Shown: piece after piece, positions 1-64,000 of the stretch
Position numbering within the stretch: the stretch's first letter is position 1
How the letters are laid out: each line of letters starts with the position of its first letter
Origin: a virus
Virus record (IMG/VR): IMGVR_UViG_3300032897_000001
Coordinates: 36,795-100,794 of that record
Reading direction: 5' to 3' (one strand)
DNA length: 64,000 nucleotides
Made by a program: the position numbers and the translations under genes
Notes under the pieces: model-generated
The model's input: only the letters and a program-made list of their open reading frames with translations
Database searches by the model: none
Told to the model about the DNA's origin: nothing

Positions 1-1
1 T

Positions 2-73
2 CTCGCAGAACGTGCTCAGCGGGCTGTTGTGGTTGACACTGAGCAGGCGCCCGACCAGTTGGAACTGTTCTAA
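2..73 (+). CDS. 3' end of a gene truncated by the window edge (...LAERAQRAVVVDTEQAPDQLELF*)
   Basis: Open frame from base 2 to TAA at 71-73, immediately followed by hammerhead 1. Confidence 0.5.
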   Translation, partial: LAERAQRAVVVDTEQAPDQLELF

Positions 74-75
74 AA

Positions 76-130
76 GGCCGAAACACGGGATATCCCGTGT
101 CGCACCGTAAGGCGGTGCCTGATGATGGCC
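76..130 (+). ncRNA. Type II hammerhead ribozyme 1, predicted cleavage after C101
   Basis: GGCC-GAAAC-[ACGGGA-TA-TCCCGT]-GTC-[GCACCG-TAAGG-CGGTGC]-CTGATGA-T-GGCC: complete core (CUGAUGA, GAAA, GUC) with stems I, II and III. Confidence 0.92.
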
Positions 131-149
131 AGAAAGAGGAGACAAACAA

Positions 150-371
150 ATGCGTGTATATTTTAACCCCGATGTGGTCGCGGCATATGGCGATATGGCC
201 GATACCCCTGAATTCAAAGTCGGTTTTATGGATTTCTATTTAGGAGTTCTCAACAATTCTGTGCCGGATCTTTTGCGGGATGAAAAATCCGCAATCGCTT
301 GGCGTTCTGGGTGGCATGCCGCACAAGCGTGCGCCGAAAGTTTTTTGAAAAATATTCAAAAAGACTGTTGA
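150..371 (+). CDS. Hypothetical early protein
   Basis: 73 aa ORF with GAGGAG RBS, directly after hammerhead 1. Confidence 0.7.
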   Translation: MRVYFNPDVVAAYGDMADTPEFKVGFMDFYLGVLNNSVPDLLRDEKSAIAWRSGWHAAQACAESFLKNIQKDC

Positions 372-395
372 CGTTTCCTGGGGAATGCTTATTAT
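340..395 (+). promoter_or_regulatory. Sigma70-type early promoter 1 with A/T-tract upstream element
   Basis: TTTTTTGAAAAATATTCAAAAA, TTGACG (368-373), 16 bp, TATTAT (390-395); homologous to the promoters at 873 and 3383. Confidence 0.75.
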
Positions 396-452
396 CAATC
401 TTGTCAGACGGGCCGGACAGACCGAGCCAGACCAGAAAGAGGGGAGACGGTT

Positions 453-809
453 ATGGGTTCCTATGAAATCATCCGCCACGAAATCAAGAATGTGAAGGCA
501 GCGAAAGCGGCGTTCGCCCGGCTGGAAGCCGCATACAAAATGGTTGATGCGGAATACGTCAACGATGAGTCTTGGCAGGAGTTCCACGGCGTTGAGTACA
601 AATTCGGCGGTTTGGCGTGGTGGAAGGCCCGTGTGCTGGCAATGACCATCAGGATTGAGTGGCAGGCTAGTACCCGCGTGTTCATCTCTCCCCCTTCCGA
701 GGAAAGCCGCAACAAGGACTCTTTTGAAGGTGGTCACCACGAAGTATACACCGATCGCAAGGCATTGGCTGCAGCGCAAATCAAGGTGGCCGCGTTGCTC
801 CGCGGCTAA
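453..809 (+). CDS. Hypothetical early protein
   Basis: 118 aa ORF with GAGGGGAG RBS. Confidence 0.8.
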   Translation: MGSYEIIRHEIKNVKAAKAAFARLEAAYKMVDAEYVNDESWQEFHGVEYKFGGLAWWKARVLAMTIRIEWQASTRVFISPPSEESRNKDSFEGGHHEVYTDRKALAAAQIKVAALLRG

Positions 810-815
810 CCCCAC

Positions 816-851
816 GGCGCCCATGGACTTTGTGGGCGCCAAAAGTTTTTT
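816..851 (+). terminator. Probable intrinsic terminator
   Basis: GGCGCCCAT/GTGGGCGCC hairpin followed by AAAAGTTTTTT, after the stop at 809. Confidence 0.55.
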
Positions 852-901
852 GAAGTTTTTTCAAAAAACTTATTGACCTTTCCTGGGGAATGCCCTAGAG
901 T
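845..901 (+). promoter_or_regulatory. Sigma70-type early promoter 2
   Basis: T6GAA..TTCA6 inverted A/T tract, TTGACC (873-878), 17 bp, TAGAGT (896-901). Confidence 0.8.
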
Positions 902-907
902 AGCTTT

Positions 908-1009
908 GTTGGTTGGAACGAAAGGCGGTGACACGGGCAGGTCCAATGGTAATCGGCAGAACTAGACTCCCTAACGTATGAACGGGAAAGAGTCTGTGAG
1001 AGGCGAAAA
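908..1009 (+). ncRNA. Structured leader RNA, copy A (family unknown)
   Basis: Near-identical to 3418-3519; stem AGACTC(964-969)/GAGTCT(990-995) is replaced by CAGTCC/GGACTG in copy B. Confidence 0.65.
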
Positions 1010-1065
1010 GGTCGAAACGGCAGAGACTCTGCCGTCGTGTCGTAAGGCGGCACCTGATGATGACC
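1010..1065 (+). ncRNA. Type II hammerhead ribozyme 2, predicted cleavage after C1036
   Basis: GGTC-GAAAC-[GGCAGAG-A-CTCTGCC]-GTC-[GTGTCG-TAAGG-CGGCAC]-CTGATGA-T-GACC; stem II covaries (GGTC/GACC). Confidence 0.92.
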
Positions 1066-1081
1066 AAAGGGAGTACCGATC

Positions 1082-1378
1082 ATGAAAAACGAAGCATTTG
1101 AAGCCGCTCTTGCAGCATTCTTGGTTGCCGCACAAGCTTTGTGCGATGCCAGCGGCTCTTACAGCTATACCAAACTGTCTATGCAATACGGGCGCCGTTA
1201 TGTCCGTATCGTCGCAGAACGCTCCGGACAACAGTCCGTATGGGGATTTGTGGACACCACAAACGGGAATGTGCTTAAGGCAGCCAGCTGGAAAGCACCC
1301 GCTACCAAATATGCACGCGGCTGCATTTATGACGAAAATCGGGGTTGTGGCCGGGCAAGGTGGATGGGTGTTGCTTAA
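1082..1378 (+). CDS. Conserved phage hypothetical protein flanked by hammerheads 2 and 3
   Basis: 98 aa, GGGAG RBS; the GFVD..G.VLKAASWKAPA motif recurs in phage proteins. Confidence 0.8.
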   Translation: MKNEAFEAALAAFLVAAQALCDASGSYSYTKLSMQYGRRYVRIVAERSGQQSVWGFVDTTNGNVLKAASWKAPATKYARGCIYDENRGCGRARWMGVA

Positions 1379-1382
1379 AGCA

Positions 1383-1438
1383 GGCCGAAACGGCGGAGAT
1401 TCCGCCGTCGCACCGTAAGGCGGTGCCTGATGATGGCC
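1383..1438 (+). ncRNA. Type II hammerhead ribozyme 3, predicted cleavage after C1409
   Basis: GGCC-GAAAC-[GGCGGA-GAT-TCCGCC]-GTC-[GCACCG-TAAGG-CGGTGC]-CTGATGA-T-GGCC. Confidence 0.92.
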
Positions 1439-1453
1439 AAAAGGAGAAAGACA

Positions 1454-1642
1454 ATGGCAGAATTTATCGTGTCAAAATACAAAATCGGCGACATCGTAAC
1501 TTTGAAAAGCGGCGAGGTGTTGCGCATTACCGCGATCCGCGATCGCGCCCACTACACCAAGGCCGCATATAGTGCGGTGGAAGTCCGTAAGGGTAAGCGT
1601 CCTGGTAAAGAACGTCTCTTCATTGAGGCGGACGCGTCATGA
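1454..1642 (+). CDS. Small hypothetical protein (MAEFIVSKYKIGDIVTLKSG..., SH3/KOW-like)
   Basis: AAGGAG RBS after hammerhead 3; ATG at 1454 chosen over 1430, which lies inside the ribozyme. Confidence 0.75.
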   Translation: MAEFIVSKYKIGDIVTLKSGEVLRITAIRDRAHYTKAAYSAVEVRKGKRPGKERLFIEADAS

Positions 1643-1679
1643 CGCGGCATAACGAAATTCAAAACGCTGGGGAACAAAA

Positions 1680-3311
1680 ATGACACAGACCAAAAGCCAG
1701 ATTGTTGCGGCGGATGTCGCCGCTTTGTTGCGGGCGCGGAACCCGCTGATTTGGATCGTTACCCGGGAAGAATCTCGGGTTGAAACCAACATTGTGCAGG
1801 CCGCGGCTGCAGCGGGATATGGTGCCTGCACATGGGATGTCGCACAAGGCGCACGCACTATCGACGGGGCACGGGTGCCGGGTAGTGATGGCACTGAGGA
1901 TGTCAGCGCCATGTTCGCGATGATAAAGGCACAATCCGAAAATGTGCAGCGTGCACAACGGTGCGTGTGGATCATGCGAGACTTGGCGCCATGGCTGCAA
2001 GGGCCAATCGGCATGGTCACGTTGCGACAGCTTCGGAACCTTGCCCGGGCACTGCCCGGGACCGGGCGGAGCACGTCACAGGCAATCGTCGTGTTGACGA
2101 CTTCCCCAAATGTCCCGGACGAATTGGAGGGACACGCGGTAGTGATCGAATGGCCCTTGCCCGATCGCGAGGAAATTGCGGCAATCCTTGACGCTGCAAT
2201 CACGGCACTGCCCGAAAACGATGAGAAAGGCGTGCCCGTTCGCGGTCCCGCAACACCAATCAATGGGGTTCGCGAGGCAGCAATTGATGCGGCGGTGGGG
2301 CTTTCCGGAGAGGAAGCCGCGGCGTGTTTTGCAAAATCCTTGGTACAGATCCGGAAGATCGACCCGCCGCTGATTACCAAGGAAAAGCGCCGCGTCATCT
2401 CCAAGGCAGGTGTTTTGGAGTGGTTCGAACCGCTTTCTGGCGGGTTGGGCGCTGTGGGTGGTCTCGACAATCTAAAAGATTGGCTGATTGCCCGGCGCGC
2501 CGCTTATTCGCCACGTGCGCGGGCTTATGGTCTGCCAGCGCCAAAAGGTGCACTCCTTGTTGGTGTCCCCGGGTGTGGTAAGTCGCTCACAGCAAAGGCT
2601 GTTGCAACAGCCTGGGGCGTGCCCTTACTTCGGATGGACCTGGGCGCATTGAAGAGTAAATATGTGGGCGAATCCGAAGGGAACCTTCGGAAAGCGTTCC
2701 AGATCATTGAAGCCATGGGGCGGTGCGTCGTGTGGCTGGATGAAATTGAAAAAGCCTTGGCAGGCGCAACGCAAGGCGCTGCAGATGGTGGCGTGTCATC
2801 GGATGCTTTGGGCGCCATTCTAGGGTGGATGCAAGATCGTAGCGGACAGGCGTTTGTCGTAGCTACTGCAAACGACATCTCTGCGCTGCCTCCGGAATTG
2901 CTCCGTAAGGGGCGATTTGATGAAGTGTGGTTCGTTGATTTGCCGAACCCTGATGAACGGGCAAGCATCCTGTCCGCCGCATTACGGGCACACGGTCGGG
3001 ACACCAAAACGCTTGTGTCCAAAGAACAGGATTCCGCTGCTGTAGTTGCAGCAACGGAAGGCTTTTCCGGAGCCGAAATTGCGGCACTGGTTCCGGACGC
3101 CATGTATACGGCATTCGGAGATGGGGAACGGGAAATTACCGTGGATGATCTGTGGTTTGCTGCAAGGCAGACTGTGCCGTCAACCCGGACATCAGCAGAG
3201 AAGATTGAGAAATTACGGGAATGGTCCCGCAGTGGTCGCGCAAGGCTTGCCACACGGACAGTTTCCAAGGCGGAGACTACACAAGGAACCGGGCGCAAAC
3301 TCGACATCTGA
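1680..3311 (+). CDS. AAA+ ATPase, Ycf46-like
   Basis: Walker A GVPGCGKS, Walker B VVWLDEIEK, LPPELLRKGRFDE; N-terminal LLRARNPLIWIVTREE typical of the Ycf46 family. Confidence 0.88.
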   Translation: MTQTKSQIVAADVAALLRARNPLIWIVTREESRVETNIVQAAAAAGYGACTWDVAQGARTIDGARVPGSDGTEDVSAMFAMIKAQSENVQRAQRCVWIMRDLAPWLQGPIGMVTLRQLRNLARALPGTGRSTSQAIVVLTTSPNVPDELEGHAVVIEWPLPDREEIAAILDAAITALPENDEKGVPVRGPATPINGVREAAIDAAVGLSGEEAAACFAKSLVQIRKIDPPLITKEKRRVISKAGVLEWFEPLSGGLGAVGGLDNLKDWLIARRAAYSPRARAYGLPAPKGALLVGVPGCGKSLTAKAVATAWGVPLLRMDLGALKSKYVGESEGNLRKAFQIIEAMGRCVVWLDEIEKALAGATQGAADGGVSSDALGAILGWMQDRSGQAFVVATANDISALPPELLRKGRFDEVWFVDLPNPDERASILSAALRAHGRDTKTLVSKEQDSAAVVAATEGFSGAEIAALVPDAMYTAFGDGEREITVDDLWFAARQTVPSTRTSAEKIEKLREWSRSGRARLATRTVSKAETTQGTGRKLDI

Positions 3312-3317
3312 TGCTGG

Positions 3318-3361
3318 TTAGCGAAGCTGTGGCGGGTGCTGACAGCTTCGCTAAGTTTTTT
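3318..3361 (+). terminator. Intrinsic terminator
   Basis: 13-bp stem TTAGCGAAGCTGT/ACAGCTTCGCTAA followed by GTTTTTT. Confidence 0.7.
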
Positions 3362-3411
3362 GAAAAATATTCAAAAAACTTGTTGACGTTTCCCGAGGGA
3401 ACCCTTAGGAT
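3355..3411 (+). promoter_or_regulatory. Sigma70-type early promoter 3
   Basis: TTTTTTGAAAAATATTCAAAAAA, TTGACG (3383-3388), 17 bp, TAGGAT (3406-3411). Confidence 0.82.
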
Positions 3412-3417
3412 AGCTTT

Positions 3418-3519
3418 ATTAGTTGGAACGAAAGGCGGTGACACGGGCAGGCCCAATGGTAATCGGCAGAACTCAGTCCCCTAACGTAGGAACGGGAAAG
3501 GACTGGTGAGAGGCGAAAA
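3418..3519 (+). ncRNA. Structured leader RNA, copy B
   Basis: Direct repeat of 908-1009 (offset 2510) with compensatory stem changes. Confidence 0.65.
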
Positions 3520-3574
3520 GGTCGAAACGGCGGGTTCCCGCCGTCGTGTCGTGAGGCGGCACCTGATGATGACC
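3520..3574 (+). ncRNA. Type II hammerhead ribozyme 4, predicted cleavage after C3545
   Basis: GGTC-GAAAC-[GGCGGG-TT-CCCGCC]-GTC-[GTGTCG-TGAGG-CGGCAC]-CTGATGA-T-GACC. Confidence 0.92.
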
Positions 3575-3591
3575 AAAGAGGAGCAAACACA

Positions 3592-3762
3592 ATGAATACC
3601 AAAATGAAGAAGTTCAGTGCCGTTGCCTTCAAGGGCGAAGATCGGTTCATGTTTTCGTTCGATTGGCCCAACTGGTATCGTATCGAAGAAGAGGCGCGGC
3701 GCGTGCTGGATGAGAAGGGTTTCCCGGATTGGGAGTTCCGTAGCATCGATATTCGCGCATAA
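3592..3762 (+). CDS. 56 aa hypothetical protein (MNTKMKKFSAVAFKGEDRFMFSFDWPNWYRIEEEARRVLDEKGFPDWEFRSIDIRA), absent from the ORF track
   Basis: GAGGAG RBS, ATG 3592, TAA 3760-3762; fills the space between hammerheads 4 and 5 exactly. Confidence 0.8.
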   Translation: MNTKMKKFSAVAFKGEDRFMFSFDWPNWYRIEEEARRVLDEKGFPDWEFRSIDIRA

Positions 3763-3763
3763 A

Positions 3764-3819
3764 GGCCGAAACGGCGGATATTCCGCCGTCGTGCCGTGAG
3801 GCGGCACCTGATGATGGCC
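3764..3819 (+). ncRNA. Type II hammerhead ribozyme 5, predicted cleavage after C3790
   Basis: GGCC-GAAAC-[GGCGGA-TAT-TCCGCC]-GTC-[GTGCCG-TGAGG-CGGCAC]-CTGATGA-T-GGCC. Confidence 0.92.
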
Positions 3820-3836
3820 GAAAGGAAAGAAAACAC

Positions 3837-4694
3837 ATGGCGATCCAAGCTTCAACGCTACGTCCGGGACTTTTGGTTTCCCTGCGGACCAGCATCCAGG
3901 GCAATGTCAAATATGACAAAATTGACCTGGAAGAAGACCACGTAACAGAAGACGGACAAAGGAAGGCACGTTGGGAGACGGTGCGAACCATTGAAGATCC
4001 GGAAGAACATGAACGCGCCCACAAGGCGCGGGACCGGGTAAAGCTGTTGGTCCGCAGTGCGTGCGTGTTCTCGGAATTCGGACTGCTTTGCCCGGATGGA
4101 AAGACAGGCGTCCTTGATGAACAAATCAAGGAAGCCCGGCGCGTGGCAGACGAGTTCAACGCCACATCCACTATAAGCAAGGTGCGGGTCTATGTGCTTG
4201 TTGGGCGTATCGCGCCCGATGATGCTGAGGCAGTGAAGGCGATTTCCAGTGAAATTCGGGAATTGCTCTCCACAATGGAGACTGGGATTTCAAACCTTGA
4301 TGTGAAGTCCGTGCGTGCGGCTGCAGATCGTGCCAAAAATCTTGGTACAATGCTTTCCCCGGACGCTCAGGAACGCGTTCTAGAAGCTGTGGAAGCGGCG
4401 CGGGCAGTTGCCCGTAAAATTGTGAAGGCTGGGGAACAGGCCGCACAGGAGATAGACAGGACAACGATTGCGCGGATTGCCGCCGCACGAACGATGTTCC
4501 TGGATATCGACACTGTGCCGACCGAAATCGGCACAGCAGAATCGGTTGGGCGTGCTGTTGATCTGGCTCCCGAGGTTCCCGAGGAAGTGCCGACACAGGA
4601 TCAAGTGAAACACGAATCCTCTGTGCTGGATTTGGAACCCGTTGCGGATATCGGTGCAACGGTTGCGCCGCAAACCCGTAACGTCGAATTTTGA
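3837..4694 (+). CDS. Hypothetical helical protein (possibly DUF3150-like)
   Basis: 285 aa, AGGA RBS after hammerhead 5. Confidence 0.75.
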   Translation: MAIQASTLRPGLLVSLRTSIQGNVKYDKIDLEEDHVTEDGQRKARWETVRTIEDPEEHERAHKARDRVKLLVRSACVFSEFGLLCPDGKTGVLDEQIKEARRVADEFNATSTISKVRVYVLVGRIAPDDAEAVKAISSEIRELLSTMETGISNLDVKSVRAAADRAKNLGTMLSPDAQERVLEAVEAARAVARKIVKAGEQAAQEIDRTTIARIAAARTMFLDIDTVPTEIGTAESVGRAVDLAPEVPEEVPTQDQVKHESSVLDLEPVADIGATVAPQTRNVEF

Positions 4695-4707
4695 GAGGAG
4701 AACAACA

Positions 4708-5052
4708 ATGCCTTGTGAAACCAAACTTGCGCCCGGGCAGACGATTTCCGGGAGAATCGCCGAAATCAAGGCGGCAGTTGAAAAGCTTTCGGCACTGTTA
4801 GCTGCCGACAAAGTCAAGGTGATAATTGGTCCGCAAGGATCGATTGCCTTTCAAGGCTGGGTTGAACCAGACCGCAATGGCGTATCGGACCTGTGCGCAT
4901 ATCGGCGCATTATGGCGAACGGATCTGTTCTGGCTCGACAAAAGATTGCTCGGGCAGAACAGCTTGCAGGGCGAACGGTTAATCGGCAGGCAGTCGCCCA
5001 GGGATGTCACAGTCATGACGGCGGTCACACGTGGCACGATCACAAGGGATAA
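4708..5052 (+). CDS. Hypothetical protein
   Basis: GAGGAG RBS before ATG 4708 (MPCETKL...). Confidence 0.75.
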   Translation: MPCETKLAPGQTISGRIAEIKAAVEKLSALLAADKVKVIIGPQGSIAFQGWVEPDRNGVSDLCAYRRIMANGSVLARQKIARAEQLAGRTVNRQAVAQGCHSHDGGHTWHDHKG

Positions 5053-5252
5053 AACTAGACCCGCAGTTACACGCCATTCTTGATGAATGGCGTGTGGCAT
5101 TCGAAATCGTCAACAAACGGTGTCACGCACAGATAAAAATAGACGGACGAGTCGTCCTTACAATACCTCGCAACGGGAAAATTCATCCCGTTGCGACACC
5201 AAACGCAAAAGCCGCATTGCGGCGGTTTCTCAGAAACAGGGAAGTGAAATGA
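5031..5252 (+). CDS. Small basic hypothetical protein
   Basis: 73 aa ORF that overlaps both neighbours in operon fashion. Confidence 0.5.
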   Translation: MARSQGIKLDPQLHAILDEWRVAFEIVNKRCHAQIKIDGRVVLTIPRNGKIHPVATPNAKAALRRFLRNREVK

Positions 5253-5764
5253 GCGATACGGGAATTTATCGACTCGGTGCCCGTCCAGCATTGCTTGGAG
5301 AGGTGCGAAATGCGTGGCTTGGCGCCATGTACGTTTGGAATGATGTAGCGATACGCCATCTCGGATTGCACGGATTCGGAATGGACCCTGCACAGCACAA
5401 GCGCATATGGAATGCGCACCACCATGTGAAAATGCCCGGGCATGAAATAATTGTGCTTTTAAGCACGATGGATTATGCTATCGCCCGGGCGAAAGATCGC
5501 AGGCAGGTGGTGGCGGCACTTGCCCGTTACGGGCAACAGCACCCGCGATCGAATCTAGGAACCCAGGCAAGGATTATCCGGGAAGCCTCCTTGGAAGATG
5601 GAGACTTCATTGCTTGGCTGGGGACATCTGCGGGTAATTATTGGTTTCTCTCCCGATCCGAAAATGAAGATCCGCCGCGGTTTTACGATCCGCGCCAAGA
5701 AACCAAGCACTTTGACATTGTCGCCGAAGCGCTAGCTTACAGCAAGGAGGAGTCAGCAACATGA
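5249..5764 (+). CDS. Hypothetical protein
   Basis: ATGA coupling with the upstream and downstream genes. Confidence 0.7.
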   Translation: MSDTGIYRLGARPALLGEVRNAWLGAMYVWNDVAIRHLGLHGFGMDPAQHKRIWNAHHHVKMPGHEIIVLLSTMDYAIARAKDRRQVVAALARYGQQHPRSNLGTQARIIREASLEDGDFIAWLGTSAGNYWFLSRSENEDPPRFYDPRQETKHFDIVAEALAYSKEESAT

Positions 5765-6144
5765 CTGTCTATATCTCGAATGCGTTTAGTCTCAACATGC
5801 TTGACGGTGTTAAGCAGACACAGAGCAGCAAGCCTTTTGTTGCTTTTCTCAACCAAATGAGAACGAAAATAACAACGGATGGTTCTGAGATAAGTGTCCC
5901 CTGGCTTCCTGATGCAGAAGGGGAAATCGTGTCCATTGTCGGACATGAACAGAGTGCGGCGATTTTCTCCGCTATCCTTGGTAAAGAAGTGAAATTCAAC
6001 CGTCAGACTATTGTGCTCTCCCCCGGAGATACCCTCATTGTTGGGCAGTACACGGGTCCGCGACTTCCCAAGGGTGCCACAACACTGCCCGAAGGCGCCT
6101 CCATTGTGTGGTGGCGCGTATGTGAATTATCCGTTAACGATTGA
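5761..6144 (+). CDS. acrIII-1: AcrIII-1 / DUF1874 (STIV B116, SIRV1 gp29, YddF family) viral cA4 ring nuclease
   Basis: Family motifs in order: YISNAFSLNML, S.VGH (catalytic His), FNR..I.L..GD.L.V.Q, PRLP.G. Confidence 0.85.
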   Translation: MTVYISNAFSLNMLDGVKQTQSSKPFVAFLNQMRTKITTDGSEISVPWLPDAEGEIVSIVGHEQSAAIFSAILGKEVKFNRQTIVLSPGDTLIVGQYTGPRLPKGATTLPEGASIVWWRVCELSVND

Positions 6145-6291
6145 CAGCGGTGTTGACAACAGCCCGGATATGGTCCCTGATTAGGGCACGTCTGAAAAGA
6201 CATGGCGCGATTCCTGCCGATTTACTGCCTGTGCAGTTGAAAGGTCCGATCGCGCCATGGAGAAGCGGGGCGGCGGGGAAACCAGTGGAGA

Positions 6292-6504
6292 ATGGTTATG
6301 CCCAACAAATCCCGAGAATGGACCAGCGGCCCGTGCAATGGCGTCGTGTACATCGCCACAAAGCCGCAGAGATTCCGGTTCCGTCTTATTTGGGGTTACC
6401 GAATAATCGGTAACCCCGACCCCTACACGGTCTATGCTGTTGAATGGCAGCATGTCCCCGACGCTGTGCGCCACGACGCACAGCGGCACTTTAGAATTGA
6501 ATAG
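6292..6504 (+). CDS. Hypothetical protein
   Basis: 70 aa ORF preceded by GGAG; competes with the overlapping ORF 6141-6413. Confidence 0.4.
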   Translation: MVMPNKSREWTSGPCNGVVYIATKPQRFRFRLIWGYRIIGNPDPYTVYAVEWQHVPDAVRHDAQRHFRIE

Positions 6505-6511
6505 GTGAACA

Positions 6512-6658
6512 GTGAGCAAAGAGCGGGAGTTATACCGCAGGGAGGCAGAAATGCTTTCCGCGGCCATCAAAGAAGCGGCGGACGCCCAACAAGCCCGAGA
6601 GGAGGCGCGCCGAGTTGAATTGGAGGCCGCCCGCCGCGCGGGCGCCGAACGGGAGTAA
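6512..6658 (+). CDS. 48 aa coiled-coil hypothetical protein (MSKERELYRREAEML...)
   Basis: GTG start after AGGTG, TAA 6656-6658; fills the intergenic gap. Confidence 0.5.
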   Translation: MSKERELYRREAEMLSAAIKEAADAQQAREEARRVELEAARRAGAERE

Positions 6659-6663
6659 AAGCA

Positions 6664-6981
6664 ATGAGCAAAGACGATGATCTTTGGGAGGATTGGGCAC
6701 AGATGTCTGATGCTGCCATTCAACGGGAGATGGACGAACTAGACAGGCAATTGGAGGCAGCACAAGCTGTCATTGACAAACTGCCTATATTAAATCAAGT
6801 CGCGCACTACCGCACGAACATTCTGCGGGATATTCTCAATAATCGGCGCCGCGCACATAGTAACGAATCTGCACTGAAAATGTTCAACGAACATTGGCGT
6901 AAATCTATCCGCCGCAACCAGATTCGCCTGCTCAAGTTACGGATTTGGCGGACAACTGGTGTTTATCCCGGTCAAGCTTGA
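6664..6981 (+). CDS. Hypothetical protein
   Basis: 105 aa, GGGAG RBS. Confidence 0.7.
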   Translation: MSKDDDLWEDWAQMSDAAIQREMDELDRQLEAAQAVIDKLPILNQVAHYRTNILRDILNNRRRAHSNESALKMFNEHWRKSIRRNQIRLLKLRIWRTTGVYPGQA

Positions 6982-7388
6982 CGGGGATATTCCCGTGTAA
7001 GAATTTCGCGAACGGCAACCCAGTCCCATTTGGCTTTGCCGCCCTGCCACATCCCCAGCGGTTCCGCGCCCACGAGTCCGTGATCGCGGACCGCGATTAC
7101 ATCAGCACCGCGGAACAGATAGAGTTCATCGCGTTTGGTTTGCCGGACAGCGATGAAACAACGCCCGCCAAGGCGCCAATAGCGGGACAACCACGCAATC
7201 TGCAGGGTCCGGAACTTTACGGCGTTTGCCGCGGTCTTTTTACTTTCGATCCAACCTGCAATTCCGCACGGGAACAGGTAGTGTGCATCCGGCACGCCTC
7301 CTTCCGTAAGTCCCGTTTCGACGGATACCCACATGGCAGTGGGAAGTTTCTGCCGAAAAGTAATACGCAAGGCACCGTCACGGGACAT
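6972..7388 (-). CDS. VRR-NUC / PD-(D/E)xK nuclease (Holliday-junction resolvase-like)
   Basis: GVPD...WIESK motif and Q..W...Y...GG..F+ pattern; adjacent to an SNF2 helicase. Confidence 0.75.
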   Translation of the reverse strand: MSRDGALRITFRQKLPTAMWVSVETGLTEGGVPDAHYLFPCGIAGWIESKKTAANAVKFRTLQIAWLSRYWRLGGRCFIAVRQTKRDELYLFRGADVIAVRDHGLVGAEPLGMWQGGKAKWDWVAVREILTREYPRQA

Positions 7389-7419
7389 ATGAGAACCTCT
7401 ACAAACACAAGGAACCTTT

Positions 7420-9087
7420 ATGCCGGACTACGTTTCCCGCCGCAAGCCGCGCGCGCATCAAGTGGATGCACTGAAAGCGATTGACGGACAACGTGCTTTT
7501 GCTGTGCTTATGGGCATGCGTTGCGGAAAGAGCAAGGTGATTACCGATGATTTCGGCAAAATGGTCACAGAGCGTCGCGCGCTTGATCTTCTCATAATCG
7601 CTCCGGCAGGCGCATACTTGCCCTGGCAAGGTGCACTGCAAGATGATCTTCCGGAAAGCATCTTCCGGGCGCTCCGAATGCACGTGTGGGTATCGTCTAA
7701 AGCACGGTCTAAAGGCGCACAGAGTGCCCGAGAGGCGTTCATGCTGTACCGTGGCCCGCGGGCACTTATCATCAACACAGAAGCCTTGTCGAGCGTCCTG
7801 ACGGCACGGCAATTCGTTGATGATTTTGTTTGTCAACGGCGGGAGCAGTGCGTTGCGGTGATTGATGAAAGCGTTACGATAAAAAATCCTGAATCAAATG
7901 CCGGAAAATTCGTTGCCGCACGTCTTGGTACAGTGGCGGGATGGCGTCGCATCATGTCAGGACTCGTCTCTCCACGCTCTCCCACAGATTTGTGGAACCA
8001 GTTCAAATTTCTTGATCCGAGTATCCTGGGCTTTGAAGACTTCGTGGCGTTTCGGGCGCGTTACGAAAAAGTCAAATACGTGTGTATGGCGCCCAGTAGC
8101 CTTCTACGGGAAAAATTGCGCGCGTTAGTGGGCGATTTGCAGACGCTGCCGGGCGCCCAAATGGCACTGGTGGCCCGGCGTATCAATCCAGATATCAACC
8201 CACAAGGCATGGGGAGAGCACAGCTTAGGAACTGGATTGACGCTCAAGTTGAAGGCATGCCGCGGGATTCTATGATTGACGCCATTCAACGGTTCGGCGG
8301 ATATGTGCAGAGCGTCGCGGTAGTGGAAGGCTTTCAAAATCTCGGGGAACTGCGGGATAAGATCGCACCCTACTCTTTCCGGGTCCGTCTTGAAGATTGC
8401 TTCGATATGCCCCCCGTGGATTACTCGTTTCGCGATGTCGAGATGACACAGGAACAGGCGCGGATTTATCGCGAGATGAAACAGAATGCTACAGCGATCC
8501 TGGAAAGTCTTGATCACGTAACGGCGACACACGTCGTAACGCAGATGCTCCGATTACACCAAGTGCTGTGCGGCCATGCTGTGGATGAAGAAGGTACGAT
8601 CCACGACGTACCGGAAAAACGTACTGCGGAACTGTGCAGCATGTTGGAAGATTATGATGCAAAAGCAATCATTTGGGTAAGCTATGATCGCAGCATGCAG
8701 AAAGTCGTAGCAGCACTAGAAAAACGATATGGTGCAGGCAGTGTGGCGAGGTTCTGGGGCGGCAATGTCAAGACTCGCGAGGCAGAGGAAGTACTATTCA
8801 AGACTGATCCGCAGTGCCGATTCATGGTGGCAACACCAGACGCGGGCGGGATGGGGCGGGATTGGAGCGTTGCCGATTGGGTGATATACTTTTCCACAAA
8901 GAACAATCTGCACCATCGCTATCAATCCGAGGACCGGGCAAAGGCTGTTGGTAAAATGCGCCCGATCGCATACACGGATATGCGCGTACCCGGAACAGTG
9001 GAGGATAAGAACCTGCAGTGTCTCCGGAATAAAATAGACATGGCAACAGTGATCGCTGGTGACGATTGGAGAAAGTGGCTGATATGA
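7420..9087 (+). CDS. SNF2-family (SF2) DNA helicase
   Basis: PRAHQ, GMRCGKS, VIDES, MSG, C-terminal helicase motifs (GGMG, QSEDRA). Confidence 0.88.
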   Translation: MPDYVSRRKPRAHQVDALKAIDGQRAFAVLMGMRCGKSKVITDDFGKMVTERRALDLLIIAPAGAYLPWQGALQDDLPESIFRALRMHVWVSSKARSKGAQSAREAFMLYRGPRALIINTEALSSVLTARQFVDDFVCQRREQCVAVIDESVTIKNPESNAGKFVAARLGTVAGWRRIMSGLVSPRSPTDLWNQFKFLDPSILGFEDFVAFRARYEKVKYVCMAPSSLLREKLRALVGDLQTLPGAQMALVARRINPDINPQGMGRAQLRNWIDAQVEGMPRDSMIDAIQRFGGYVQSVAVVEGFQNLGELRDKIAPYSFRVRLEDCFDMPPVDYSFRDVEMTQEQARIYREMKQNATAILESLDHVTATHVVTQMLRLHQVLCGHAVDEEGTIHDVPEKRTAELCSMLEDYDAKAIIWVSYDRSMQKVVAALEKRYGAGSVARFWGGNVKTREAEEVLFKTDPQCRFMVATPDAGGMGRDWSVADWVIYFSTKNNLHHRYQSEDRAKAVGKMRPIAYTDMRVPGTVEDKNLQCLRNKIDMATVIAGDDWRKWLI

Positions 9088-9371
9088 GTGTGGACGATAT
9101 TTTACCTATGTCGCTGGAACTCTCCGTGCGACTTCGTGTCATGGAGTACGAAGCCCGCGGCGGGCCGGTTGCCCAAGATTGGGAGCGTACCAAGCCTTTC
9201 TCCCAAGTCTTGGTCGAGAAGGGCGATGTGCTGCAATTCGGCGGCAAACGAAGCAAGTCCGGAGAAATCGCGGCGCTCTTCAATCAATTGGCAGATGCTG
9301 TTGCAGTCATGGCATTTGCACCAGGAGGCGTGTCTTTGTTTGGGGTAAAATATCAGGGAAAAGCAAGCTGA
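9084..9371 (+). CDS. Hypothetical protein
   Basis: ATGA overlap with the helicase stop. Confidence 0.65.
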   Translation: MSVDDILPMSLELSVRLRVMEYEARGGPVAQDWERTKPFSQVLVEKGDVLQFGGKRSKSGEIAALFNQLADAVAVMAFAPGGVSLFGVKYQGKAS

Positions 9372-9418
9372 TTTTTTGAAAAAATTTCGCTTTACAACGG
9401 AAACTGAGCCGATATGGT
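9372..9418 (+). promoter_or_regulatory. Possible sigma70 promoter
   Basis: T6GA6 tract, TTTACA (9391-9396), 16 bp, TATGGT (9413-9418). Confidence 0.4.
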
Positions 9419-9443
9419 GACACCCGCATATGGAGAATGCGAA

Positions 9444-9605
9444 ATGTCTGAAGATACCGAAAAGCGCAACGAAGAAGCCCGCGAACGTATTCGTCTGCTA
9501 GCGGAACAGGAACGCAAGCGGCAAAAGATCACCAATCCCGAGACCGGCATTGACACGGGACCGGTGGAAGTAAACCGCGGCGGATCGCAACACAGCGCGA
9601 GCTAG
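9444..9605 (+). CDS. Small hypothetical protein
   Basis: GGAG RBS before ATG 9444. Confidence 0.55.
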   Translation: MSEDTEKRNEEARERIRLLAEQERKRQKITNPETGIDTGPVEVNRGGSQHSAS

Positions 9606-9615
9606 GAGAAATAAA

Positions 9616-9816
9616 ATGGCGATTTTTGTTGTGGCGTATGTGGACCCCTACGACAACAAGGTTTTCCTGGAAAAGATAGAAGCATCTGATGAGATGGAAG
9701 CACTGCGCAAACACACCAAGATTCAGGTATGGGATTTTGGTGGTTGCGCCACACCGCAACAGGTGAAGGAACTTCTATCTGGTGGAGACTACATGGTTGA
9801 AACAATCCAAGTATGA
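9616..9816 (+). CDS. Small hypothetical protein
   Basis: AGGAG RBS, 66 aa. Confidence 0.7.
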   Translation: MAIFVVAYVDPYDNKVFLEKIEASDEMEALRKHTKIQVWDFGGCATPQQVKELLSGGDYMVETIQV

Positions 9817-9826
9817 CTGGTGCCAC

Positions 9827-9985
9827 ATGTTTGCATGGATTGTCTTGATTTTGATTTGTGATGCAGGCGCACCTTGTGACTGGGTGCCTGCGTCGGCGCC
9901 AATGGCACAGAATGCCTGTGAAAAGGAAGTTAAAGAACTTCTGAAACGGCATATCATTGCCAAATGCGAACCAAACCGGAGCTAA
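9827..9985 (+). CDS. Small Cys-containing protein with hydrophobic N-terminus
   Basis: MFAWIVLILIC...C...C...C. Confidence 0.45.
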   Translation: MFAWIVLILICDAGAPCDWVPASAPMAQNACEKEVKELLKRHIIAKCEPNRS

Positions 9986-10075
9986 GCAAATGATTGAACT
10001 TGCTTTCGCGTTGTTGTGGTCTGGGTGCGCCTCCGTGTTTATCATGGAGGCGGCACACTTCTATAGGGACTTGAT

Positions 10076-10615
10076 ATGAAAAAGGATGTGCTGGACGAAC
10101 TAATGCCCAACAATCCCAGGACGTTCCTTCTAGCAGAGGAATTGATGGGAAAAAAGTGGGACCATATTGCGTTGTTGCCTAGCAGCAGTGGTTCAGAGTA
10201 TTGGTTTAATAGCCCGCTGTATGCGGGCTGGTTTACGCGCGAGGGTCTATTGTATTTGGTGGACTTCGTTGAAAATTACAGATTCCCTGTTCCCATGTTA
10301 GCGGAAGGTAACTACAACCCAGAACCATCTCCGCCACGGATTGATGACAGGTGCTTTCCGATTATTTTTGAGGGTCTTTTCTATAAGACCGAAAACCAGT
10401 ATCTAACAAGCGTTGGATGGCCTGCAGGAACGCGTTGCTGGTTTACATTTGTGGGGTGTGGCTGGCGGTATAGTGTTTCTGCCGAAAATCCGGAACTCAT
10501 GGTAGCACGAACTATCGTGTTTATGCACGCATCTCTCCGGTGGAGAGATGCGCCGCTACACCACAGGCACAATTTCCGGGATACGCTCACAACTTTTGTG
10601 CGGGAAAGGCAATAA
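10076..10615 (+). CDS. Hypothetical protein
   Basis: 179 aa ORF. Confidence 0.65.
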   Translation: MKKDVLDELMPNNPRTFLLAEELMGKKWDHIALLPSSSGSEYWFNSPLYAGWFTREGLLYLVDFVENYRFPVPMLAEGNYNPEPSPPRIDDRCFPIIFEGLFYKTENQYLTSVGWPAGTRCWFTFVGCGWRYSVSAENPELMVARTIVFMHASLRWRDAPLHHRHNFRDTLTTFVRERQ

Positions 10616-10618
10616 AGA

Positions 10619-10975
10619 GTGCCTAAAAAGATTTCCTTTTCAGCGGAAGATACCCGTAGAATTCGGGATATCGTGGCGACAAAGTCAATTGCACAGGCTG
10701 CGAAGGAAATGCGCATTTCCGTTCAGGCAATGCGAAGATTCTGCTATAAGCAGGGTTTTTACATATCAAAGGATTCCCCACAGCGGAAATATCAGGTAAT
10801 CGTCAATATACCTACAGCTGCAGCAATATTGGCTGCGGCCAATGTGCGTGATATCGTACCCAACGAATTGGTAACACGCTTATTGGAAACCTTGGCTGAG
10901 GATAAGCTTTTTGATGCTGTCCTAGCTGATAGTGTCTTCGAAAATAAGACAGTGAAAAACACAGTGGCGAGGTAA
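10619..10975 (+). CDS. Putative HTH DNA-binding protein
   Basis: SIAQAAKEMRISVQAMRR helix-turn-helix pattern. Confidence 0.55.
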   Translation: MPKKISFSAEDTRRIRDIVATKSIAQAAKEMRISVQAMRRFCYKQGFYISKDSPQRKYQVIVNIPTAAAILAAANVRDIVPNELVTRLLETLAEDKLFDAVLADSVFENKTVKNTVAR

Positions 10976-10979
10976 AACC

Positions 10980-11477
10980 ATGGTAAATCGCATTCGGATT
11001 GATCTGCAAAAGTCCCTGGAGGAAAATGGAATGGTTGACTCATATCCTTACGATACGCCACCCTCTCCGCCATCTGCACCCTATGTTGGCGATATCCATG
11101 ACTTAAGCAGTATCCAGGAACGTCGGGACTTCGTACAGCAACGTGTATCCACAAACGCGACGCCGCGTGTTCCTGTTGCTCCTGATCCTTTTGTTGAAGA
11201 TCTTCGCCGCACAGCCAAGGAACGTATTCAAACATTGCCGCGGACCATTGTTGCTGCCGACAAAGACGCAATGGATATCGGCGCCGTCGCCGAATGGTTC
11301 GCCTCAATGAGCGTGCGCGGTTCCCGGGGAGTTTTCCGGGAAGTCGTCGAAATGGAAGGCTGGAACAAGGAAGGTTGGCCAACGCCAATGCAACTCGCTG
11401 AGTTCATGGCGGACTGGGCACACAAGAGGATGCAGCGATCAGTCGTAGAACCTGATGAATCCAGCGAACCCGTATGA
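10980..11477 (+). CDS. Hypothetical protein
   Basis: 165 aa, GAGG RBS. Confidence 0.7.
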   Translation: MVNRIRIDLQKSLEENGMVDSYPYDTPPSPPSAPYVGDIHDLSSIQERRDFVQQRVSTNATPRVPVAPDPFVEDLRRTAKERIQTLPRTIVAADKDAMDIGAVAEWFASMSVRGSRGVFREVVEMEGWNKEGWPTPMQLAEFMADWAHKRMQRSVVEPDESSEPV

Positions 11478-12034
11478 GACGCTTGTGTTGCGCCATCGCG
11501 TTTAGCGCGGCTGTCTATAGTCCCGCTTATGCGGACTGGCTCCAAAACCTCATGACAACCCCGGCGCCTGCGTTGAAGCAGGCGCCACACAATGAGTGCC
11601 AGTCAGAAAGCAGCATCCGTGCCGCGGGATCTTACCCCATGTACACAAGGCGCCTTCCGGGCTATGTGGGGCGGCGTTGTTGGTATGCTGCACACAATGA
11701 AAAGCCAACCGTGCATTCGAAACGAAACACGCGGCAAGTGGTGGATCATCCTCGAATAGAAACCACAGGCACGGCTTCACGTGTTCCGGATTCGAGTCCT
11801 CAAGACACCGATCGTGAATTTTTGGCCGGACGCAGACAGCTTATCGCGGACTTCCCCGACATGGCCTTTGACCTCGCGATCGAACCCCCCGCGCGAACAA
11901 CTCCGGCACAAGGTAGGGCGCTGGCTGACTTGTTGTTTGACGAAATGCTGCAAGTCAACCGAAGTTGGTTTCTCATAACGGTGGAAACCGTGTTGATGAC
12001 CACACACAGTCAACACCGACAACCATTCTGGTAA
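11474..12034 (+). CDS. Exported hypothetical protein
   Basis: Sec-type signal peptide MRRLCCAIAFSAAVYSPAYA; ATGA coupling. Confidence 0.65.
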   Translation: MRRLCCAIAFSAAVYSPAYADWLQNLMTTPAPALKQAPHNECQSESSIRAAGSYPMYTRRLPGYVGRRCWYAAHNEKPTVHSKRNTRQVVDHPRIETTGTASRVPDSSPQDTDREFLAGRRQLIADFPDMAFDLAIEPPARTTPAQGRALADLLFDEMLQVNRSWFLITVETVLMTTHSQHRQPFW

Positions 12035-12046
12035 GGAGACGGGGGT

Positions 12047-12256
12047 ATGTCCACAAAAACCGTGGAACTGGAAGAAGATGTGTTGGAATTCGCGAGACAG
12101 CGCTGTGAAGCAGATATCGAATTAGGAATGCGCACAATCGCCCGAATCTCTGAACGCCGTGGACAGGACGTTCGTGCGGTACAAGACGGGAAAAAGGTAA
12201 TGGATTATGTAATAATGGCTCGCAGGCTTAAGGGAGCCTTGGACAAGGCGCGCTAA
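12047..12256 (+). CDS. Small hypothetical protein
   Basis: AAGGAG RBS, 69 aa. Confidence 0.7.
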   Translation: MSTKTVELEEDVLEFARQRCEADIELGMRTIARISERRGQDVRAVQDGKKVMDYVIMARRLKGALDKAR

Positions 12257-12275
12257 GCACGGGATGTGTCGAGAC

Positions 12276-12305
12276 AACAAAAAACCCAGCCCTTTCGGGC
12301 TGGGT
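12276..12305 (-). terminator. Intrinsic terminator ending the late operon at the convergence point
   Basis: ACCCAGCCC-GAAA-GGGCTGGGT followed by a T-run on the minus strand. Confidence 0.85.
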
Positions 12306-12342
12306 CAAGTTCAGGGAGGAAACGTCAACGAATCAAGCTATA

Positions 12343-13071
12343 TCAAAATTTATAGCTTGCGCCAAGCCTAAAAACGTCTGCTTGGAAGGGTGCCGACAAC
12401 GAAATTCCGTATGCAGTATTCGCAACCGTCGCGTTGCCGAGATCTACTCGTAGCCATTCTGCACGCACCAACCAATGATCGCTAAGTGCGCCCTCAATAC
12501 CGCCACCGGCAGCCCAACCGATCTTCGTGGAAGATGCTCCGAACACGCCAATGTTACCCTTGCTGTCCACAAGGGTAACGGACGCGGAAGGATCGCCATA
12601 AGCAACACCCGCCGTGCCATAAATCAGCCAGTCTCGCACCAAGAACACACCAAACCGTGCGCGCGTAGTGCCAAACCAGTCATCTTTTGAACTTGCAGTG
12701 ATGAGTCCCGAGGCTAGTCCACCGCTGCCACTACCTTGCAAATTAGCAAGATCGATGTCGGTCTCAATGCCGGCATAAAACAAGTTATTCCCGAAACGGG
12801 TTCCCACACCCGTATGGAAACCGCCAACGAACCCCTGCGGAGATGCAGACAGGGTAGCCGCATCATTGGCGGAGAACGCACTGGTGCCCGTTGTATTGAA
12901 GCCATAGCCAATGTGTCCGCCGACATAGAACCCGGTAAACGGATCTGTAACAGGAAGATACGTCGCAGGCGCCTTTACTGCCACAGCCTTCGGCAAGTCT
13001 ACTGCCGCGGCGACTCCCGATGTAATAAGCATTGCCGCAAATGTCGTAATTGCTGCGATACGCTTTTTCAT
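12343..13071 (-). CDS. Outer-membrane beta-barrel protein, Omp25/RopB-like porin family
   Basis: Signal peptide, DLP..KAP, FTGFYVGGHIGY, GTTRARFG, GWAAGGGIE, terminal YKF (BAM signal). Confidence 0.88.
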   Translation of the reverse strand: MKKRIAAITTFAAMLITSGVAAAVDLPKAVAVKAPATYLPVTDPFTGFYVGGHIGYGFNTTGTSAFSANDAATLSASPQGFVGGFHTGVGTRFGNNLFYAGIETDIDLANLQGSGSGGLASGLITASSKDDWFGTTRARFGVFLVRDWLIYGTAGVAYGDPSASVTLVDSKGNIGVFGASSTKIGWAAGGGIEGALSDHWLVRAEWLRVDLGNATVANTAYGISLSAPFQADVFRLGASYKF

Positions 13072-13173
13072 GACTACATGTCTCCAGACGCAGGTGCGCG
13101 CCGACATCCGCACACTACTCTAGTTCGTCTCCGGCAGGTGTCATAAATTTACAACACCTGCCGAAGAAAGTAG

Positions 13174-13479
13174 TCACGACGCGGAAGACGTGTTCGCTCC
13201 GGAGAGGACAGGAGAATTTGCCTGTCCCTGCGTTACATGGTTTGCGAGTTCCACGGATGCTGCAACCAAGTTGCCACCATTAGCCTGTGCCAAAACAGCT
13301 AGGGCATTCAAGAACACCGGCTGCAGGGAATCCAATACCTGCACAACAGACGCTGCTGGTGCGCCGATGGCAGGAACCAACGGGAGCAGCTTTTCAACCC
13401 ACGGCGCCGCCGTGTGAAACTCTTGAGCCACTGTTGCTGCATCAGTAACAATGGTGTTGATGGTGCTAGATACGCTCAT
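13174..13479 (-). CDS. Hypothetical protein near the lysis gene
   Basis: 101 aa, AGGAG RBS. Confidence 0.65.
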   Translation of the reverse strand: MSVSSTINTIVTDAATVAQEFHTAAPWVEKLLPLVPAIGAPAASVVQVLDSLQPVFLNALAVLAQANGGNLVAASVELANHVTQGQANSPVLSGANTSSAS

Positions 13480-13522
13480 TTACACGTGCTCCTGTGTATG
13501 CCCGTAACACGGGCATTTATTA

Positions 13523-13837
13523 TCACGGATTCAAGGCCGCAGTCAGTCCAGTAATGGGCGACGGCGCCGCGGTGGACGGTACAGTAATCGTTGCAGGATT
13601 GCTAGACGCACTGACGCGCCCGCCCGAATCCTTGGCAAAAGCCGTAAAGATGTGTGCTCCTTCAACAAGCACACCGGTTGTGTATGTGGTGGCGGGTCCC
13701 GACACAGTCGCAATTTGTGATGCTGCAGCGCCATTGACTGCGTCGAAAATATCGACTTCCACGATATCAGTCAAAAGCAGCGCGGACCCGTCCGTGCGCG
13801 TCGTCGGCAGCGTCCAAATCAACGTAACAGTAGCCAT
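13523..13837 (-). CDS. Fibronectin type III / Ig-like small protein
   Basis: VTLIWTLPTTRTDGSAL...F.A.D..G..S..SN pattern. Confidence 0.65.
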   Translation of the reverse strand: MATVTLIWTLPTTRTDGSALLLTDIVEVDIFDAVNGAAASQIATVSGPATTYTTGVLVEGAHIFTAFAKDSGGRVSASSNPATITVPSTAAPSPITGLTAALNP

Positions 13838-13957
13838 ACTCTGTGTTCCTAATATCGCCTTAAGGTTACGAATCCTAGAAGGTGGCGAATGGTGCCTTCT
13901 GGATATTGCTAATAACATTCCCAGGAGATTCGACAAAAACACGGTTTACCGCCTTGG

Positions 13958-14596
13958 CTATACTCCTAAATCTATACGCCACAACTTCAACTGTCTGCGA
14001 CGTTCTGCAAGACCGTTGGTGCCACCATTGAGTTTTTTGGTTTCCGTAAGGATGTCATCGGCAAGCGCCGGAGCAAGACAGCCACACGCCACAAAGTCCG
14101 CAACACCGCACTCAAGTGTGTGTTCCGGATCAATGATCAATTCAGGATTTTCGAGCACGTTGAACCCGGCTGCATGTTCATCAAGTACCTTTTGGAGTAG
14201 TTTGACGCCATCCCGCCCAGTAACCTGTGTCAGTCCCGCCCCACGAAAATCATAGCCGTCTGTGCTGGGTGGTGGCGCATTGCCCATGCGTCCACCATAG
14301 GCAATCTCTCCTATCATTCGCTCATTGTGTGCCCAACGATGTGCCATAGCTGGGGTAAAGTGGTTGGGGAAGACTTCAAGCAGGCGTGTCGCTGTGTAAT
14401 TCAGGCTCTCAATCATTTCGAGACCCTGCCCGCACTCTTCGGATGCCTGGGCCATGAAATGTGCGATCGCTAGTGGCGTGTCCAAACCGTATTTATGAAA
14501 CACGGCTGGTGCTGTGGACACGATTCCTTCAAGCAGCCCTGGGATATGCTGATTACCCTGGGGCCAACGCTTCTTCATCAGTTCTATTGTAAGCAC
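13958..14596 (-). CDS. Endolysin, glycoside hydrolase family 19
   Basis: HFMAQ..EE.G, ESLNY, YGGRMGN, DGYDFRGAGLTQVTGR, NGGTNGLAER. Confidence 0.9.
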   Translation of the reverse strand: MLTIELMKKRWPQGNQHIPGLLEGIVSTAPAVFHKYGLDTPLAIAHFMAQASEECGQGLEMIESLNYTATRLLEVFPNHFTPAMAHRWAHNERMIGEIAYGGRMGNAPPPSTDGYDFRGAGLTQVTGRDGVKLLQKVLDEHAAGFNVLENPELIIDPEHTLECGVADFVACGCLAPALADDILTETKKLNGGTNGLAERRRQLKLWRIDLGV

Positions 14597-14608
14597 GCTG
14601 ATTACTCA

Positions 14609-15712
14609 TTAATAGTTGGGAGATATGGTGTTACCGGAACCCTGATTTGAGATAGCATATATATTGTTGCTTAGTGTATTCGACACTACAGCAACATTAT
14701 GTGATGCCGCCTGCAGATAGATGCCTGATGTGAATCCAAAGACATCATTACCCGTGATGATACCCTTTGCCTGTGTCGCTCCTATGACAATTCCATTTGT
14801 CCCGGAATTTATACTTGATGTCACACAATTACCCGTGATCGTGAAGTGTCCGCACGATTCAAGAAATACTGCATTAGCACCAGAAGCAGTGACAATAAAC
14901 AGACTGTTGGTTATCTGCGTCACCACAACCATTGTGCCTGTAACAATGCCGTTTCCTGCTTGGAATATGCCGAATTGGCTGTTGCTCACACCAAGTTGTG
15001 CTAGAACGCCGGTTTCGCCGACTGCTGACTTGATACCGGATATATTACCTGTAAAGTTACCCTGATCAACAGTAATGCCTTGTACATATGATCCATACAA
15101 CAAACCTGTGTTCAACCAATTAAAGTCGGACTTTGCAACATTTAGCACAACAGCATAAGTACTGGATGACGGCAACCCAACAATGTAAATTCCCTGTCCG
15201 GCAGGAGAGGCTGCACCAAAGAACGCGCACGAATCAACATTGATGTTGCTCACATTTGCGATATTAAGTCCTGTAGTCCAATAGTCCACACCCGCATAAG
15301 CATCATCACCCCTGAATGTAACACGGACAATGTCCGATGACGCAGTTATGGCGGGACCAGCAACCGACAAAGGCAGATTAAGTGTTAATGCGTTGCCGCC
15401 ATCGGTTGTCCCTGTAGTCAGGGACAAGTCCCGAATATGGAAAGAACTCGCAATAGTCTGATAGTTGAATGTCAACCCACCGTGTGCACTAGGCCACGTC
15501 AAGATTGTTGCGTCGGACCCGTCACCAACGATAGACACAGAAAACTGTCCCGTGGGAAATGTCAGCGCTACATTTGACGAAAACTTGTACTTTCCCGCAG
15601 GAAAGTAAATCTGTCCTCCTGTTGCACCAAGTGCCGCGAATGCCAGCATTAATGGCGTAACGTTATCCGTTACGCCATCACCAGCGCCACCATATGATTG
15701 TATATTTAGCAT
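14609..15712 (-). CDS. Tailspike / pectate-lyase-like beta-helix depolymerase
   Basis: N-terminal NIQSYGGAGDGVTDN...IYFPAGKY followed by Asn/Gly-rich beta-helix repeats. Confidence 0.8.
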   Translation of the reverse strand: MLNIQSYGGAGDGVTDNVTPLMLAFAALGATGGQIYFPAGKYKFSSNVALTFPTGQFSVSIVGDGSDATILTWPSAHGGLTFNYQTIASSFHIRDLSLTTGTTDGGNALTLNLPLSVAGPAITASSDIVRVTFRGDDAYAGVDYWTTGLNIANVSNINVDSCAFFGAASPAGQGIYIVGLPSSSTYAVVLNVAKSDFNWLNTGLLYGSYVQGITVDQGNFTGNISGIKSAVGETGVLAQLGVSNSQFGIFQAGNGIVTGTMVVVTQITNSLFIVTASGANAVFLESCGHFTITGNCVTSSINSGTNGIVIGATQAKGIITGNDVFGFTSGIYLQAASHNVAVVSNTLSNNIYAISNQGSGNTISPNY

Positions 15713-15727
15713 GCCAAACTCTCCTGT

Positions 15728-16852
15728 TTAAATAGTTGATGTTAGTACAACTATTCCTTGGGAACCTGCACCGCTTGTTGTGGAACCCGTCGCATTGTTG
15801 TTTCCAGCCCCACCGCCTCCTGCACCATAATTACCGCCCGCGCCCGCAGTAAGTGCGCCAGACCCGCCAGAACCCGCGGAACCGCCACCACCTCCGCCTG
15901 AGCCTGCTGTTCCTCCAGCCGTCGCTGTCCATTCTGTCCCACTTCCCCCGGGATTGCCTGTTTGCGCTACGCCTGCGACACCACCAGACCCAGCATCTCC
16001 CGATCCGCCGTTAGTCTGTCCTACACCTGTGATATTGACACCCGGGTTGCCCGCTCCATTCAGTCCGGCAGCGCCACCACCACCCGTACCCAAAATCGTA
16101 ACTCCGCTCAGAGTCCCGGTTCCACCATTCCCACCGGAATATTTAGTTGCACCGACTCCTGAAGTAGATACGCCACCCACACCGCCGATAACTGTTACAG
16201 TAAAACTTGCCGCACCACCACTGCCACCCACTGCACCCACAGATGCTGCACCCAATGAAGCACCATTGAACCAAGTTGAACCACCTGTGACACCATTCAA
16301 ACTGTTATTTATTGCAGGTACTTGCGCCGCGCCACCCGTTCCAACACCATATGTAACGGAAGTTCCTGGGGTAAGAGCAATGTTTGTTTGCTTGGAATAC
16401 CCGCCCCCGCCACCACCTGCAGCAAGTGATGAAGAACTGGGACTATTCCAAGCAGCGCCACCTGATCCTCCACCGCCAATGGTTTCCCCGGAATTATTTG
16501 CACTGTTCCAGCACTGAGGTACTGTATATGAGTTTGTTCCGGTTGTTGTAAGGAATACAACAGTTGTGCCGCGCAGACATCCCGGAAACACAGGCATTGG
16601 AGCGAATGTGGGAGAGAAAACCTGAGACAATCTCTGCCACATGCTGCGGGGAGGTTCCGCAACAACGTCGTTTTGTTCCTGCCACGAATTCCCGAGGAAC
16701 TGTTTTTTGAGAGAACCGACTTGATCACGAGGAACCGTGAATGAATACCCTAGAATTTTCCCCCGTGCGTCATAAACCAACGGCGATTCACATGCCGTTG
16801 CCGATGAAACAAGGATTGCTGCAGAAAATGCAATAATGCCTGTTTTGCTCAT
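15728..16852 (-). CDS. Glycine-rich tail-fibre-like protein with N-terminal signal-like peptide
   Basis: GGGGGGY...GGAGGGGAG...GAG.QGIVV glycine-rich domain. Confidence 0.7.
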   Translation of the reverse strand: MSKTGIIAFSAAILVSSATACESPLVYDARGKILGYSFTVPRDQVGSLKKQFLGNSWQEQNDVVAEPPRSMWQRLSQVFSPTFAPMPVFPGCLRGTTVVFLTTTGTNSYTVPQCWNSANNSGETIGGGGSGGAAWNSPSSSSLAAGGGGGGYSKQTNIALTPGTSVTYGVGTGGAAQVPAINNSLNGVTGGSTWFNGASLGAASVGAVGGSGGAASFTVTVIGGVGGVSTSGVGATKYSGGNGGTGTLSGVTILGTGGGGAAGLNGAGNPGVNITGVGQTNGGSGDAGSGGVAGVAQTGNPGGSGTEWTATAGGTAGSGGGGGGSAGSGGSGALTAGAGGNYGAGGGGAGNNNATGSTTSGAGSQGIVVLTSTI

Positions 16853-17652
16853 TGATGTGCCGCCACACGATAGCCTGCGACACCACCAGCACGCCATATG
16901 CTGATAGTAAACTTATTCGTATTTGTCGTGGTCAGCGGGTCGCCAGTACTTGCACCAACAGTAAACCCGCTAAATGTGATTGTTCCCGCAGCCGCACCGT
17001 TGGTAACCAGCAATATGCACGAACTATCGTTCGCAGGCGCGGTTATCGTAAATATGCCATTATTAGTAATTGATTGTATTGGCCGTGCTCCACAATCAAT
17101 TGTCACATTGCCTGTTGTCAAACCAAGTGTCGTGACGATTGCGCCACCCGTAACAACTTGATCTGCTGTAGACAGACTCGCAAGTGTCGCCGTTACCGTG
17201 GGAAACGTGTACACAACAGTTGTGCTTGGAAACGCGAGTGTTGTCGGTCCGGTTCCTGTGGTTGTCAGTGCACCAGCAGTTGTTAACGGACCACCAAGAG
17301 TTAGTGTGTTTGCATTCCCCAAAGTGACGTTTGTTCCTGCAACCCGCGCAAAAACACCGGCTGACGTCACCCATATATCACCATTATTCGGGGATGCTGG
17401 AGCTACTCCAGGTCCGATATTAAATCCAGCATTTGTTGCCGTAGACGGCGCGGTGATAATTTCTCCCGTAAAAACACCGCCCGCAGGTCCCACAGGGACA
17501 AAACCTGGATAATCAAGTTTTGCAGCAAAATAGCTGTTCCACTGTGCAGGTGTCGGAACCTGTCCATAGGTGAGTCCTGGGCTAGATTGTGCAAGCACAT
17601 CTGTGCTCCACAAGGCCGCGACACCACAAAAAAGCAGGATCTTTGATTTCAT
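16849..17652 (-). CDS. Putative virion/fibre protein with signal peptide
   Basis: MKSKILLFCGVAALWSTDVLAQ; Thr/Gly-rich beta content; GDIW motif. Confidence 0.7.
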   Translation of the reverse strand: MKSKILLFCGVAALWSTDVLAQSSPGLTYGQVPTPAQWNSYFAAKLDYPGFVPVGPAGGVFTGEIITAPSTATNAGFNIGPGVAPASPNNGDIWVTSAGVFARVAGTNVTLGNANTLTLGGPLTTAGALTTTGTGPTTLAFPSTTVVYTFPTVTATLASLSTADQVVTGGAIVTTLGLTTGNVTIDCGARPIQSITNNGIFTITAPANDSSCILLVTNGAAAGTITFSGFTVGASTGDPLTTTNTNKFTISIWRAGGVAGYRVAAHQ

Positions 17653-18575
17653 CAGAAGGGTGCTCCCGAAGCGTGCATTGCTGTATGGATAAGGACAGCC
17701 GCGTTTGCCATGCCGACATCATTCAAGTGGGTGTTGTCACTGACGCGGTTTGTCAAACCAAGCGTATCAAGATTCCCGCCTGCAAACACGGTTGTGTTGT
17801 TTACTGCGGCAATCTGTGCCGCTTGGACAGGCGCACTGATCGCACCATTGAACCACGTTTCAACATTGACGAAAAATCTTCCAGAAAATCCACATTGCTG
17901 TGCCTGCATAACAACACTATTGAGCGATGCAGTATAGGTTGCTTGTGGTGTCGCAAATAGATTGTCTGTCTCTCCCTGTCCCCATAGAATGGCTACAGTC
18001 ACATTTGATTGGGGAACCAATCCCCGGGCAGGAAGTCTCGCTAATGCCGCACAGATACGGTTAGACAGGATTCCTGAACCCCATTGTGCGGCAGATGATG
18101 CGCCAACCGCGATCGGAACCAAGATAACCCGATCGAATGTTCCTGCTGTGAGAAACAAATCCGCAATGCGTCCGCCAATGCTACCTGCACCGTGTCCGGG
18201 AACAGACGTTCCTGTCCATGTTGATCCGAGAGGTGGGTCCGCCATGGCATACACCGCACCATCATATATGTTCACCTGATCCACCGCATTTGCGTGTGTT
18301 GGAACATAAGATGTTGGTGCTTCTGCACCCATCAAGGATTGCCCAGCAATAATGAGGACAAGATTGCGTACCCCTGTGTTTACAGAAAGATTGCGAATCA
18401 CACGGCCATGTGTGTCGGTATAACCATGATTACATCCCCAAGCGCCGTTGCATATGAAGTACTCTGCAAGAGCCAGTTGACTGGATTGACCAGAAGGATT
18501 CAGCAAACGTGCTGATTGCGCATAGGCCATATCTGCCATCAGACACACGATGATTAACGCAAGAAACTTTTTCAC
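17652..18575 (-). CDS. SGNH carbohydrate acetylesterase (SASA/CE6-like) with signal peptide
   Basis: IIAGQS, ILWGQGETD and DNTH catalytic blocks; GTG start at 18575 (MKKFLALIIVCL..AYAQ). Confidence 0.8.
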   Translation of the reverse strand: MKKFLALIIVCLMADMAYAQSARLLNPSGQSSQLALAEYFICNGAWGCNHGYTDTHGRVIRNLSVNTGVRNLVLIIAGQSLMGAEAPTSYVPTHANAVDQVNIYDGAVYAMADPPLGSTWTGTSVPGHGAGSIGGRIADLFLTAGTFDRVILVPIAVGASSAAQWGSGILSNRICAALARLPARGLVPQSNVTVAILWGQGETDNLFATPQATYTASLNSVVMQAQQCGFSGRFFVNVETWFNGAISAPVQAAQIAAVNNTTVFAGGNLDTLGLTNRVSDNTHLNDVGMANAAVLIHTAMHASGAPF

Positions 18576-18577
18576 TA

Positions 18578-19588
18578 TCACCACCACCATGTTGCCAGAA
18601 TTCCTTCTGTGGAAGGCGCTGCCCAATTCGTTTGAAATTGAATAGATGTTGAGGTTGCAAATTGCAGGGCTTGGAGGAAATTAAAACCAATGGGTACGTT
18701 GCCACGGCATATGCCAATGCCTTGGCCGAAAACAGCACCATTATTGAATCCTACGAAACACCGTGGCCAGACGGCATTGGTGTTGTTTAATCCGAATGAA
18801 ATATAAGATCCTGTTGCGGCAAGACTGTATACGGCAGAAGATACCGTTACATCAATTGGATCATCGCCCATACCAGTAACAAAAGATATTCTATTGGTGG
18901 GAGAATTATCCAGCATCTGATATGTGTTGACAGCGGAAACAGTCCAAATTCCCGTGGAATCAAAGACACCAAACGCGCCCGGCGTCCGATTATACATATT
19001 CCATACAGAAGCTTGTACTGCTCCGCCGCCAAGGGCAATTGTACCGAATTGAAATGACACCTGTCCAGCTATTCCGGATGTGAGGAATGTTCCAAGATAT
19101 GTGCACTGATTAGCCGGGCAGGAAAAAGCAGCCACACTTGTTTGACAAGACAATGTTGCGGCATTAGTCCATATGCCCTTGAACAAGGCTAGTCCGGCAC
19201 CTGCGGACCGACTGCTAATGCCTGCACCGGAATTACCCCAGGCAGGTCCCGTGCACAAAGAGACTGTGGCGCCATTCATGCCCACAAACACGTCATAGAG
19301 CGTATTTGCAGACCAATTTGAACCAAGTGAGAGCACCAATCCGCTAGTATCGGTGTCAGATGATGTAAAAATTTTAAGCATGAACGATGTCGTGCCGTCA
19401 TAGATCGGCACAGTGTTTCCCGTGCAAGGCGCATAATAGAGCGTGGTTGCAGCAACGACATCAGCCGTCATTACACATGATCCATTCGACAAAGTAAGTC
19501 TTCCTCCAGGAAGACTCGTTTGCGCACAAGCACTCACGCACATAAGAGACAAAAACGCTATTACAGTTGTAAGCATTGTTTGCAACAT
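18578..19588 (-). CDS. Putative fibre-associated protein with signal peptide
   Basis: Hydrophobic N-terminus ending ACAQ; GRLTL..G and YLGT motifs seen in phage tail proteins. Confidence 0.7.
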   Translation of the reverse strand: MLQTMLTTVIAFLSLMCVSACAQTSLPGGRLTLSNGSCVMTADVVAATTLYYAPCTGNTVPIYDGTTSFMLKIFTSSDTDTSGLVLSLGSNWSANTLYDVFVGMNGATVSLCTGPAWGNSGAGISSRSAGAGLALFKGIWTNAATLSCQTSVAAFSCPANQCTYLGTFLTSGIAGQVSFQFGTIALGGGAVQASVWNMYNRTPGAFGVFDSTGIWTVSAVNTYQMLDNSPTNRISFVTGMGDDPIDVTVSSAVYSLAATGSYISFGLNNTNAVWPRCFVGFNNGAVFGQGIGICRGNVPIGFNFLQALQFATSTSIQFQTNWAAPSTEGILATWWW

Positions 19589-19600
19589 AGTTGTGTCCTC

Positions 19601-20797
19601 TTACACAGTCGTAATAATTCCACCGGTTACAGCCGTTGGAGTGCCGAAGTAACCTCCTGTTAATTCCAGCACAGAATTAAGTGACGCATAAAAATCACCT
19701 AAACCTGTATTACCCGATCCTAGCACACGGCCGCGAAACAAACCATAGCTGCGACCATTAGCAACCAAGCCACCTGACGAATTCCCGATTAGAACTATTG
19801 GCGCACTAAATTGGAACATGGCCGTACCGCCTCCAATAATTGTCAAACCATAAACAAATTGGCATACAGCCAGTCCATTGGCTTGTGGAGTACCTTGAGC
19901 AATCTGCAAGGATGATGTGCCGCAGAGAAACGCGAGTCCTTGGCCATCTTTTACAAAAGGTCCTGCGGATGTTCCGTCTCCTGTTATCAGGAGAGCATCA
20001 ATAACACCAACCTGGACCACATCCACTTCTATTCCGGCTCCCCCGGTAAAGTGAAGTTCTGTGGTGAACTTGCTTCGTAAATACGCCATACTGGCAGCAA
20101 CACTGCCGCTATAGGCAGAACCTGTTGTGTCTATTGGTCCAGTAAGTGCTGCACCAAGAATAGATATAAGATTGTTCTGCGGATGGTTCATATAGACCAT
20201 GCTGGAATAATTAAACACACCTGCCGCATATTGCAGGATAACACGGCCAGTATCAGCAATCGTAAAATTGGTGAGATATGCGAACGCTGCATTAAGATCT
20301 ATGAACTGGGACGCGGTCCCTCCAACCGTATATGTAACTGTTGTTGTAATCAGACCAGGAACCGGCACCCAATTTGCGCTATTGAACGTCGCATCCGGAT
20401 TGACTGTGTTGTTATCAACAGTGGATATCCATAGGTGCGCTCCGCCCTGTGGAGAGCCCGCAGTAACACCATTAGTCGCCACCAGCACCGCGCCATAAGG
20501 GTAACCTCCTATGGCAGTTGAGAATGCCGAATCGAATTGCGTCAATCCGCCCGCGCAATTGCTGTATCTCGACCACGCCGTGATCTGGTTAAACAGCCCG
20601 TTGAAGTCCCTTCCCCACGGCGGGATTCCTCCTGCACCCACGGGAATAAACGTCAAGGGTGGGAACCCATCCACCAGGGACGCTGCACCGGCTGTTATAC
20701 CGATCTGCGATGCCTGCGGAATTGCATTAGTGTTCGCCGCAACAGCATTATTTGCAAATGGTATAGGGAACTTTGTGGGCAAGGATGCTGCAAGCAT
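19601..20797 (-). CDS. Tail fibre protein
   Basis: N-terminal PIPFA...GAASL.DGFPP.T...GGIPP.GRDFNG.F...AIGGYP.GA anchor typical of Bcep781/AP22-like fibres; follows DUF2612. Confidence 0.8.
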   Translation of the reverse strand: MLAASLPTKFPIPFANNAVAANTNAIPQASQIGITAGAASLVDGFPPLTFIPVGAGGIPPWGRDFNGLFNQITAWSRYSNCAGGLTQFDSAFSTAIGGYPYGAVLVATNGVTAGSPQGGAHLWISTVDNNTVNPDATFNSANWVPVPGLITTTVTYTVGGTASQFIDLNAAFAYLTNFTIADTGRVILQYAAGVFNYSSMVYMNHPQNNLISILGAALTGPIDTTGSAYSGSVAASMAYLRSKFTTELHFTGGAGIEVDVVQVGVIDALLITGDGTSAGPFVKDGQGLAFLCGTSSLQIAQGTPQANGLAVCQFVYGLTIIGGGTAMFQFSAPIVLIGNSSGGLVANGRSYGLFRGRVLGSGNTGLGDFYASLNSVLELTGGYFGTPTAVTGGIITTV

Positions 20798-20810
20798 GCC
20801 GCTGTCTCTA

Positions 20811-21590
20811 TTAGTTAGAGTATCCGGGGAACACGACTGTTGCAGTAACTCCCGTTGGTTTCGGAAGTACGCCGGATGTCGTGATGATTGCGTATTCAAC
20901 ACGGGACAGAAGGAATCTGAATGTGTATGTCATTGTCATATTCAGTCCATCTGTGACATAACAGTTGCCACGTCCCGGGAATAGACTTCTCAAGATGGCA
21001 TTAATGCTTGGAATAGATCCGTTTGAAATATTCGACATTGCCTTTGCAATGATCAATGCACGAAATGATTGATCCGACATCGTGAAACTGAATGTCATTC
21101 CTACTGTGTTAGACGCACCCACACCGGCATAAAAACAGCCTACGCCACCAGGACCAAAATCCTCGACTGTGGCCGGTGTCTGTTCGTTGAATCCAAAGAA
21201 CTTGGCAACGATAGTCTGTGTTGCAGATTGAACCTGGATTACCCGCTGAACACCGACGATCCTCCCCCACACATCCAGGCCATAACCCTGCGCTGTGGTT
21301 ACGTTCCAGATATTATCGTACAGCATTTCCATATTCAGTGTTTGATCAATATATTGATCGAAATTTCCTATCAAAGACGTGAGAACACGCGAATTAGCGT
21401 ATTGACTGATTATTGTGCTCCAATAAGAGAAGGGGATAACATCCCCGACTTGGCTGGTGCCAACAACAAAAGTCCCGATAGTGGGTTGAAATGGTGATTG
21501 CGGTGCAGGAGGATACGGCGGACCCGATTCGATCTGCGTTGCAAAATCTACGGCGCTGAAGTCTGTTGAATTAAAATCAGGGAATGCCAT
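20811..21590 (-). CDS. Baseplate wedge protein, DUF2612 family
   Basis: SQYANS, IWNV.TA.GYGLDVWGRIVG, LPKPTGV. Confidence 0.85.
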   Translation of the reverse strand: MAFPDFNSTDFSAVDFATQIESGPPYPPAPQSPFQPTIGTFVVGTSQVGDVIPFSYWSTIISQYANSRVLTSLIGNFDQYIDQTLNMEMLYDNIWNVTTAQGYGLDVWGRIVGVQRVIQVQSATQTIVAKFFGFNEQTPATVEDFGPGGVGCFYAGVGASNTVGMTFSFTMSDQSFRALIIAKAMSNISNGSIPSINAILRSLFPGRGNCYVTDGLNMTMTYTFRFLLSRVEYAIITTSGVLPKPTGVTATVVFPGYSN

Positions 21591-21591
21591 T

Positions 21592-21621
21592 TATCAGCCT
21601 TGAGAATATCAGCCTTGAGAA
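21592..21621. repeat. 15-bp tandem duplication TATCAGCCTTGAGAA x2
   Basis: Exact copies at 21592-21606 and 21607-21621. Confidence 0.85.
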
Positions 21622-21794
21622 CGCGCCTCTATATCGCGAATAATGCGCTCAGCAGCCTCCGCACGGGCTCTTGTTTGTTGAAGTTCTGCCTGCAGTCTAT
21701 CAACGGCTGCACCAAGTTTTGCGTTTTCAACAACGATCTGACCAATTACACCAGCGAGCCTTTGTTCAGCATCAAGAATCGGCGGGTTTGTCAT
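21609..21794 (-). CDS. Small coiled-coil protein
   Basis: 61 aa heptad-rich ORF in operon orientation. Confidence 0.6.
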   Translation of the reverse strand: MTNPPILDAEQRLAGVIGQIVVENAKLGAAVDRLQAELQQTRARAEAAERIIRDIEARSQG

Positions 21795-21817
21795 GATAGT
21801 GCGCAACCTTTCTTCTA

Positions 21818-22774
21818 TCAGGCAGGCAAGTAATTAACTACTATCAAAGCTGTGCCAACATTAGATAAGGTGCCGCTTTGAGTCAGTGTCAAGAAATAAT
21901 TAGGAGAGCCTGCTGGCATAGAACTTTGTCCCGCACCCGTTATATTAATACTATGCACGCCAAGCGTCGTAATCGTTGTGGCAGAAAAATACGTCGTGTC
22001 TGTGGCCACAGTTCCCCCGGATAGCGTGACACCGCCTGTGGCGCCAAATGCTGTTGTTGTGTATGCCGTTACTTCTGTGACAGTCGCACCTGTGGGAATA
22101 GATAGTCCGTATGTTGTAGTTCCTGTAACACCAACGGTTCCATTAACACGCTGCGCTACCTCCGCTGATGCGGCATTGATATATATGCCCGTGGCAACAT
22201 TAAGCGTTCCCGCACCTTTATCGCCGCCCGTGGGAGATCCGATCTGTACGCCATTAAGCACAGTTGCACTGATTGCACCTGACGGTGCCAACAATTCGAC
22301 GGCACCGCTCCCACCCTGCCCTTGCAACTCCAGATTAACGTTTGCATCGGTGCCGATAGCCTTGACGATAGGGTCAACACCGGTGATCGCCGCAGTTATG
22401 CTGATTTGATTTGCAATGATGGCATTCGGACCGGTGAAAGTCACCAATGGACCGTACACAGACTGATTGATATTTAGACTGGAACCCGTCGTCGTGGGTA
22501 CAAGTGCGATACTGCCACTTGTCGAGCCATTGAAGGTGATCGCGCCACCAAGTCCGCCATTGACACCAAGTGATGGTGTTGGTGTCCACACGGTTGTGCT
22601 TGCAGTTGTCGCGCTCAATATGGAACCGACACTGGGTGTCGTGGTTGGCGGGATGCTCTGAAACACCGCAGCATTCATATCATGCAGAACCTGCCGCAAA
22701 ACAGAAGCTGTTATGTTTGATCCAGATGGCAACTGTGCATTTATTTCTGCATCGATACTTGCTTGCGTGCTCAT
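21818..22774 (-). CDS. Putative virion fibre/appendage protein
   Basis: 318 aa, Thr/Gly/Ser-rich, GGDKGAGTLN motif. Confidence 0.7.
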   Translation of the reverse strand: MSTQASIDAEINAQLPSGSNITASVLRQVLHDMNAAVFQSIPPTTTPSVGSILSATTASTTVWTPTPSLGVNGGLGGAITFNGSTSGSIALVPTTTGSSLNINQSVYGPLVTFTGPNAIIANQISITAAITGVDPIVKAIGTDANVNLELQGQGGSGAVELLAPSGAISATVLNGVQIGSPTGGDKGAGTLNVATGIYINAASAEVAQRVNGTVGVTGTTTYGLSIPTGATVTEVTAYTTTAFGATGGVTLSGGTVATDTTYFSATTITTLGVHSINITGAGQSSMPAGSPNYFLTLTQSGTLSNVGTALIVVNYLPA

Positions 22775-22783
22775 GTTTCCATC

Positions 22784-24841
22784 TTACACGAACGTTACAG
22801 CGATGTTGTTCGCTGAAATGGAAGGGATTTGGTTCAACTGAACCTGCACAAAGGTTTGATTTGCCGTAGCAAATCCGCATAGAACCTGTGTCGCGGCTGT
22901 TGTAGTTGTTGGCACATAAGTAGATGGTGCCGCGGCTTGCTCGAATTGTGCACCAAATATCTGAATGTTTGTCGTGCTGGATGGATCGACACCTGTACTC
23001 AATAACACATTGTTAGAAAAACCACATAAAGCCAACAATGATGAAGATGCTGTGTTCAACATGGCGGTGATAGAACACCTGTAAAATCCATTAGTTGCCG
23101 CTGTTATTACTGCATAGAAATTAGTTACAGGAGCGGTTGACCCCGTCGCTGTAGGTACCGTTGCAATTATTCCCTGAGATACATCAAATGTTGCTTCTAC
23201 AAAATTTGAATTCGCACCATCTCCAAGATGAAGTGACAAAAAATTACCATTTCCCGGCTTTGCGTACACACTGAATGTGTAAACGAGTGCGACGGGAGGT
23301 TTATTTATTGTCTGGTTTATGTTACAATTAATCGTCCCGCCTCTTTGCCACAACCACGCATCCGTTGTTCCATCAGGAGACAGACTGTAGCTGCCCGTAA
23401 GAGTAACGGTGCCCGACACTGTCCAAGATGTGTTGAATGTATTCGATTGCAAAATTTGATTTGTTGCACCAAGGCTTGTTTGTGCTGTGCTTATCGTATA
23501 TACACCAGTTCCGCCTACTGTACCGCTGATTTGGGACACAATAGTTGTTGCGGGAACTATTGTTCCTGATCCATTGGATATGGAAAGCGTCTGTCCAGCA
23601 GAAATAGTTCCCGACACAAGTGATGTCACAGTCATCACTGTGCCGTTACAGTACATATAGGCAGAAGCAGCACCAGGGTTGTTATTAGAACCAATTGTGA
23701 CACTGATAACTTGTCCCTCTGCCCATGTTCCGAGTGCAGATATGGATGGTACAAACCGCGATGCCCAAATTTTGGCACCGATTGCCGCCTGGGGACCGTC
23801 CACAACATTAAGTGCATTGGGTGCACCATTCCCCGCATTAATAATGGCCTGTTGTATCAGCGTCGTCGCTGTTGCGGGAACTTGAATGCTGTTGACAATC
23901 TGAACAGAGAACAGAAGAGGCAGGGGATTCGGAATTTGATATGTGACTGAGTATGATGGATACGGCACCATCGCACTGGTGTCTTGCACAGTGACTGTTG
24001 TGTTACCCGCGGCATAGCCACAGCCGGGCGCCTTCCGAGACCATATAGCCTTGCCAACGGCCGATGGCGTGCCTCCGGCAGCCACGACATACACCGAATT
24101 CGCTGCCAATGTGACACCGTTTTGAGTGACAGGCGCGGCTGTAGCGTTCTCCAGGACGACTGCCTGTGTCACGCCAGGGACACCCAACACGGCTCCTAGT
24201 ATTGATGGCAAAGATCCCAGTGAATTCGCTGCTGTTGAAAGTTCTCTCCGATCTTCAAATGCAGCGGTGCTCTCAACATTTTGTCCCTGTACTCCTGACA
24301 ATATGGAAACCGTGTCCCACCCAGGAATTGCCTGATAAATCGACACAGTGGATGGAATGGCGAGCAATCCCGGAATCCGCGCGGCAAATGTTATGGATGT
24401 CGATCCGGTTACCCCGATCGTTCCTGCAGCAAGGCTTTGATATTGATTGTTGCTCTGATCAACAACCAAAGACCCCACCGGAATAACGGTACCGACTGCA
24501 CCAACACATTGGAGTGCCAATGTCGTCGGTGTCGCCGGTATCCGCTCCATAAAATAGATGCGGCCAATTGCGTCTTGAAACCTTCCCTCAGCATAAGCCG
24601 GGTCCGTCTGCGTCGAATAGAATAGAAATGTCGCATTAGCGTTGGCAATGATTGCTGCCATACTTGCCGCAAGTTGTCCCTGCGGTGTCGCGTTTGTCAG
24701 AGACCCTTGTGTTGTGCTGAAATTTAAATTTCCACCGAATGCAGCATTTATGTCAGCCTGCACACCTGTAAGAATAGCAGACTCTGCCGGAACAACAAAT
24801 CCCGTTGGGCCAAATGTAGGGACAGGGACATTAGTCGTCAC
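22784..24841 (-). CDS. Baseplate J-like protein with C-terminal inserted domains
   Basis: TPQGQLA, DP..A.GR.QDAIGRIYF, ES...FE.RR; extra beta-rich domains near the C-terminus. Confidence 0.85.
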   Translation of the reverse strand: MTTNVPVPTFGPTGFVVPAESAILTGVQADINAAFGGNLNFSTTQGSLTNATPQGQLAASMAAIIANANATFLFYSTQTDPAYAEGRFQDAIGRIYFMERIPATPTTLALQCVGAVGTVIPVGSLVVDQSNNQYQSLAAGTIGVTGSTSITFAARIPGLLAIPSTVSIYQAIPGWDTVSILSGVQGQNVESTAAFEDRRELSTAANSLGSLPSILGAVLGVPGVTQAVVLENATAAPVTQNGVTLAANSVYVVAAGGTPSAVGKAIWSRKAPGCGYAAGNTTVTVQDTSAMVPYPSYSVTYQIPNPLPLLFSVQIVNSIQVPATATTLIQQAIINAGNGAPNALNVVDGPQAAIGAKIWASRFVPSISALGTWAEGQVISVTIGSNNNPGAASAYMYCNGTVMTVTSLVSGTISAGQTLSISNGSGTIVPATTIVSQISGTVGGTGVYTISTAQTSLGATNQILQSNTFNTSWTVSGTVTLTGSYSLSPDGTTDAWLWQRGGTINCNINQTINKPPVALVYTFSVYAKPGNGNFLSLHLGDGANSNFVEATFDVSQGIIATVPTATGSTAPVTNFYAVITAATNGFYRCSITAMLNTASSSLLALCGFSNNVLLSTGVDPSSTTNIQIFGAQFEQAAAPSTYVPTTTTAATQVLCGFATANQTFVQVQLNQIPSISANNIAVTFV

Positions 24842-25236
24842 GGGCTGACTACTCCATAAATAGCCGGGCTTTGCGAAGTTGTCCCGAAAGTCGCCACAGA
24901 TGTTCCTTTAGGACCGGTAATTTGAATTTGCCCGCTAACGACGCGATTAGCCGTTATGGCTGCTATATACACATTTACGCTTAAGACATCGGGAACAGTC
25001 TGTGCGGCGGCAACATAGCGTGCTTTAAGATATGCCAACGGCGGCATTTGGCCTAGAATTGCTTGAAAGTAGGGCACACCTTGTGTGGTGTCGTACCACA
25101 ATTCCCCCTGGAACAGTCGGCACGCACTAGCCGCATCCTGTGCCAATGAATAGGGTTCCGTCGCCATGGCGATATTGCCGCTGGAATCAACGACAAGATC
25201 CCAAGTGACTGTATCAAGTAAAAGAGTCGCCGCCAT
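24838..25236 (-). CDS. Baseplate wedge subunit (gp25/W-like position)
   Basis: WDLVVD..GNIA...QD.ASACRLF.GE.WYD...GVPY. Confidence 0.75.
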   Translation of the reverse strand: MAATLLLDTVTWDLVVDSSGNIAMATEPYSLAQDAASACRLFQGELWYDTTQGVPYFQAILGQMPPLAYLKARYVAAAQTVPDVLSVNVYIAAITANRVVSGQIQITGPKGTSVATFGTTSQSPAIYGVVSP

Positions 25237-25247
25237 TTATATAACTG

Positions 25248-25976
25248 TCAACTTCCGGGGTTAGGTGTACCACTAGGACCACTTCCACCGGAATTAGCAT
25301 GTGTATGCGTCTGCAGCCCGATTTGATCGCTACCACCATAACCCGCAATGACAGACCCTGTCACTTGAAGATTACCGCTAACTTTCACTGTATTGTTTGC
25401 AGGAGTGATCGTAATTCCCGAGGATGTCAGTTCAATCTTATTGTTGTTCTTGTCAACTATCGTGATTCCTTTGTCCGTTGCAGTGATGTACTGCTTCGGA
25501 GCATTGTTGAGAACACCGCCGATATAGAGCGAATCCGACATGCTGTTGCGGCGCTGTGAACCCGGCGTAACGGTTTGTGTGCTGCCTTGTTTGACCTGAT
25601 CTTTGAATGTCGAGATGTCCCGGTCTGCACAATGGATGTAACCAATATCATTGACTACAGGATCGCAGATAATGGCGAAATCCCCGCCATATACCCGTGT
25701 GTAAGGTATGTGGTAGATTGTGACGTGATCTTGCTTGACGTTTCCCCCGTCAATCTGTGACACAACTGGCTGCACATCTACAAAGCCTGCACCTGCCACA
25801 TCTCCGCGCTTTGCCGTAGTCTTTCCATCTTGAGCATAGACTTTGACCACGCGAACCGGCAGCATGGTCCGCATTTTCGCGACCATACGTTTTGCCTGAA
25901 ACAGGACGCGATTATAATCGCTGTTAGTGTCAGGAGGCAGCATATACCCTGTGCCGCTTGTGGTTCCATTGCTCAT
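25248..25976 (-). CDS. Baseplate central spike (gpV/gp138-like)
   Basis: VDVQP, DP..NDIG...CADRDIS, C-terminal HTH metal-binding tip. Confidence 0.82.
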   Translation of the reverse strand: MSNGTTSGTGYMLPPDTNSDYNRVLFQAKRMVAKMRTMLPVRVVKVYAQDGKTTAKRGDVAGAGFVDVQPVVSQIDGGNVKQDHVTIYHIPYTRVYGGDFAIICDPVVNDIGYIHCADRDISTFKDQVKQGSTQTVTPGSQRRNSMSDSLYIGGVLNNAPKQYITATDKGITIVDKNNNKIELTSSGITITPANNTVKVSGNLQVTGSVIAGYGGSDQIGLQTHTHANSGGSGPSGTPNPGS

Positions 25977-26317
25977 GTACTGACACCATAAACAGGGGGA
26001 CTTTGTCCGTATGTTGTAGGCAAATCAGCCGGCACAAGATGAAATAGCTGAAAGCGGCTGCCTAGTCCTGTATAAGTAGGATCACTGGTGCCTTGTGTAT
26101 CATAGAAAGCAAGATCCCCCGTGAATCCTAGATATATAGAACGGACAATATAGTTTGCATTCAAACACAACACACCTTGTATGATCGGTGAATTATTGAC
26201 AAATACATCACAAAACAATCCCCAAAAACTTTGATATATGTTTAGTGTACAGTTCTGCCCAGAAAGCACTATGTGCAATGTTTGAGATGGTACAGCGTTA
26301 AGAGGTACGATAAGCAC
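25973..26317 (-). CDS. Baseplate plug-like small protein
   Basis: VPL.AVPSQ.L...L.GQ...YLGF.GDL.F.D.QG..DP...GLG.RF.L. Confidence 0.75.
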   Translation of the reverse strand: MLIVPLNAVPSQTLHIVLSGQNCTLNIYQSFWGLFCDVFVNNSPIIQGVLCLNANYIVRSIYLGFTGDLAFYDTQGTSDPTYTGLGSRFQLFHLVPADLPTTYGQSPPVYGVST

Positions 26318-26321
26318 AGCT

Positions 26322-26945
26322 TCACCCGAAAGAACTGGTTGACGGGAACACGACACCGGAACTAGAACTCTGTGGTGTGACAAACCCGTTTTGTGCTGAA
26401 GACGCACTGGCTGGATTTTGAACACTTGTTGCGTTCAAGCCACCTGCAGTCTGTACCAACACTTGCGACACCCACACATCAACCACAACAAGTCCCACAC
26501 CTTGATTAGATATTCGTCTGTAGTCATAGTGCGTGATGTTGCATCCGATGTAAGTGAATTCCGGGGTTGACACGTCGTACTGATTTAGCGTCGCTGCTGC
26601 CGCAGCTACACTCGTTAAGAGATTCGTCCTGGATTGTGGAGACGCTCCCGAGGAAAAGCGTACTTTTGCGAGAAACGGTGTCAACACCTTATCATAGGAT
26701 TCAAACTGTCCCTGTTCCACCGGATAATCAGAAATCGTCCATTCAGCACGGTATTCAAATCCGATCACAGATTCGGCTGTGATCACGGGCGCGCCAGATA
26801 AAAAAATTCCCCACTGTGGCCCGAATACTGCCGAAAATTGTGATACAAGATCCTGCGTCAGAAGTGCTGGCTGGGTAAAGCCCGCAGCAAAATTGACGTT
26901 GGGAACGCCTGCAACGTTGGGTACGTTGACAGAAACTGTTGCCAT
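26322..26945 (-). CDS. Baseplate/tail tube initiator (Dit-like)
   Basis: QWGIF, ISDYPVEQG.F.SY.KV..P. Confidence 0.75.
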   Translation of the reverse strand: MATVSVNVPNVAGVPNVNFAAGFTQPALLTQDLVSQFSAVFGPQWGIFLSGAPVITAESVIGFEYRAEWTISDYPVEQGQFESYDKVLTPFLAKVRFSSGASPQSRTNLLTSVAAAAATLNQYDVSTPEFTYIGCNITHYDYRRISNQGVGLVVVDVWVSQVLVQTAGGLNATSVQNPASASSAQNGFVTPQSSSSGVVFPSTSSFG

Positions 26946-26978
26946 CAGTAGCCACACACCTGGACAGGAGTAACCACC

Positions 26979-27269
26979 ATGTTATCCATTGTATGGATCA
27001 TATTATCCGTTATCGTTGGTCGCATCGCTACAGAACGAGGCCGCGGTTATGCGGAATGGACACTGTTTGCATTGCTCGTGTCCCCCATCATTGCCCTATT
27101 GTTTCTTTCAGTAGCGCCTATTAGAGCCCCTATTCACACACAAGTCATGGAGCCCGCTTTGATGTCACCTAAGCAAGGAACCGGCATTACACAACAAGAA
27201 TTCGTTGTTGCAACAATCTGCGTCGCTACGCTGATTGTAATTATCAAACTGGTAGAAGCGTGGTTATGA
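26979..27269 (+). CDS. Small membrane protein, antisense to the tail operon (moron-like)
   Basis: AGGAG RBS; three hydrophobic segments; A..RGR...W.LF.LL.SP motif. Confidence 0.7.
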   Translation: MLSIVWIILSVIVGRIATERGRGYAEWTLFALLVSPIIALLFLSVAPIRAPIHTQVMEPALMSPKQGTGITQQEFVVATICVATLIVIIKLVEAWL

Positions 27270-28166
27270 GGATATCGGGGGAGAACTGTTCTTCCCCGGG
27301 TCCCATGCCTCTATGGTGGTAAACCATTCGCCATTCGGCGTAAGACATTGCAAATTGTGCTCTATCTTGCTGATAGTCCATGTGCCATTTGCAGGCGTAA
27401 TGCTGCTTTGAATCTGGACCTGTCCGCCGATTCGCAAATCATTGTTGAACAGGGTCCGTACCTTGATTCCGACGCTCGACTGGGATGGATAGCCTACCAT
27501 CCCAGTTTGTGGAGATATCAAGGGTGTTGCTCCGGAGCGGCTTCCTGTCTTGGGCCAAATCGCTAACACGCCTCTGTCCAGAGTCCAATTGATGCCGGCA
27601 TGTTCCGCAAGAGCCAATGCCTGCGCGCGCGGTGATCCGGGCAAGTAGGGATAGGCTATTTTCACAGACACGCCGTTGTTCTCAAATTGAACTCCCATCT
27701 GGCCTGCGATTTGGTTCATTAATTGCGCGACATCTGCTGACTTGTTGTTAACAGATGTTGGCTTGACATTTAAAGCGTCTTCACGACTGCCGCCATGTGC
27801 GATGACATGAAATGGTAGATTTGGCCCACCTTGGAAGTCTGACACAGCTTGCCAAATTGTTCCCTGATAGACCAACGTCATATTCTGTGGTGCAGGGAAC
27901 CCGGCTGCTCCCTGGGGGACACTAGATTCCCCAGCATACACCTTGATTTGATCTGCTCCGGGCTTCTGCCCTACCCAGCCTAGTGTGGACAACTGATTCA
28001 TGTGTGACAACGTCATTCCATAAATCATAAGATCCAGTTCAGGCATGGAATTTCCTGCCCACGCTACTGCGTGACACGTCATCCGTAAGCCAGCTAAATC
28101 AAGAGCAGAAAATGCCCCGCTACCCGATGTGAATGATGCACTTAGAATTTTAGTAGTGAATGCCAC
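27264..28166 (-). CDS. Baseplate hub protein
   Basis: IYGM...MN.L, FENNGV, ISP.TGMVGYP, H.L....PNG.W. Confidence 0.8.
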   Translation of the reverse strand: MAFTTKILSASFTSGSGAFSALDLAGLRMTCHAVAWAGNSMPELDLMIYGMTLSHMNQLSTLGWVGQKPGADQIKVYAGESSVPQGAAGFPAPQNMTLVYQGTIWQAVSDFQGGPNLPFHVIAHGGSREDALNVKPTSVNNKSADVAQLMNQIAGQMGVQFENNGVSVKIAYPYLPGSPRAQALALAEHAGINWTLDRGVLAIWPKTGSRSGATPLISPQTGMVGYPSQSSVGIKVRTLFNNDLRIGGQVQIQSSITPANGTWTISKIEHNLQCLTPNGEWFTTIEAWDPGKNSSPPISS

Positions 28167-28170
28167 GCCA

Positions 28171-29646
28171 TCACTCCAGTGACGTGTTACTGTGAACTGC
28201 ATACGATCCGACGTTTAGCGCCATCTCAGAAGATGCTGGAGCATGTCCTAATTTGGTATCGGACGTCGTTGTGTTGAAACTCATGCTTCCAATCGTGACA
28301 TTGGAAGCGTTGCTTGTTGTGGTTGCAGACGACACACTACCACGTGTTGCTGCCGCAGCATAGCGCGGCAAATCAAGCGCCGACCGTGGTCCAAGCAGCG
28401 TACGCCCAAAACTATCCGGTGTGCGGTGCTCTAGAGTAGCTGGAACATGTGTGCCGCTAGGCGCTCCAGGTACACTACCTTCTGTTGCTCCAAGAACCCC
28501 TGATGATGGAAGAACGGGGAAAGGTTCCCGAGTGCTTGGCAACAACAAACCCGATCCTGACGCACCTTCTGTTGCAGATGGGAACACACTACGCCACATA
28601 TCACCAAACCAATTTCCAATCCGATTTGGAGGTACAGGCATTCCCCCACGATCAGCATTAGGGGGACGCGTGCCCGATGACGGCGGCACATAAACCGGTG
28701 CTGGCCCTGTACGCGATCCGCCTAACCAAGAAGGTCCCCATGTGGGAGCAGGAATCCCTGTAGGTTGGGCACCGCCACTAGGTCCTTTCAACCATGAAGG
28801 AAAATCAAAGTCCTTTAATTTTGTTAAAATTTCCTGGAGTCCCACAAGTGCCTTGTGCAGCGGGTTTGCTAATTTTTCCACAACTGCAATTCCGAGATTT
28901 GTTGCTGCTGAAGCAACAGCGCTAAAATCTGTCTGCAATTGCTTCATTGCATCTACAGAAGGCTTTGTGATAGTTCCAACACGCTCGCGTTGAAAACGGA
29001 TGGCTTCCTCAAGTCTGCTTCCCGAAGCAAACAGCGTTATTACCTCTTGAGATACCCCAAGAGACTGCAATCTCTGAAGACGCTCGGCAGTAGATTCATT
29101 TAACCGATCTGCTGCAGCCGTCACATCCTTAAGAATTTTGAAGATATCAAAAAGCCGTGTCTTTGCGTCATAATAATTCCGTTCGTCAATACCATAATAT
29201 TGAAGCGTCCTGCGAATGCCTAGATCAACCTCACCCGTGCCGTGTGGCCCCATCTTCTGTAACGCCTCTTGGAGATGGGCCATCCCCTGGAGCAACCTTT
29301 CCCCCGCGCCACTGCCTGCAACAGCCTCTGCGGCCTGTTTCCACGCAGAAAGTTCCTCTACAGTCCCGCCAATGACTTCGGAGAGGTTCCCAAAACTTGT
29401 CGTTGCCTCTGCCGTGTGTTTCGTCCAGTCTATTGCATGCAAAATAGCTTCAACAGAAAGGAACGCCGCAGCAAGCGGCTGAACGACACGAAACAGTCCT
29501 GTGAATACAGCCTCAAGTCCCTTGGCATGTTGTTCTTGTTGATCACGAGCAGACTTGACTTGTGCTGTTATAGCCCTGAGAGACGTGATAAAATCACGTG
29601 AATCAAGTTGTAGTTCTAGCGCAAGTGTTTCAACTACAGTGGCCAT
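28171..29646 (-). CDS. Tape-measure-like protein 2
   Basis: MATVVETLALELQLD N-terminus, helical body, EELSAWKQAAE..G; Pro/Gly-rich tail. Confidence 0.65.
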   Translation of the reverse strand: MATVVETLALELQLDSRDFITSLRAITAQVKSARDQQEQHAKGLEAVFTGLFRVVQPLAAAFLSVEAILHAIDWTKHTAEATTSFGNLSEVIGGTVEELSAWKQAAEAVAGSGAGERLLQGMAHLQEALQKMGPHGTGEVDLGIRRTLQYYGIDERNYYDAKTRLFDIFKILKDVTAAADRLNESTAERLQRLQSLGVSQEVITLFASGSRLEEAIRFQRERVGTITKPSVDAMKQLQTDFSAVASAATNLGIAVVEKLANPLHKALVGLQEILTKLKDFDFPSWLKGPSGGAQPTGIPAPTWGPSWLGGSRTGPAPVYVPPSSGTRPPNADRGGMPVPPNRIGNWFGDMWRSVFPSATEGASGSGLLLPSTREPFPVLPSSGVLGATEGSVPGAPSGTHVPATLEHRTPDSFGRTLLGPRSALDLPRYAAAATRGSVSSATTTSNASNVTIGSMSFNTTTSDTKLGHAPASSEMALNVGSYAVHSNTSLE

Positions 29647-31557
29647 TTAATTCGCCGGCACCAAGTTCAGTTCCCGACCAACATGATTGCGGATATCGTG
29701 TGCGATTCCTGCCGCATCTGTCGCATGTGTGTTGACAATGACCTGATTAACGTGCGCCTCACTACTCTGTTGAATGATGCGTGGCCGGGACAAGCTTGCA
29801 GCCGCTGCCGCAGCACTTGCACCAGTTGCAACATTTGGCTTTCTCAACAAACTTTGCGGAGATGGCACATAAGGTTTGACAGTGAATCTAGAGTCGGTGG
29901 GGAAGTCCCGTCCATAGCCCATCTGTTCAGCAAGTGGTGCGGATATGTCCACACCGCGCCCTGTCCAAGCAGCCGGACCACGGTCGATCAGCGGCGTTAC
30001 AAACTTCCGTCCATCCGGCGTAGTAACCTCATAAAGGTCACCCATGCGTCCGCCACTTGGCAGGGCAATCCCCGCGGTCGTTGCTGCAGAACGTCCTGAA
30101 GCGGTTCTAATGTCGTTGAACATACTTCCACGAACGGCGGAACCTCCACCACCTCCACCGGGTCCTCGCCACTCGAAATGGCCGAAATCCGGGCTTCGCC
30201 AATCTCCCCCGGAAAGCATGTTATTTTTCTTGAGTATCTCACGAAGCGCTTGTGGGTTGTTCTGTGCCCATTCAGAAAATCTGCGGGTAACAACATTGCG
30301 GCTGATTTGCCCATAATCTATCGCAGTGCCATATGCATGTTGAGACCACATCGCGCGACCCGCGATCGTTCGCCGATTGTATGCTCCAATTTCTTCTACA
30401 GGTGCACCTGCAGCAACCAAATCGTCAACGAACCCCTTCATATCAGATGCTGCAGCCCGATTAACTTTCATCGGTCCTGCTGCCGTCTGCACGGTGATAA
30501 GATCGCTCTCCGTTGGCAACGGTCCGCGCATATAGTTAGCGCCACCACGTGTTCCAGTGCTTGGACCACCCGTGGCAGATGGTGTAACAGATGGAGTTGC
30601 TGTTGGCGCTACAGATGGCATTACAGATGGTGCTGCAGTGCTTCCTTTAAAGGACAAAGGAGTTTTAGCAGCAATTCCGCCACCAGTAATCGTATCTATT
30701 TCTTCAACCGTAGATGTCCCAAATACTGCTTTTTCTATACCACTAACCCACTTGATCGCTCTAAGCGTTAGATCGAGCAATTCGTGTAAAAACGGTTCCA
30801 GCATTGTAACAGTGTTAAGCCGCAACAAATCGGCTGCTGTCCGCACATTGGTGATGTCCGTCTGCAACCGTTCCATCGCCTGTACTTGCGGTGTTGTCGG
30901 TGTTCCTAATTTATTTTTCTGTTTTTCCAGTTCCTCTAGAAGCTGTTTCTGTTTTGTCAAAACGACAATATCACCATAAGACAGTGGCAATCCCGGAAAC
31001 CATTGTCGCGCCTCAGCAGGAGATATTCGCTTGCGTTCAAGCTGTTTAGCAGCTTCCTGTAAGATTTGCTCAGGTTCCATATTTGCCAGGGATTTCCCTG
31101 TCAATTGCCCGAGACTATTCAACCATTGTGGAGGGTGCGCCATAACACCCTGCTTTATAGACACAAGGTCCGACTTCATCTTGGCGAGTGTTGCCAAGAT
31201 TCCTGTATCCGTACCCGCAATGGCACGGAACGCCTGTGCATATAATTGCGTGCGTTCTACTGTGGAATCAATGCTCTCAGCAAACCTGCCCATTGCACTG
31301 CCGGCTTTTGCAACATCTTCAATGAGTTTCTTAAATCCTTCAAATGTCAGGACAATGCCAAATAATTTGGCAACACCTTTAAAAACAGAATCAATCTGGA
31401 AATTGACGTTTTTTATGCTGCGCTCAAAATTAGTACCCTGCTGTTCCAATGCACGTTGCGCCGAAGACATCGCGGCCTGTGCCTGCGATTGCCCTTGGAG
31501 CAACGCTGAAATATCAAGCTCAATCTGAATCGTTATAATGTCGTTAACAGTCGCCAC
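29647..31557 (-). CDS. Tape-measure protein with M15 peptidase and RlpA/DPBB-like domains
   Basis: Follows the chaperone; helical N-half; YN.R...SQHAYGTAID...GGDW..PD..HFE (M15); TASG...IDRGP...RGVDIS (DPBB). Confidence 0.8.
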   Translation of the reverse strand: MATVNDIITIQIELDISALLQGQSQAQAAMSSAQRALEQQGTNFERSIKNVNFQIDSVFKGVAKLFGIVLTFEGFKKLIEDVAKAGSAMGRFAESIDSTVERTQLYAQAFRAIAGTDTGILATLAKMKSDLVSIKQGVMAHPPQWLNSLGQLTGKSLANMEPEQILQEAAKQLERKRISPAEARQWFPGLPLSYGDIVVLTKQKQLLEELEKQKNKLGTPTTPQVQAMERLQTDITNVRTAADLLRLNTVTMLEPFLHELLDLTLRAIKWVSGIEKAVFGTSTVEEIDTITGGGIAAKTPLSFKGSTAAPSVMPSVAPTATPSVTPSATGGPSTGTRGGANYMRGPLPTESDLITVQTAAGPMKVNRAAASDMKGFVDDLVAAGAPVEEIGAYNRRTIAGRAMWSQHAYGTAIDYGQISRNVVTRRFSEWAQNNPQALREILKKNNMLSGGDWRSPDFGHFEWRGPGGGGGGSAVRGSMFNDIRTASGRSAATTAGIALPSGGRMGDLYEVTTPDGRKFVTPLIDRGPAAWTGRGVDISAPLAEQMGYGRDFPTDSRFTVKPYVPSPQSLLRKPNVATGASAAAAAASLSRPRIIQQSSEAHVNQVIVNTHATDAAGIAHDIRNHVGRELNLVPAN

Positions 31558-31558
31558 G

Positions 31559-31810
31559 TTATGCAGTGTCCTGTTTCTTCATTATCATGCGCTGGTTATA
31601 CCGATCCACTGTAATTATTTCCAGCATAGTATACACATCTTCTACACTGTAATGTGTATCTAGTTCAATCAGCGTCGCTTTCCCGGCGGAGAGAATCGCC
31701 GCGACGGCGTTGCCGTATTGGGCTGCTGTATTTGTGTATTCGATAAGTCCCCTGACGTCGGGTTCCCCGATATCGACGATGTCGAGTTGACGCCAGGAAT
31801 GAAAAAACCC
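31559..31810 (-). CDS. -1 frameshift extension of the tail chaperone
   Basis: Slippery G GGT TTT at 31810-31804; the -1 frame is open for 83 codons (…ATLIELDTHYSVEDVYTMLEIITVDRYN…) to TAA just before the TMP start. Confidence 0.8.
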   Translation of the reverse strand, partial: GFFHSWRQLDIVDIGEPDVRGLIEYTNTAAQYGNAVAAILSAGKATLIELDTHYSVEDVYTMLEIITVDRYNQRMIMKKQDTA

Positions 31811-32223
31811 GAATGAAGCGTGAACACCTCTCCGCGTAGTTTTATGAGTGTGGCCACTTCCTCTATGTCCGCGCCTTCACCATCGGCACCAGCCCACATC
31901 AATGCACGGATAATCTCCGGATGTCGCATGTCCGGGCAGATGCTGACACACTGCCACATCTCATCAAGCAGCGGTTCTATATCGCTGAAATTAGCGTGTG
32001 AGAGTGCCTGGAAGCCTGCCACAGCCAACGCCGCCCATCCCCCGCCCATAGCGCTCTCCGGAAGATCTATGCCAGATCGTGCCAATGCCAACAGTGCACG
32101 CGTTGCCCAGCGTTCGGCAACTGATGCCGGCATTTCCTTGATGACGAATGTTTTTCCGAAGTCTCTGTTTATCTCCTTAGTGCCATCAGTAATCCTAACT
32201 AGACTGGTTTTCCGCATAAACAC
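31669..32223 (-). CDS. Tail assembly chaperone (short form)
   Basis: RD.GK.F.I.EMPA..AE.WA.RA...DIEEV.T...LR; lies between tube and tape measure genes. Confidence 0.82.
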   Translation of the reverse strand: MFMRKTSLVRITDGTKEINRDFGKTFVIKEMPASVAERWATRALLALARSGIDLPESAMGGGWAALAVAGFQALSHANFSDIEPLLDEMWQCVSICPDMRHPEIIRALMWAGADGEGADIEEVATLIKLRGEVFTLHSGFFIPGVNSTSSISGNPTSGDLSNTQIQQPNTATPSRRFSPPGKRR

Positions 32224-32226
32224 ACC

Positions 32227-32691
32227 TTACAAAACAGGAGCAGGCGTAACACTTTGCCAAGTAATGCCGTAGCGTCGCGGCTGCAAAAGCTTTTTGACAT
32301 CCGGCAATGGGTGATATTGCGTCAATGCGCCATTGACAAGAGAATATTTAGTCTGTGTCGCTGTAAGGATGATCACACCCTGAGCAAAATACACATCCTT
32401 GGTGACCTGCATGGCGTTCCACCACGCATCAAATAGCGCATTTGATGTGCTGTCTGCTTGAATAGCAATTGTTTGTCTCACCGGAACATAGACAAAACCT
32501 GCAGACAGCAAACCATCCACACCCATCATTACTTCAACAGATGCCAGCGGCTCCGTTGAAAACGAATCATCAGCCGCAAACCCCTGTAGCTGTATGGGTG
32601 TTGCAAACAGCGTTGCTGAGATTTGCGGACTCGCGGCGGGTGGCGATATCGCCAACGTATACACCGCGTTTGCACCGGTTATGCTTGCCAC
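32227..32691 (-). CDS. Tail tube protein
   Basis: LQGFAADD.F...MGVDG.LSAGFV...KK.LQPR; follows the sheath gene. Confidence 0.82.
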   Translation of the reverse strand: MASITGANAVYTLAISPPAASPQISATLFATPIQLQGFAADDSFSTEPLASVEVMMGVDGLLSAGFVYVPVRQTIAIQADSTSNALFDAWWNAMQVTKDVYFAQGVIILTATQTKYSLVNGALTQYHPLPDVKKLLQPRRYGITWQSVTPAPVL

Positions 32692-32703
32692 GTGGTGTTC
32701 TCC

Positions 32704-34677
32704 TTAAAGCACATCAATAGAATTGAGCGTGATCTGCTGAACCGCCTGTCCGTCCATATACCAAAACGTGCATAGCGGCGACCCGCGCGCCTGTCTCACT
32801 GCCACACCAGGATCTGTAACTTGCAAATACCAACCACGCTGATTTAGCGTATTGGAGATATTCAATCCGGCAGCAGCATTGACTTCCGCTATTTCAAGCG
32901 TACTCAGGGTAACACCCGTGCGGAACGCACCGAAATTCAAACCGGCTGCGATGACACCGGCCGCAGCCGCTTCAATCAGCGCATATCCATTCGGATTGTA
33001 CGGTACAGAGTACACCTGAACAAGCAACTCCATAAGAGCCAACTGGAATTGCGCATTCAGCCAAATCTGATTGATATAGCTATCCAACCACTTGAACGGA
33101 CCCGACACCGATCCGGGATAGAAAAACACGAATTGCTGTGCCGCAGTGGCATAAGCACCGTAGAAGTTATATCCGTTAGCGATCAGGTTCTGTGCCACAG
33201 TCGCGTTTGTTACACTTGCTGTCAATCCAGACTGCGATCGGAAAGCAAAGGTAATACGGCCATTAAGCTGGTTAAAGTTTATGGACGCTGCAGCGCCGGA
33301 TATGAAACACTCTAAAAGTTGGTCGGTTGGCTGCCATATAAGACACGTTCCCGTGTAATTGCCTTGCTGTAGGGCATAGCCATAGCTGCCCGTTGCGGGA
33401 ACGGTTAGAGTCGGACTCGGGTCCGTGTCCCACGTAATGAACGCATATTGCTGATTCTGCGGCGCTTGTGCCACCCATTGCGAAAACAGTAACTTCTGTG
33501 CTCCCCCTGGAACGCCGAAATCCGGATCAAATGCCGTCATGAACGTTGCCCAGTTTTGGGTAATCGCCGTGACAGAAGACATGAACGCGCCCGGAGTCGT
33601 CGCATCTGCTCCTTGAGACAATACGGCGCCTGTTGCCGCTGTCCAAAGCAACAATGCTGCGGCTGGTCCTGTTGCATATGCAACAGTCGATTCTATCCCG
33701 ATAACGCCGGAAGTTATTACAAATCCGCCAGACACAGAGTCATAGGTTACAGAGACAGACTGCGCTTGCATGGTAAGCGCAACAGTGGTGCCTATGGTCT
33801 GAGAATTAGTGACATAGTATGTGCCAACCGTACCTGTGCCCGTTCCAAGCTGTTTGATAACCGTATTAGCCAGTGGACTTGATCCTGTAACGGTTCCCGT
33901 TACAGCCTGCCCTACAGAGATTGTTCCAGTGAGCACCGACGATACAGTTAGTAGTCCATAAGTTGAGGATAAAGTCCCGCTAACTACTGCCTGCGCTATG
34001 GACACGGCATAAGTGCCAACGCCACCTGCTGATCCTGTGGTGACAGTAAGTTGCTCTCCAATCAGCGTGCCTGCTGCAACACCGCCAAGAGTGCCCATTG
34101 CACTGCCATCTATGATCGTTCCACCGATTACTTGTGTAACCGTAAGCACATTACCCTGGATCGATCCGACAAATGATGCTGTTTGTGGTCCAATACTGCC
34201 TGTTACAGTTGCGAGAGTCACAGCATTGTTGTTAAGCGTTGTTTGAATCAGCGTCGCTGCTGCTGAAAAACTTGTTGCAGATGACAAGTTTATCGTGCCC
34301 GTTCGCGCGGAACCATCAACAACAACACTTAATGCACCATTTATTCCCTGCAGAGCAGGTAACGTCAGTGTCGAAATATTCCCGCCACGCATATAAGCAG
34401 ACACGTGATATGCCGGCATTTGAGCAAACAACAAAGCCTGCGGCACACCGGATGCGCCAGTGAATCCGGTAAAATACACATTGCTCATCAGTGTTTCGTG
34501 TGCAGATGCACCAAAATATGTACTGACATTGGCGGCAGTGGCAAAAGACGCCACTGTACCAATCGGCACACGTGTATTTTGCGTAATAATCAGGCCAATT
34601 ACATTAAGTTGATTGCCCGTCGCCCCCAAAACCCCGGGGATGACGTTCACTATTTGAGATGCCGGGATTGTAGTCAT
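32704..34677 (-). CDS. Tail sheath protein, DUF3383 family, with inserted repeat domain
   Basis: IPASQIVNV.PGV, TQNWATF, W.DSYINQIWLN, PYN..GY.LI, R.SP...FWY.DG. Confidence 0.88.
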   Translation of the reverse strand: MTTIPASQIVNVIPGVLGATGNQLNVIGLIITQNTRVPIGTVASFATAANVSTYFGASAHETLMSNVYFTGFTGASGVPQALLFAQMPAYHVSAYMRGGNISTLTLPALQGINGALSVVVDGSARTGTINLSSATSFSAAATLIQTTLNNNAVTLATVTGSIGPQTASFVGSIQGNVLTVTQVIGGTIIDGSAMGTLGGVAAGTLIGEQLTVTTGSAGGVGTYAVSIAQAVVSGTLSSTYGLLTVSSVLTGTISVGQAVTGTVTGSSPLANTVIKQLGTGTGTVGTYYVTNSQTIGTTVALTMQAQSVSVTYDSVSGGFVITSGVIGIESTVAYATGPAAALLLWTAATGAVLSQGADATTPGAFMSSVTAITQNWATFMTAFDPDFGVPGGAQKLLFSQWVAQAPQNQQYAFITWDTDPSPTLTVPATGSYGYALQQGNYTGTCLIWQPTDQLLECFISGAAASINFNQLNGRITFAFRSQSGLTASVTNATVAQNLIANGYNFYGAYATAAQQFVFFYPGSVSGPFKWLDSYINQIWLNAQFQLALMELLVQVYSVPYNPNGYALIEAAAAGVIAAGLNFGAFRTGVTLSTLEIAEVNAAAGLNISNTLNQRGWYLQVTDPGVAVRQARGSPLCTFWYMDGQAVQQITLNSIDVL

Positions 34678-34717
34678 TCGGGACTCCCGTTGAACAAAGT
34701 GCTCAACCTATATTGTG

Positions 34718-35512
34718 TCATGGAGGATACGTTGCTTGCACACTCAGCGGACTGATTTTCAAAGTTCCCGCAAACATCTGCGGTGCGACAACAACTTGAT
34801 TCACTTGTACATGTGCATCAATCGTCCATCGTAGTTCGTATTGCATTTCGCCAAACACCTGCGACATCTGGCGAGGATCATCCGCGTAAAGCGGCTTTAC
34901 ACCGTCATAGGGCAAAGCCAGTGTTCCGCCGATAGGGATGGGCGCCCATCCTTGTGGTGTGGCGCCGTACCCAGAGAAAAACTGAAAAGAGTAGTTATCA
35001 CGAAACAGCGTCGAAATAATCTGCGCATTTTCAGCGCTGTTTGGTCCATATACGTCTATCTGGATAGTTTCCTCAGTCGGCTGCAAAGCCAAAAACACAC
35101 CACAAGCAAACGTCTGTGACGGTATGACACCAAGTGCACCACTGATGGAATATGTACCTGTTCCGCCGGTTCCGCTGATAGTTCCTGTTATATATGTCAC
35201 GGTTCCTGTTGCGAGACCCGTTCCAAACAATTGATTGCCTGCATTGATAGTGCCGTGAAGGATGTTGCTGACATTAAGTGTCGTTCCAGAAATACTACCG
35301 GAAAAAGCACAATCAGCGTAAAGATTTACGTTAGTTTCCAGACGCTTCATCATAATTGGCGTCATTACAACATAGTCTGGTCCTAGCGGACCGGAAACAC
35401 GGTTTTGTTGCCCACGAATAACTTCAACACTTACAGGCAGGACATTTATCAAAAAATTCCTGACTGCCGATAAAACGTCAATCTGTGTTGGCGACGTCGT
35501 GGGGAGCGTCAC
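34718..35512 (-). CDS. Neck / tail terminator protein
   Basis: GQQNRV, IQIDVYG, TLFRD, PLYADDP.Q. Confidence 0.75.
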   Translation of the reverse strand: MTLPTTSPTQIDVLSAVRNFLINVLPVSVEVIRGQQNRVSGPLGPDYVVMTPIMMKRLETNVNLYADCAFSGSISGTTLNVSNILHGTINAGNQLFGTGLATGTVTYITGTISGTGGTGTYSISGALGVIPSQTFACGVFLALQPTEETIQIDVYGPNSAENAQIISTLFRDNYSFQFFSGYGATPQGWAPIPIGGTLALPYDGVKPLYADDPRQMSQVFGEMQYELRWTIDAHVQVNQVVVAPQMFAGTLKISPLSVQATYPP

Positions 35513-35515
35513 AGA

Positions 35516-35812
35516 TCATCCCGCCACGCGATAGTAAAGAATGTCCACCGTTGCTGATCCGGTTTGAGATATGATCAGCACTTGCGAAAGATTGCCACTG
35601 TATTCAAAAGATGACACACCGCCTGCAGAGACACTAAGGGGGAACCCCACAGACGCTGTGGGCGCAACGCCATCATCTCGAAAACGAACGGCATTACTTT
35701 CCACTGTAAGGAGCGCGATCGTTGCCCCTGTGGGCACTGTCAACGCAAGTGCCGTTCCCGATACTGTTAGCTGTTGGTAACCCAACGAGACATATCTTTG
35801 CGGTAAGAACAT
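35516..35812 (-). CDS. Small virion protein, paralogue A
   Basis: LGYQQLT...VPTGAT..L.TVE...VR.RDDG.APT. Confidence 0.75.
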   Translation of the reverse strand: MFLPQRYVSLGYQQLTVSGTALALTVPTGATIALLTVESNAVRFRDDGVAPTASVGFPLSVSAGGVSSFEYSGNLSQVLIISQTGSATVDILYYRVAG

Positions 35813-36106
35813 TCAACCAACCCCGCGATAAAACAAGAGATCCACCGTAACCGAAGTCGCACCCTGTGCAATGAATTGAAGATTGCTCACTGTGCCCGAA
35901 TATTCCAATGGAAGATTCCCCGAGCTTGCTGGCAACAGGGGCTGTCCGGAAAGCGCTGTTGGTGCGGTACCGTCATCCCGCATTCGGACGCCGGAGCCTT
36001 CCACCGTAATAAGCACTGCAGTCGCGCCTGTGGGCACAGTCGGAACCAAGACAGTGGTGCCTGTCAACTGTTGGTAGCCAAGCGGGGCCATAAGCTGGCT
36101 AAACAT
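35813..36106 (-). CDS. Small virion protein, paralogue B
   Basis: Same motifs as 35516-35812. Confidence 0.75.
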   Translation of the reverse strand: MFSQLMAPLGYQQLTGTTVLVPTVPTGATAVLITVEGSGVRMRDDGTAPTALSGQPLLPASSGNLPLEYSGTVSNLQFIAQGATSVTVDLLFYRGVG

Positions 36107-36471
36107 CAGACTTCAAACACCATGCGTTGCGTGATCACGTCGAAAGTCTGGTTTGCTGCAAACCACTCCTGCCAAAATGCATCCGAGATGTCTGTCACAC
36201 CGTATTCGTGTACAGCGAAGTCCTGCGTTGCTGTCTGTTTGAGACGGGATACTGTATCTACTACGCGTTTATGTGTGGCTGTTGCCACGTCCCGTGATGG
36301 CGTGCGGACTGCCTCTGACTGTGGCAGCAACGTCGGCTCTCCAGCGGGTCCAGATAGCTGTACAGTAATCGCTCGCCCATTAGGACGATGGAGAGCAAGC
36401 ACCATTCCACCGGGCCATCTGCAGGCTATTTTGGCCATGTTCTGTCTCTCCTGAGAAGGTGTGTCAGTCAA
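36106..36471 (-). CDS. Hypothetical protein related to 47348-47887
   Basis: IACRWPGG.VL...YG.T.I...FW.EW resembles VACKLPQGVIL...YALT.GI..DFWEQW. Confidence 0.65.
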   Translation of the reverse strand: MTDTPSQERQNMAKIACRWPGGMVLALHRPNGRAITVQLSGPAGEPTLLPQSEAVRTPSRDVATATHKRVVDTVSRLKQTATQDFAVHEYGVTDISDAFWQEWFAANQTFDVITQRMVFEV

Positions 36472-36907
36472 CTTGGTGTGCGATGCTGTTCACCATGACA
36501 GCCGTATCAATCAAAGGTTTATCAAAACCCTTTTTCTCTATCGTAACGGGAGAAAGTGCGGGTTCCACCAGATCGTTTATCGATTGCCTGAGTTGCCCTG
36601 CAATGGCGTCACCAGCTTGTCCTAGAGTCTGCTTGGCATTGTAATTGTTTGCTAAAAGAAGCCGCGCAATCGCCCCAGGCCACTCATTTTCATGCTTGGC
36701 AATCATACGGCGGAAGAACGGTCGTGGTGGCTGTTTGCGTGACGGCACGCCAAATTCATTCATCGCTGCAACCAACGGCACGGATGTTCCGTCCGGATAC
36801 GTCGCGTTTTCCATAAACCCGACTTTCAGCAACTTTCCATTTCTGATATTCTTGGTTATGTCGGCAAGTCTGACAACGATCTTGCTACCACCTTTAAGCC
36901 GTGCCAT
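36464..36907 (-). CDS. Neck / tail completion protein
   Basis: VGF.E.ATYPDG..V..VA..NEFG...PPRPF.R...KGFDKPLIDT. Confidence 0.8.
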   Translation of the reverse strand: MARLKGGSKIVVRLADITKNIRNGKLLKVGFMENATYPDGTSVPLVAAMNEFGVPSRKQPPRPFFRRMIAKHENEWPGAIARLLLANNYNAKQTLGQAGDAIAGQLRQSINDLVEPALSPVTIEKKGFDKPLIDTAVMVNSIAHQVD

Positions 36908-36911
36908 CTGC

Positions 36912-37286
36912 CTATCTCAGTTGTTCTGTTACAGAAATCTTCACCCAATCGGGCCACAACTCCATGACAGATGTGGTCAGCCAAATTGTGCCATCAGGAA
37001 ACGTGATAAGATCACCACCCTTTTGAGAAAGTCGCACAATAGCGTCAACTTCTCCGTTGAGATAGATGACACGGCTGGAGCCTTGGATGTTCAAGGCTTC
37101 TAATTGCCGCAGATCACGTGTCGTCAATTCCTGGACTTGTGCGATAGCAGTAAATGGTGTCGCATATGTCGGAACTAGTGTGCCGTCTGCGGCAGGTGCT
37201 GCCGCCCCTGTAGATATACGAACGGTTATATTAATCATGGGATTGACTGCGGTAATATTGCCAGAAACAATCCCATGAAGATTCAT
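36912..37286 (-). CDS. Head closure / head-tail joining protein
   Basis: MNLHGIV...I..VNP...QVQ.L...GGDL...W.....E.WPDW. Confidence 0.78.
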   Translation of the reverse strand: MNLHGIVSGNITAVNPMINITVRISTGAAAPAADGTLVPTYATPFTAIAQVQELTTRDLRQLEALNIQGSSRVIYLNGEVDAIVRLSQKGGDLITFPDGTIWLTTSVMELWPDWVKISVTEQLR

Positions 37287-37295
37287 GACGAATGC

Positions 37296-37496
37296 CTATG
37301 TGCGGTTAATTTTTGCTTTTTGATGTTGTGCCAACTTATCAAAAAGATCAGAATTTTTCGCAAGATTACCTAAGTGTCTGCAAATCTCCCGAGATTGATA
37401 TTCAATGTGTTGAACACGCATATCAATGTCACGTCTGCCGCCTCTCCGGCGATACAGTTTACTCATGAACGTCAAAAAGACGTCCACCAGGGTCAT
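37296..37496 (-). CDS. Small hypothetical protein
   Basis: ATGA-coupled to the upstream membrane ORF. Confidence 0.45.
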   Translation of the reverse strand: MTLVDVFLTFMSKLYRRRGGRRDIDMRVQHIEYQSREICRHLGNLAKNSDLFDKLAQHQKAKINRT

Positions 37497-37687
37497 ATGG
37501 CCGACCCGTTGGATTTCAAAATCTTGAGCCATGCTGTATTCACACCTTCTACGCTAGCCAACGCCTTGTATAACTGCGCTTCCTTTTCTATTCGATCTTT
37601 CCTTTCCAGCCACCACATGGTGGCAAAAATTAACGCGGGACTGCCGCTTACAAGGTGGTCCAAAAAACTTACAAGTGCAGGGTCCAT
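37493..37687 (-). CDS. Small single-TM protein (possible holin/antiholin)
   Basis: Hydrophobic segment then WWLERKDR and a coiled region. Confidence 0.5.
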   Translation of the reverse strand: MDPALVSFLDHLVSGSPALIFATMWWLERKDRIEKEAQLYKALASVEGVNTAWLKILKSNGSAI

Positions 37688-37692
37688 GGTGA

Positions 37693-37935
37693 TTATCTTA
37701 TGTCGCCCCTACGCGCACGATCTTCCACATATCCTTTTGCTTCGGCAAGGTTGTCAAAGCCCTTCAATCTCCGGTCTCCATCATGTACATGATAGCGGTC
37801 CCCCTTTCTGCGGATGTCGCAAGTCCCCCATTTCATACTATCACCATCACGGAGCCGATAAGCCGTGCCAAAGTCCCGAGCAACGCGCCGCGGCTTGACA
37901 GCGTCCATTGCCAATCTGCCATATCTGCCGCTCAT
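37693..37935 (-). CDS. Small basic protein with MSGRYGRLAMDA leader (putative internal head protein)
   Basis: Leader shared with 55523-55852 and 55166-55507. Confidence 0.6.
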   Translation of the reverse strand: MSGRYGRLAMDAVKPRRVARDFGTAYRLRDGDSMKWGTCDIRRKGDRYHVHDGDRRLKGFDNLAEAKGYVEDRARRGDIR

Positions 37936-38852
37936 GCAACCTTCCTATTTTCCACAGGTTCAATTCCGATCATTTCCAGCGCATGCCCTATACACGCTTG
38001 GGGCGAAAACTTTTCTTTGAACCTTGCGAATTGGGAAGCGTGAACCCCGCGCCATGCTGCTTTAGCCAAAAGAGCGTCTTGATAGAACGCCTCTAAAGAT
38101 TCTGAAAACTTAATTACCTCATCCCATGGTTTAGATAAAAGATGTGGTTCAGCAATGACCGGGCGCCCGAGACACAGCGCTGTATTACAGCGCGACGAAG
38201 AAACCAATCCCATTTCTTCGTGTTTCCTGATTTGGACAAGAACCTTTGCCTCTCGCATGATCCTGTCACGTTCCACCTGACTGGTAAACGTTGCCTCTAT
38301 CCGCACAGCTTTCGGAGAGCCTGAGTATCTTGCAAGTCTTTTAAGTATTCTTAATCTGCGAGTTGAAAGTGATCCAAAGAACCCAAAATCAAATAGCGGT
38401 TCTGTATAATCAAAAGCCCGCACCAGTGTCGGCGCATATCCTAATTCCACATAGGCAGCCGGCGCAAATTGTCCATACCATTCACCACATCCGGGGACTA
38501 GATAGAATATCCCATTGAAGCATTTTGCTGCATCAGGGAACGTTGCTTGTCTCCGCACCATTTCAGGATCGCGCCCATGATTGAACCCTTTCGGTGTCGG
38601 CTCTTCTGTTGCGATACAAATAAATCTGGCACCTTGCGCATATGCCTCATTTATCATTTGCGCACTGATTGGTGTAAAACCCTCAATAATAACATTTATA
38701 CCGGCGCCATTGCAAAGAAACTGATCGTTCTTGGGCATAAACACAACTTTGTGCCCGAGCGCTTGAAGTTGATGTCCGATGATACCCATCGGATCTTCTA
38801 GAGAACGCTTGCCCAGATCGTTGTGGTTGAAGAGATTAAACAGAAACTGCAT
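37932..38852 (-). CDS. Putative glycosyltransferase (GT-B, CgeB-like C-terminus)
   Basis: FDFGFFGS...RR..IL, ERD..M..AK.LV, S.R...AL..G.PVIAE. Confidence 0.65.
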   Translation of the reverse strand: MQFLFNLFNHNDLGKRSLEDPMGIIGHQLQALGHKVVFMPKNDQFLCNGAGINVIIEGFTPISAQMINEAYAQGARFICIATEEPTPKGFNHGRDPEMVRRQATFPDAAKCFNGIFYLVPGCGEWYGQFAPAAYVELGYAPTLVRAFDYTEPLFDFGFFGSLSTRRLRILKRLARYSGSPKAVRIEATFTSQVERDRIMREAKVLVQIRKHEEMGLVSSSRCNTALCLGRPVIAEPHLLSKPWDEVIKFSESLEAFYQDALLAKAAWRGVHASQFARFKEKFSPQACIGHALEMIGIEPVENRKVA

Positions 38853-38867
38853 GGTGCGGGTTCACCA

Positions 38868-39596
38868 CTATGCGGCAATAAAACGAATTGTCTCGCGCGT
38901 TCTCGGATCATCCGGGTAACGATCACCAAGCGCGGCACGCGGCAACGGGCTAAGTTTGTCCCATCCATAAGATGCTGGGGGAACGCTGACACCCCAACGC
39001 GCCCACGCGATCGTGCGGCGCTTTCTCTTTGGCATAAGTCCACGATGGATGTTGCTCGTATCCGAAAGGAACAACGTCCCTGCCGGCCCCAATATGGTCA
39101 CACACTCTCCAGTGTCCGGACGTCCTTGGTGTGTTCCTCGGATAAATTGATGTGGTCCATCGTTCTCATCCACAACGTCCGTGCAGTACATGAATAAAGC
39201 AAGGAAACGCACATCATCAGCGTCTCTGTGCCAATCCTGGATATCTCGCTTAGGCTGATGATTGGGCTCACAATTGAAAGCATTAAACGAATATAACACA
39301 GAAGGAGATTCAAGATAACTTTCCGCTATAGGAATGAAACTTATTGCTGTCTCCAGGAATTCCGGTGCAGATATGACATCCCATATGTCATAACTTGTCC
39401 AGGGATGACTACCAATTGGCACCGGGTCCGGTCTTCCTTGACGGACATGATTCTGATAAACAGGCTTGTTCGATAAGTGCTGTATAAATTCATTCACAAA
39501 AGCAAACCGCTGAGGCAACACAACAGCGCCATCGCGTCGGAGAGTCTCAACGATTTCTGTATTAATCGTAGGACTTTTGTTCTTTGCTTCCAGCAC
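38868..39596 (-). CDS. Fe(II)/2-oxoglutarate dioxygenase, PhyH-like
   Basis: WHRD (HxD), F.Y.TDV....GPH.FI.GTH, G.AGT.F..DT...HRG. Confidence 0.82.
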   Translation of the reverse strand: MLEAKNKSPTINTEIVETLRRDGAVVLPQRFAFVNEFIQHLSNKPVYQNHVRQGRPDPVPIGSHPWTSYDIWDVISAPEFLETAISFIPIAESYLESPSVLYSFNAFNCEPNHQPKRDIQDWHRDADDVRFLALFMYCTDVVDENDGPHQFIRGTHQGRPDTGECVTILGPAGTLFLSDTSNIHRGLMPKRKRRTIAWARWGVSVPPASYGWDKLSPLPRAALGDRYPDDPRTRETIRFIAA

Positions 39597-40878
39597 CGCA
39601 GATATCCTCTATTTTGTTTTTTATTCTGATACGGCATTGATTTGCATCATTCGCCGTTCTAAATGATCGGAGCACATTTGTGCGCGAGGTTTCGGACCAT
39701 TCTGCCGGATCAATCCCCGCTGCAAATGCGTCGATCAAAACTTCATTTGCATCCCAAGCCTGTTGGTTAAGCCTGAAAAGTTCATTCTCTTGTTCCGCGA
39801 CATTCGGCCATGTGCCCACGATGTGGTCGCGGACTTCCTGTAGCGCGTCCGTTTCACGATAAAGAAGGTGCGCCTTAGATGGCAATTTTGCTGCCTTCAC
39901 CCGCAAAATCGTCAGTCTGTCAATGATGTCGCCCGGCGTGCTCTGAGTCTCCAGCCGTGTCAAAGGTGCATAAGTCGGTTCCGGACCGTGTGCATTTCGA
40001 CCGTTTACAATCATTTCCAGCACTTGGCTGTGATTGTTGCTTTTCGTCAAAAATTCCTCAATATCGTATGTGTTCCCGTCAATCTTTCGAGTCATCCGAT
40101 AGGGGAACGTTGACGAAATAGGTAGCGTATGCCCGGAACCCTCTAACGATTGTGTCACAATCGTTTTTCGGCAAGGCACCTGCCCACAAACGATAGTCTG
40201 CATTAATCCACAGTTGGCGCCGATAACCCACCCTGCCAATGCGGCCAACGGCGCCACACAACGCAATGGGATTTTTGTCGGATCATTCCACAGGACAACC
40301 CGCCCGCTCACCTGCAGCCGCGCGGCCAATTCATGCCAAAACGACGTTGGAGTGTTCAGCCACGAATTGGCATGCGGTATCAAGAGGACTGTCTTACCCT
40401 CCACGACGCCCAAGTCCGCTGCGATCTGCTTTGCTTCTGCCGCAGCTTCTAAATCTGCCCGAGGGAGCGTTGGGACGGTCGCTGGATGCAGTCCCATGAT
40501 AAGGGCGTACATTGCCACGTCCGACATGAAATGGTGCGCCACGCAGTGATCTGGGCGCACTGTGGCAACAGACGGGTGGACAAAGACGGGGACACCGGGC
40601 CGAAGAATCTGAACTCCACGACCAGCCGCAGCATGTGTTAGAGAATTGATGTCGGAATCGGGGATATCTGCCAAACGATTCCAACCACCAGCAAACAGCT
40701 TCGCAAGATCACGGTGGGATTCCTTGACCACCAGGAATAGCTTACGCCCGTCTGTGCAGTATTTGCGCCGAAAGGCGTCACATAAAGACGCCACGATGTA
40801 GGTGTCTCCCAGACCATAGGAAGACACGAGAACGTAATCGCTGTCAGTTGCTTCGGCTATGAGATAATTGGGTGTCAT
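39562..40878 (-). CDS. GT9/heptosyltransferase-like glycosyltransferase fused to a DUF6165-like helical domain
   Basis: GLGD motif, VLLIP.A.S, VIG..CGL; C-terminal PGDIIDRLTILRVK...N...WD. Confidence 0.65.
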   Translation of the reverse strand: MTPNYLIAEATDSDYVLVSSYGLGDTYIVASLCDAFRRKYCTDGRKLFLVVKESHRDLAKLFAGGWNRLADIPDSDINSLTHAAAGRGVQILRPGVPVFVHPSVATVRPDHCVAHHFMSDVAMYALIMGLHPATVPTLPRADLEAAAEAKQIAADLGVVEGKTVLLIPHANSWLNTPTSFWHELAARLQVSGRVVLWNDPTKIPLRCVAPLAALAGWVIGANCGLMQTIVCGQVPCRKTIVTQSLEGSGHTLPISSTFPYRMTRKIDGNTYDIEEFLTKSNNHSQVLEMIVNGRNAHGPEPTYAPLTRLETQSTPGDIIDRLTILRVKAAKLPSKAHLLYRETDALQEVRDHIVGTWPNVAEQENELFRLNQQAWDANEVLIDAFAAGIDPAEWSETSRTNVLRSFRTANDANQCRIRIKNKIEDICGAGSKEQKSYD

Positions 40879-41498
40879 TATCGAACAATCCAAGCAATTC
40901 CCAACTCATCCCCGATCATCTGCACACCATGGCCCCGCGTATTGAGCATATCGACGAATTTCCACACCTGTATTTCGTCATCATATGTCGGCCGCTTAAG
41001 TGCATCATGCATTGCAATAATACCACCTGATCGCACTAACTGTCCGTAATCATGGAAGTCCACAGACACATCATCAAAAGTATGTCCCGCATCAATAAAC
41101 AACAGATCCAATGATCCATAGATTCCCTTACCGCCGATTTGCTCTATGACAGTGTTGTATGTCTCAACACTGTGGGTATTTCCGACTATGATGTTTTGTG
41201 GTCCAACGCGACTAAGGAACTGGTCCACCGTTGCTGCGGAATTATCTACAGTCCAGACTTCTTTGAACATCGCTTGAAACACGTTGTGAAGTGCACCGGG
41301 AATGCCCAGCCCTAGCTGCAAGCACGACTTATTCAAGCCCTTGTCTGAAAGGACACGTGCGAATTCGTGGAACTCTGTCCGGTTCTGTTGAATCGCAGGA
41401 CGATATTCGGATGTCCTGTCCTGTGACCTATGATCATCGTGCCAACCCCAATAGGGGAGAAATCTTTTATCATTGGCGATATCGTCGAACACAGACAT
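40878..41498 (-). CDS. Class I SAM methyltransferase (Methyltransf_24-like)
   Basis: LQLG, DLLFIDAGHT...V..DF..Y..LVR.GGIIA.HD. Confidence 0.82.
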   Translation of the reverse strand: MSVFDDIANDKRFLPYWGWHDDHRSQDRTSEYRPAIQQNRTEFHEFARVLSDKGLNKSCLQLGLGIPGALHNVFQAMFKEVWTVDNSAATVDQFLSRVGPQNIIVGNTHSVETYNTVIEQIGGKGIYGSLDLLFIDAGHTFDDVSVDFHDYGQLVRSGGIIAMHDALKRPTYDDEIQVWKFVDMLNTRGHGVQMIGDELGIAWIVR

Positions 41499-41503
41499 GG
41501 GGA

Positions 41504-42991
41504 CTACTCTGCCGCTTGGCGGAAAAGGCGCCGCGGTAACGGCGTTGATTGAGCCTTGGCATACGCCGCCGCGGCGGGTCCGAATTTGTATGTGAGCAAT
41601 TCAATCTGTTTTTCGGATGAAAAATATGCTTGGTGTGCCGCGTCTCGGAATTGAAGGATATCCGTGGGATTCAACTTGTCTGTTGGCAGAGGCTGAAAGT
41701 CCTCAGCATGCTGTGCATAGTTCCCCCACCGATCCGGAAGCGGCTGGCCTGTGCTCACAGCCTCATCATACAGCGGCGATCCGGGATATGCGGTCGCACA
41801 GTAGAAATTCGCCCAATCCGATCCGATAGCAAGCGCCATATCCAACGTCAGTTGCATGGATTCTGCGTCATCCTGTGGAAGTCCGAAGATGTAGTTTGCA
41901 ATGACGTTGATTCCCGCGGCTTGTATCCTGCCTACAATGTCCTTGATATCGTTTGTCCGTAAACGCTTTTCTGCACCATCCCTGACAGTCGGATCTGCCG
42001 ACTCAATGCCTAGAGCCAGCCACTTGATACCCGCCTTCCGAAGAAGTGGCAGTGTTCCTGCCCGGACTGTATCCACTCGGGCATATGCCCAAATATTCAA
42101 ATCAGTCCCAGCATTCGGAATTGTTTCGATAATCCGTTCGCAAATCTCACTGTAATGCCGTTCATTGAGAACGAACATTTCATCAATGATCTTGAACGTT
42201 CGCACACCGTATTGGGAATAAAGAAACTCTATTTCCTTAACGACATCTGCCGGATTGCGCATGCGATATCGTCGCACGCCGAATGGCGCATTGATGCAAC
42301 AGAACGAACACGAATAGGGACAACCCAGCGACGTGTAAATGCTTGCATATGGCTTGCGCCCGGTTTGATCATCCAGACACTGCCACCCGTGCGCACGATA
42401 CTTCTTCATTGGAAGAAGTTCCCACACATCACCGTGCAGTTTGGACAGATCTTCAATCAATGGCGCCCGGGCATTGATCCTAATGCGCGCACCATCACGC
42501 CAAACCAGTCCCGGAACATCTTCCAACGCGCTACCGGATAGAAGTCTACAAACAGTCTCCGGACCCTCCCCGACGCACACATAGTCAACGTGCTCACATT
42601 CGCGCATGGTTTGATTAGGCAGCGCCGAAACGTGTCCACCTACTACAAGGACTTTCGCTGCACACACGGATTTGATTTGGCGCGCCGTATCGTAAACAGC
42701 TTCCATTTGCTGCGTAGAAGCGGAAGGCTGGTGCCCATACGCGCACAAGCAGACAAGGCGCGTATCCCCCATGAAAAGATCTAACGCCACTTTTGATGGC
42801 GTTAGATTTTCTGCCTCAGCATCAACGATCTTTACAGTAAATCCGCGGTCCCGCACATAGCCGGCTATCAACCTTGCCCATAGTGGCGGCTCAGCCGCCG
42901 CATCATCTGCGACTACGCCATAACACGTAGCCCGTGCGTTAGGGTTGACGATAACTAGATGCGGGTCCAGACTAAATATTTCCGTGTTCAT
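41504..42991 (-). CDS. Cobalamin-dependent radical SAM enzyme (class B methyltransferase-like)
   Basis: B12-binding domain (PPLW, GG H.SALP, GEG) plus TSLGCPYSCSFC (CxxxCxxC), LGIES, IFGLP. Confidence 0.9.
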   Translation of the reverse strand: MNTEIFSLDPHLVIVNPNARATCYGVVADDAAAEPPLWARLIAGYVRDRGFTVKIVDAEAENLTPSKVALDLFMGDTRLVCLCAYGHQPSASTQQMEAVYDTARQIKSVCAAKVLVVGGHVSALPNQTMRECEHVDYVCVGEGPETVCRLLSGSALEDVPGLVWRDGARIRINARAPLIEDLSKLHGDVWELLPMKKYRAHGWQCLDDQTGRKPYASIYTSLGCPYSCSFCCINAPFGVRRYRMRNPADVVKEIEFLYSQYGVRTFKIIDEMFVLNERHYSEICERIIETIPNAGTDLNIWAYARVDTVRAGTLPLLRKAGIKWLALGIESADPTVRDGAEKRLRTNDIKDIVGRIQAAGINVIANYIFGLPQDDAESMQLTLDMALAIGSDWANFYCATAYPGSPLYDEAVSTGQPLPDRWGNYAQHAEDFQPLPTDKLNPTDILQFRDAAHQAYFSSEKQIELLTYKFGPAAAAYAKAQSTPLPRRLFRQAAE

Positions 42992-43895
42992 GCTGCTTGA
43001 ACATCCGATATCCCTTGATCAGCTCAAGAATGCCGTGATCAAGCGAATATTTGGGACTCCAGCCGGTTGCCTCAATCTTGGTATTGGACACGATGTAGTC
43101 GCGCTTGTCCGGATCTTCCTTCCCTGCAATCTCTGCCCATGAAAACGGTGTGTGCGCCGCGATCCGCTCACATAGCTGTAGTTTCGTTAGGTTTGCATCC
43201 GACAAACCCACATTGTATATCTGCCCGCGCATTGTGTCCCAGTTCTTCAAAACATGCACGAACGCACATGCCGCATCCCGGACATGTATAAAGTTCCTGC
43301 GGAACCCTGCCTCGAAAAGCGTAATCGCCTGATCACGAACCGCGCGCAAAACAAAGTCATTGACAAGGAGATCCGTGCGCATTCGCGGGCTTATGCCGAA
43401 CAACGTCGCAAGCCGCAGACTTACGGCATTGCCACGGTTCATAATGATTCTTTCGGCTTCAACTTTTGTCTGACCATAGACACTCACCGGACGCAGCGGG
43501 GAATCTTCTGTGCACTCGCCATCTCCGCCAATGCCATAACCGCTGTTGGATATCGGGATAATGATAGGCTGCGTCGGTGCAAAATGTGCCAAGCTTTCGA
43601 TAGCCTCCACATTGACACCCCAAGCGGCTGCGGACTGTGTGTCGCACAGCGGCGCGCCAACCAAGGCAGCAAGAGGCATGATCACGTCTGCGTCACTTAA
43701 TACGGCACGCAGCAAACGCGTATCCCGCACGTCTCCCCGGTGGATTTGAAGGCGTTCGTTGGCACAGTGTGCCGCTAGGCTTGGTACGCCCCAGGAAAAG
43801 TCATCAAGAACGTCAACGTAGTGTCCTTCCGAGAGCAGTTTTCCGACAAGGACGCTACCTAAGTAGCCTGCTCCCCCGGTAACAAGAATCCTCAT
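42972..43895 (-). CDS. NAD-dependent sugar epimerase/reductase (extended SDR)
   Basis: ILVTGGAGYLGS, YGQTK (YxxxK), RLAT.FG.SPRMR.DLLVN, R.FIHV.D. Confidence 0.9.
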   Translation of the reverse strand: MRILVTGGAGYLGSVLVGKLLSEGHYVDVLDDFSWGVPSLAAHCANERLQIHRGDVRDTRLLRAVLSDADVIMPLAALVGAPLCDTQSAAAWGVNVEAIESLAHFAPTQPIIIPISNSGYGIGGDGECTEDSPLRPVSVYGQTKVEAERIIMNRGNAVSLRLATLFGISPRMRTDLLVNDFVLRAVRDQAITLFEAGFRRNFIHVRDAACAFVHVLKNWDTMRGQIYNVGLSDANLTKLQLCERIAAHTPFSWAEIAGKEDPDKRDYIVSNTKIEATGWSPKYSLDHGILELIKGYRMFKQHEHGNI

Positions 43896-44995
43896 AGCAC
43901 ATCCCTCATCACGTCAATTGCCTTCTCAATCTGTTCTGACAGATCAAGCGGACCGTTCCCAAGGAACAAACCCATATCGTGGATTTGATCCGCGCGTGGT
44001 GTGGGGTATTTTGCCCAGGCGTTCCCGTAATGATGCTTATGCAGACTGCCACCAGTCGGCAACCGACAATCAATGCCAGCTTCGCGGAATTTCTTAACCA
44101 AGGTATCGCGAATGTACGGACTTCGTACTTCGAATTGAATCCCGAACGGACTCTGTGTTCCATTCGAGACCGGAAATTTCACCGGCAAATCTTCCGCCAT
44201 GTTTTGAAAGAGTGCCAAGTTCTGCCGGCGCTGTTCAATAAACTTTGGCAGCTTTTTAAGCTGTTCCCGGGCGACCGCCGCATGGATTTCCGTTGGACGA
44301 ACATTGTAACCCATCAGCCGGAAATCATATTCCTGCGAAAAAGCCTGCGGTTTCTGTACATCCCGTGTCCAGCCATGCGAACGCAGCATCCGACACAGCC
44401 GGGCGCACTCATCATCATTGGTAAGGATCACACCGCCTTCAATAGCGGACAGTTGATGTGACCAAAACAGCGAGAATGTATTCATCAGACCCCGTGTTCC
44501 ACAGAGTCTGCCTTTCAGATCAACTGCACCGATGGATTCACAGTTGTCTTCAATGATGGGCCAGGGCGCTTCTCCCCAAAAGTGGGCAGGATTCCCCAAG
44601 ACAGAGCACACGACTTGAAGGCTGATCGCGGGTTCCCCGTGGTATTGGCCCACGTTCCACTGGTCATTACAATCTGCAACAACCAACTCAAGTCCGTGCT
44701 GTACCAAAGGCGCATAAGTTGTCGCCCACGCAAGCGCGGGGACAACCACCTTATCACCCGGATGCAGCGGCCTTTCGCTCCGGTGGAACATCGCAGCAAC
44801 TGCGATCAAATTAGCCGATGAACCGGAATTCACCATGATAGCATGACGCTTCAAATGCCATGCCGCAAACTCCCGTTCGAATGCAGCGACTTCCTCGCCC
44901 AGCGTGAACCTGCCCGATGTGCGCACGCGATCAATCGCGCCGTGTTCTGCATCATCCCAGGCCGAATACGCTGTTGGAAAAAACCACTCTTTCAC
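43892..44995 (-). CDS. PLP-dependent DegT-family enzyme, ColD-like NDP-4-keto-6-deoxyhexose 3-dehydratase
   Basis: VNSGSSANL, EDNCES.GA, FSLFWSHQLSAIEGG (His in place of the Schiff-base Lys, as in ColD/E1), LRSHGWTR, GYNVRP. Confidence 0.85.
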   Translation of the reverse strand: MKEWFFPTAYSAWDDAEHGAIDRVRTSGRFTLGEEVAAFEREFAAWHLKRHAIMVNSGSSANLIAVAAMFHRSERPLHPGDKVVVPALAWATTYAPLVQHGLELVVADCNDQWNVGQYHGEPAISLQVVCSVLGNPAHFWGEAPWPIIEDNCESIGAVDLKGRLCGTRGLMNTFSLFWSHQLSAIEGGVILTNDDECARLCRMLRSHGWTRDVQKPQAFSQEYDFRLMGYNVRPTEIHAAVAREQLKKLPKFIEQRRQNLALFQNMAEDLPVKFPVSNGTQSPFGIQFEVRSPYIRDTLVKKFREAGIDCRLPTGGSLHKHHYGNAWAKYPTPRADQIHDMGLFLGNGPLDLSEQIEKAIDVMRDVL

Positions 44996-45519
44996 GCAAA
45001 CTTCTCCGCCATTTCTACAAGGATCGTTGATACTTCACTCTTCAGTGCTTGTTCATATTGAACGAACACACCTTCCGCCGTATGCAGTTTGCATACATGC
45101 ACGGTGTACAGCATTTTCCGGACTTGGTCAGTGAAATCACCTAAGTGCTGCACTCCCGGATTCATCGGATCATCTGTTGCAACAGATGTCCTGATGATAA
45201 CCTTCGGTTTGTACCCACCACACGAATAAATGGGGAGTTTATCCAAGTGGTGTACAAGTTGGCTCATTGCCAATAGAAGGAAATTCCATCTCGGATAAAT
45301 GCACACAGGCAGCGCGCCGCGGAGTGCCAACCCAATGGCAACTCCCATCTGCATATCCTCTGCAACGGGAAACTCTATCCGTTTTTCCTTCGGAACATCC
45401 TGCAATGTTTGAAACATTGCGGTTCCTGGCACAGCGACGGCTTGCCCGATGAACACAGACTTAGGATGTTCTGCAAGCATCCTCATTGCCCGGCATAGTT
45501 CTGTTGCGTAATCAGTCAT
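44992..45519 (-). CDS. TPP enzyme beta subunit (transketolase/E1-beta pyrimidine-binding domain only)
   Basis: FIGQ.V, IEFPVAEDMQMG.A.GLAL.G..P, PGVQH. Confidence 0.85.
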   Translation of the reverse strand: MTDYATELCRAMRMLAEHPKSVFIGQAVAVPGTAMFQTLQDVPKEKRIEFPVAEDMQMGVAIGLALRGALPVCIYPRWNFLLLAMSQLVHHLDKLPIYSCGGYKPKVIIRTSVATDDPMNPGVQHLGDFTDQVRKMLYTVHVCKLHTAEGVFVQYEQALKSEVSTILVEMAEKFA

Positions 45520-45677
45520 ATGCCGTCTGCCATACTGATCAAAATCGCGTTGTAAACAGCTTCCTTACCGCCCGAAGCTAACAACTCTTCAAATTTATTG
45601 ATCTGTTTGGCGTTAATTACAACGGTTCCCGGTTCTTCAGGAATCTTGTGTGGTTCTTCATTACGCAAGGACAACAC
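45516..45677 (-). CDS. 53 aa hypothetical protein between the TPP subunits, absent from the ORF track
   Basis: GTG 45677 to TGA 45516, ATGA-coupled to the beta subunit. Confidence 0.45.
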   Translation of the reverse strand: MLSLRNEEPHKIPEEPGTVVINAKQINKFEELLASGGKEAVYNAILISMADGI

Positions 45678-45683
45678 CCCGTT

Positions 45684-46289
45684 TTAGAACTGTACCCGCT
45701 TTCCCGCGCCCGAGTGTGGCCACGGCAGCACATAATCATATCGCATGACATGCGGCGAAAACCTGTTGGAAAAATCCGGTTTTCCCCATACCTGATCTGT
45801 GTCAGTACACACAGACTTCCCGTTGTCTTCGATGACAAAATTAACGGGCAATTCGTGTCCCTCCACATAACGCAGGCATTCATGAAACATGCCTGTGCGT
45901 GCAGTCATGTCGCCAACAAAAACCCAAACATATCCGGGTTGTCTTTCGCGCTGTAGCGACAATGCCAAGCCAACAGCGATCGGAAGCACGCCACCAACGA
46001 TCGCAGATGATAGGATGCGGTAATCCGGATAACACAGCGTGATGGAGCGTCCGGACAAGATGTCATCTCGCAGGAGTTCCGGGGGAACACCCTTAAGCAA
46101 GCAGTGATAATGTGAACGCCATTGTGTCAATACCCAGTCTTCTTCGTGGATATTGTCGAATATATTGATTAACTGTTTCTCGTTTCCCCCAGCCAAGTGA
46201 ACGGGCGCCCGGATCATTCCTGCATCAAAATCCGCAGCAACCAGTCGTTCAAACTCTTGCAGAGATTCGGCAGTGTGAGAAGTGATCAT
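45684..46289 (-). CDS. TPP enzyme alpha subunit (dehydrogenase E1-alpha-like, short)
   Basis: PVHL..GNE, WRSHYH.L.KG, SAIVGG, GD...EDN TPP-binding motif. Confidence 0.85.
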   Translation of the reverse strand: MITSHTAESLQEFERLVAADFDAGMIRAPVHLAGGNEKQLINIFDNIHEEDWVLTQWRSHYHCLLKGVPPELLRDDILSGRSITLCYPDYRILSSAIVGGVLPIAVGLALSLQRERQPGYVWVFVGDMTARTGMFHECLRYVEGHELPVNFVIEDNGKSVCTDTDQVWGKPDFSNRFSPHVMRYDYVLPWPHSGAGKRVQF

Positions 46290-46292
46290 CGG

Positions 46293-46736
46293 TTAATGCT
46301 TGCTATTCCACACATCCCAGTTCCCAAATTCTGGGACCAGACTTTCCGCAAGCGCGTCAATTTTGTAATCGTGACGTCCGCCGTCGATTTCAGCCAAGAC
46401 ATTCTTCGCTGTGTTTCGGACGCCATTGATGGAGTGGCTGAACTTCAACAATTTGTCTTGTGCATCGCTGCCTTCCCGGGCTTTTGATTCATTCAACCAA
46501 ATTTCCCGGTTCGATAGCATGATGACGATAATTGCATGTACCTCGCGCGCACTGATCTTTCGATCCAAATTTGACAGGATCAAATCAATGTCATGCATAA
46601 TAAGTTTCATCTCAGCGTAGTATTCGTCCTTACGCTCGTGAATGAAAATTGCCTTTTGCTGAACAATCGTCAACCTGTCCACAAGATCGGACAGTGTGGG
46701 CAGATATTTTCGCTGCGAGGAATTGGCTGCACTCAT
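46293..46736 (-). CDS. DUF6165-like helical protein
   Basis: LSDLVDRLTIVQQK...N.EIW..E...N..R...KN; same motif as the C-terminus of 39562-40878. Confidence 0.7.
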   Translation of the reverse strand: MSAANSSQRKYLPTLSDLVDRLTIVQQKAIFIHERKDEYYAEMKLIMHDIDLILSNLDRKISAREVHAIIVIMLSNREIWLNESKAREGSDAQDKLLKFSHSINGVRNTAKNVLAEIDGGRHDYKIDALAESLVPEFGNWDVWNSKH

Positions 46737-46764
46737 AATACACCACTCCATTATTAAGAACCAA

Positions 46765-46868
46765 GTGTGTTGGCGCGGTTATCTCAACCCGTGTGCCACA
46801 TAACGGCGGGTGAAATTACGTGGCACGCACCTGGAGAAGTACCTGGGGAGACTACCGCGCCAACACAC
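46765..46868 (-). ncRNA. Rod-like structured RNA/inverted repeat upstream of the sugar cluster
   Basis: Perfect 15-bp arms 46765-46779/46854-46868; inner 12-bp stem with G-U pairs that form on the minus strand. Confidence 0.6.
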
Positions 46869-46908
46869 CCGAACCGTCGCATGTTTTGGGCAACGTAGTA
46901 AAGCCCCT

Positions 46909-47343
46909 TCAACCAACATATGGATACCAAGGACTCACCGGGCGCCGCGGTCCGCGGAGATATCGCATGGTGCGATAAGGTGCCGCGGCTGCCCAATATG
47001 CCGAACCATACTTGGTTTGCTGCCACCACTGCGGCGTTCCCGGGGGATAACTGTTTTCGGTAGAAACCGAAACCGATCCTTCAGACGCATTGGAAATGCG
47101 TCCAACGATACTGGATACGGGTTCGGTATTCGTACCGAAATACAGTTTTGCCAAGTGCGCCACGACTTGCCACAAGAACACGGTTTGAGCCTGTACACTT
47201 GATACAGGTCCAGTGCCGTCGTTCCTGTGATAGATCGTCGCTTCGTTGAAAAGCATCGTCGCAGTTGGCGCCAGCACCGTCGTAGAAAACTCCGGATATC
47301 GGGCAATCCACCCTGTGTAATCAAACGCAATCGTGACGCCCAT
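46909..47343 (-). CDS. Head-tail adaptor, DUF4054 family
   Basis: F...YPEF, AH.A.L, VGRIS.ASEGSVSVS, W.QT.YG..YW. Confidence 0.88.
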   Translation of the reverse strand: MGVTIAFDYTGWIARYPEFSTTVLAPTATMLFNEATIYHRNDGTGPVSSVQAQTVFLWQVVAHLAKLYFGTNTEPVSSIVGRISNASEGSVSVSTENSYPPGTPQWWQQTKYGSAYWAAAAPYRTMRYLRGPRRPVSPWYPYVG

Positions 47344-47347
47344 GGCT

Positions 47348-47887
47348 TTATGCCCTGCTCTCCGCAGGCTGGATGCCGCGCGGCAATCGTGACGTGTCGA
47401 GAGGTTCCAAACCAGTCAACAAAGATTCATTGGAGCGACAATGTGCTTCAACGTCTTCCATTGATCGGTGCGCGAAAATCAATTCGCGTTCAACGATATC
47501 CGAGTCCTTGTTCTGTTCTCGCCACTGTTCCCAGAAATCCTCGGGAATGCCCGACGTGAGTGCATAACGGCCAACCAGTAGAAACTGCGGAATCTGCCCG
47601 AACGCTACCGATGTGCCGCGGATCGTGTATTTCTTGCCAACCTTGCGGTAGACCATGACATCACGCTGTCCGCCGCCCATGACGGGTTCGTGCGTCTTCT
47701 CTGCCTGACAAAGCTGTAAAATAACACCCTGTGGCAGTTTGCAAGCCACTACGACGGTTCCCGATGCACTGCGCGTCGTAAGCCGCACATCCTCCCCGGC
47801 AACACCACTGGCCCCGGAATTCGGCGTAGGCCGCACCGTCGGTTCATTGTCTGCGCCCCGTCCCAAAGGCCGCGGAGTTATTGCCAT
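47348..47887 (-). CDS. Conserved head-module protein downstream of the MCP
   Basis: VACKLP.G..L, FWE.W, IFA, TGLEPLD. Confidence 0.75.
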   Translation of the reverse strand: MAITPRPLGRGADNEPTVRPTPNSGASGVAGEDVRLTTRSASGTVVVACKLPQGVILQLCQAEKTHEPVMGGGQRDVMVYRKVGKKYTIRGTSVAFGQIPQFLLVGRYALTSGIPEDFWEQWREQNKDSDIVERELIFAHRSMEDVEAHCRSNESLLTGLEPLDTSRLPRGIQPAESRA

Positions 47888-47911
47888 GCTTGTACTCCTA
47901 TATAATACTTG

Positions 47912-49003
47912 TTACACGCCAATCATGCTGGCAATAGCGAACGGCTGTCGGATCACAGCACCCCAAGTCCCCGCAAGAACCTTCTGGCGGAAACTGGACA
48001 GATGGCGCACGATAGGCTGTGCGTGCATCTTTTCGTTATATGCACAGTAACCAGTAATCTGTCCCTCAATTTCTTCCGCGATCAACTGGACAAGGTTTCC
48101 GGCAGACTGTCCCTGTGGGTTCGATGTAGAAGTGGTTCCGTACTGAACCGCTGTCTCGAATCTGATATTCGGGAAGTTCTTCTTCAACAGATCAAACACG
48201 TTCACATTGAACGTGTTCGTGAAAGTCAATGCGACTTCGGACTGTGGCGACATCGCAAGAACCAGCTTCGTATCGGCTTCAACCAATCCCTGGGTTTGGT
48301 TGATCAACTGATAAAAGATAGCCTGAATGTCTGCAAACACTTCGTTGGCAGTGGCATTGATGCTACCGCCCGCGGTAAACCAACGCGTGCCGCCTGCTGC
48401 CTTGGTGGCAGGCGTAATGCTCGAATTCAGCGCAGGATCGTTCAACAGACCATAGTTCTGCAATCCGCCGACGCCAAAGAAATATGTCAGGTTGGAGAAC
48501 TTGTTGAGCACTGTCGCCGCGCCCTGGTCAATTTCGCTAACCCAATTGATGCGCGCCAAACCCGCGCGTTCCAGTTCGCGATCGCCATATTCCTTGATGG
48601 TCTGGAATAGGTACGACTGACGCTGGGGCCAGTTGGTGTTGACGTTAGCGCGGCCATTTTCGGCAAAGTCGCCATAAGACGACACTTCACCGGTATGTTC
48701 GATCGTGGGGAACATGGCAGTTTCGTCAAGCCACGTTCCCTTCCGAACCTCACCGAAGATCACCGCTGCCCGGTTGGGAGCAAACAGGATCTTAAACACG
48801 GCAGGATCAATCATGGTCGTGAGGAATTGCGGAACGGCAGAGTTTGACTGCGTTGCCAAAACAGGCAACGCGTCAATCGCCAAATCGTAGTTCCGCTTGA
48901 ATTCCTCCGGCATGTAGGTTATGACATCCGGAAGGGAAACGCCCATCGCTGCGAGATGGGCAGCGTCCGCGGCGAACGCGGCCTGGGCTTCTTGCAAATT
49001 CAT
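47912..49003 (-). CDS. Major capsid protein (DUF2184 / HK97 fold)
   Basis: IFGEVRKG.W, E.TGEV.SYGD, RQSY.FQT...YG.RE, YGLLNDP, GTWGA.IR.P. Confidence 0.9.
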   Translation of the reverse strand: MNLQEAQAAFAADAAHLAAMGVSLPDVITYMPEEFKRNYDLAIDALPVLATQSNSAVPQFLTTMIDPAVFKILFAPNRAAVIFGEVRKGTWLDETAMFPTIEHTGEVSSYGDFAENGRANVNTNWPQRQSYLFQTIKEYGDRELERAGLARINWVSEIDQGAATVLNKFSNLTYFFGVGGLQNYGLLNDPALNSSITPATKAAGGTRWFTAGGSINATANEVFADIQAIFYQLINQTQGLVEADTKLVLAMSPQSEVALTFTNTFNVNVFDLLKKNFPNIRFETAVQYGTTSTSNPQGQSAGNLVQLIAEEIEGQITGYCAYNEKMHAQPIVRHLSSFRQKVLAGTWGAVIRQPFAIASMIGV

Positions 49004-49020
49004 TTTTATTCTCCCTTGCC

Positions 49021-49995
49021 TTAACCGTAGATCCAACTCGTAATCTTTACGAGTTCGCCGGTTGCACCTGTTGACACAGCAATGTATTTCGTCTGAACGT
49101 TGGTCGCCGCAGTGATCGTTGAATTCAACGCAATAGTTTGCGTTGCGTTCAAGATGTACGTTCCTGCACCACCGGACCCGGTACCAAGTGCCGTGATAAT
49201 GGCTGGAACCATGCCAGATGCAGTTCCTGTTAACGTATCCCCGACACCTATGGTGCCTGTTACAGTTGCCGCTGTTAGCAACCCGTAGGACTCTGTTAGC
49301 AGCGCACTGGCAACGGACTGCTCTGCGATGCTCACAGCATACGTGCCAACACCACCCACTGTTCCCGTCAACTGGGAAACAATAGACGTGCCCGTGGCAA
49401 CGCCTGTGCCGCCTGAGAGCGTGCCGCCGACAACGATACTGCCACCACTCACGGTTCCCGTAACAGTCAGGACGGCTCCGGTAATCGAACCATTGAATGT
49501 CACAGTCTGCGGCCCGATACTGCCAGTAACAGTTGCCGCATTAAGCGTGCCTGATCCTGCGTCTGCTGCTGTTTGCGTACCGGCACCAAAAACCACGGAA
49601 CCATCCGCATAATTGGCAAACGCGAACATGCCCGGAGTCGCGGTTGTTGCACCGGCATTCCGGACGAAAAACCCACCCGAGATAAACAACGTGACCGGGA
49701 ATCCCGCAGGAACCAGCATGCTGTATTCTTGCAGATACTGCGTGATAAGTCCCTGCTGTTCCCGATGGACAAATCCGCTGGGAACGCCTGTACCATTGTT
49801 TGACACAGATGCGGGCGCACCTTCGGTGTCGATTTGCGTATTATTCACCCACGCAAAACGACCAACGGTGACACCTGCCGGACCTGCTACAAGACCACCT
49901 GCACCAGCCTGCAAGGTTGCCCGGGGATTTGCGTCACAGAAATCACCTGCAACAGCAATCGCCGGCTGAACATAGACTTGATTGGGAAAAGGCAT
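49021..49995 (-). CDS. Capsid decoration/cement protein with inserted repeat domain
   Basis: PA.AVAGDF..ANP, L.AG..GV.VGRFAW, GFVHR.QQ.LIT.YL, G.LVKI; directly upstream of the MCP. Confidence 0.8.
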   Translation of the reverse strand: MPFPNQVYVQPAIAVAGDFCDANPRATLQAGAGGLVAGPAGVTVGRFAWVNNTQIDTEGAPASVSNNGTGVPSGFVHREQQGLITQYLQEYSMLVPAGFPVTLFISGGFFVRNAGATTATPGMFAFANYADGSVVFGAGTQTAADAGSGTLNAATVTGSIGPQTVTFNGSITGAVLTVTGTVSGGSIVVGGTLSGGTGVATGTSIVSQLTGTVGGVGTYAVSIAEQSVASALLTESYGLLTAATVTGTIGVGDTLTGTASGMVPAIITALGTGSGGAGTYILNATQTIALNSTITAATNVQTKYIAVSTGATGELVKITSWIYG

Positions 49996-50010
49996 TTTTC
50001 TAGCCTCCTA

Positions 50011-51009
50011 TTACGTAAGACGAATACGCGCGGCATCCGGAAACCGCTTCATGAAGTTACTGGATTCGCTACCGCCAGAATCGGCCGCGACCATTGCTGC
50101 ACGCGAATCCCGTTTCGCACCGGGCTTCGGCTGCATATTCAAGAGATGCGGCAACGCGCTGGGATGCACCTTGTCGATATTGCGTACACCACGCATCTTG
50201 AGTGCCTGCCGATAGACTTGCTCCGCAGAGTCAAACGACATATTCAACTGCCCAACCCAAGGCTGGACAAAGCGCTCTGCCTCACGAATATCCCGCTCAT
50301 TGCGTCGGACGGTCTCAGTAGAAGCGCGAAGCGCGGCTTCCATCTCTTCGCGGGTAACAGTATCCCCGGCCATCTTTCCACCGGTACGCGGCGAACCTCG
50401 AAACTTCATCGGCTGATCCGTTGCCTGCTTCCCCATGGAACCGCGGCGCCATTCCTTCTCATGATAAGGTTCTGTGATATCCGCAGCGCCCAGCTTCTCT
50501 AGTTGTGCCTCTCCCTCAGCATGATCGGGAGCCATTTCCTCTTCTTCTTCCTCTTCTTCTTCCTCTTCTTCGGCACCGCTGAGCATCCGCAATACGTGGT
50601 GCAAATCAGCTTCAGATAGCTTATCCTTTAGGAAACCCTCAACAGCCGACATCGGATCAGCGTCCATCACATCCGGCTCGGCAAACTTTTCGCCGATATC
50701 CTTGACAGGCTTTTCCATTTCTTCGGGCATTTCGTCATTCTCGTTAAGTGGATCGCCGTGCGCGTCCAACATGTCGAGAAATTCCGCGACTTCCCCAAGT
50801 GTAGTATCAATCGCAATCTTGCCGCGGCAAGCACGATCAATACGCCGAAGAATGTCACCCTTTTTTGAGCCGAAATTCTTTGCTGTAATATCGGCGAACA
50901 CAGGTAGCAAATTCAAACTGGCATCTTGTGCCAGTCGCGGGCGCAAAAACGCAGCCGTGGCGCACACAGCAATTGCGCCCTGACGCGTCAAACTATACTT
51001 GTTCTTCAT
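50011..51009 (-). CDS. Scaffolding protein
   Basis: Acidic with poly-Glu; AERFV.PWVG..FDSA..VYR.AL..G; between protease and decoration genes. Confidence 0.75.
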   Translation of the reverse strand: MKNKYSLTRQGAIAVCATAAFLRPRLAQDASLNLLPVFADITAKNFGSKKGDILRRIDRACRGKIAIDTTLGEVAEFLDMLDAHGDPLNENDEMPEEMEKPVKDIGEKFAEPDVMDADPMSAVEGFLKDKLSEADLHHVLRMLSGAEEEEEEEEEEEEMAPDHAEGEAQLEKLGAADITEPYHEKEWRRGSMGKQATDQPMKFRGSPRTGGKMAGDTVTREEMEAALRASTETVRRNERDIREAERFVQPWVGQLNMSFDSAEQVYRQALKMRGVRNIDKVHPSALPHLLNMQPKPGAKRDSRAAMVAADSGGSESSNFMKRFPDAARIRLT

Positions 51010-51023
51010 CAGAACGTTCTCCT

Positions 51024-52586
51024 TTATTCGCCAACTGCTACGTCAGCACCTGCCCTACCTTCTTTCACTAGGGCGACGTGATTTCCATGGATGTTTCGCA
51101 TAACGCCATCATACCTCTGTCCCTCGTGTGTGCCTGGCGTCATGTCTGGATCATAGTGATAGCCACACGAGATTTCTTTCTGCTCTCCGGCTTCTATGCG
51201 AGATATAGCGTCGCCATCCCACACACGAAGACTGTTGCGAAGATACGGCGCCTGAAACACCGCATCGGAGCCTGTTGTCCCGACAACAAATTGTTTGGAA
51301 GTTTCTGCATAATCTTCCGCAAACACAGGAACATGTTTGCTCAACAGCGGAAGATTATTGAAGGTGTCTGCGGCCTTTTTCAATTCCACAGGATCACGAA
51401 GAAGTTGATAAACTTGGTTTGGGTTTAACTTCAACTGCTCATATCCTGGGATTTCTCTGCCAATATAAGGACAAATGTTTGCTTTGCTGATATTGGTTAT
51501 CTCTACAATCAAATGTCCGTCTTGCGTTTTTTCCCGGACCGACGCACGATCAAAGGCCAGCCTATCATCCCCAGCTAACCTAGCTTCTATCGCCTCTCCC
51601 CGCTTATCGTATCTGTGCCCGTCAACCTTGCTCACACCCACCGCACACCAATCATTGGCATCAAGCGGCGCCACCACTTTTTCGCATTCATTCTCACCGC
51701 GAAAAGCCTTGCACGTGCCGCAGCGATCGCGGCCTTTTGCAGGGCGGAAATCCACGGCTTCATGCGAAAGTTTGGCTGTGTCCTTGCCCACATCAGCAAC
51801 AGATTCCTGCACTTCCTCCGAGGAAGGTTTCGCGGGTTCCGGTTCTTTGTCCGTGTCGCCCTGTCCTAACATCCCCGTAGCAGGGAAATAGTCCGATTCC
51901 TTCCAGTCGTCTGCGGCACCCAACTTCCTGCTATAAAAAGCATCCATTGTCGTTGTGTTGAACCGCCGTGCCTTGGAAGACTCCTTAAGTGCGCCACGAA
52001 CACCACCACGGGAAAACGATTCATTAATCGCACGGTGATTCCCGCCCAACAACGGCTCCGGTGGATATTTGATAGTATCGCGAAGCTGTCTCTTAGAAGC
52101 TGTGTTTGCGGCCATTTCATCCAACGCAATCTTAGATAATGTCTTAGCTAATCCCGGGTGTAACGGGGAAGGTGGTGCATCAACTGGCGCCCACATATAG
52201 CTTGTGTGTTCTTCATTCAACTTGGGAGTACAAGCACGGCGAATGCTGACACGGTATGTGCGATAATCAATGCCTTCGGGATTGGCGCTGTGGTCAATCT
52301 CTTCTGGCAGTCTCTCGCGTTCTTTCAAAACAAAACCCGTTTCCTCTCGCAACTCCCGTATAACGGCTGCAAGAGGCGTTTCCCCGAGTTCCACCTTACC
52401 CCCGGGGATGCTCCACTCCCCCGGATGATCACCTATTGCGCTGCGCTTTACAAAAAGGACTTTATCATCGGGTGTCGTCAACAAGACGCCCGCAGCATGT
52501 ACAAGTTTATCTTGTGCGCTCTGCCGACGCTTCCCCAGGGGGATGGCGCTGTTTGGTGACAACGCCATTCCAAGCATTTGAGCCAT
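51024..52586 (-). CDS. Prohead protease (DUF2213) fused to N-terminal Nudix and HiPIP-like Cys4 domains
   Basis: Nudix box [22 protein letters not shown]; C-x2-C-x8-C-x11-WC; DUF2213 motifs NISKAN.CPY.G.EIP, EISCGY, GNHVALV..GRAG. Confidence 0.85.
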
Positions 52587-52596
52587 GAATAATTCA

Positions 52597-53385
52597 TCAG
52601 TTCATTGCATTTACTTCAACGAAGTTCAATGTAATGTCATTGGCTAACGTTGTTGCGTTGCCTGTAATTGCAATGGTGATTGCAGCATTCTCCACAGCCG
52701 TGATTAACGTTGGCACCAGCAACGGCGTAACTAGGTTTCCTACCTGTGCCTGCTGATGAATACCGATCTGAGTGTTAGACCCGAGTGCACCATACTTGAA
52801 GACATTGGCTTGAACAGACCAGCCACTTCCACCAGTCGTAACCGTTCCCGTATCGGCAACAGTGGTCCCGCCTCCAAGTGTTCCGCCCACAGTTACAGTT
52901 GACGGATTGAAGATGATCTTCACACGCTTGTTGTTCGCCGTAGAACCCAATGAACCCTGTGCTGTGATCGTAATCCCGCGCCCGGTAGCGTCGAATGAAT
53001 TGGCAGGCAGCGCATATACCGCCAACACGTAATCAGCACCGGTGCCGCCACACACCGTACCTGTAGCGAAAATCTGACGGTTCACGTTGCCTTCTGCAGC
53101 AATTAATGCTGAACCGTTGCCGAATTGCGTTACCTCTGTATTCGGGTTAGACCCGCCATTGAGGTAATCCGCACCGCCATAAATCCACGTCGCGGAACCC
53201 TGCGTGTTACCATAACATTCCCACCAACGCAGTGCGCCTGCCGTAGCATTGAACCAAACCGATCCGACCACCATTCCTTGCGAGGAATCCTGCGTCGGAC
53301 CTGGATCAGCCGTTCCGGACAACTGCGACAAAATAGAGATTTTGCCTTTGCCGCCCATGACTGCGTCAAGTACGTTGGTAGCCAT
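52597..53385 (-). CDS. Putative virion protein
   Basis: 262 aa, DP..T.DS..G..VGS.W.N motif, beta-rich. Confidence 0.7.
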
Positions 53386-53397
53386 ATAACAACTCCC

Positions 53398-53640
53398 CTA
53401 TCCGGTAAACTTTGTGATCGATTCGACGCGCACAACTTCAATGTCTGCAGCGTCACCCGTCGTCAACCAATTGGTCAGCGCTGCCTGATTTGGAAATTGC
53501 CGCATGAACGGCGAATTAGTTGATGTTCTCGTGCCAACCAGGAGCACAGCGGCTGTCTCTACAATCCCTTTAGCAGTAGCAGACGCCTGGGCTGTTGCTA
53601 TACGCGACGTGTGTTCCGCAGATGTTTTTACGCTTACCAT
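53398..53640 (-). CDS. Small hypothetical protein
   Basis: 80 aa, GAGG RBS. Confidence 0.65.
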   Translation of the reverse strand: MVSVKTSAEHTSRIATAQASATAKGIVETAAVLLVGTRTSTNSPFMRQFPNQAALTNWLTTGDAADIEVVRVESITKFTG

Positions 53641-53648
53641 TTCTGTCC

Positions 53649-53870
53649 TCAGTACTTCTTAAACAACGTTAGCTGTGCGATGACGTATTTTCCCAGCGGT
53701 CCCGGTGCCGTCATGATATTTGCTTCAAAACCAGCCTCCCGCATTTCATCAAGCAATGCGAGCAACGGTTCATGTGCATCAACAAGGCGCCTCTTGAAGT
53801 CGTCTGCAAGTTCTGCGTCGGTACGCCCGGGGACTAGGGAGATAATTTTGGGTGCGATGTCGTTGTTCAT
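53649..53870 (-). CDS. Small hypothetical protein
   Basis: 73 aa, GAGG RBS. Confidence 0.65.
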   Translation of the reverse strand: MNNDIAPKIISLVPGRTDAELADDFKRRLVDAHEPLLALLDEMREAGFEANIMTAPGPLGKYVIAQLTLFKKY

Positions 53871-53913
53871 AGGGCAACCTCATTGCTTGACTTATCGTAA
53901 TTTGGCGATATAT

Positions 53914-54741
53914 CTAGGTGAATCCTGGAACAACAGATCTTCCAGTGCACCGACAATTTATAAGCTGTCCGGGGAAAATTTTTTTCTTCTCAACCGGGTC
54001 CCACATACCCTCAACCACGTTATACCGCTGTCCGTTCATTTTGACATGCTGCCAACGCGGCTTTTTACCAGCACTCGAATGCATCCAAACTGCTTCTTTA
54101 ATTCCTAATTCTATTTGTCGGGCGCGTTGTAACTGTGCGTGTACTTTGTTGTTCTGATCACGCGCAATCAGCGCCGCACGCCGCTTCGTTACCCCGTAAC
54201 GTCCGCGAATTTCCTTGGTAAGTGTGCCCAAGTCCCGCCCGGCTGCAGCACTTCGCATAACCAATCCTTCAACATCTGTCAGATATCTTTCGGGAATTGA
54301 TTTTATGAGCGACACACTTTCTTCTGTAGCAGCCGCGATGACATCCCGCTGTGCAGGCGTCATCTTGAATTCAACACTCATACCGCCGCGCTTCAATGCA
54401 GCACGAAGCGCCGCATCAGATCGATCGGATGCTGACTGCACAAACCAATTGCCGAGAAACTTGGAAAGATCCGTGAATTTCCGTCTCCAACGCTGTGTAA
54501 GCTTGCGCAGGGCGCGCGCTATCGCCACGACGGGTAATTCATCCTCTGCAAGTTCAGCCACTGCAGCGGCCATTTCTGGTTCATTGGCGCGCCATGCTGC
54601 CTTGATCCAATACAAAACGCTGTTCTGCATCTCGTCTATCAAAGCATAAAGTCGCTTTCGATATGCTGCCTCCAATCCTGCATTCGGGAATATCGGACGC
54701 AACACCTTTTCTTTTTTCTTTTTCGGATTCCGCGGCGGCAT
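53914..54741 (-). CDS. Minor head protein, MuF (SPP1 gp7) family
   Basis: LIKSIP..Y, RA.LIARDQ..K, W.HS..K.PR..H, PGQLINCRC. Confidence 0.9.
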   Translation of the reverse strand: MPPRNPKKKKEKVLRPIFPNAGLEAAYRKRLYALIDEMQNSVLYWIKAAWRANEPEMAAAVAELAEDELPVVAIARALRKLTQRWRRKFTDLSKFLGNWFVQSASDRSDAALRAALKRGGMSVEFKMTPAQRDVIAAATEESVSLIKSIPERYLTDVEGLVMRSAAAGRDLGTLTKEIRGRYGVTKRRAALIARDQNNKVHAQLQRARQIELGIKEAVWMHSSAGKKPRWQHVKMNGQRYNVVEGMWDPVEKKKIFPGQLINCRCTGRSVVPGFT

Positions 54742-54981
54742 CTATGCCACTGCTCCCCGCTCATGTGCTCCCGCACGCCTTGTCGCGGGCTTCCCGGGCC
54801 ATGCGAGCAAGTCCATGATTTCCGAGTCCCAGTTCACTTCTGCCCACGCTTCCAAAAAATCCTGGGGAATGTGGTTTGTTCCCGGGGAAATCTCAAAGAA
54901 CCTGCGATCGCTCATGAGCATCAAGCGAAATTTGCGTGGACACCGGGACAACACGCCAACCATTTCGACTTCTTCACTCAT
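54742..54981 (-). CDS. Small hypothetical protein
   Basis: 79 aa, coupled to its neighbours. Confidence 0.55.
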   Translation of the reverse strand: MSEEVEMVGVLSRCPRKFRLMLMSDRRFFEISPGTNHIPQDFLEAWAEVNWDSEIMDLLAWPGKPATRRAGAHERGAVA

Positions 54982-55169
54982 GACATGCGTCCCATCATGC
55001 CGCTTGTAGGAGGTTCAAAACTGGCCGTGAAGAACTGTTCCGCCAACGCACGCGCTTCTGAGAGTTTCATCATAAGCGTATCCCGTTGCAAACCGTGTGG
55101 GTGTGGCGCAACGACTGCCTCAGCAGCATCTATTCCCCGGGAAAACTCTTCAAGAGCCTGTGCACTCAC
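54978..55169 (-). CDS. Small hypothetical protein
   Basis: 63 aa, GTGA/ATGA coupling. Confidence 0.55.
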   Translation of the reverse strand: MSAQALEEFSRGIDAAEAVVAPHPHGLQRDTLMMKLSEARALAEQFFTASFEPPTSGMMGRMS

Positions 55170-55507
55170 CGGACGCGGTCCCTATCCCGTGCCGCGCCTC
55201 TCCCCGGGTTCCAAAATTCGGACGCGTCCAATTGCTTGATGTAATCGAATGCCTCTTGCTTGGTCGCGAACCGCTTCTCTGTGCCCTGCGGCCAAACGAC
55301 AACCAACCAAGGATCTTTCTCAATCGTATCGTATCGCAGATCAAGTCCAGCACTTGCGCTGGCATCTCCTACAAGTTTGCGCGTCGTCTTGGGCAATTCC
55401 GCATAATCAACATTGAACTTAAAGTCCGATGTCATTACGCGTTGGCGCTGTAAATAGTCCCGGGCACCTGCAAGATTTGAAGATCTTCCGCCGTAACGTC
55501 CTGCCAT
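55166..55507 (-). CDS. Small protein with MAGRYG leader (putative internal head protein)
   Basis: GGGAG RBS; shared leader. Confidence 0.6.
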   Translation of the reverse strand: MAGRYGGRSSNLAGARDYLQRQRVMTSDFKFNVDYAELPKTTRKLVGDASASAGLDLRYDTIEKDPWLVVVWPQGTEKRFATKQEAFDYIKQLDASEFWNPGRGAARDRDRVR

Positions 55508-55522
55508 CGCAGCAACTCCCAA

Positions 55523-55852
55523 TTATTTGGACTTCTTCTTTTTGGGCAGTTTGCCGCCCGGGTCCGCGGACGCAAATTCCTCGCCAACACTCTTTGGAAT
55601 GCCCAAATTTGAATGCCCACTTTTCGCGGCGAACATGGCGCGGCGCTGTGCTTCTGACACAGGCGGATCAGTTGCCATTCTTCGTTTGTCCTTGGCAGGT
55701 TTGCGCCGTGCTCCGGCAGACGCATACCAAAGGATTCCGGCTTCCTTGGCGGCACGTTTGGCCGCTTCGTATCCCTGTTCCTGATAAATCTTGTCGATTT
55801 CCTCGCGGGAAACTGCCGCATCAGCAGCCATTCGGCCAAATCGTCCTGCCAT
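55523..55852 (-). CDS. Small protein with MAGRFGRMAADA leader (putative internal head protein)
   Basis: Shared leader; P.SEAQRRAM.AA..G.S.LGIP..VG.EF motif; directly after the portal gene. Confidence 0.7.
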   Translation of the reverse strand: MAGRFGRMAADAAVSREEIDKIYQEQGYEAAKRAAKEAGILWYASAGARRKPAKDKRRMATDPPVSEAQRRAMFAAKSGHSNLGIPKSVGEEFASADPGGKLPKKKKSK

Positions 55853-55863
55853 CTAAATCCCCT

Positions 55864-58761
55864 TTATTCGTCCGGATCGCTGCCAGCAACCTGTTCCGTG
55901 TTGCCACGCAACAGTGCCGCTGTTGTCTTGAGAATGCGCACCTTGCCCGGCGCGTCGCCTTTTTGGAGGAAGGTTTTCAAATCAAGTTCATGGTCCGCTG
56001 GCTGCCCTGCCTTTACCCACGAAGCAATAAGCCGTTCGCCCCTATGATGCGTGACAACACCCACGACTTCCCCTGGGTGTTCTTCCGCGATATCTGCGAG
56101 CCCGCCAAAGAACCGCGTCTTGAAGTCAAGGAATGATTCACCTTCTGGAACATTTTCTGTTGGTCTCTCACGAACATATTCGGCGATTTCCGGCAAAGCC
56201 TCTTTTGTCGTCTGCCCGGTAAATCTGCCCAAGTTCCACGGACGCAGGGTCTTCGTTATGATCGGTGTGAGTTCTAATTCCTCACCGATCATAACCGCTG
56301 TCTCCGCCGCGCGTATTAAATCGGAACTGTACAGCGCAACCAGATCATAATCCTGCAGTTCTTCCGCTGTTTCCTCAGCCTGATCGCGGCCTTCGCTCGT
56401 CAAGGGTACATCAAGCCATGCTCGAATACGATCCACCGACGTGTCAGTATCGTCATTCATTTTCGTTGCACCGTGGCGCACGACTACAAACACGGTTCGT
56501 TCGTCCACAGCGGAATCCTTTGCGGGCGCGGTCTTTGGTTCGTCCGGCGCTACTTGCGAATCCCTTTCTTGCTGAATCAACCCTCGCAGACGTGTCCGCT
56601 CACTTTCAGTTCCGGAAACACGGGGATTGCCCGAAATCTTTGCAGGCGATTTGCTTTTAACAGCCTCAACACCACTTCCGCCACCACCTTCCTTCTTCGC
56701 AAACTTTCCCGACTTATCCCGCTTGTGTTTGGATTCCTCAAATTTGCGAGCATCCCGGGCAAACGGCGGGTCTCTGTCTTCATCCGGACTCTTGTCATGG
56801 GTTGAAATATCAATGCCACCAGTGCCAAGCAGTGCTTCTGACCATTTATCGTCGGCACCAATGGCACCCTTGGCACCGATCCGCCGCTTTAGATAGTCGC
56901 GACCTTGCTCTGAGCGTACATCAGCCCGGTCATAGAAGTCGCCTTCCCTGCGAAGGTGTCGGGCATTACGTGCGGCAATGCGCTTTTGCCACGGACCCGG
57001 ATCAACCTTGCCACTGCCTCCAAGCAAGCTTTCCTGAATGGCAGAATCTTCTTCTTCCTCTTCTTCCTCGGGTTCGTGGTCTTCGTGATCCTCACGTCCC
57101 CCGGGCGCCGCAAATGCCTCCCCCTGCTCATTAGAAGGCTGTGGATGCGGCGGACGCCCGGTCCTGGCACCTTTGCCCGCCCGCGGATCAAGTCCCGCCT
57201 CTTCCTCTTCTCGCAGGTCCGGAACATCTTCAACGTCAATCGACGCATAAGGCGAATCCGGGTCCGCTGCCACCTTCTTACGGACTTCCTCGGGAGTAAG
57301 TACCCCTGAATCAATCAGGGACACATCTGTACGTGCTTCTACCTCCCGCTTATCTGCTTCGGCCTTTTCGTCCAATGCCCACAGCGGCTCAAACACAAAC
57401 GTAATTTCGTTATCGACTTCCCCCCACAAGGAAATCATCACGAAATCAATAACCGTCGTGAGTTGCGCGCGCATGCGCTTTTCTTGCGACGCAGCAACCC
57501 AGTCATAGAACATCCGAATGCCGCCTTCATCACTGGCATTCAGACCCGTTGGTTGAATGCCTAGAAGCTTGACAATCGGTATCCCACTGACAGACGCGAG
57601 ATGTTCCTGCGTCTGCGCTTGGAGTTGTTCTAGCCCTCCCAGCGGCGCTGACACATTGCTTAGTTCTTCGGTCTCCTTATTGACAACCATCATGCCGCGG
57701 TTGTCGCGCATGACGTTGAACAAATCGACACGTTTGAAGAGCAAATCGCCGCCGTCTTCCAATGACGTTCCCAAGTCTGTCTTGAGGACAAACACGGAGA
57801 ACGCATGAATCAGGTCCGCGACCGATTGCCGGGTCCGTAGCCAATTATCAACATACGGCTTTGACATCTGCGTCATGGACAACCCGCCGAACGAATACGC
57901 GGGTTTGAGCAGATCTGGGACTTCCCGACCGACAAACTTCAAGAGGCGCGAGGCGTGAACCTCCTTGCCCATTACAAACCATGTTTCAGGTTCATACCAA
58001 TTGTCGGATAGTGGATCATCAGCATTGTAGGATGTCGGATAGACCCAGACAGGTTCCACCGGACGCAGAACCCGCAACGAACCTTTGCCGACTTTTGTCC
58101 TACTGACGTTATCCCGACCATTGCCTATTGACGTTTTTAATTCGTCGCGATCCTCAGTGGCTCCGGTGTCAATGTAGAGATGTGCGCGGCCGAACAATTC
58201 ATCTAATTCGATACAACGTCGAAACGCGTCGCGCGCACGAAGATTGTCCAGGGCGTCAACAATTTGTTTTATCTTATCGGACTTGTCCCTGTCCCCGACC
58301 GACTGCAAGCGTATCCACTTGCGCGTCATCTCTGTAGCAAGGATTTCGGCAAACCGCCGAAACTCGGCACGCTGTGCCTGTTCCGCTAATGCTGTATAGC
58401 CGGGGAACGCCAACCCTTCCGCAAAGATCGCGGAGAATGCCGAACCTCTGTTCCACTCCCCACTGGCCCACGAAAAACCATCGTCCATGGCCATTTGTGC
58501 GCCCTTTGGTGGACGCGCTGCAGGCGGAAACTCAGGAAGCGCAAAGGGATTTGTCCGGGACTTGTTGCCGCCGCTTCGTGCACGTAAAAGCGCGGCTTCT
58601 GTCACTCTAACTGCTTGCTGCTCTGCTGTCTCCTTTGTAAACCCATTAGCAAAGCTGTCCGTTGCAATCTGCGCACGACGGAACATGCGGCGCGCCCTTT
58701 CAAAGGCTGCATCGCGTACACGCTTCCACCAAGAATCTTTCTTCGGATTGGGAGCAAGCAT
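55864..58761 (-). CDS. Portal protein (DUF1073) with long C-terminal extension ending in a histidine phosphatase domain
   Basis: FPGY..L, EMTRKW, Y.F.G.S..Q...PYV.NWLRTRQSV, LLGI.P.GLNAS; C-terminal VVRHG, YSSDL.RA.ETA, PEGES, VVTH. Confidence 0.88.
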   Translation of the reverse strand: MLAPNPKKDSWWKRVRDAAFERARRMFRRAQIATDSFANGFTKETAEQQAVRVTEAALLRARSGGNKSRTNPFALPEFPPAARPPKGAQMAMDDGFSWASGEWNRGSAFSAIFAEGLAFPGYTALAEQAQRAEFRRFAEILATEMTRKWIRLQSVGDRDKSDKIKQIVDALDNLRARDAFRRCIELDELFGRAHLYIDTGATEDRDELKTSIGNGRDNVSRTKVGKGSLRVLRPVEPVWVYPTSYNADDPLSDNWYEPETWFVMGKEVHASRLLKFVGREVPDLLKPAYSFGGLSMTQMSKPYVDNWLRTRQSVADLIHAFSVFVLKTDLGTSLEDGGDLLFKRVDLFNVMRDNRGMMVVNKETEELSNVSAPLGGLEQLQAQTQEHLASVSGIPIVKLLGIQPTGLNASDEGGIRMFYDWVAASQEKRMRAQLTTVIDFVMISLWGEVDNEITFVFEPLWALDEKAEADKREVEARTDVSLIDSGVLTPEEVRKKVAADPDSPYASIDVEDVPDLREEEEAGLDPRAGKGARTGRPPHPQPSNEQGEAFAAPGGREDHEDHEPEEEEEEEDSAIQESLLGGSGKVDPGPWQKRIAARNARHLRREGDFYDRADVRSEQGRDYLKRRIGAKGAIGADDKWSEALLGTGGIDISTHDKSPDEDRDPPFARDARKFEESKHKRDKSGKFAKKEGGGGSGVEAVKSKSPAKISGNPRVSGTESERTRLRGLIQQERDSQVAPDEPKTAPAKDSAVDERTVFVVVRHGATKMNDDTDTSVDRIRAWLDVPLTSEGRDQAEETAEELQDYDLVALYSSDLIRAAETAVMIGEELELTPIITKTLRPWNLGRFTGQTTKEALPEIAEYVRERPTENVPEGESFLDFKTRFFGGLADIAEEHPGEVVGVVTHHRGERLIASWVKAGQPADHELDLKTFLQKGDAPGKVRILKTTAALLRGNTEQVAGSDPDE

Positions 58762-58766
58762 TACTG

Positions 58767-58985
58767 TTAAACAAGCATCTCATATAGCTGTTGATACTGC
58801 TGATTAGTCAGCCCTACTCCACCAACTGTGATCGTACCAGAATTGTTCACCACCACTGCTTCAAGCACATCCACTGCTTCCACGTATTGGAGCAATTTCG
58901 ATCCAGTGCCATAAGTTGAAAGCCGTGTTTGAACTGCAGTGACAATAGCCGCATTAAATGCCAACGTGATTACTCCCCTTACCAA
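58767..58985 (-). CDS. Small hypothetical protein
   Basis: 72 aa between terminase and portal genes. Confidence 0.5.
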   Translation of the reverse strand: MVRGVITLAFNAAIVTAVQTRLSTYGTGSKLLQYVEAVDVLEAVVVNNSGTITVGGVGLTNQQYQQLYEMLV

Positions 58986-60670
58986 CGTCTCTGTTGCGAG
59001 AGTGGTGTGCGCGTCGCACGCTTCATCACTTCATCGCTGATCGCTGTAATACCCGTGGTCACCGGCCAATAACACATAACGAGGCTGTCCGCCAAATTCG
59101 GCGACTTCGTGCCCTGTGGTGTCTTATCGATCATCAGCTTAAGCCGGGAATTCTTAGCCATCGTCGGCTGACTTAGTTCCTTGACCAGCTTCCAAATCAG
59201 CGGCAAGCCACTCGGGAGCGAAATCAAGTCATCTTCATCCCACGTAAAATCCGGATCGTTCACCGCCCGGTAAGTCATCTCAAACCGGTGCCGCAGCATC
59301 CACCACGCTTGCGCTTTAAGGTTCCCGTAGAAATCGCCGTTCTTAAGGGACTGTGGATCATTCGGAATCATCCTTCGATCCGGATGCAACGGCGCGGCGC
59401 CGGCATTCCACGGGACAAGCACAAGTCCCTTGGGCAACAGATAGTCATCCCGCAGTCTGTTGGTTTCGGCCTTTATGCTTGAACCCATGCCGACTGCGTC
59501 ATATTGCAGGCGACACGGCACCTTATCCCGGCAGGTCTCTACTGCCTTCCGTGCTGTCTCTCCGGTGTCCCGCGCACCCCATTCGTCCAATTCGCGGAGC
59601 AAAATTCCCTTGCGGATTGAAAGCGCATTGGTGTCGGAACCGCCGTCCGCGATGTCGAGTGCTGCACACCACCCGCCGTCACACTTCAATTTCAGCTTGA
59701 TGTGCGCGTCGATCGCGGCGCGTACCCAATCGCCCGGGATAACCGTACCAACAACCGCGGCCGAATAGTCCCGGTCAACTTCCTGTGCAAACTTATGCAG
59801 GAGTCCATCGCCTTCGTATTTGGCGCGGAGTGTGTAGTACCATTCCTGCGTCTTGCCCGGGTGGTCCCGCCAATCCATCACCAGGACATTAGTCCGCCCC
59901 TTTACTACGGGCCGGCCCGGAATCCATTCCTCGCCATTCTCCCGCTTGCGATGGAACACGTTGCCGATACCGTTGACAGAACTAATATCAATCTGCGTTC
60001 GTGCGTTGGTCATCAACGCCGCTTCGATCATCTCCGGATGTTGGTAGTGTGCTGCTTCGTCCTTGAAGTAGATAAGCGAACGCCCGCCGCGGCCGATATT
60101 GTCGCCTGCGTCACCGATAATGGTTGCTCCGGTTTCAGGATTGATAATGCGCATGTGCAGCGCATGTTCTTTCATACTGAAACCAACGGGGAGCAGTTCC
60201 CGGGGGAGATGGCGGAGCACGATCCTTATCTTTTCGAGGATCGAATCCGGATCACCAAGCTTATCGACTAGATTCGCCTCTTGTGAACCCCACCCGATAC
60301 TGGCACCCGGCCAAAAGCACCACAGATGCGCGGAAGCGATCGCGCAACACCACGTGGCGCCCATGTCCCGGCATTTCTCAATAAGCCCGGATTCCCCGCC
60401 ACGCAAACACGCGTAAATGAAGTTGAGCAGATCGCGTTGACGCTTGAACGGCGTAAACGGCATAAGCACAGGCGAGCTAGTCCCAGCATTACGCTGGTCC
60501 CACGTCATGGCCCAATGCGAAGCAAACTGCAGGTGCCTTGTGCGGTAATACTCTTTCGCACCTGTCCACAGTTCCGGGGTACGCCGTAGCTTCTTAAGAC
60601 GCTCTGTGCGTTCGTCTATGACAGCAAGATAGTCCCGCGGCGGCCACGGCTCTTTGGAAGCATCCAGCAC
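58979..60670 (-). CDS. terL: Terminase large subunit
   Basis: EKCRDMGATW (Walker A variant), GRGGR...YFKDEAAH, ISS.NG, LDIAD.G.D and SPNLAD nuclease motifs. Confidence 0.92.
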   Translation of the reverse strand: MLDASKEPWPPRDYLAVIDERTERLKKLRRTPELWTGAKEYYRTRHLQFASHWAMTWDQRNAGTSSPVLMPFTPFKRQRDLLNFIYACLRGGESGLIEKCRDMGATWCCAIASAHLWCFWPGASIGWGSQEANLVDKLGDPDSILEKIRIVLRHLPRELLPVGFSMKEHALHMRIINPETGATIIGDAGDNIGRGGRSLIYFKDEAAHYQHPEMIEAALMTNARTQIDISSVNGIGNVFHRKRENGEEWIPGRPVVKGRTNVLVMDWRDHPGKTQEWYYTLRAKYEGDGLLHKFAQEVDRDYSAAVVGTVIPGDWVRAAIDAHIKLKLKCDGGWCAALDIADGGSDTNALSIRKGILLRELDEWGARDTGETARKAVETCRDKVPCRLQYDAVGMGSSIKAETNRLRDDYLLPKGLVLVPWNAGAAPLHPDRRMIPNDPQSLKNGDFYGNLKAQAWWMLRHRFEMTYRAVNDPDFTWDEDDLISLPSGLPLIWKLVKELSQPTMAKNSRLKLMIDKTPQGTKSPNLADSLVMCYWPVTTGITAISDEVMKRATRTPLSQQRRW

Positions 60671-61186
60671 TCACGCGCTAGGCTGGCTTAACCCTGCCTC
60701 TCCCTTATATGGAATAGTTCCCCACGTCGCGATAACACGGTTATATGCCGTGATTGCGGTGTTGCAGTCATTCCAAAAGATGTCCCAGCACTTCTCCTCG
60801 ACACCTTTGTTTTCTGGCTGTGTGAGTGCCACACATAGCCACTTGAACTGTTCCTCAATATGCGAAATCATTGCGCGCTGTATCGCCGACGTGATTTCAT
60901 TCCGCCCAGCAACCACATCGGGCGCTTCTGTATCCGAGACAGGGATACTCTCCGCGGAAGTCGGTTCTAACCGGAACCCTGCTTTCTTTAGCACCTGCCG
61001 GCATTGTTCTGCCCGATCCTCGGGCACATCATATTGAATGTCCCGCTCTCCCTTAGCCGGACCAGAAACAACCGTGCCGGAACTAACGTGCCGTCCGCCA
61101 TGCCATTCGAAAATCCGAATGGCTGCTTTGTCTTCCTTTTCCCCAGGGTCGCCGTGACGGGAAAAATACGCGGAAACTACAGTCAC
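60671..61186 (-). CDS. Hypothetical protein between terS and terL
   Basis: 171 aa, GTGA-coupled. Confidence 0.6.
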   Translation of the reverse strand: MTVVSAYFSRHGDPGEKEDKAAIRIFEWHGGRHVSSGTVVSGPAKGERDIQYDVPEDRAEQCRQVLKKAGFRLEPTSAESIPVSDTEAPDVVAGRNEITSAIQRAMISHIEEQFKWLCVALTQPENKGVEEKCWDIFWNDCNTAITAYNRVIATWGTIPYKGEAGLSQPSA

Positions 61187-61665
61187 GGTTCATCCCCGTT
61201 CGTGGGCACAGGAACGGTGACAGGTTCCGTTTCCGTCGCCTGTCCCTCAATCGTCAGCGGTTCGTCTTCATCCTCGAAACCAGCTTCGCTCGAAACTAGT
61301 TGCGCATAGGCTGCTACAGCGTCAACGGCCGCGGTCTCCGCGGTAATGCCAATCGGGCCACCACCCCGGCCCGAAATCTCTACCGCTTGTGTGATACGGC
61401 CTTCCACACGCTCTGTGACAAACTTGATGGCTTCAAGGTTGCCGTTCTCCGCCATCTCGACAACCTTGGCAGCGATCCGGTGCGCCTTCGTGCGCCCGCT
61501 ATCGTCAACCTCCATATCGAGTTCATTGAGGATACGCGATGTAATGCGCTTTTTAGGCGTTGGATACCAAAGAGATTCTTCTCTGCGTGGACCAGCACCC
61601 AACTTAGCCATTTGATTACCCACCTGAAAACGTGTCGCAGGACTCGGGTTTGGATTACCAGGCAT
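61183..61665 (-). CDS. terS: Probable terminase small subunit
   Basis: TRFQ.GN, A..G...AIK...ER.EG...Q..E.SG.GGGPI; position upstream of terL. Confidence 0.7.
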   Translation of the reverse strand: MPGNPNPSPATRFQVGNQMAKLGAGPRREESLWYPTPKKRITSRILNELDMEVDDSGRTKAHRIAAKVVEMAENGNLEAIKFVTERVEGRITQAVEISGRGGGPIGITAETAAVDAVAAYAQLVSSEAGFEDEDEPLTIEGQATETEPVTVPVPTNGDEP

Positions 61666-61812
61666 GTTCTACATATGTTCCGTGAGTTCAAAATTCTCCC
61701 GTTCCGCTGACATGCGGCAACCGTACCGGGAACCAAGCCTCAGAACCAGCCATCACACGGCATTGCTATAGGCAGGCGGTTCGTGATCCGATCACGGTTA
61801 ACTCAGACGTGA

Positions 61813-62304
61813 CTACGCGGCCTGCAGTTGTCCCGGAGGCAGCGTAATTATTCGCATACTCCCAAAGAAGTCCAATTCGACTGAATCGGACTCGCCTTTG
61901 GCCGTTATATATTTCGCCCGCAACTCCCGAAACGGACCGTCATTTACTAACACGGACTGTCCGGGATGGAACCTCATTTTCGTGGGTAGGGGAACGAACC
62001 CATGTTTTTCGCTTGCTCGCAACCGCTGCACTTCACTTTCTCGGGCCACCATTGGCCGTTCGTCGCACATGAGGATGCCGATAATCCCCGGAGTGCGGAT
62101 TATGCGGTGAAACTGTTCCACCCAGTCTTGGACCATCTCAACAAGCAAGTACCATCCGAGCAAGTAGTTCGTAACATAGGTGCGGCGCCCACGGGATACA
62201 ACACGTTTCCGCGTGAGTGGTCTGTAGCACGTCATACCGTCTGCACACAAAAGTTCATACGCTCGTTTCCGCTTGATCATGACCACAAACGAGTCAGCCA
62301 CCAT
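61813..62304 (-). CDS. NusG/RfaH-family transcription antiterminator
   Basis: NGN domain (Y.P, LL..YLLV, I.RTPG+.GIL) plus KOW (F.PGQ.V.V.DGPF...V.LDFFG); ATG 62304 with GGGGG RBS. Confidence 0.85.
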   Translation of the reverse strand: MVADSFVVMIKRKRAYELLCADGMTCYRPLTRKRVVSRGRRTYVTNYLLGWYLLVEMVQDWVEQFHRIIRTPGIIGILMCDERPMVARESEVQRLRASEKHGFVPLPTKMRFHPGQSVLVNDGPFRELRAKYITAKGESDSVELDFFGSMRIITLPPGQLQAA

Positions 62305-62334
62305 TGGCCCCCTGCGCGCACACATCCCCGCGAC

Positions 62335-62390
62335 CATGTAAAACACAACGGGATTTGTTGTCAAATCCTTGAATAAAAATTGATTTTTTG
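62335..62390 (-). promoter_or_regulatory. Probable late-operon promoter with a palindrome over the -35 box
   Basis: TTGACA (62364-62359) with upstream A/T tract; GGATTTG-TTGT-CAAATCC palindrome at 62351-62368. Confidence 0.55.
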
Positions 62391-62393
62391 CCC

Positions 62394-62700
62394 GGCACCG
62401 ATGGCACCGGATTGAGCAAAGCCCCCGAAATTTTGTGGCAATTTTGTGGGAGTTTTTCGGGCTTGGCACCGAAAAAAACGGGCTTGGCACGGGTGGCACC
62501 CTTGGCACTGGTTTTCTTAGGTTGTTCTACGATTATGAACATCCGTTCATCTTCTCTCCCTTACTGGTAACAGCATACCACTGAATTTTTCAAGAATATG
62601 GCAACTAGGTGTCTGTCAAAAAAAGTGTGTACGGCTTCAGGGGCGACCAGTGCCAAGGGTGCCAACCGTGCCAAGACTTGCGCGCCCGATCGGTGCCAAA
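62394..62700. repeat. Iterated TGGCAC motifs forming a 29-bp inverted repeat (62483-62511 / 62647-62675)
   Basis: CTTGGCACGGGTGGCACCCTTGGCACTGG matches the reverse complement of CCAGTGCCAAGGGTGCCAACCGTGCCAAG at 28/29; extra single copies flank both arms. Confidence 0.85.
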
Positions 62701-63038
62701 CGGTATCCTGTAACCAAAAACCGCAGGTTTTCCGCCATTAAGCCGCAATCGTCCATTCTTTCGCCGCAGTTAACGCCTTGCCGCCAGTCCGCCACAGTTC
62801 AGCGCTTTTGACAACTTTTGGGCACGGGTTCCGCTAGTTTGACACAGTTCAGCAGGTCTTCGGCGTTCCTTTCGGACTACCGCGCTACCGTTAACCCGTT
62901 GTAATGCAGCCTCTGATTTGCTCTATTGGGCGCACTCGCCACAAAGTGGGTGGGGTGTGGAGTGACAACTTGCCACACCCCTAAATCGACAAGATTCGTG
63001 CATCTATCGCTTCTGTGTCTTGCGTAGGAGGCTTTCAG

Positions 63039-63698
63039 ATGAATTTTGAACAGACACTTAGCTTCGGAAAGCAAAAAGAGCAGTAAAGTTTGTTCCTGCT
63101 TCGTAACAACAAGGTTTATTCAACTTATGCAACGCCGCTTACTGATATTGAAAATGGCGGTGCTCCTAAATTGCTGGGGCCGGAAGGCGATAATAGTGTT
63201 TTGCCGGACTTTGAATTACACTGCATTAGCAATGGTACAAATGGTGTGGCAGATTTCCACGGGTATGTGGAACATAAATGGAAGTCGCAAGCTACGCGCC
63301 ACCGCATAACAAACACATTTCAGCATGGCTTTGGAAGGCGCCTTTTTGACAATTACTGCAAGGTTTCCGAGAGAACCGGGCGCCCGCTCTTGATCATGGT
63401 GTATGAAAACGATATAAATTTGCGCTGGGAACAGGACCCCCGATATGATGATCCTGTCTATATGGCTTTGCGTAAAGCTGGTGTACGTAGTGTTGCACTT
63501 ATTGGTTCCATCACGCTATTGGGGATTCACCACGAACATAAAGACAATCCTGGGGAACATACAAAAGGTGTTGATCCTGGTGGAATGGTTTATTTTGATT
63601 GCAACAAGTTCACCATACTTCATCCACGCGGCCTTGCCTATGCACCTGACATGTTCCATGAGATGGCGGACGAATTTGTAGATCTCAACAAAGTCTAA
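63039..63698 (+). pseudogene. PD-(D/E)xK nuclease-like gene interrupted by an in-frame TAA at 63084-63086
   Basis: AGGAGG RBS and ATG 63039 are in frame with ORF 63090-63698; LPDF...YVEHK motif. Confidence 0.5.
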
Positions 63699-63716
63699 CC
63701 TGCAGGGAATGTTTTC

Positions 63717-64000
63717 GTGACTGAACTAACCAAATACGACGCTGCTTGTCGCGCGGTTGCTGAAGCGAAGTCCGTGGACGAAGCGAAAGAGATCCTCAAT
63801 GCTGCTGCAGCAATGAAGGCGTATGCCCGGCAGGCCAACAATAAGCAGATGGAGGCAGACGCTTTCGAGATTCGGTTGCGGGCCGAAAGGCGCGTCGGGG
63901 AAATGATGCGCGCACAGCGGGAGACTGTGGGAACAGCTTTGCCTTCAGGCAATAATCAATATGCTAAAGTGGATCGGGGTTTCCGAAACCCCGATCCACT
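63717..64000 (+). CDS. 5' part of a phage protein whose N-terminus is often found on MT-A70-type DNA methyltransferases (truncated by the window edge)
   Basis: GTG start; L.KYDAACRA.AEA.SVDE.K.I...A.A...YA.QA.N...E.DA.EIR.RAERR.GE. Confidence 0.6.
   Translation, partial: MTELTKYDAACRAVAEAKSVDEAKEILNAAAAMKAYARQANNKQMEADAFEIRLRAERRVGEMMRAQRETVGTALPSGNNQYAKVDRGFRNPDP

Follow-up and report, generated by a model that had tools for sequence, protein, structure and literature searches.

Eight apparent type II hammerhead ribozymes, half of them preceded by a conserved leader RNA, within 7 kb of an uncultured wetland phage genome

What might a phage gain from placing the same putative self-cleaving RNA fold in front of one small gene after another? 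The question arises from the window analysed here, a stretch of 64,000 nucleotides (positions 36,795 to 100,794 of IMG/VR record IMGVR_UViG_3300032897_000001) that belongs to an uncultured 100-kb wetland genome, the phage nature of which is indicated by terminase, portal, protease, sheath and baseplate matches as well as by the IMG/VR record. Eight apparently genuine hammerheads lie within 7 kb of this genome, five of them inside the window. A first-pass annotation had described those five, each of which carries a complete core at the coordinates given below, but the genome total is eight, with three further copies upstream of the window (genome positions 33558, 34917 and 36108). The orientation was also checked, and the coding strand carries all eight copies. 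We consider it probable (roughly three chances in four) that these elements are active type II hammerheads, carried on the early-gene transcripts of a contractile-tailed phage, and that they give each gene downstream of one a defined 5' end.

A search of the window for the pattern GAAAC..GTC..CTGATGA, for which about 0.09 matches per window are expected by chance, gave + strand matches at 80, 1014, 1387, 3524 and 3768; a sixth match at 39204 has no hammerhead fold and was rejected as chance. Numbered along the genome, and with all coordinates on the + strand of the window, copy 4 (76..130; 77.7 bits with R1) is intercistronic, begins 2 nt after a TAA stop and has an ATG 19 nt downstream, where a 73-aa ORF of no known family follows (150..371). 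Copy 5 (1010..1065; 83.2 bits) follows the conserved leader within a 5' UTR, with an ATG 16 nt downstream, and is separated by a 98-aa ORF (1082..1378; DUF7717, phrog_5014) from copy 6 (1383..1438; 87.1 bits), which is again intercistronic, 4 nt after a TAA stop and with an ATG 15 nt downstream. A 62-aa ORF (1454..1642) and the gene for a 543-aa AAA+ ATPase (1680..3311; phrog_8638, PF00004) come next. Copy 7 (3520..3574; 79.6 bits), which also follows the conserved leader within a 5' UTR and has an ATG 17 nt downstream, and copy 8 (3764..3819; 85.4 bits), intercistronic, 1 nt after a TAA stop and with an ATG 17 nt downstream, flank a 56-aa ORF (3592..3762); beyond them stands p3837, a conserved gene of 285 aa (3837..4694; phrog_11021). 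Cleavage is predicted after C101, C1036, C1409, C3545 and C3790 in copies 4 to 8, respectively, in agreement with the earlier reading. The distances from stop codons given there for the first, third and fifth window copies (1–4 nt) and from all five elements to a start codon with its SD (15–20 nt) likewise hold, the latter as 15–19 nt, a range that extends to the start codons of all eight genome copies.

That the elements are type II hammerheads, as had been proposed, is borne out by the agreement of core, covariation, fold and topology. The core nucleotides C3 U4 G5 A6 U7 G8 A9, G12 A13 A14, A15.1–U16.1 and C17 are invariant in all eight copies, whose mean identity is 85 per cent, and core positions are almost all kept across 113 unique relatives in which the helices change freely (H17 is C in 111 of the 113). 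Among the genome copies 7 of 18 pairs show compensatory changes and 99.3 per cent of cells are paired, against 31–54 per cent in slid controls; for the subfamily, sampled as 105 distinct sequences drawn from 80 further viral contigs, covariation extends to 16 of the 18 pairs and 98.4 per cent of cells are paired, against 30–43 per cent. The invariant core and the compensated stems, in the eight copies and in the 105 distinct relatives alike, thus argue for selection on a working fold. The lowest-energy fold is the hammerhead three-way junction in all five window copies, for which the stem sequences first quoted proved correct on re-reading, and both the order of elements and the predicted folds give a type II topology, with stem II open and stems I and III loop-closed. 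By core and covarying helices the elements belong among the hammerheads, and self-cleavage is predicted. The subfamily, which scores short of the Rfam threshold, is present in at least 99 IMG/VR contigs and is marked by a U bulging out after A9, an open stem II of 4 bp, a UNANG pentaloop as loop I and the lack of a pseudoknot between loop I and the tail.

Several of these traits set the elements apart from catalogued members. Comparison with Rfam, suggested as a check on the first annotation, gave sub-threshold scores: RF02276 lists copies 6, 8 and 7 (32.3, 31.7 and 22.7 bits) and one upstream copy (30.5 bits), yet none reaches the gathering cut-off of 37 bits, and the other four copies are unlisted at E-value limits of 10 (window) and 0.05 (upstream). 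These sub-threshold scores count against the preferred reading. So does the extra U beside the core, a deviation from the consensus found after A9 in every one of the eight copies; the G10.1–C11.1 pair is present, and the Rfam model aligns the U as an insertion. Thirteen of the 113 unique copies, found by model in the same contigs, lack this U, the frequency of which in the subfamily is uninformative, since the pattern used for collection demanded it. In a majority of RF02276 members loop I pairs over at least 4 bp with the tail that follows stem II on its 3' side, and this pseudoknot confers fast cleavage on most type II hammerheads. In the subfamily, complementarity of at least 4 between loop I and the 3' tail was found in 29 per cent of copies, compared with 31 per cent when tails were permuted, and the missing pseudoknot would weigh against the preferred reading through the rate attainable at cellular Mg2+.

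The placement of the elements was then compared with that of random same-strand positions. A stop codon lies within −6 to +10 nt in 86 per cent of subfamily copies and an SD with a start codon 8–35 nt downstream in 80 per cent; both placements coincide in 68 per cent of the subfamily and in 1.5 per cent of random positions, so that in 68 per cent the ribozyme fills the gap from a stop codon to the next SD. In this genome four of the eight sit between cistrons, and four sit in 5' untranslated leaders right after promoters (copies 5 and 7, the second and fourth of the window, and two copies upstream of it). In keeping with the earlier interpretation, the downstream product would start with the stem I hairpin and continue into an unpaired SD, and the upstream product is predicted to carry the stem III hairpin at its 3' end. 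The SD is, however, already unpaired in the predicted uncut fold of the window copies, so that cleavage is not required to expose it, which counts against the preferred reading.

The first-pass annotation had further assigned the elements to a single early polycistron, a claim that is contradicted by promoters at 368–395, 873–901 and 3383–3411 and by terminator hairpins at 816–840 and 3318–3354. Because of these internal promoters and terminators the region, which holds seven sigma-70-like promoters and several terminators, is not one operon. In the promoter module at 341..395 a palindrome (TTTTTTGAA-N5-TTCAAAAAG) precedes TTGACG-16-TATTAT, and neither leader nor hammerhead follows; the modules at 846..901 (palindrome, then TTGACC-17-TAGAGT) and 3356..3411 (palindrome, then TTGACG-17-TAGGAT) drive a leader together with copy 5 and copy 7, respectively. 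A terminator-like hairpin with a T run (816..850) closes the preceding transcription unit, and a 13-bp hairpin of the same kind, also with a T run (3318..3362), follows the ATPase gene; the latter was read directly from the sequence, the terminator scanner having missed it because its loop exceeds 8 nt. The four intercistronic copies would part neighbouring cistrons; the remaining four would trim a 5' leader instead. Comparison with related phages places part of this arrangement in an insertion of 525 nt. The ATPase gene is directly followed by p3837 in 13 of 15 related loci, namely all those that include both genes, with spacers of about 35–125 nt in the nine measured, whereas here the two are parted by a module of terminator, promoter, leader, ribozyme, 56-aa ORF and ribozyme; a search for hammerheads in the 15 loci, all of which share the ATPase gene, found none (0/15).

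The leader that precedes four of the ribozymes is promoter-proximal, about 95–115 nt long, and made up of an SD-like box at the 5' end, a short AUG segment and the hairpin CCC/UAACGUAYGAAC/GGG/AAAG. In the first window copy (917..1009; 102 bits with R2) the hairpin reads AGACU/CCC/UAACGUAUGAAC/GGG/AAAG/AGUCU and would be freed by copy 5; the second (3427..3519; 103.5 bits), with the compensated helix CAGUC/GACUG, would be freed by copy 7. The four leader copies are 96 per cent identical, with one 5-bp helix fully compensated, and vary less than the promoter and ribozyme sequences that flank them. The genes downstream of the four are unrelated to one another, and the leader is therefore not gene-specific. 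Its hairpin motif recurs in about 10 other viral or metagenomic lineages, where 5 of 5 outer pairs covary; in one of these (L171/L172) a hammerhead again comes after the leader, this time of type III, and most of the others have no ribozyme, their leader running directly up to the SD and start codon of the first gene (+8 to +27). Its predicted folding energy is no better than that of shuffled sequence, and Rfam gave no + strand match to the leader in the window (E up to 10) and none in 11 other loci with the motif (E up to 0.01). The leader is thus an uncatalogued conserved RNA and the less ordinary part of the system.

With motif, covariation, placement and absence from related phages as the observations, the preferred reading may be spelled out as follows. 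Host RNA polymerase would start at a series of strong sigma-70-like promoters, and each ribozyme would fold during synthesis and cut after its own GUC, leaving an upstream RNA whose 3' end is the stem III hairpin bearing a 2',3'-cyclic phosphate, and a downstream mRNA with a 5'-OH that opens flush with the stem I hairpin and runs through CUGAUGAUGRCC and an A-rich spacer to the SD and the start codon. Neighbouring cistrons would be parted by four of the ribozymes, and the other four would strip the conserved leader from the message, so that every gene downstream of a ribozyme might receive the same hairpin-capped 5' end whatever precedes it, and small accessory gene cassettes could be inserted without disturbing their neighbours. 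Cleavage, if it occurs as predicted, may then affect both the stability and the translation of these messages. The argument for stability from 5'-OH ends is host-dependent: such an end is not protective in every host, and in Bacillus the 5'-OH fragment left by the glmS ribozyme is broken down by RNase J1.

The conservation of the leader invites a different emphasis for the post-promoter ribozymes, in that the leader and not the mRNA may be the product that matters. An RNA of about 150 nt would be made from four strong promoters, the hammerhead would set its 3' end, with the stem III hairpin and cyclic phosphate, and its own action might be that of a regulatory small RNA, of a decoy for a protein or of an element acting on the transcribing polymerase. 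We regard this as possible but rather doubtful. The 96 per cent identity, compensated helix and more variable flanks are consistent with it, as are the covarying hairpin shared by other lineages, the type III hammerhead after the leader in L171/L172 and the lack of gene specificity; yet most lineages are ribozyme-free, with a leader that abuts the SD and looks like a cis-acting translational element, its fold energy matches that of shuffled sequence, and a partner, a target and a known family (Rfam) were sought and none identified. Promoter, leader and hammerhead could likewise, as a tentative proposal, form a novel type of expression module in phages, in which the leader is cut free and acts as a separate RNA or a co-transcriptional signal and the mRNA is expressed independently of it, the hammerhead being of type II here and type III elsewhere. 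Were this true, it would be a ribozyme-made phage RNA having its own function. That the leader, or a bound factor, toggles the adjacent hammerhead as a natural allosteric ribozyme gating early genes seems very improbable. The lowest-energy folds of both window copies do pair the leader segment UGGUAAUCGGCAG with the ribozyme segment CUGAUGAUGACCA, and leader-linked ribozymes have a weaker stem II (GGUC/GACC or GGUC/GGCC), but 27–30 per cent of shuffled leaders pair equally well with the same ribozyme segment (chance level), and the leader segment is also conserved in ribozyme-free lineages and, judged by eye, has no complement in the type III core of L171.

The split of the ATPase/p3837 pair by a cassette, with hammerheads missing from the 15 relatives, might instead suggest that the ribozymes are for the most part border marks of mobile moron-like gene cassettes, having spread with them or by duplication within the genome, and are tolerated but not selected. 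The mutual similarity of the eight copies would fit, and the flanked genes are small ORFs without known function, as the literature has it for prokaryotic hammerheads. We think this unlikely in view of the invariant core and compensated stems, which indicate selection for a working fold, and of the tight stop-to-SD placement across unrelated contigs; it is in any case compatible with the preferred reading, since an insulating border would let a cassette insert safely. Least probable of all, and only a slight prospect, are structured but non-catalytic hairpins between genes that look like hammerheads and serve, for instance, as nuclease or protein sites. Low Rfam scores, the extra U and the absent pseudoknot would all accord with such hairpins, but a catalytic core kept so widely while helices change, relatives in the same contigs without the extra U, and the small number of pattern matches expected by chance speak against them.

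Known systems offer partial parallels to the preferred reading. RiboJ, attributed to Lou and colleagues in 2012, is reportedly a synthetic insulator made of the sTRSV hammerhead and a hairpin in the 5' UTR; there too a hammerhead between promoter and RBS strips a promoter-derived leader and gives the message a fixed 5' end, but RiboJ is engineered and of type III, its ribozyme body stays on the mRNA, and a separate hairpin was added to free the RBS, whereas the phage SD is predicted to be unpaired even before cutting. In the T7 early transcript, double-stranded RNase III sites are cut by a host protein enzyme that leaves a 5'-phosphate and a 3'-OH. Intercistronic hairpins there likewise divide an early transcript, and each resulting mRNA retains a hairpin at its end, but the RNA described here would cut itself, with a 5'-OH and a cyclic phosphate as the ends left behind. 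An extra core nucleotide also occurs in viroid hammerheads said to have been described by De la Pena and Flores in 2001; as here, it is added where A9 meets G10.1 in a core that otherwise follows the consensus, and it reportedly affects the rate, but those RNAs come from plant viroids and are of type III.

Closer relatives are found among the type II hammerheads of RF02276 (PMC3088659), which have the same catalytic core, the conserved A before stem II, phage contexts and the same order of stem II strand, GAAA, stem III hairpin, UH cut site, stem I hairpin, CUGAUGA and stem II strand; they differ in lacking the extra U between A9 and G10.1, in a stem II of 1–2 bp (4 bp here) and in the loop I/3'-tail pseudoknot. 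In Desulfovibrio cells, three type II hammerheads located near phage-like genes undergo cleavage. The single hammerhead of haloviruses HF1 and HF2 (HHphage), which precedes by 13 nt the start codon of its transcript's first early gene and has a mapped 5' end within three nucleotides of its cleavage site, resembles in position the four 5'-UTR ribozymes here, but it belongs to an archaeal virus, has core insertions near C3 and depends on high salt (PMC3088659). The idea of transcript processing, put forward for this locus by the first-pass annotation, is not new: clustered phage hammerheads were proposed to process long transcripts into single-gene mRNAs, and clustered prophage arrays cleave in vitro, that of A. 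tumefaciens also in vivo (Perreault et al. 2011; PMC3088659). In the clusters of Clostridium scindens, Azorhizobium caulinodans and Agrobacterium tumefaciens, as here, co-oriented ribozymes flank small non-conserved genes (PMC3088659, Fig. 3). The present array, too, sets its eight hammerheads in one orientation, on one strand, around single genes or short gene blocks, but packs them into 7 kb, ends a promoter-proximal leader with half of them and has many promoters in place of one long transcript. The ribozyme layout has thus been known since 2011, and it is the conserved leader before half of the copies that is uncatalogued.

The DNA examined here covers the right-hand 64 kb of an IMG/VR virus record, 100,794 bp long and complete by the CheckV rating. 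The virus is a tailed phage whose tail is contractile. On its minus strand are the genes for the large terminase, portal, head protease, tail sheath, baseplate and fibre, and a plus-strand block holds numerous small ORFs along with genes for an AAA+ ATPase and a helicase. The sequence is also present in two public sequencing runs, both of wetland metagenome DNA, and no RNA runs containing it are listed among the public runs. On the minus strand, a 520-aa ORF (51027–52586) joins an N-terminal NUDIX hydrolase match (residues 27–153) to a C-terminal head maturation protease match (341–519), and two adjacent ORFs (28174–29646 and 29650–31557) match the same tail (lytic tail/tape measure) families over the first ∼260–275 residues of both, as though they had arisen by tandem duplication or were alternative forms. 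Three tRNA genes are found in the left arm of the genome (locus L185, genome coordinates 8961–9041, 13972–14045 and 14100–14173, upstream of the window) and none within the window.

The hammerhead ribozymes of this phage are confirmed from the sequence, with catalysis predicted, and their number rises from five to eight. The plus strand has core matches to GAAAC..GTC..CTGATGA at 80, 1014, 1387, 3524 and 3768, against a chance expectation of ∼0.09, and the full elements span 76–130, 1010–1065, 1383–1438, 3520–3574 and 3764–3819. The stem sequences quoted in the first-pass annotation proved correct when the window was re-read, and the cut sites that it predicted (C101, C1036, C1409, C3545 and C3790) agree with the sequence. 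In each of these five copies the lowest-energy structure is the hammerhead three-way junction, with the downstream Shine–Dalgarno (SD) site unpaired. The annotated count of five holds for the window and falls short for the genome, where a whole-genome search added plus-strand copies just upstream at genome positions 33558, 34917 and 36108; all eight lie within 7 kb on the plus strand. Their catalytic core is unchanged, compensatory changes are seen in seven of the eighteen stem pairs, and 99.3 per cent of cells are paired versus 31–54 per cent in slid controls. Two other pattern matches, a sixth in the window at 39204 and one at genome position 11848, have no hammerhead fold, are not found by a covariance model built from the eight copies (R1), and were rejected.

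Neither the window nor any of eight related loci has an Rfam match at gathering thresholds. With relaxed thresholds the type II hammerhead family RF02276 matches four of the eight copies at 22.7–32.3 bits, below its 37-bit cut-off, a shortfall that is explained by the U inserted after A9, the open stem II of 4 bp, and the lack of the pseudoknot between loop I and the 3′ tail that the RF02276 consensus carries. Across the subfamily of hammerheads with this U, pseudoknots of loop I with the 3′ tail or the 5′ flank show no excess over permuted controls. The exact subfamily pattern is present in at least 99 IMG/VR contigs and is not peculiar to this phage. R1 recovers 123 copies in 80 of those contigs, among which 16 of 18 pairs covary and 98.4 per cent of cells are paired; the extra U is missing in 13 of 113 unique copies from the same contigs. 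Loop I is a UNANG pentaloop in this subfamily, and an A flanks stem II on both sides (95 and 82 per cent).

Position relative to genes is as regular as the fold. Every copy in the genome ends 15–19 nt upstream of an ATG with a preceding SD, and the four intercistronic copies start 0–4 nt past a stop codon. Among 105 unique subfamily members from other contigs, 80 per cent have an SD and start codon 8–35 nt downstream, in 86 per cent an ORF stop falls between −6 and +10 nt relative to the ribozyme start, and 68 per cent show both features, versus 1.5 per cent of random same-strand positions. The ribozyme thus typically occupies the entire gap between two genes, and filling the space from stop to SD is a rule for this subfamily.

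The transcriptional setting differs from the one first proposed, in which hammerheads cut one early polycistron into hairpin-capped mRNAs. A single polycistron is contradicted by seven copies of a promoter module between 33.4 and 40.2 kb of the genome and by terminator-like hairpins (816–850 and 3318–3362) that lie upstream of some of the modules, as judged partly by eye. Each module consists of a palindrome, TTTTTTGAA-N5-TTCAAAAAA, then TTGACG, a 16–17-nt spacer and a −10 box. In every promoter of the region the palindrome (341–363, 846–868 and 3356–3378 in the window) directly precedes the −35 box; it may serve as an UP-like element or as the operator of some regulator, and its T run doubles as the tail of the preceding terminator. 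Nor do all ribozymes separate cistrons, since four of the eight (window 1010 and 3520; genome 33558 and 34917) lie where a conserved leader RNA ends, the leader itself starting just past such a promoter, so that cutting there would strip the leader from the message and would not part two genes. The locus is a compact test bed in which eight near-identical ribozymes occupy two settings, some lying between cistrons and others closing a leader, and both settings put the same predicted hairpin-first, 5′-OH start 15–19 nt before a start codon.

The motif, its covariation, strand, placement and insertion are matters of observation, beside which the consequences of cutting may be set out. By hammerhead chemistry, the upstream RNA would end in the stem III hairpin followed by one nucleotide and a 2′,3′-cyclic phosphate, and the downstream RNA would start at the stem I hairpin with a 5′-OH and zero unpaired nucleotides. 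To our knowledge, no topology other than type II gives both of the newly made ends a hairpin. In E. coli, a flush 5′ hairpin with a 5′-OH escapes 5′-end-dependent RNase E attack, and RNA with a hairpin before a blocked 3′ end withstands 3′ exonucleases and polyadenylation. Protection of the cut ends would follow from RNA decay as it operates in E. coli, from which the host may differ; in Bacillus, RNase J1 attacks 5′-OH ends. Given that the SD is already free in the uncut fold, cutting would concern the RNA ends and uncoupling, not SD unmasking.

Comparison with relatives bears on how such an arrangement may have arisen. Homologues of the ATPase (57–66 per cent identity) occur in 15 viral contigs, in whose fetched flanks no hammerhead was found by R1 or a regular expression (all 15 loci) or by Rfam (8 of the 15). 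In the 13 contigs that include both genes, the ATPase gene directly precedes a homologue of the 285-aa gene that starts at 3837 in the window, with spacers of ∼35–125 nt (nine measured). Here a 525-nt insert (3312–3836) separates the two genes and carries, in order, a terminator, a promoter, a leader and then a 56-aa ORF with a ribozyme on each side. Homologues of the small ribozyme-adjacent ORFs were not found in those relatives. The insert looks, from its sequence, like a moron-type accessory cassette with ribozyme borders, and it fits a role in which the ribozyme permits insertion of a new gene without loss of the standard 5′ end of the gene that follows. With the subfamily survey and this comparison in hand, the idea of a natural insulator for inserted genes is directly testable.

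The leader is a ∼95-nt promoter-proximal RNA found at 917–1009 and 3427–3519 of the window and also in L002 and L003 (1404–1496). The four leaders are 96 per cent identical across 93 nt, and in one of them a five-base-pair helix is wholly exchanged (AGACU/AGUCU versus CAGUC/GACUG). This helix closes a conserved CCC/UAACGUAYGAAC/GGG stem-loop with an AAAG bulge, the loop being UAACGUAUGAAC. Six IMG/VR and nine metagenome contigs carry the loop motif exactly and two more carry it with one base changed, ∼ten lineages in all. Among 14 sequences compared, each of the five outer pairs covaries, with 94 per cent of cells paired versus 11–51 per cent in slid controls. One locus (L130) has a helix of 3 bp only and is a doubtful member. 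The lineages also share a 5′ part, ACGAAAGG(A/C)GGUG, then AUG-N3-AAYCGGC-N-GAAC, and several have good promoters ∼80–100 nt upstream. Rfam has no match to the leader, a covariance model of it (R2) found none in the 80 hammerhead-bearing loci or the 15 related loci, and prokaryote genomes hold no exact loop motif; four relaxed matches there lack a complementary helix and were judged chance, as were the hits of 17-mer and 15-mer scans, which fell inside coding regions only.

What the leader does may be considered in several ways. It is possible that it is a cis-acting translational element, which ribozyme insertion would have uncoupled in this phage; in most lineages the SD of the first gene is formed by, or adjoins, the 3′ side of the hairpin or its purine-rich tail, and the start codon follows at +8 to +27. 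It is also possible that the leader acts as a separate RNA that the ribozyme releases. A coding role, as a mini-ORF or conserved peptide, was rejected: an AUG is usual, but the ORF varies from 2 to 23 codons and its frame relative to the hairpin differs (by eye). Pairing between leader and ribozyme core is seen in lowest-energy folds, yet at chance level, which makes an allosteric switch unlikely. In one metagenomic lineage (loci L171, 2456–2512, plus strand, and L172, 1060–1122, minus strand) the leader motif precedes a sequence with a complete hammerhead core, whose predicted fold is that of a type III hammerhead having a stem II of 2 bp, and which Rfam does not call; in L172, loop II contains the SD of the next gene, whose start codon comes 3 nt past stem III. 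The first gene after the leader in three lineages encodes a similar ∼75-aa protein with the motif ..IDENGKFV.. (L125 8488–8724, L172 847–1068 and L174 666–890, all minus strand), and none of the four post-leader genes of this phage resembles it. The leader motif is a separate lead, a covarying hairpin, absent from Rfam, whose loop is invariant and which phage early transcripts carry at the 5′ end, and the leader–ribozyme unit, rather than the array itself, is the part deserving further study.

The array itself belongs to a kind of element already known from arrays described in 2011, and the interpretation first placed on it is partly supported and not new. The first natural type II hammerheads were described together with prophages in which single genes are often flanked by several hammerheads, for which processing into single-gene mRNAs was proposed; cleavage was shown for three such arrays in vitro and one in vivo, and for a halovirus hammerhead lying 13 nt before a start codon a 5′ end was mapped no more than 3 nt from the cleavage site (Perreault et al. 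2011; PMC3088659). In Desulfovibrio cells, three type II hammerheads located near phage-like genes cleave. Later reviews link prokaryotic hammerheads to small, non-conserved ORFs and to phages and regard their role as still open, and when we searched the literature for subsequent functional studies of phage hammerheads, we found only the 2011 proposal and reviews. With a stem I of 6 bp and a stem II of 4 bp, the copies described here have the geometry of classic hammerheads that use loop–loop contacts, and the conserved flanking A residues together with loop I may take on that role.

Follow-up and report, generated by a model that had tools for sequence, protein, structure and literature searches.

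A covarying leader RNA with an invariant 20-nt module heads early transcripts of unrelated soil and wetland phages

An uncultured wetland phage (IMG/VR record IMGVR_UViG_3300032897_000001, 100.8 kb) carries, more than once, a nearly identical segment of about 128 nt between an early promoter and a hammerhead ribozyme, which raises the question of what kind of RNA this segment encodes and on which machinery it acts. We analysed a stretch of 64,000 nt of this genome (positions 36,795 to 100,794 of the record; hereafter the window), in which the segment occurs at 908-1036 and 3418-3545. The original prediction, made from these two occurrences, saw in them a structured RNA changing by compensated substitutions, and the alignment agrees: 115 of 131 aligned columns are identical (88%; 91% in the leader core), and the 6-bp stem AGACTC/GAGTCT (964-969/990-995) of one copy is replaced by CAGTCC/GGACTG (3474-3479/3500-3505) in the other, a change at five of six positions per strand that leaves the stem fully paired; in a gapped alignment this change reads as mirrored indels and a single substitution per strand. 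The enclosed module is indeed kept, CCTAACGTATGAACGGGAAA (970-989) versus CCTAACGTAGGAACGGGAAA (3480-3499), the loop being the sole difference, and there is no conserved peptide, the ATG at 946 opening 11 aa and that at 3456 opening 17 aa. A promoter of the form TTGAC(C/G)-17-TAGAGT/TAGGAT lies 7 nt upstream of both copies, and both end on the GUC cleavage triplet of the hammerhead, at C1036 and C3545. Where two loci had been claimed, the genome shows four: two additional copies (genome positions 33453-33562 and 34812-34921) are located upstream of the window, and all four units have the same order of sigma-70-type promoter, ~100-nt leader, type II hammerhead, RBS and gene, the P1 stem differing between copies in a compensated way.

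The two copies in the window, numbered 3 and 4 below, are on the + strand together with all their associated features. The early promoter of copy 3 (873-901; -35 TTGACC at 873-878, 17-nt spacer, -10 TAGAGT at 896-901) is preceded by an A/T palindrome and an intrinsic terminator (816-852) and belongs to a family of seven promoters at 33.4-40.2 kb of the genome; judging from the -10 box, transcription should start near 908. The leader RNA (908-1011), delimited by alignments and by our covariance model R1 (94 bits, E 2.6e-20), begins with a 5' purine tract, ACGAAAGGCGGTGA (918-931), which resembles a Shine-Dalgarno (SD) sequence and matches AAGGAGGTGA at 9 of 10 positions. It continues with a mini-ORF of 11 codons, ATG...TGA (946-981), whose ATG lies 24 nt before the module and whose stop codon falls inside the hairpin loop; with the hairpin itself (964-995), in which stem P1 (964-969 with 990-995) surrounds the module CC-TAA-CGT-ATGA-ACG-GG-AAA; and with a 3' purine tract, GTGAGAGGCGAAAAGG (996-1011), which aligns with the RBS of the first gene in lineages L012, L019 and L031/L032. 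A type II hammerhead follows (1010-1069; RF02276, 24.5 bits, E 0.0039) with GAAA, GUC and CUGAUGA all present; its predicted cleavage after C1036 would leave stem III with the leader and stem I at the head of the mRNA, and the first gene of the unit (1082-1378) encodes 98 aa matching DUF7717 / phrog_5014. Copy 4 repeats this arrangement: its promoter (3383-3411; TTGACG, 17-nt spacer, TAGGAT) adjoins the terminator of the preceding unit, and its leader (3418-3521; R1 93.4 bits, E 3.6e-20) has the SD-like tract at 3428-3441, a 17-codon ORF from the ATG at 3456 to 3509, and P1 and module at the positions given above. Its hammerhead (3520-3578; RF02276, 22.7 bits, E 0.25) has the core motifs and a predicted cut after C3545, and its first gene (3592-3762, 56 aa) has no family match. 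Each early unit of this phage closes with an intrinsic terminator right before the next promoter.

The leader is not confined to this phage. Contigs of soil and wetland phages (IMG/VR and metagenome contigs) carry the module and its upstream sequence in about 13 more lineages, and R1 gives full members 59-94 bits versus ~22 bits for chance module-only matches. Wherever the sequence extends that far, a sigma-70-like promoter stands directly upstream of the leader, which is present as a single copy in each of four phage records of ~32-46 kb. The original prediction could match the RNA to no known family, and a cmscan check bears this out: zero Rfam 15 matches fall on the leader when the whole window is scanned at gathering thresholds, and at E up to 10 the hammerhead is the only match on 1-4000 and on 895-1080 (a 186-nt query). 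The leader was likewise unmatched by blastn against 50,697 GenBank phage records; the exact module has one match in 185,579 bacterial and archaeal genomes, which lacks the flanking stem and is taken as chance; a literature search with the module sequence returned chance primer matches only; and none of 15 loci with relatives of the AAA ATPase (57-66% identity) carries either leader or hammerhead. A shared phage protein was rejected as binding partner, the source phage and three other carriers having almost no proteins in common (four weak BLAST matches in total). Since no phage protein is common to the carriers, the partner of the leader is probably a host component.

The core of the family is a hairpin in which the variable stem P1 surrounds the 20-nt invariant module CC-UAA-CGU-NNGR-ACG-GG-AAA. 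Across 20 distinct sequences from ~13 lineages, P1 is paired in 96.7% of cells, with 41 double-change cells, and four of its pairs occur as 3-5 standard pair types each, with no unpaired cell. The covariation score is 0.476 versus 0.100 for shuffled alignments, none of 500 shuffles reaching the observed value, and control structures offset by 1-3 columns pair in just 15-47% of cells. The same hairpin was recovered by RNAalifold (21 sequences) and by single-sequence folds, and the G-U pairs of P1 are compatible with the + strand only. With homologues collected, a covariance model built and P1 pairing in excess of shuffles, the covariation first proposed from two copies is upheld; the leader is a structured RNA family without a previous catalogue entry, supported by compensatory changes on the + strand. 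Conserved pairing comprises P1 and the inner 3-bp hairpin only: RNAalifold (21 sequences) detected no second helix and none upstream of P1, and the 5' half is therefore conserved as sequence rather than as fold. As a whole, the leader folds no more stably than shuffled sequence does (z -0.4 to +0.4). We also considered whether the 5' purine tract pairs with the module, P1 or the downstream RBS, and rejected this because such pairing occurs in single copies only (L025; copy 3). Degenerate patterns varying the bulge, the CC/GG pairs or the inner stem found the variants UAA->CAA (L069), CGU->CGA (L029/L030) and loop changes, all other matches being without P1; the AAA bulge is constant in every member, all search patterns having had AAA fixed. 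Several likenesses were dropped, namely those to the 11-nt GAAA tetraloop receptor (CCUAAG/UAUGG), the pistol ribozyme, the ops element, rrn boxA and 16S segments: either the partners that define them are absent, or only a single lineage shows the similarity.

An invariant internal-loop core of 20 nt within a covarying stem, with the RBS directly downstream or, as in L029, inside the module and the 3' strand of P1, recalls a riboswitch-like sensor, whose hairpin and module would bind a small molecule or ion and set access to the RBS (or, in the source phage, the folding of the hammerhead). Such a role is nevertheless very unlikely. RNAalifold gave no conserved alternative pairing or expression platform, the downstream early phage genes are unrelated and diverse, the leader-hammerhead pairing of MFE folds is matched by shuffled leaders, and the leader is absent from bacterial genomes. 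New ribozyme classes have turned up near known ones, and this precedent, together with the invariant core and the association of the leader with hammerheads in two lineages, could suggest that the module directs a cut of its own, or by a host RNase, yielding an mRNA that starts at the second purine tract. We regard this as highly improbable: the structure is very small, the cut would be redundant with a hammerhead 20-45 nt downstream, and the 186-nt query matched zero Rfam ribozyme families to the leader even at E up to 10.

The original prediction was right about the structure and its covariation; it overlooked what lies on both sides of the hairpin, namely the SD-like tract, an AUG at a set distance and the second purine tract. 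Every lineage has, at the aligned place near the 5' end, a match of at least 4 nt to the extended SD; in L005 the match is 11 nt. Ten of the 14 lineages have an AUG 21-26 nt upstream of the module, P1 beginning at +17 to +21 from it; in nine of these ten the SD-to-AUG distance is 7-15 nt, and several lineages have spacings of 12-15 nt, longer than optimal. The AUG at this distance is absent from four lineages (L013/L014, L017/L020/L069, L018 and L021), and L021 has AUA at the place of L018's upstream AUG. Over the 14 lineages, the peptides read from the leader AUG show no conservation (2-23 aa, unrelated). In several phages the purine tract after the hairpin serves as RBS for the first gene. 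The RBS is located 1-10 nt beyond P1 in L012, L019 and L031/L032, and in L029 alone it falls within the module and the 3' strand of P1. A co-oriented ORF is present within 220 nt in all lineages, and in five of them the first gene begins 9-44 nt downstream of the module, without any processing element in the interval. The family can thus be described as a leader of ~95-100 nt (hairpin part 32 nt) at the extreme 5' end of host-polymerase early transcripts in unrelated phages, with the order SD-like purine tract, 7-15-nt spacer, AUG (most lineages), ~17-20 unpaired nt, P1 hairpin and second purine tract.

These signals point to the ribosome rather than the polymerase, and we read the leader as a new cis-acting early-leader RNA, with ribosome engagement as the favoured mode. 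We propose tentatively, at somewhat short of an even chance, that its action is in cis and directed at the host ribosome. Pairing of the 5' SD-like tract with the 3' end of 16S rRNA would set the AUG in the P site; the invariant hairpin, starting at +17 to +21, just beyond the mRNA entry channel, might hold the ribosome there or position it; the ORF, short and not conserved, would terminate before or within the hairpin; and P1 would juxtapose the end of this ORF with the second purine tract, which serves the simplest relatives as their true RBS. The leader would then likely regulate how ribosomes load onto the first early gene, shield the 5' end, or do both. This scheme leaves the invariance of the 20-nt hairpin unexplained.

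The succession of a first SD, a short leader ORF, a hairpin, a second SD and a gene is also that of the ermC and cat-86 attenuators. In those systems, however, the second SD is sequestered by the hairpin and the peptide sequence matters, whereas in the leader the second SD is mostly outside the hairpin, the peptides are unrelated and the hairpin core is invariant; an RBS inside the hairpin was seen in L029 alone, and no conserved leader peptide was found. An SD-like purine tract near the transcript 5' end is reportedly a feature of STAB-SD of Bacillus thuringiensis cryIIIA and of the early RNA stabiliser of phage SP82, and L005 carries GAAAGGAGG, which we take to be the STAB-SD sequence. Polypurine 5' stabilisers require neither a start codon nor a conserved hairpin; in the leader, both an AUG and an invariant hairpin come after the tract at set spacings, and cleavage in the source phage is predicted to part the tract from the mRNA.

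The phage early-transcript RNAs nut and put revealed that RNA can reprogram the host polymerase. The leader is a further conserved early-transcript RNA, with a well-supported fold and an unusually rigid 20-nt core, in phages without common proteins. A put/nut-like element and a protein decoy were among the roles originally suggested for it; either may hold, neither gained specific support from the analysis, and the leader lacks the structures by which put and nut are defined. It resembles HK022 putL and putR in being promoter-proximal in phage early transcripts and in occurring in several copies with compensatory differences and no dedicated phage protein. The ~70-nt put RNA, on the other hand, has two long stem-loops (PMC9378689), a fold not found in the leader. 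The put RNA also forms a triple helix that binds the beta' zinc-binding domain of RNA polymerase, and it needs no protein factor to suppress termination. The leader has a single short hairpin around an invariant internal loop, with the SD-like and AUG elements left unpaired, and it shows no sequence similarity to put that we could see. As a put-like processive antiterminator, the nascent leader would bind its own host RNA polymerase and confer resistance to pauses and terminators without a phage protein. Its place directly 3' of early promoters, as for putL, its several copies per genome with compensatory stem changes, the want of a common phage protein among carriers, a module as invariant as expected for a conserved host target, and the intrinsic terminator closing every early unit just before the next promoter would all be consistent with this role. 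Moreover, put activity is independent of a tether through the nascent transcript (PMC9378689), and hammerhead cleavage would therefore be compatible with it. We still consider antitermination unlikely, since the conserved hairpin is single and short, the 5' half is without conserved pairing, and the SD-like tract, the fixed-distance AUG and the post-hairpin RBS would be left unexplained; in addition, the leader is missing at three of the seven promoters of the same family, and each unit has its own promoter, so that read-through would be unnecessary. Lambda nut (boxA/boxB), too, combines a conserved single-stranded segment with a small hairpin 3' of it, on the downstream side of early promoters, but the segment before P1, AAUCGGCWGAAC, is without a boxA consensus on reading the sequence, and a 3-bp stem carries a 4-nt NNGR loop where nut has a GNRA-like pentaloop on a 5-bp stem. 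No N-like protein was identified by BLAST among the carriers, a comparison that could miss small proteins of this type.

Release of the leader as a discrete sRNA by the hammerhead had also been proposed. The complete hammerhead core 3' of the leader speaks for this, and cleavage there would probably release an RNA of ~128 nt with a hairpin at its 3' end; promoter strength, cleavage and sRNA abundance are all inferred. Of sequencing runs, two wetland DNA runs and no RNA run were listed. Eight type II hammerheads are located within a 7-kb stretch of the source genome, all with intact cores and covarying stems and aligned by the full RF02276 model over positions 1-66; they have the CUGAUGA and GAAA cores, the GUH triplet, closed stems I and III and the open stem II of this architecture, with scores (22.7-32.3 bits, E 7e-4 to 0.25) under the Rfam gathering score of 37. 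Clustered type II hammerheads between phage genes are a known kind (Perreault et al. 2011, PMC3088659), to which the ribozymes behind the leader belong; this comparison covers the neighbouring element only, the leader itself occurring mostly in phages without hammerheads. In L013/L014, a minimal type III hammerhead, identified from motifs and fold, occupies the equivalent place; an Rfam scan of 14 related loci gave nothing useful, this ribozyme being unlisted there as well. In L007, a 16-bp hairpin (z -5.1) lies between leader and gene. Masking of the hammerhead core by the leader was examined and rejected: MFE folds pair UGGUAAUCGGCAG with CUGAUGAUGACCA at -11 kcal/mol, and shuffled leaders do equally well (p 0.14-0.49).

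Comparison with the relatives speaks against a dedicated sRNA gene. A ribozyme after the leader is absent from 12 of the ~14 lineages and a co-oriented gene is always 3', which argues for a cis-acting 5' leader. A trans-acting sRNA or decoy is unlikely; in this reading the leader, freed by the hammerhead in the source phage or by host RNases in other phages, would bind and titrate a conserved host factor (for instance the 30S subunit, an RNA-binding protein or a defence sensor). Such a role would account for the independent gain, in two lineages, of hammerheads of different topology at the same position behind the leader, for the hairpin of L007 at that position, and for the protective hairpin that type II cleavage would put at the leader 3' end; four strong promoters would mean a high dose, and the module is invariant in the absence of a shared phage protein. 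However, the leader is never a stand-alone gene, its co-oriented ORF being within 9-44 nt in five lineages, it is single copy in the other carriers, and no target can be named. It is also possible, if on balance unlikely, that the invariant hairpin and its flanking single strands form a new RNA that docks on the 30S mRNA entry site or on RNA polymerase, that unrelated phages place it at the start of early transcripts to seize that machine, and that the source phage mass-produces it early in infection as a free ~128-nt RNA through four promoters and four ribozymes. Were the partner the ribosome or the polymerase, the module could serve as a portable expression part, and the small size of the leader (~95 nt; hairpin 32 nt) suits direct biochemistry and structure work.

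Under the proposed engagement of the ribosome, the hammerhead would have been added behind the second purine tract independently in the source phage and in L013/L014. The released leader would then be an RNA of ~128 nt with a 5' triphosphate, the stem III hairpin and a 2',3'-cyclic phosphate, and the cleaved mRNA would begin with a 5'-OH hairpin and its own RBS. Hammerheads of two topologies recruited behind the same leader offer a natural example of a message separated by ribozymes from its 5' leader, which is also how the synthetic insulator RiboJ works. In the two lineages with a hammerhead between leader and gene, and in L007 with its 16-bp hairpin there, cleavage would abolish any purely cis effect on translation or stability. 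The four copies of the source phage nevertheless stay nearly identical, which counts against the proposed scheme.

The near-identical pair of leader RNAs named in the original prediction (window 908-1036 and 3418-3545) is real, at 88% identity in a pairwise alignment, and its compensated stem change was likewise recovered: the main block of difference is one stem, AGACTC/GAGTCT vs CAGTCC/GGACTG, fully paired in both copies. Lesser differences affect one base of the tetraloop, one base of the spacer and two bases at the 5' end, and stem III of the hammerhead varies in its loop and upper part. The number of copies had, however, been underestimated. Two more lie directly upstream of the window (genome 33453-33562 and 34812-34921, in coordinates of the whole record), so that the 100,794-nt IMG/VR virus record, whose 3'-terminal 64 kb form the window, contains four copies and no more.

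Searches seeded with the exact 20-nt module of the leader, CCTAACGTNNGAACGGGAAA, and with relaxed patterns matched other IMG/VR contigs as well as soil metagenome contigs. After matches without the flanking stem (P1) had been left out, about 13 further lineages were retained (contigs L005; L006-L009; L010; L012; L013/L014; L017/L020/L069; L018; L021; L019; L022; L025/L026, with L015; L029/L030; L031/L032). A covariance model, R1, built on a MAFFT alignment (A2) of 21 sequences, scores the members at 59-94 bits and chance module-only matches at about 22 bits. Four other carrier records (~32-46 kb, CheckV completeness 72-100%) have one full leader copy each; in a fifth, L010, the match is limited to the module. 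The L010 module sits within a ~330-nt leader with extra helices.

The sequence of P1 is different in each lineage (e.g. CUCUAAGCC/GGUUUAGAG, GAUCGC/GCGAUC, CUGGGC/GCCCAG), and the stem is paired in 96.7% of cells of the alignment; control structures slid along it pair in 15-47%. Four P1 pairs show three to five pair types each and zero unpaired cells. The covariation score of 0.476, vs 0.100 in shuffles and reached by none of the 500 (0/500), bears out the covariation expected among homologs. The G-U pairs of P1 would be A-C mismatches on the opposite strand, which indicates an RNA read from the plus strand. RNAalifold independently recovered the same hairpin and no other helix. Unusual folding stability of the whole leader was not found; its signal is covariation and sequence conservation rather than folding energy.

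The original prediction could not match the leader to a known family, and Rfam 15 indeed gave no family match to a 186-nt query, even at E 10. The leader was also unmatched in blastn against GenBank phages, and the exact module is absent from 185,579 bacterial and archaeal species (one genome each) save for one stemless match. The family is new to Rfam and to the literature that was searched, and belongs in kind to a known class, the promoter-proximal phage leader RNAs.

Both window copies begin 7 nt downstream of a sigma-70-type promoter (873-901 and 3383-3411), and such a promoter lies immediately 5' of the leader in the carriers wherever sequence is available. The early region (genome 33.4-40.2 kb) contains seven promoters of one family (window 331-395, 836-901 and 3346-3411; genome 33420, 34152, 34779 and 36523, upstream of the window); four are followed by leader plus hammerhead, three are not. 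In each, the -35 region, TTGAC(G/C)TTTCC, is downstream of an A/T palindrome, AAGTTTTTTGAA(N6)TTCAAAAAAC, and most are preceded by an intrinsic terminator hairpin whose U-tract forms part of this palindrome, which could serve as a UP element, bind a regulator or terminate transcription in both directions. The leaderless promoters have a distinct short common 5' UTR beginning CUUGUCAGACGGGCCGGAC (window 396-452; genome 34181-34225). Because its CUUGUCAGAC start also opens leader copies 1 and 2, leader plus hammerhead looks like a cassette inserted between transcription start and RBS. Five related contigs (L029, L030, L031, L032 and L010) share, ~60-330 nt 5' of the module, a perfect palindrome, GTGTGTGACTCACAC, which overlaps or just precedes the leader promoter and is probably a repressor operator.

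The order of elements, taken from the leader alignments and a scripted scan, is constant. A few bases past the predicted start lies a purine tract similar to an extended Shine-Dalgarno (SD) sequence (AAGGAGGUGAU in L005, GGAGGUG in L029, AAGGCGGUGA in this phage), usually with ACG ahead of it. After a variable spacer, 10 of 14 lineages have an AUG 21-26 nt 5' of the module. As noted from the two copies, no ORF is conserved: the AUG frames span 2-23 codons and their peptides are unrelated, four lineages having an AUG-NNN-NNN-(G/A)GC-stop frame. An unpaired stretch, often AAUCGGCWGAAC, leads to P1, of 4-10 bp, whose first base occupies position +17 to +21 relative to the AUG. The module comprises, in order, a C-G closing pair, CC, UAA, CGU, NNGR, ACG, GG and AAA. 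CC/GG is constant in all members found, and a scan with CC/GG free to vary gave no real member with other pairs; AAA is also constant in all members found, the search patterns themselves having fixed it. UAA is replaced by CAA once and the U-A pair by A·A once. A second, GNGGAGAGGAGA-like purine tract ends the leader.

In L012, L019 and L031/L032, this second tract serves as the first gene's RBS, with the start codon 26-28 nt past the module; in L029/L030 the gene starts 9 nt past it, and every lineage has a co-oriented ORF at most 220 nt downstream. The operon that opens with the leader in L005 contains DUF932, a ligase-like gene and DNA polymerase. In this phage, the tract contains the start of a type II hammerhead, each window copy ending at the hammerhead GUC triplet, and four more hammerheads, besides the four at leaders, lie between genes of the early region. 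At the equivalent site, L013/L014 have a minimal type III hammerhead (L013:2460-2505, plus strand; L014:1070-1117, minus strand; stem II of 2-3 bp) that folds as a canonical three-way junction and was not listed in an Rfam scan at E up to 0.05. A perfect 16-bp hairpin without a U-tract (z -5.1) separates leader and first gene in L007 (2290-2345, minus strand) and may be an RNase III site or an unusual terminator. In the remaining lineages, the gene follows directly or after 60-220 nt of other sequence. With type II here, type III in L013/L014 and none elsewhere, leader and ribozyme are separable modules joined at least twice. Both are also recent acquisitions in this phage lineage, since 15 IMG/VR contigs of close relatives, identified by its 543-aa AAA ATPase (window 1680-3311; 57-66% identity), have neither leader nor hammerhead.

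We conclude firmly that this is a cis-located 5' leader, that its hairpin fold is under selection and that what is conserved in its 5' half is unpaired sequence. An initiating ribosome covers mRNA to about +15. The SD-like tract, the AUG and a hairpin beyond that reach are translation-start features, and we tentatively favor, at somewhat less than even probability, a ribosome-engaging leader that would govern how ribosomes load onto the first early message, or would protect that message. The hairpin would stand just past the stretch covered by the initiating ribosome, and P1 would draw a second RBS near the mini-frame end. Lineages without the AUG, long SD-AUG spacing in some others and the unexplained invariance of the module weaken this reading, as does the predicted severing of leader from message in this phage, which fits two rivals better. 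One is an RNA remaining on the polymerase like put of phage HK022, which needs no tether through the transcript (PMC9378689). Release would be compatible with such a role; put is, however, a 70-nt RNA of two stems, whereas the leader has only one conserved hairpin. The other is the released trans-acting RNA originally proposed; against it, no carrier has the leader as a gene by itself. The original interpretation is supported in part, for the structured, covarying leader. Riboswitch and processing-signal readings are less probable than these two rivals. A phage-encoded partner common to the carriers is unlikely, since this phage and three other fully fetched carriers share almost no proteins, although very small proteins could escape such a comparison.

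Pairing between leader and hammerhead core is present in MFE folds, but at chance level. Hammerhead-interspersed vrRNA arrays are reported in a description of VIPR systems (bioRxiv 10.64898/2026.04.26.720920). A ninth, loose match to the hammerhead pattern (genome 11847-11889; CGAAAC...GTC...CTGATGA), ~25 kb upstream of the window and far from the early cluster, has stems unlike the others. In L076, L077 and L078, a module-like CCCTAACGTAGGAACGGAGGG (near 2838, 2022 and 4294) ends three tandem CAAAACGTAC-containing repeats; its R1 match is weak (22.6 bits), and it is probably a different element. Finally, the related contigs L085 and L106 have, on the minus strand and without P1, TG-TAA-CGT-G(C/G)GA-ACG-CG-AAA-G right before GGAG and ATG; this sequence may be distantly related to the module, in a minimal form.

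Follow-up and report, generated by a model that had tools for sequence, protein, structure and literature searches.

The window analysed here, 64,000 nucleotides of the IMG/VR record IMGVR_UViG_3300032897_000001, belongs to a complete 100.8-kb genome of an uncultured myovirus of which no cultured relative is known. All ten ORFs of the cluster are present on the minus strand at 37932–46736, co-oriented and mostly overlapping, with junctions of 3, -4, -4, -20, 5, -1, -35, 15 and -4 nt (negative values being overlaps), and lie between neck and head genes. A sequence-only reading had described ten sugar-biosynthesis and transfer genes embedded among head-tail joining genes, and the ORFs, strand, coordinates and flanks bear this out. 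Upstream lies a DUF4054 virion structural protein (46909–47343, minus strand; PF13262, E 1e-9; phrog_302, E 4.8e-24), as that reading had proposed. The gene directly downstream, which it had named a head-closure gene, encodes 80 aa without any family match; beyond it, at 36464–37286 (minus strand), are a phrog_1912 head protein with a weak match to the E217 gp28 collar and a phrog_222 Neck1/tail-completion protein, followed by the neck terminator and sheath.

The GC content of the cluster matches that of the rest of the genome. The 157-nt gap ahead of the cassette contains a long rod-like RNA hairpin (46765–46868, minus strand; the 171-nt stretch that bears it has an MFE of -76.2 kcal/mol, z = -5.5 relative to shuffles), possibly an attenuator or processing site. 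From the tight packing of the genes, and from the lack of any enrichment of promoter-like or terminator-like sites in the cluster, we infer that the cassette is co-expressed late with the structural genes.

The first cassette gene (46293–46736, minus strand) encodes a small helical, phage-specific protein of 147–152 aa that occupies the first position in every relative. None of its 731 homologues (~60–80% identity) carries a Pfam domain. Its earlier description as DUF6165-like is weakly supported, by recurrent sub-threshold matches of the homologues to DUF4254 and DUF6165 and by an Atlas lead. Next are two proteins matching PF00676 and PF02779, encoded separately but adjacently, beside the ColD-like and SDR genes. 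The 201-aa E1-alpha-like TPP (PP-domain) subunit (45684–46289, minus strand) matches PF00676 (E 5.7e-11, covering profile positions 6–171 of 300) and TIGR03182 (E 9.5e-22), and its translation contains the GD...DN diphosphate-binding motif. The 175-aa E1-beta-like (Pyr-domain) subunit (44992–45519, minus strand) matches PF02779 Transket_pyr (E 1.2e-5) and has no Transketolase_C domain. The gap between the two genes is a 164-nt spacer with a small ORF of ~50 aa (45516–45683, minus strand) whose stop overlaps the E1-beta start; the ORF has no homologue among the relatives compared, in which the spacer length ranges from 0 to ~940 nt. Against phrog_34187, E1-alpha aligns to positions 4–197 and E1-beta to positions 242–403. 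The E1 identities given previously stand, but E1-beta, which had been called truncated, is short in all phage relatives and full length in the bacterial counterpart; both subunits are minimal conserved forms and not a damaged gene.

The fourth protein (43892–44995, minus strand) belongs to the DegT/DnrJ/EryC1 family (PF01041, E 2.2e-51) and is closest among solved structures to ColD (2GMS, E 6e-68, aligned over residues 6–362). The exchange of His for the Schiff-base Lys noted previously is confirmed: the residue aligned with ColD His188 is a His that is invariant across 12 homologues, and the S-H of the query pairs with that of wild-type ColD, a site at which N and K are found in the mutants 3B8X and 2R0T. 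With both the fold and the His features present, the protein is a predicted PMP-dependent sugar 3-dehydratase.

The adjacent extended SDR (42972–43895, minus strand; PF01370) matches PDB 6VO6 end to end (residues 2–306, E 6.4e-98, 331 bits), whereas its second-best PDB match scores only 87 bits. It carries the Y-x-x-x-K motif as Y-G-Q-T-K. Enzymes of the 4,6-dehydratase type carry an Asp-Glu dyad, T-D-E in RmlB; the query lacks this dyad, with S-N-S at the aligned position, where 6VO6 has T-N-S. On the strength of the depositor's molecule name, we take 6VO6 to be the C4-dehydrogenase Cj1427 of C. jejuni, which acts on GDP-heptose, and the phage protein is predicted to be an NAD-dependent GDP-sugar C4-dehydrogenase of this type. 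Cj1427 oxidises C4 of GDP-D-glycero-D-manno-heptose and partners a ColD-like C3-dehydratase in C. jejuni HS:5, the two enzymes converting GDP-heptose to GDP-3-deoxy-4-keto-heptose in vitro (PMC10680097). Enzymes of the Cj1427 type hold a tightly bound NAD that is recycled by 2-oxoglutarate, and their substrate is GDP-heptose (PMC10680097, PMC9978623).

The SDR match changes the expected precursor and product. The entire 100.8-kb genome encodes no NTP-transferase and no second SDR, consistent with the earlier proposal that the precursor comes from the host. However, given the match to 6VO6, the product of a host 4,6-dehydratase would not be needed: as predicted from these homologies, GDP-mannose or GDP-heptose of the host is enough for the phage to produce the 4-keto sugar itself. 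The 3,6-dideoxy product envisaged at first accordingly gives way to a 3-deoxy hexose or heptose, which the SDR assignment makes more likely.

The protein at 41504–42991 (minus strand) is a class B (B12-binding) radical SAM enzyme with both expected domains (PF02310, E 1.2e-14; PF04055, E 4.3e-14) and an invariant CxxxCxxC (C224, C228, C231). It has >550 bacterial homologues at 50–57% identity, usually encoded beside SDR and ColD genes. Its best NCBIfam matches, all below cut-off, are BchE, HpnJ, AprD4 and ApyD, and its best PDB match is AprD4. Since ring contraction, cyclisation and dehydration are also within the repertoire of B12 radical SAM enzymes, and BchE, HpnJ and AprD4 are non-methylating, the C-methylation proposed from the sequence would be one option only, although the family assignment holds. 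Two further tailoring genes were identified as first described. The class I SAM methyltransferase (40878–41498, minus strand) is of the Methyltransf_24, CmcI/O-MT-like type (PF13578, E 1.2e-8, with weak additional matches to PF01596 and PF04989), and its gene is found only in some relatives (L021, L026 and L027). The PhyH-family Fe(II)/2-oxoglutarate dioxygenase (38868–39596, minus strand; Pfam E 0.0022; similarity to PhyH clusters of 0.95 by Atlas features and TM 0.84 by structure) has homologues in the clusters of many relatives.

The remaining two proteins are predicted from AF2 models to be phage-encoded glycosyltransferases of GT-B fold. The 443-aa protein (39562–40878, minus strand; pLDDT 84.8) consists of a ~300-aa transferase part fused to a helical domain that is remotely homologous to the first cassette gene product (hhalign E 6.6e-5). 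The best structure matches of the N-terminal 300 residues are GT9 heptosyltransferases (Z 15.1, 14.6, 13.0 and 11.8 for 3TOV, WaaF, WaaC and TibC as a group, against Z ≤10.3 for other GT families; Foldseek E 5e-6 to GT9 enzymes), in agreement with the earlier GT9-like call. The N-terminal G-x-G-D is invariant, with the G-D motif shared with GT9 enzymes, and only 16 homologues were found. The protein differs from GT9 in its extra C-terminal DUF4254/DUF6165-like domain and in its Pfam result: neither it nor 14 homologues matched GT9 (PF01075) or any other Pfam family at E up to 10, and we therefore call it GT9-like only. The second transferase (37932–38852, minus strand; 306 aa, pLDDT 90.6, 551 homologues), also correctly anticipated, has a GT-B/GT4-like fold. 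PimA (Z 18.2) and T4 alpha-glucosyltransferase (Z 17.8) are its tied best matches, and tetrahydrobiopterin glucosyltransferase, SenB, BshA and AviGT4 are also structural neighbours. As PimA has a lipid acceptor and the T4 enzyme a DNA acceptor, the fold is uninformative on what is glycosylated.

The synteny survey that had been suggested showed that six of the genes, those for the helical protein, the two short E1 subunits, the ColD-like enzyme, the SDR and the B12 radical SAM enzyme, form a core. This core recurs among the neck genes of at least 15 independent related viral contigs, and the radical SAM proteins of this phage clade group together (SH-aLRT 86). The methyltransferase, the GT9-like transferase and the PhyH-like dioxygenase are added to this core variably. 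The GT-B gene lies between neck genes in 30 viral loci, with or without the cassette, and is missing from several relatives that share the neck module; it is a frequent accessory of this module that can occur without the cassette.

Five of the core genes (E1-alpha, E1-beta, ColD, SDR and radical SAM) also form a conserved but uncharacterised bacterial cassette, seen in most of the best 80 loci of 554 radical SAM relatives, mainly in Rhodospirillales (Azospirillum halopraeferens, Magnetospirillum, Tistlia) and Bryobacterales. The enzyme families are the same, their order is conserved, and the SDR and radical SAM proteins are ~55% identical to those of the phage. In contrast to those of the phage, to which they are only ~30% identical, the bacterial E1 subunits are of full length; the loci are cellular glycan loci that hold GT2 and GT1 genes and ManC, and tblastn gave no match in them to the small helical protein. 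In A. halopraeferens the neighbours of the cassette are ManC (TIGR01479, 682 bits) and a kinase of HddA-like type, a context indicative of GDP-linked chemistry.

Together these assignments suggest a pathway that probably converts a host GDP-sugar to an unusual 3-deoxy sugar with a carbon branch and then transfers this sugar. Close homology predicts that the Cj1427-like SDR oxidises a GDP-manno-sugar of the host, GDP-mannose or GDP-D-glycero-D-manno-heptose, at C4, and the ColD-like enzyme, on homology and its His-for-Lys signature, would strip the 3-OH to give a GDP-3-deoxy-4-keto sugar. The two minimal TPP subunits are then expected, on the analogy of AviB1/B2 and Pau11/12, to decarboxylate a 2-oxoacid, probably pyruvate, and add the resulting acyl carbanion to C4, giving a 4-C-branched tertiary alcohol; that no reductase for the branch carbonyl is present counts against the scheme. 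The B12 radical SAM enzyme would alter an unactivated carbon, most simply by C-methylation, although its chemistry is uncertain and the non-methylating character of its sub-cut-off matches counts against this. The methyltransferase and the PhyH-like dioxygenase may tailor the product further, and the GT9-like and GT-B enzymes would transfer the finished sugar, most likely to at least one exposed protein of the virion, so that progeny particles would bear a rare-sugar coat. The choice of acceptor is the weakest of these steps. The earlier prediction of a phage-made, TPP-branched and probably methylated deoxysugar is supported.

The first two predicted steps, from a GDP-manno-sugar to its 4-keto and then 3-deoxy-4-keto form, are those of capsular heptose modification in C. 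jejuni, where Cj1427 acts with the ColD-like C3-dehydratase of HS:5 (PMC10680097); the phage SDR is likewise paired with a His-type PMP 3-dehydratase. The phage differs from C. jejuni in lacking both a C3/C5 epimerase and a C4 reductase: its 4-keto sugar is predicted to be captured by the TPP enzyme instead and then passed to the B12 radical SAM enzyme. A TPP enzyme gene beside genes for a 3-deoxy-4-keto NDP-sugar is shared with the C4-acyl-branched sugar pathways of YerE (yersiniose), ErwE (erwiniose), AviB1/AviB2 and Pau11/Pau12 (PMC4753412, PMC9306805). For avilamycin and paulomycin, the C4-acetyl branch is proposed to be added by PDH-E1-like pairs (PMC4753412), and the two-subunit layout in the phage resembles AviB1/B2 and Pau11/12, a likeness of architecture and gene context. 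The phage differs from these pathways in its GDP/ColD-type scaffold (against CDP or TDP), a C6 that is probably still oxygenated, subunits cut to bare PP and Pyr domains, and the lack of a branch ketoreductase. The same minimal E1 enzyme occurs at ~40% identity in the cyanomyoviruses S-SM2 and P-TIM68 as a 'transketolase central region-containing protein' (phrog_34187), in clusters with heptose-pathway and epimerase genes. There, however, E1-alpha and E1-beta are fused in one protein, the clusters lie outside the structural module, and tblastn of these loci gave no match to the ColD-like, SDR or radical SAM proteins of the phage.

The position in the neck module favours virion proteins as acceptor. 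In a hydropathy scan, none of the ten proteins showed a clear membrane-spanning segment (the top 19-residue window, 2.23, adjoins the TPP motif of E1-alpha), and this, together with co-production with virion proteins, makes a virion protein the most likely target. A comparable case is that of the mycobacteriophages Che8, Corndog and Myrna (Freeman et al. 2023, cited in PMC12619734), where, as in our phage, the glycosyltransferases are phage-encoded and non-essential, and are proposed to decorate exposed virion proteins. The present, putative case differs in a probably Gram-negative host, a multi-step sugar synthesis pathway and a location among neck-module genes. TibC, among the GT9-like matches, is a protein O-heptosyltransferase acting on autotransporters. 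The sugar may have a common acceptor in a Ser/Thr/Gly-rich display domain that recurs in the decoration protein, the sheath, the terminator and fibre-like proteins. Since several relatives without the GT-B gene still keep this domain, it is not a dedicated acceptor and glycosylation would be dispensable for assembly, with GT-B serving an accessory function. We take the cluster for a genuine accessory cassette that has long resided in this phage lineage, inserted in the late head-tail-joining operon; combined with the above pathway and the virion as acceptor, this explanation is in our view evenly balanced between right and wrong.

GT9 enzymes mostly target the LPS core. The product could be attached to the infected cell's own envelope (LPS core or O-antigen, capsule, S-layer) or to its flagellin, masking receptors so that superinfection is blocked or progeny are not lost on debris, or replacing or mimicking a sugar of the host's own making. 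The GT9 relatives, which are mainly LPS heptosyltransferases, fit such remodelling, as do the bacterial glycan loci with GT2, GT1 and ManC that hold the five-gene core, the heptose/LPS-type clusters in which cyanomyoviruses keep their fused short E1, and the dispensability of GT-B in some relatives, as for a moron-like accessory gene. Nonetheless, genes for a flippase, a polymerase, a ligase and a Gtr-type membrane protein are all missing from the cluster; with neither a clear membrane span nor a GT2 domain, the ten proteins do not resemble Gtr-type/O-antigen seroconversion systems, which comprise a membrane flippase, a bactoprenol transferase and a serotype-specific transferase in the membrane. 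Late expression in an apparently lytic 100-kb myovirus would leave scant time for a glycan to reach the surface, and the genes are fixed in the neck module rather than tied to lysogeny or early genes. We consider envelope remodelling rather unlikely.

A free or nucleotide-bound sugar analogue that hits host metabolism, as a chain terminator, glycan-synthesis inhibitor or GDP-sugar sink, is improbable. The transferases would then use a small-molecule acceptor, as do some structural neighbours of GT-B (tetrahydrobiopterin glucosyltransferase, SenB, BshA and AviGT4), and PhyH and B12 radical SAM enzymes are common in natural-product pathways; but two transferases and a conserved position in a structural operon are hard to account for in this way, no export function is present, and we know of no precedent for such a pathway in phages. 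Packaged DNA, the alternative acceptor raised earlier, fares worse still. Glycosylation of a modified phage base by GT-B and/or the GT9-like protein, evading restriction, would suit the T4 alpha-glucosyltransferase match and the presence of a methyltransferase and an Fe/2OG dioxygenase, as in TET-type systems. However, the dioxygenase is PhyH-type, the methyltransferase is Methyltransf_24/O-MT-like, and the genes lie in the late structural operon rather than the replication module. The whole genome has no TS-family hydroxymethylase (PF00303) and no C5 DNA methyltransferase (PF00145), with positive controls for both; Tet_JBP (PF12851) was also without a match in the whole genome, a weak absence as its control was silent too. 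Because no enzyme making a hydroxymethyl base was found, DNA glycosylation is highly improbable. Finally, a chimeric assembly, with bacterial DNA misjoined into the phage contig, might be suggested by the 50–57% identity of the core genes to bacterial homologues but has a negligible chance of being correct and was rejected as far as sequence data can show: contigs from the independent Logan assembly run across each border of the cluster at equal depth (12.2 and 13.9), the cassette sits in the same module in the 15 or more independent metagenome contigs, phage copies cluster apart from bacterial ones, GC is uniform, and the GT-B stop overlaps the start codon of the following flank gene.

The virion-glycosylation reading can be put in a more specific form: that this myovirus clade O-glycosylates its own virions with a 3-deoxy-4-C-acyl-branched, C-methylated hexose or heptose, which the GT9-like and GT-B enzymes attach to the Ser/Thr-rich display domains that head, neck and tail proteins have in common. 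We offer this tentatively, as unlikely to be right in every particular. The clade is large and uncultured, and its hosts are probably Gram-negative. If true, virion glycosylation would for the first time be known beyond the actinobacteriophages, the sugar would be previously undescribed, and the product of a widespread, uncharacterised bacterial cassette would be revealed.

The source record is 100,794 bp long and is rated complete by CheckV, and the ten-gene cluster (window 37932-46736) lies on the minus strand within its late structural operon. In gene order, a minor head/decoration protein (phrog_2122, PF23982; window 49021-49995) is followed by the major capsid protein (window 47912-49036), with ~50% identity to its counterparts in Klebsiella, Aeromonas and Pseudomonas myoviruses, then by a phrog_2085 protein and, directly before the cluster, a DUF4054/phrog_302 virion protein. 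Beyond the cluster come two small ORFs without a family match, a phrog_1912 head protein (weak match to the E217 gp28 collar), a phrog_222 Neck1/tail-completion protein, the neck terminator and then the sheath. Neither the cluster DNA (megablast) nor the GT-B protein (tblastn) found a match among 50,697 GenBank phages, pointing to a lineage without a cultured member. Two pairs of paralogues were also seen: tandem genes of 97 and 98 aa (53% identical; window 35516-36106) just upstream of the neck terminator, present in some relatives only, and adjacent long ORFs of 491 and 636 aa (window 28171-31557) that are paralogous across ~350 N-terminal residues (24.5% identity).

The cluster is a real and unusual one, and it is well conserved. 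All ten ORFs exist and are closely packed (junctions of 3, -4, -4, -20, 5, -1, -35, 15 and -4 nt); only the two TPP-enzyme genes stand apart, separated by a 164-nt spacer with a non-conserved small ORF. A frameshifted, once-fused E1 gene was ruled out here, since the relatives likewise have E1 as two genes, with spacers that vary. Searches of Pfam, NCBIfam and PHROGs confirmed the E1-alpha (PP), E1-beta (Pyr), DegT-family, extended SDR, B12-binding radical SAM (rSAM) and Methyltransf_24 assignments of the sequence-only reading. The cluster is not a chimeric assembly: the cassette (first gene, E1 pair, ColD-like, SDR and rSAM genes) recurs across independent metagenomes, the rSAM tree argues against an artefact, and independent Logan contigs, assembled from the source run, span both borders with equal depth (12.2 and 13.9). 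Among sequencing runs, a search listed just the source wetland DNA sample as a holder, and no RNA run. The GC content of the cluster is that of the remaining genome. Inside the rSAM gene, a 12-bp perfect inverted repeat (window 42779-42825) coincides with a break of the independent Logan assembly into two contigs with a 13-nt overlap. A long rod-like RNA hairpin (window 46765-46868, minus; MFE -76 kcal/mol for a 171-nt stretch, z -5.5) occupies the space that separates the DUF4054 gene from the start of the cassette, and may lower or process the transcripts entering the enzyme genes.

Some of the proteins needed evidence beyond domain searches. The PhyH-like call is weak by Pfam (E 0.0022) and is backed by language-model features (0.95) and the predicted structure (TM 0.84). 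Two proteins without any Pfam match were assessed from predicted folds, and both glycosyltransferase calls held. In the 443-aa protein (pLDDT 84.8), a GT-B domain at the N terminus is followed by a C-terminal helical bundle, and the predicted structure is GT9-like (3TOV, Z 15.1; WaaF, 14.6; WaaC, 13.0; TibC, 11.8; other families ≤10.3); the 306-aa protein (pLDDT 90.6) is predicted to be a GT4-like GT-B enzyme. The product of the first gene is helical, and none of its 731 close homologues has an annotated domain. Remote homology links its family to the C-terminal domain of the GT9-like protein (hhalign E 6.6e-5), and both gave recurrent matches to DUF4254 and DUF6165. These matches were sub-threshold, so the earlier label 'DUF6165-like' for the first gene is defensible but weak; we found no function for either DUF in the literature. 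Profiles of the GT-B, GT9-like and first-gene families gave no meaningful match when searched against PDB sequences.

The enzymes of the cassette point to a GDP-linked 3-deoxy sugar. The SDR, the only one in the genome, matches PDB 6VO6/6VO8 along its full length (E 6e-98), and the next-best solved structure scores 87 bits; going by the depositor's molecule name, we take 6VO6 to be C. jejuni Cj1427. The DegT enzyme is nearest to ColD (2GMS, E 6e-68), with a His where ColD mutant entries have Asn or Lys, and this His is invariant in 12 of the 12 phage and bacterial homologues compared. In C. jejuni HS:5, a ColD-like C3-dehydratase yields GDP-3-deoxy-4-keto-heptose (PMC10680097; PMC9978623). The phage SDR is not a 4,6-dehydratase, as judged from the 6VO6 alignment and the missing Asp-Glu dyad of those enzymes, which is absent at the aligned position in both the phage SDR and 6VO6. 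The 3,6-dideoxyhexose inferred from sequence alone is less likely; the C6 oxygen is expected to stay, and the product should be a 3-deoxy hexose or heptose. The phage genome encodes no nucleotidyltransferase, which agrees with the earlier proposal of a host-derived precursor and, together with an SDR of the 6VO6 type, indicates that a host GDP-manno-sugar is all that the phage needs.

The chemistry of the cluster is moderately well predicted. By close homology to characterised enzymes, a GDP-manno-sugar would be oxidised at C4 and then deoxygenated at C3. By analogy with YerE and the PDH-E1-like pairs AviB1/B2 and Pau11/12 (PMC4753412, PMC9306805), the TPP enzyme would then add a two-carbon or longer acyl branch to C4. 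A B12-rSAM reaction would follow, with C-methylation as its simplest reading, although the best family matches of the rSAM, all below cut-off, are BchE, HpnJ and AprD4-type enzymes. In some phages only, the methyltransferase and the PhyH-like enzyme would tailor the sugar by O-methylation and hydroxylation, respectively. No branch-carbonyl reductase is encoded; speculatively, NADH bound to the Cj1427-like enzyme could reduce the carbonyl. The cluster is a variation on two known kinds of system, phage glycan genes and acyl-branched deoxysugar pathways: known enzyme families are joined here into a pathway not characterised in any organism, and located in a phage neck module.

IMG/VR scans anchored on the rSAM, GT-B and capsid proteins gave ~70 related loci. 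The block from the first gene through E1-alpha, E1-beta, ColD-like and SDR to rSAM was found in at least 15 contigs of the clade, co-oriented and always within the neck module, at one of two alternative junctions (after DUF4054, as in the window, or after GT-B). Around it, the related loci commonly have PhyH-like genes and a further GT-B paralogue, and the methyltransferase and GT9-like genes occur in a few contigs only; the cluster is a composite of this recurrent block with a variable set (methyltransferase, GT9-like, PhyH-like and GT-B). Nine loci have GT-B between Neck1 and phrog_1912 without sugar-synthesis genes in the vicinity, and six relatives from the capsid-anchored scan share the set of neck genes and have no GT-B at all. 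GT-B is therefore often present as an accessory gene, but does not belong to the clade's core. The two cassette junctions, the variable tailoring genes and the optional GT-B mark the neck module as a hot spot for accessory cargo.

The cassettes of the relatives also carry interruptions. In several (the cassette regions of L005, L021, L022, L023, L026 and L027), the genes are 0.4-2 kb apart rather than overlapping, which suggests inserted small genes or mobile elements. Five relatives (L010:8369-10798, L011:7389-9650, L012:2351-4336, L021:16954-19437 and L026:6657-9098) have an in-frame insertion of 280-327 aa in the rSAM gene, exactly inside the CxxxCxxC iron-sulfur motif. The insertion, absent from the window's copy, starts with C-L-x-G-D-T and ends with V-L-V-K-N followed by Cys; these features and a homing-endonuclease-sized insert are hallmarks of class 1 inteins. 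Rfam found no intron in six relatives that would explain the split rSAM genes; the insertions are read instead as in-frame inteins.

The rSAM profile also found 554 bacterial relatives (50-57% identity), and we fetched the loci of the best 80 of these. They are mostly from Rhodospirillales (Azospirillum, Magnetospirillum, Tistlia) and Bryobacterales/Solibacteraceae, with some Verrucomicrobiota, and in most of the 80 the E1-alpha, E1-beta, ColD and SDR genes lie directly beside rSAM. The cassette of Azospirillum halopraeferens DSM 3675 (L065:4232-13066) comprises full-length E1-alpha/beta, ColD-like, Cj1427-like SDR and B12-rSAM genes. Its neighbours are two GT2 genes and genes for a large GT1 protein, an HddA-like GHMP kinase and a bona fide ManC; they support a chemistry that is GDP-linked, within a locus for cellular glycans. 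We found no paper on the bacterial cassette or its product, and the sugar appears to be undescribed. The rSAMs of the neck-module clade form one group (SH-aLRT 86), separate from the bacterial sequences. The E1 subunits of the phage consist of just a PP and a Pyr domain and have ~30% identity to full-length bacterial E1, compared with ~40% to the fused E1 (phrog_34187) found in heptose-type sugar clusters of the cyanomyoviruses S-SM2 and P-TIM68.

Where the sugar goes is less clear. We consider the chances about even that the acceptor is a virion protein, the destination favoured by the sequence-only reading. In keeping with this, the cluster has a fixed position within the neck module, the stop codon of GT-B overlaps the start of the gene that follows, promoter-like or terminator-like sites are not enriched, and none of the ten proteins has a clear membrane-spanning segment. 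Moreover, a Ser/Thr/Gly-rich display domain (repeats of ~60 aa) is common to the decoration protein (window 49021-49995), sheath (32704-34677; 45% identity over 205 aa), neck terminator (34718-35512) and several fibre/baseplate-like proteins (22784-24841, 21818-22774 and 15728-16897). The domain further matches a part of phrog_38233 (tail fibre), and had no tblastn match among the 50,697 GenBank phages, where low-complexity filtering may mask one. However, the domain is kept in relatives without GT-B, which weakens its reading as a dedicated acceptor. PimA and T4 alpha-glucosyltransferase tie as fold matches of GT-B, so that its fold says nothing about acceptor class, and GT9 relatives mainly serve LPS. 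A host envelope acceptor, to which the last point would lead, is less likely, and a small-molecule or metabolic role is improbable. Glycosylation of DNA is the least credible and very unlikely: the whole genome lacks a thymidylate-synthase-family hydroxymethylase, a C5 DNA methyltransferase and a Tet_JBP match, and the dioxygenase and methyltransferase belong to small-molecule types.

The five-gene core (GDP-sugar C4-oxidase, 3-dehydratase, minimal TPP carboligase and B12 radical SAM) is widespread in the bacterial genomes fetched, with an uncharacterised product, and the phage version, being compact and having minimal E1 subunits, would be a handy route to a new branched sugar as well as to a minimal TPP carboligase. 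To our knowledge, mycobacteriophages are the only phages shown to glycosylate their particles with enzymes of their own, a modification that changes immune recognition. If the cluster is the sugar factory of an environmental myovirus clade, it would extend phage glycosylation biology to another, probably Gram-negative, host group, and would suggest that phages commonly use rare-sugar virion coats, or receptor masking, as an ecological strategy.
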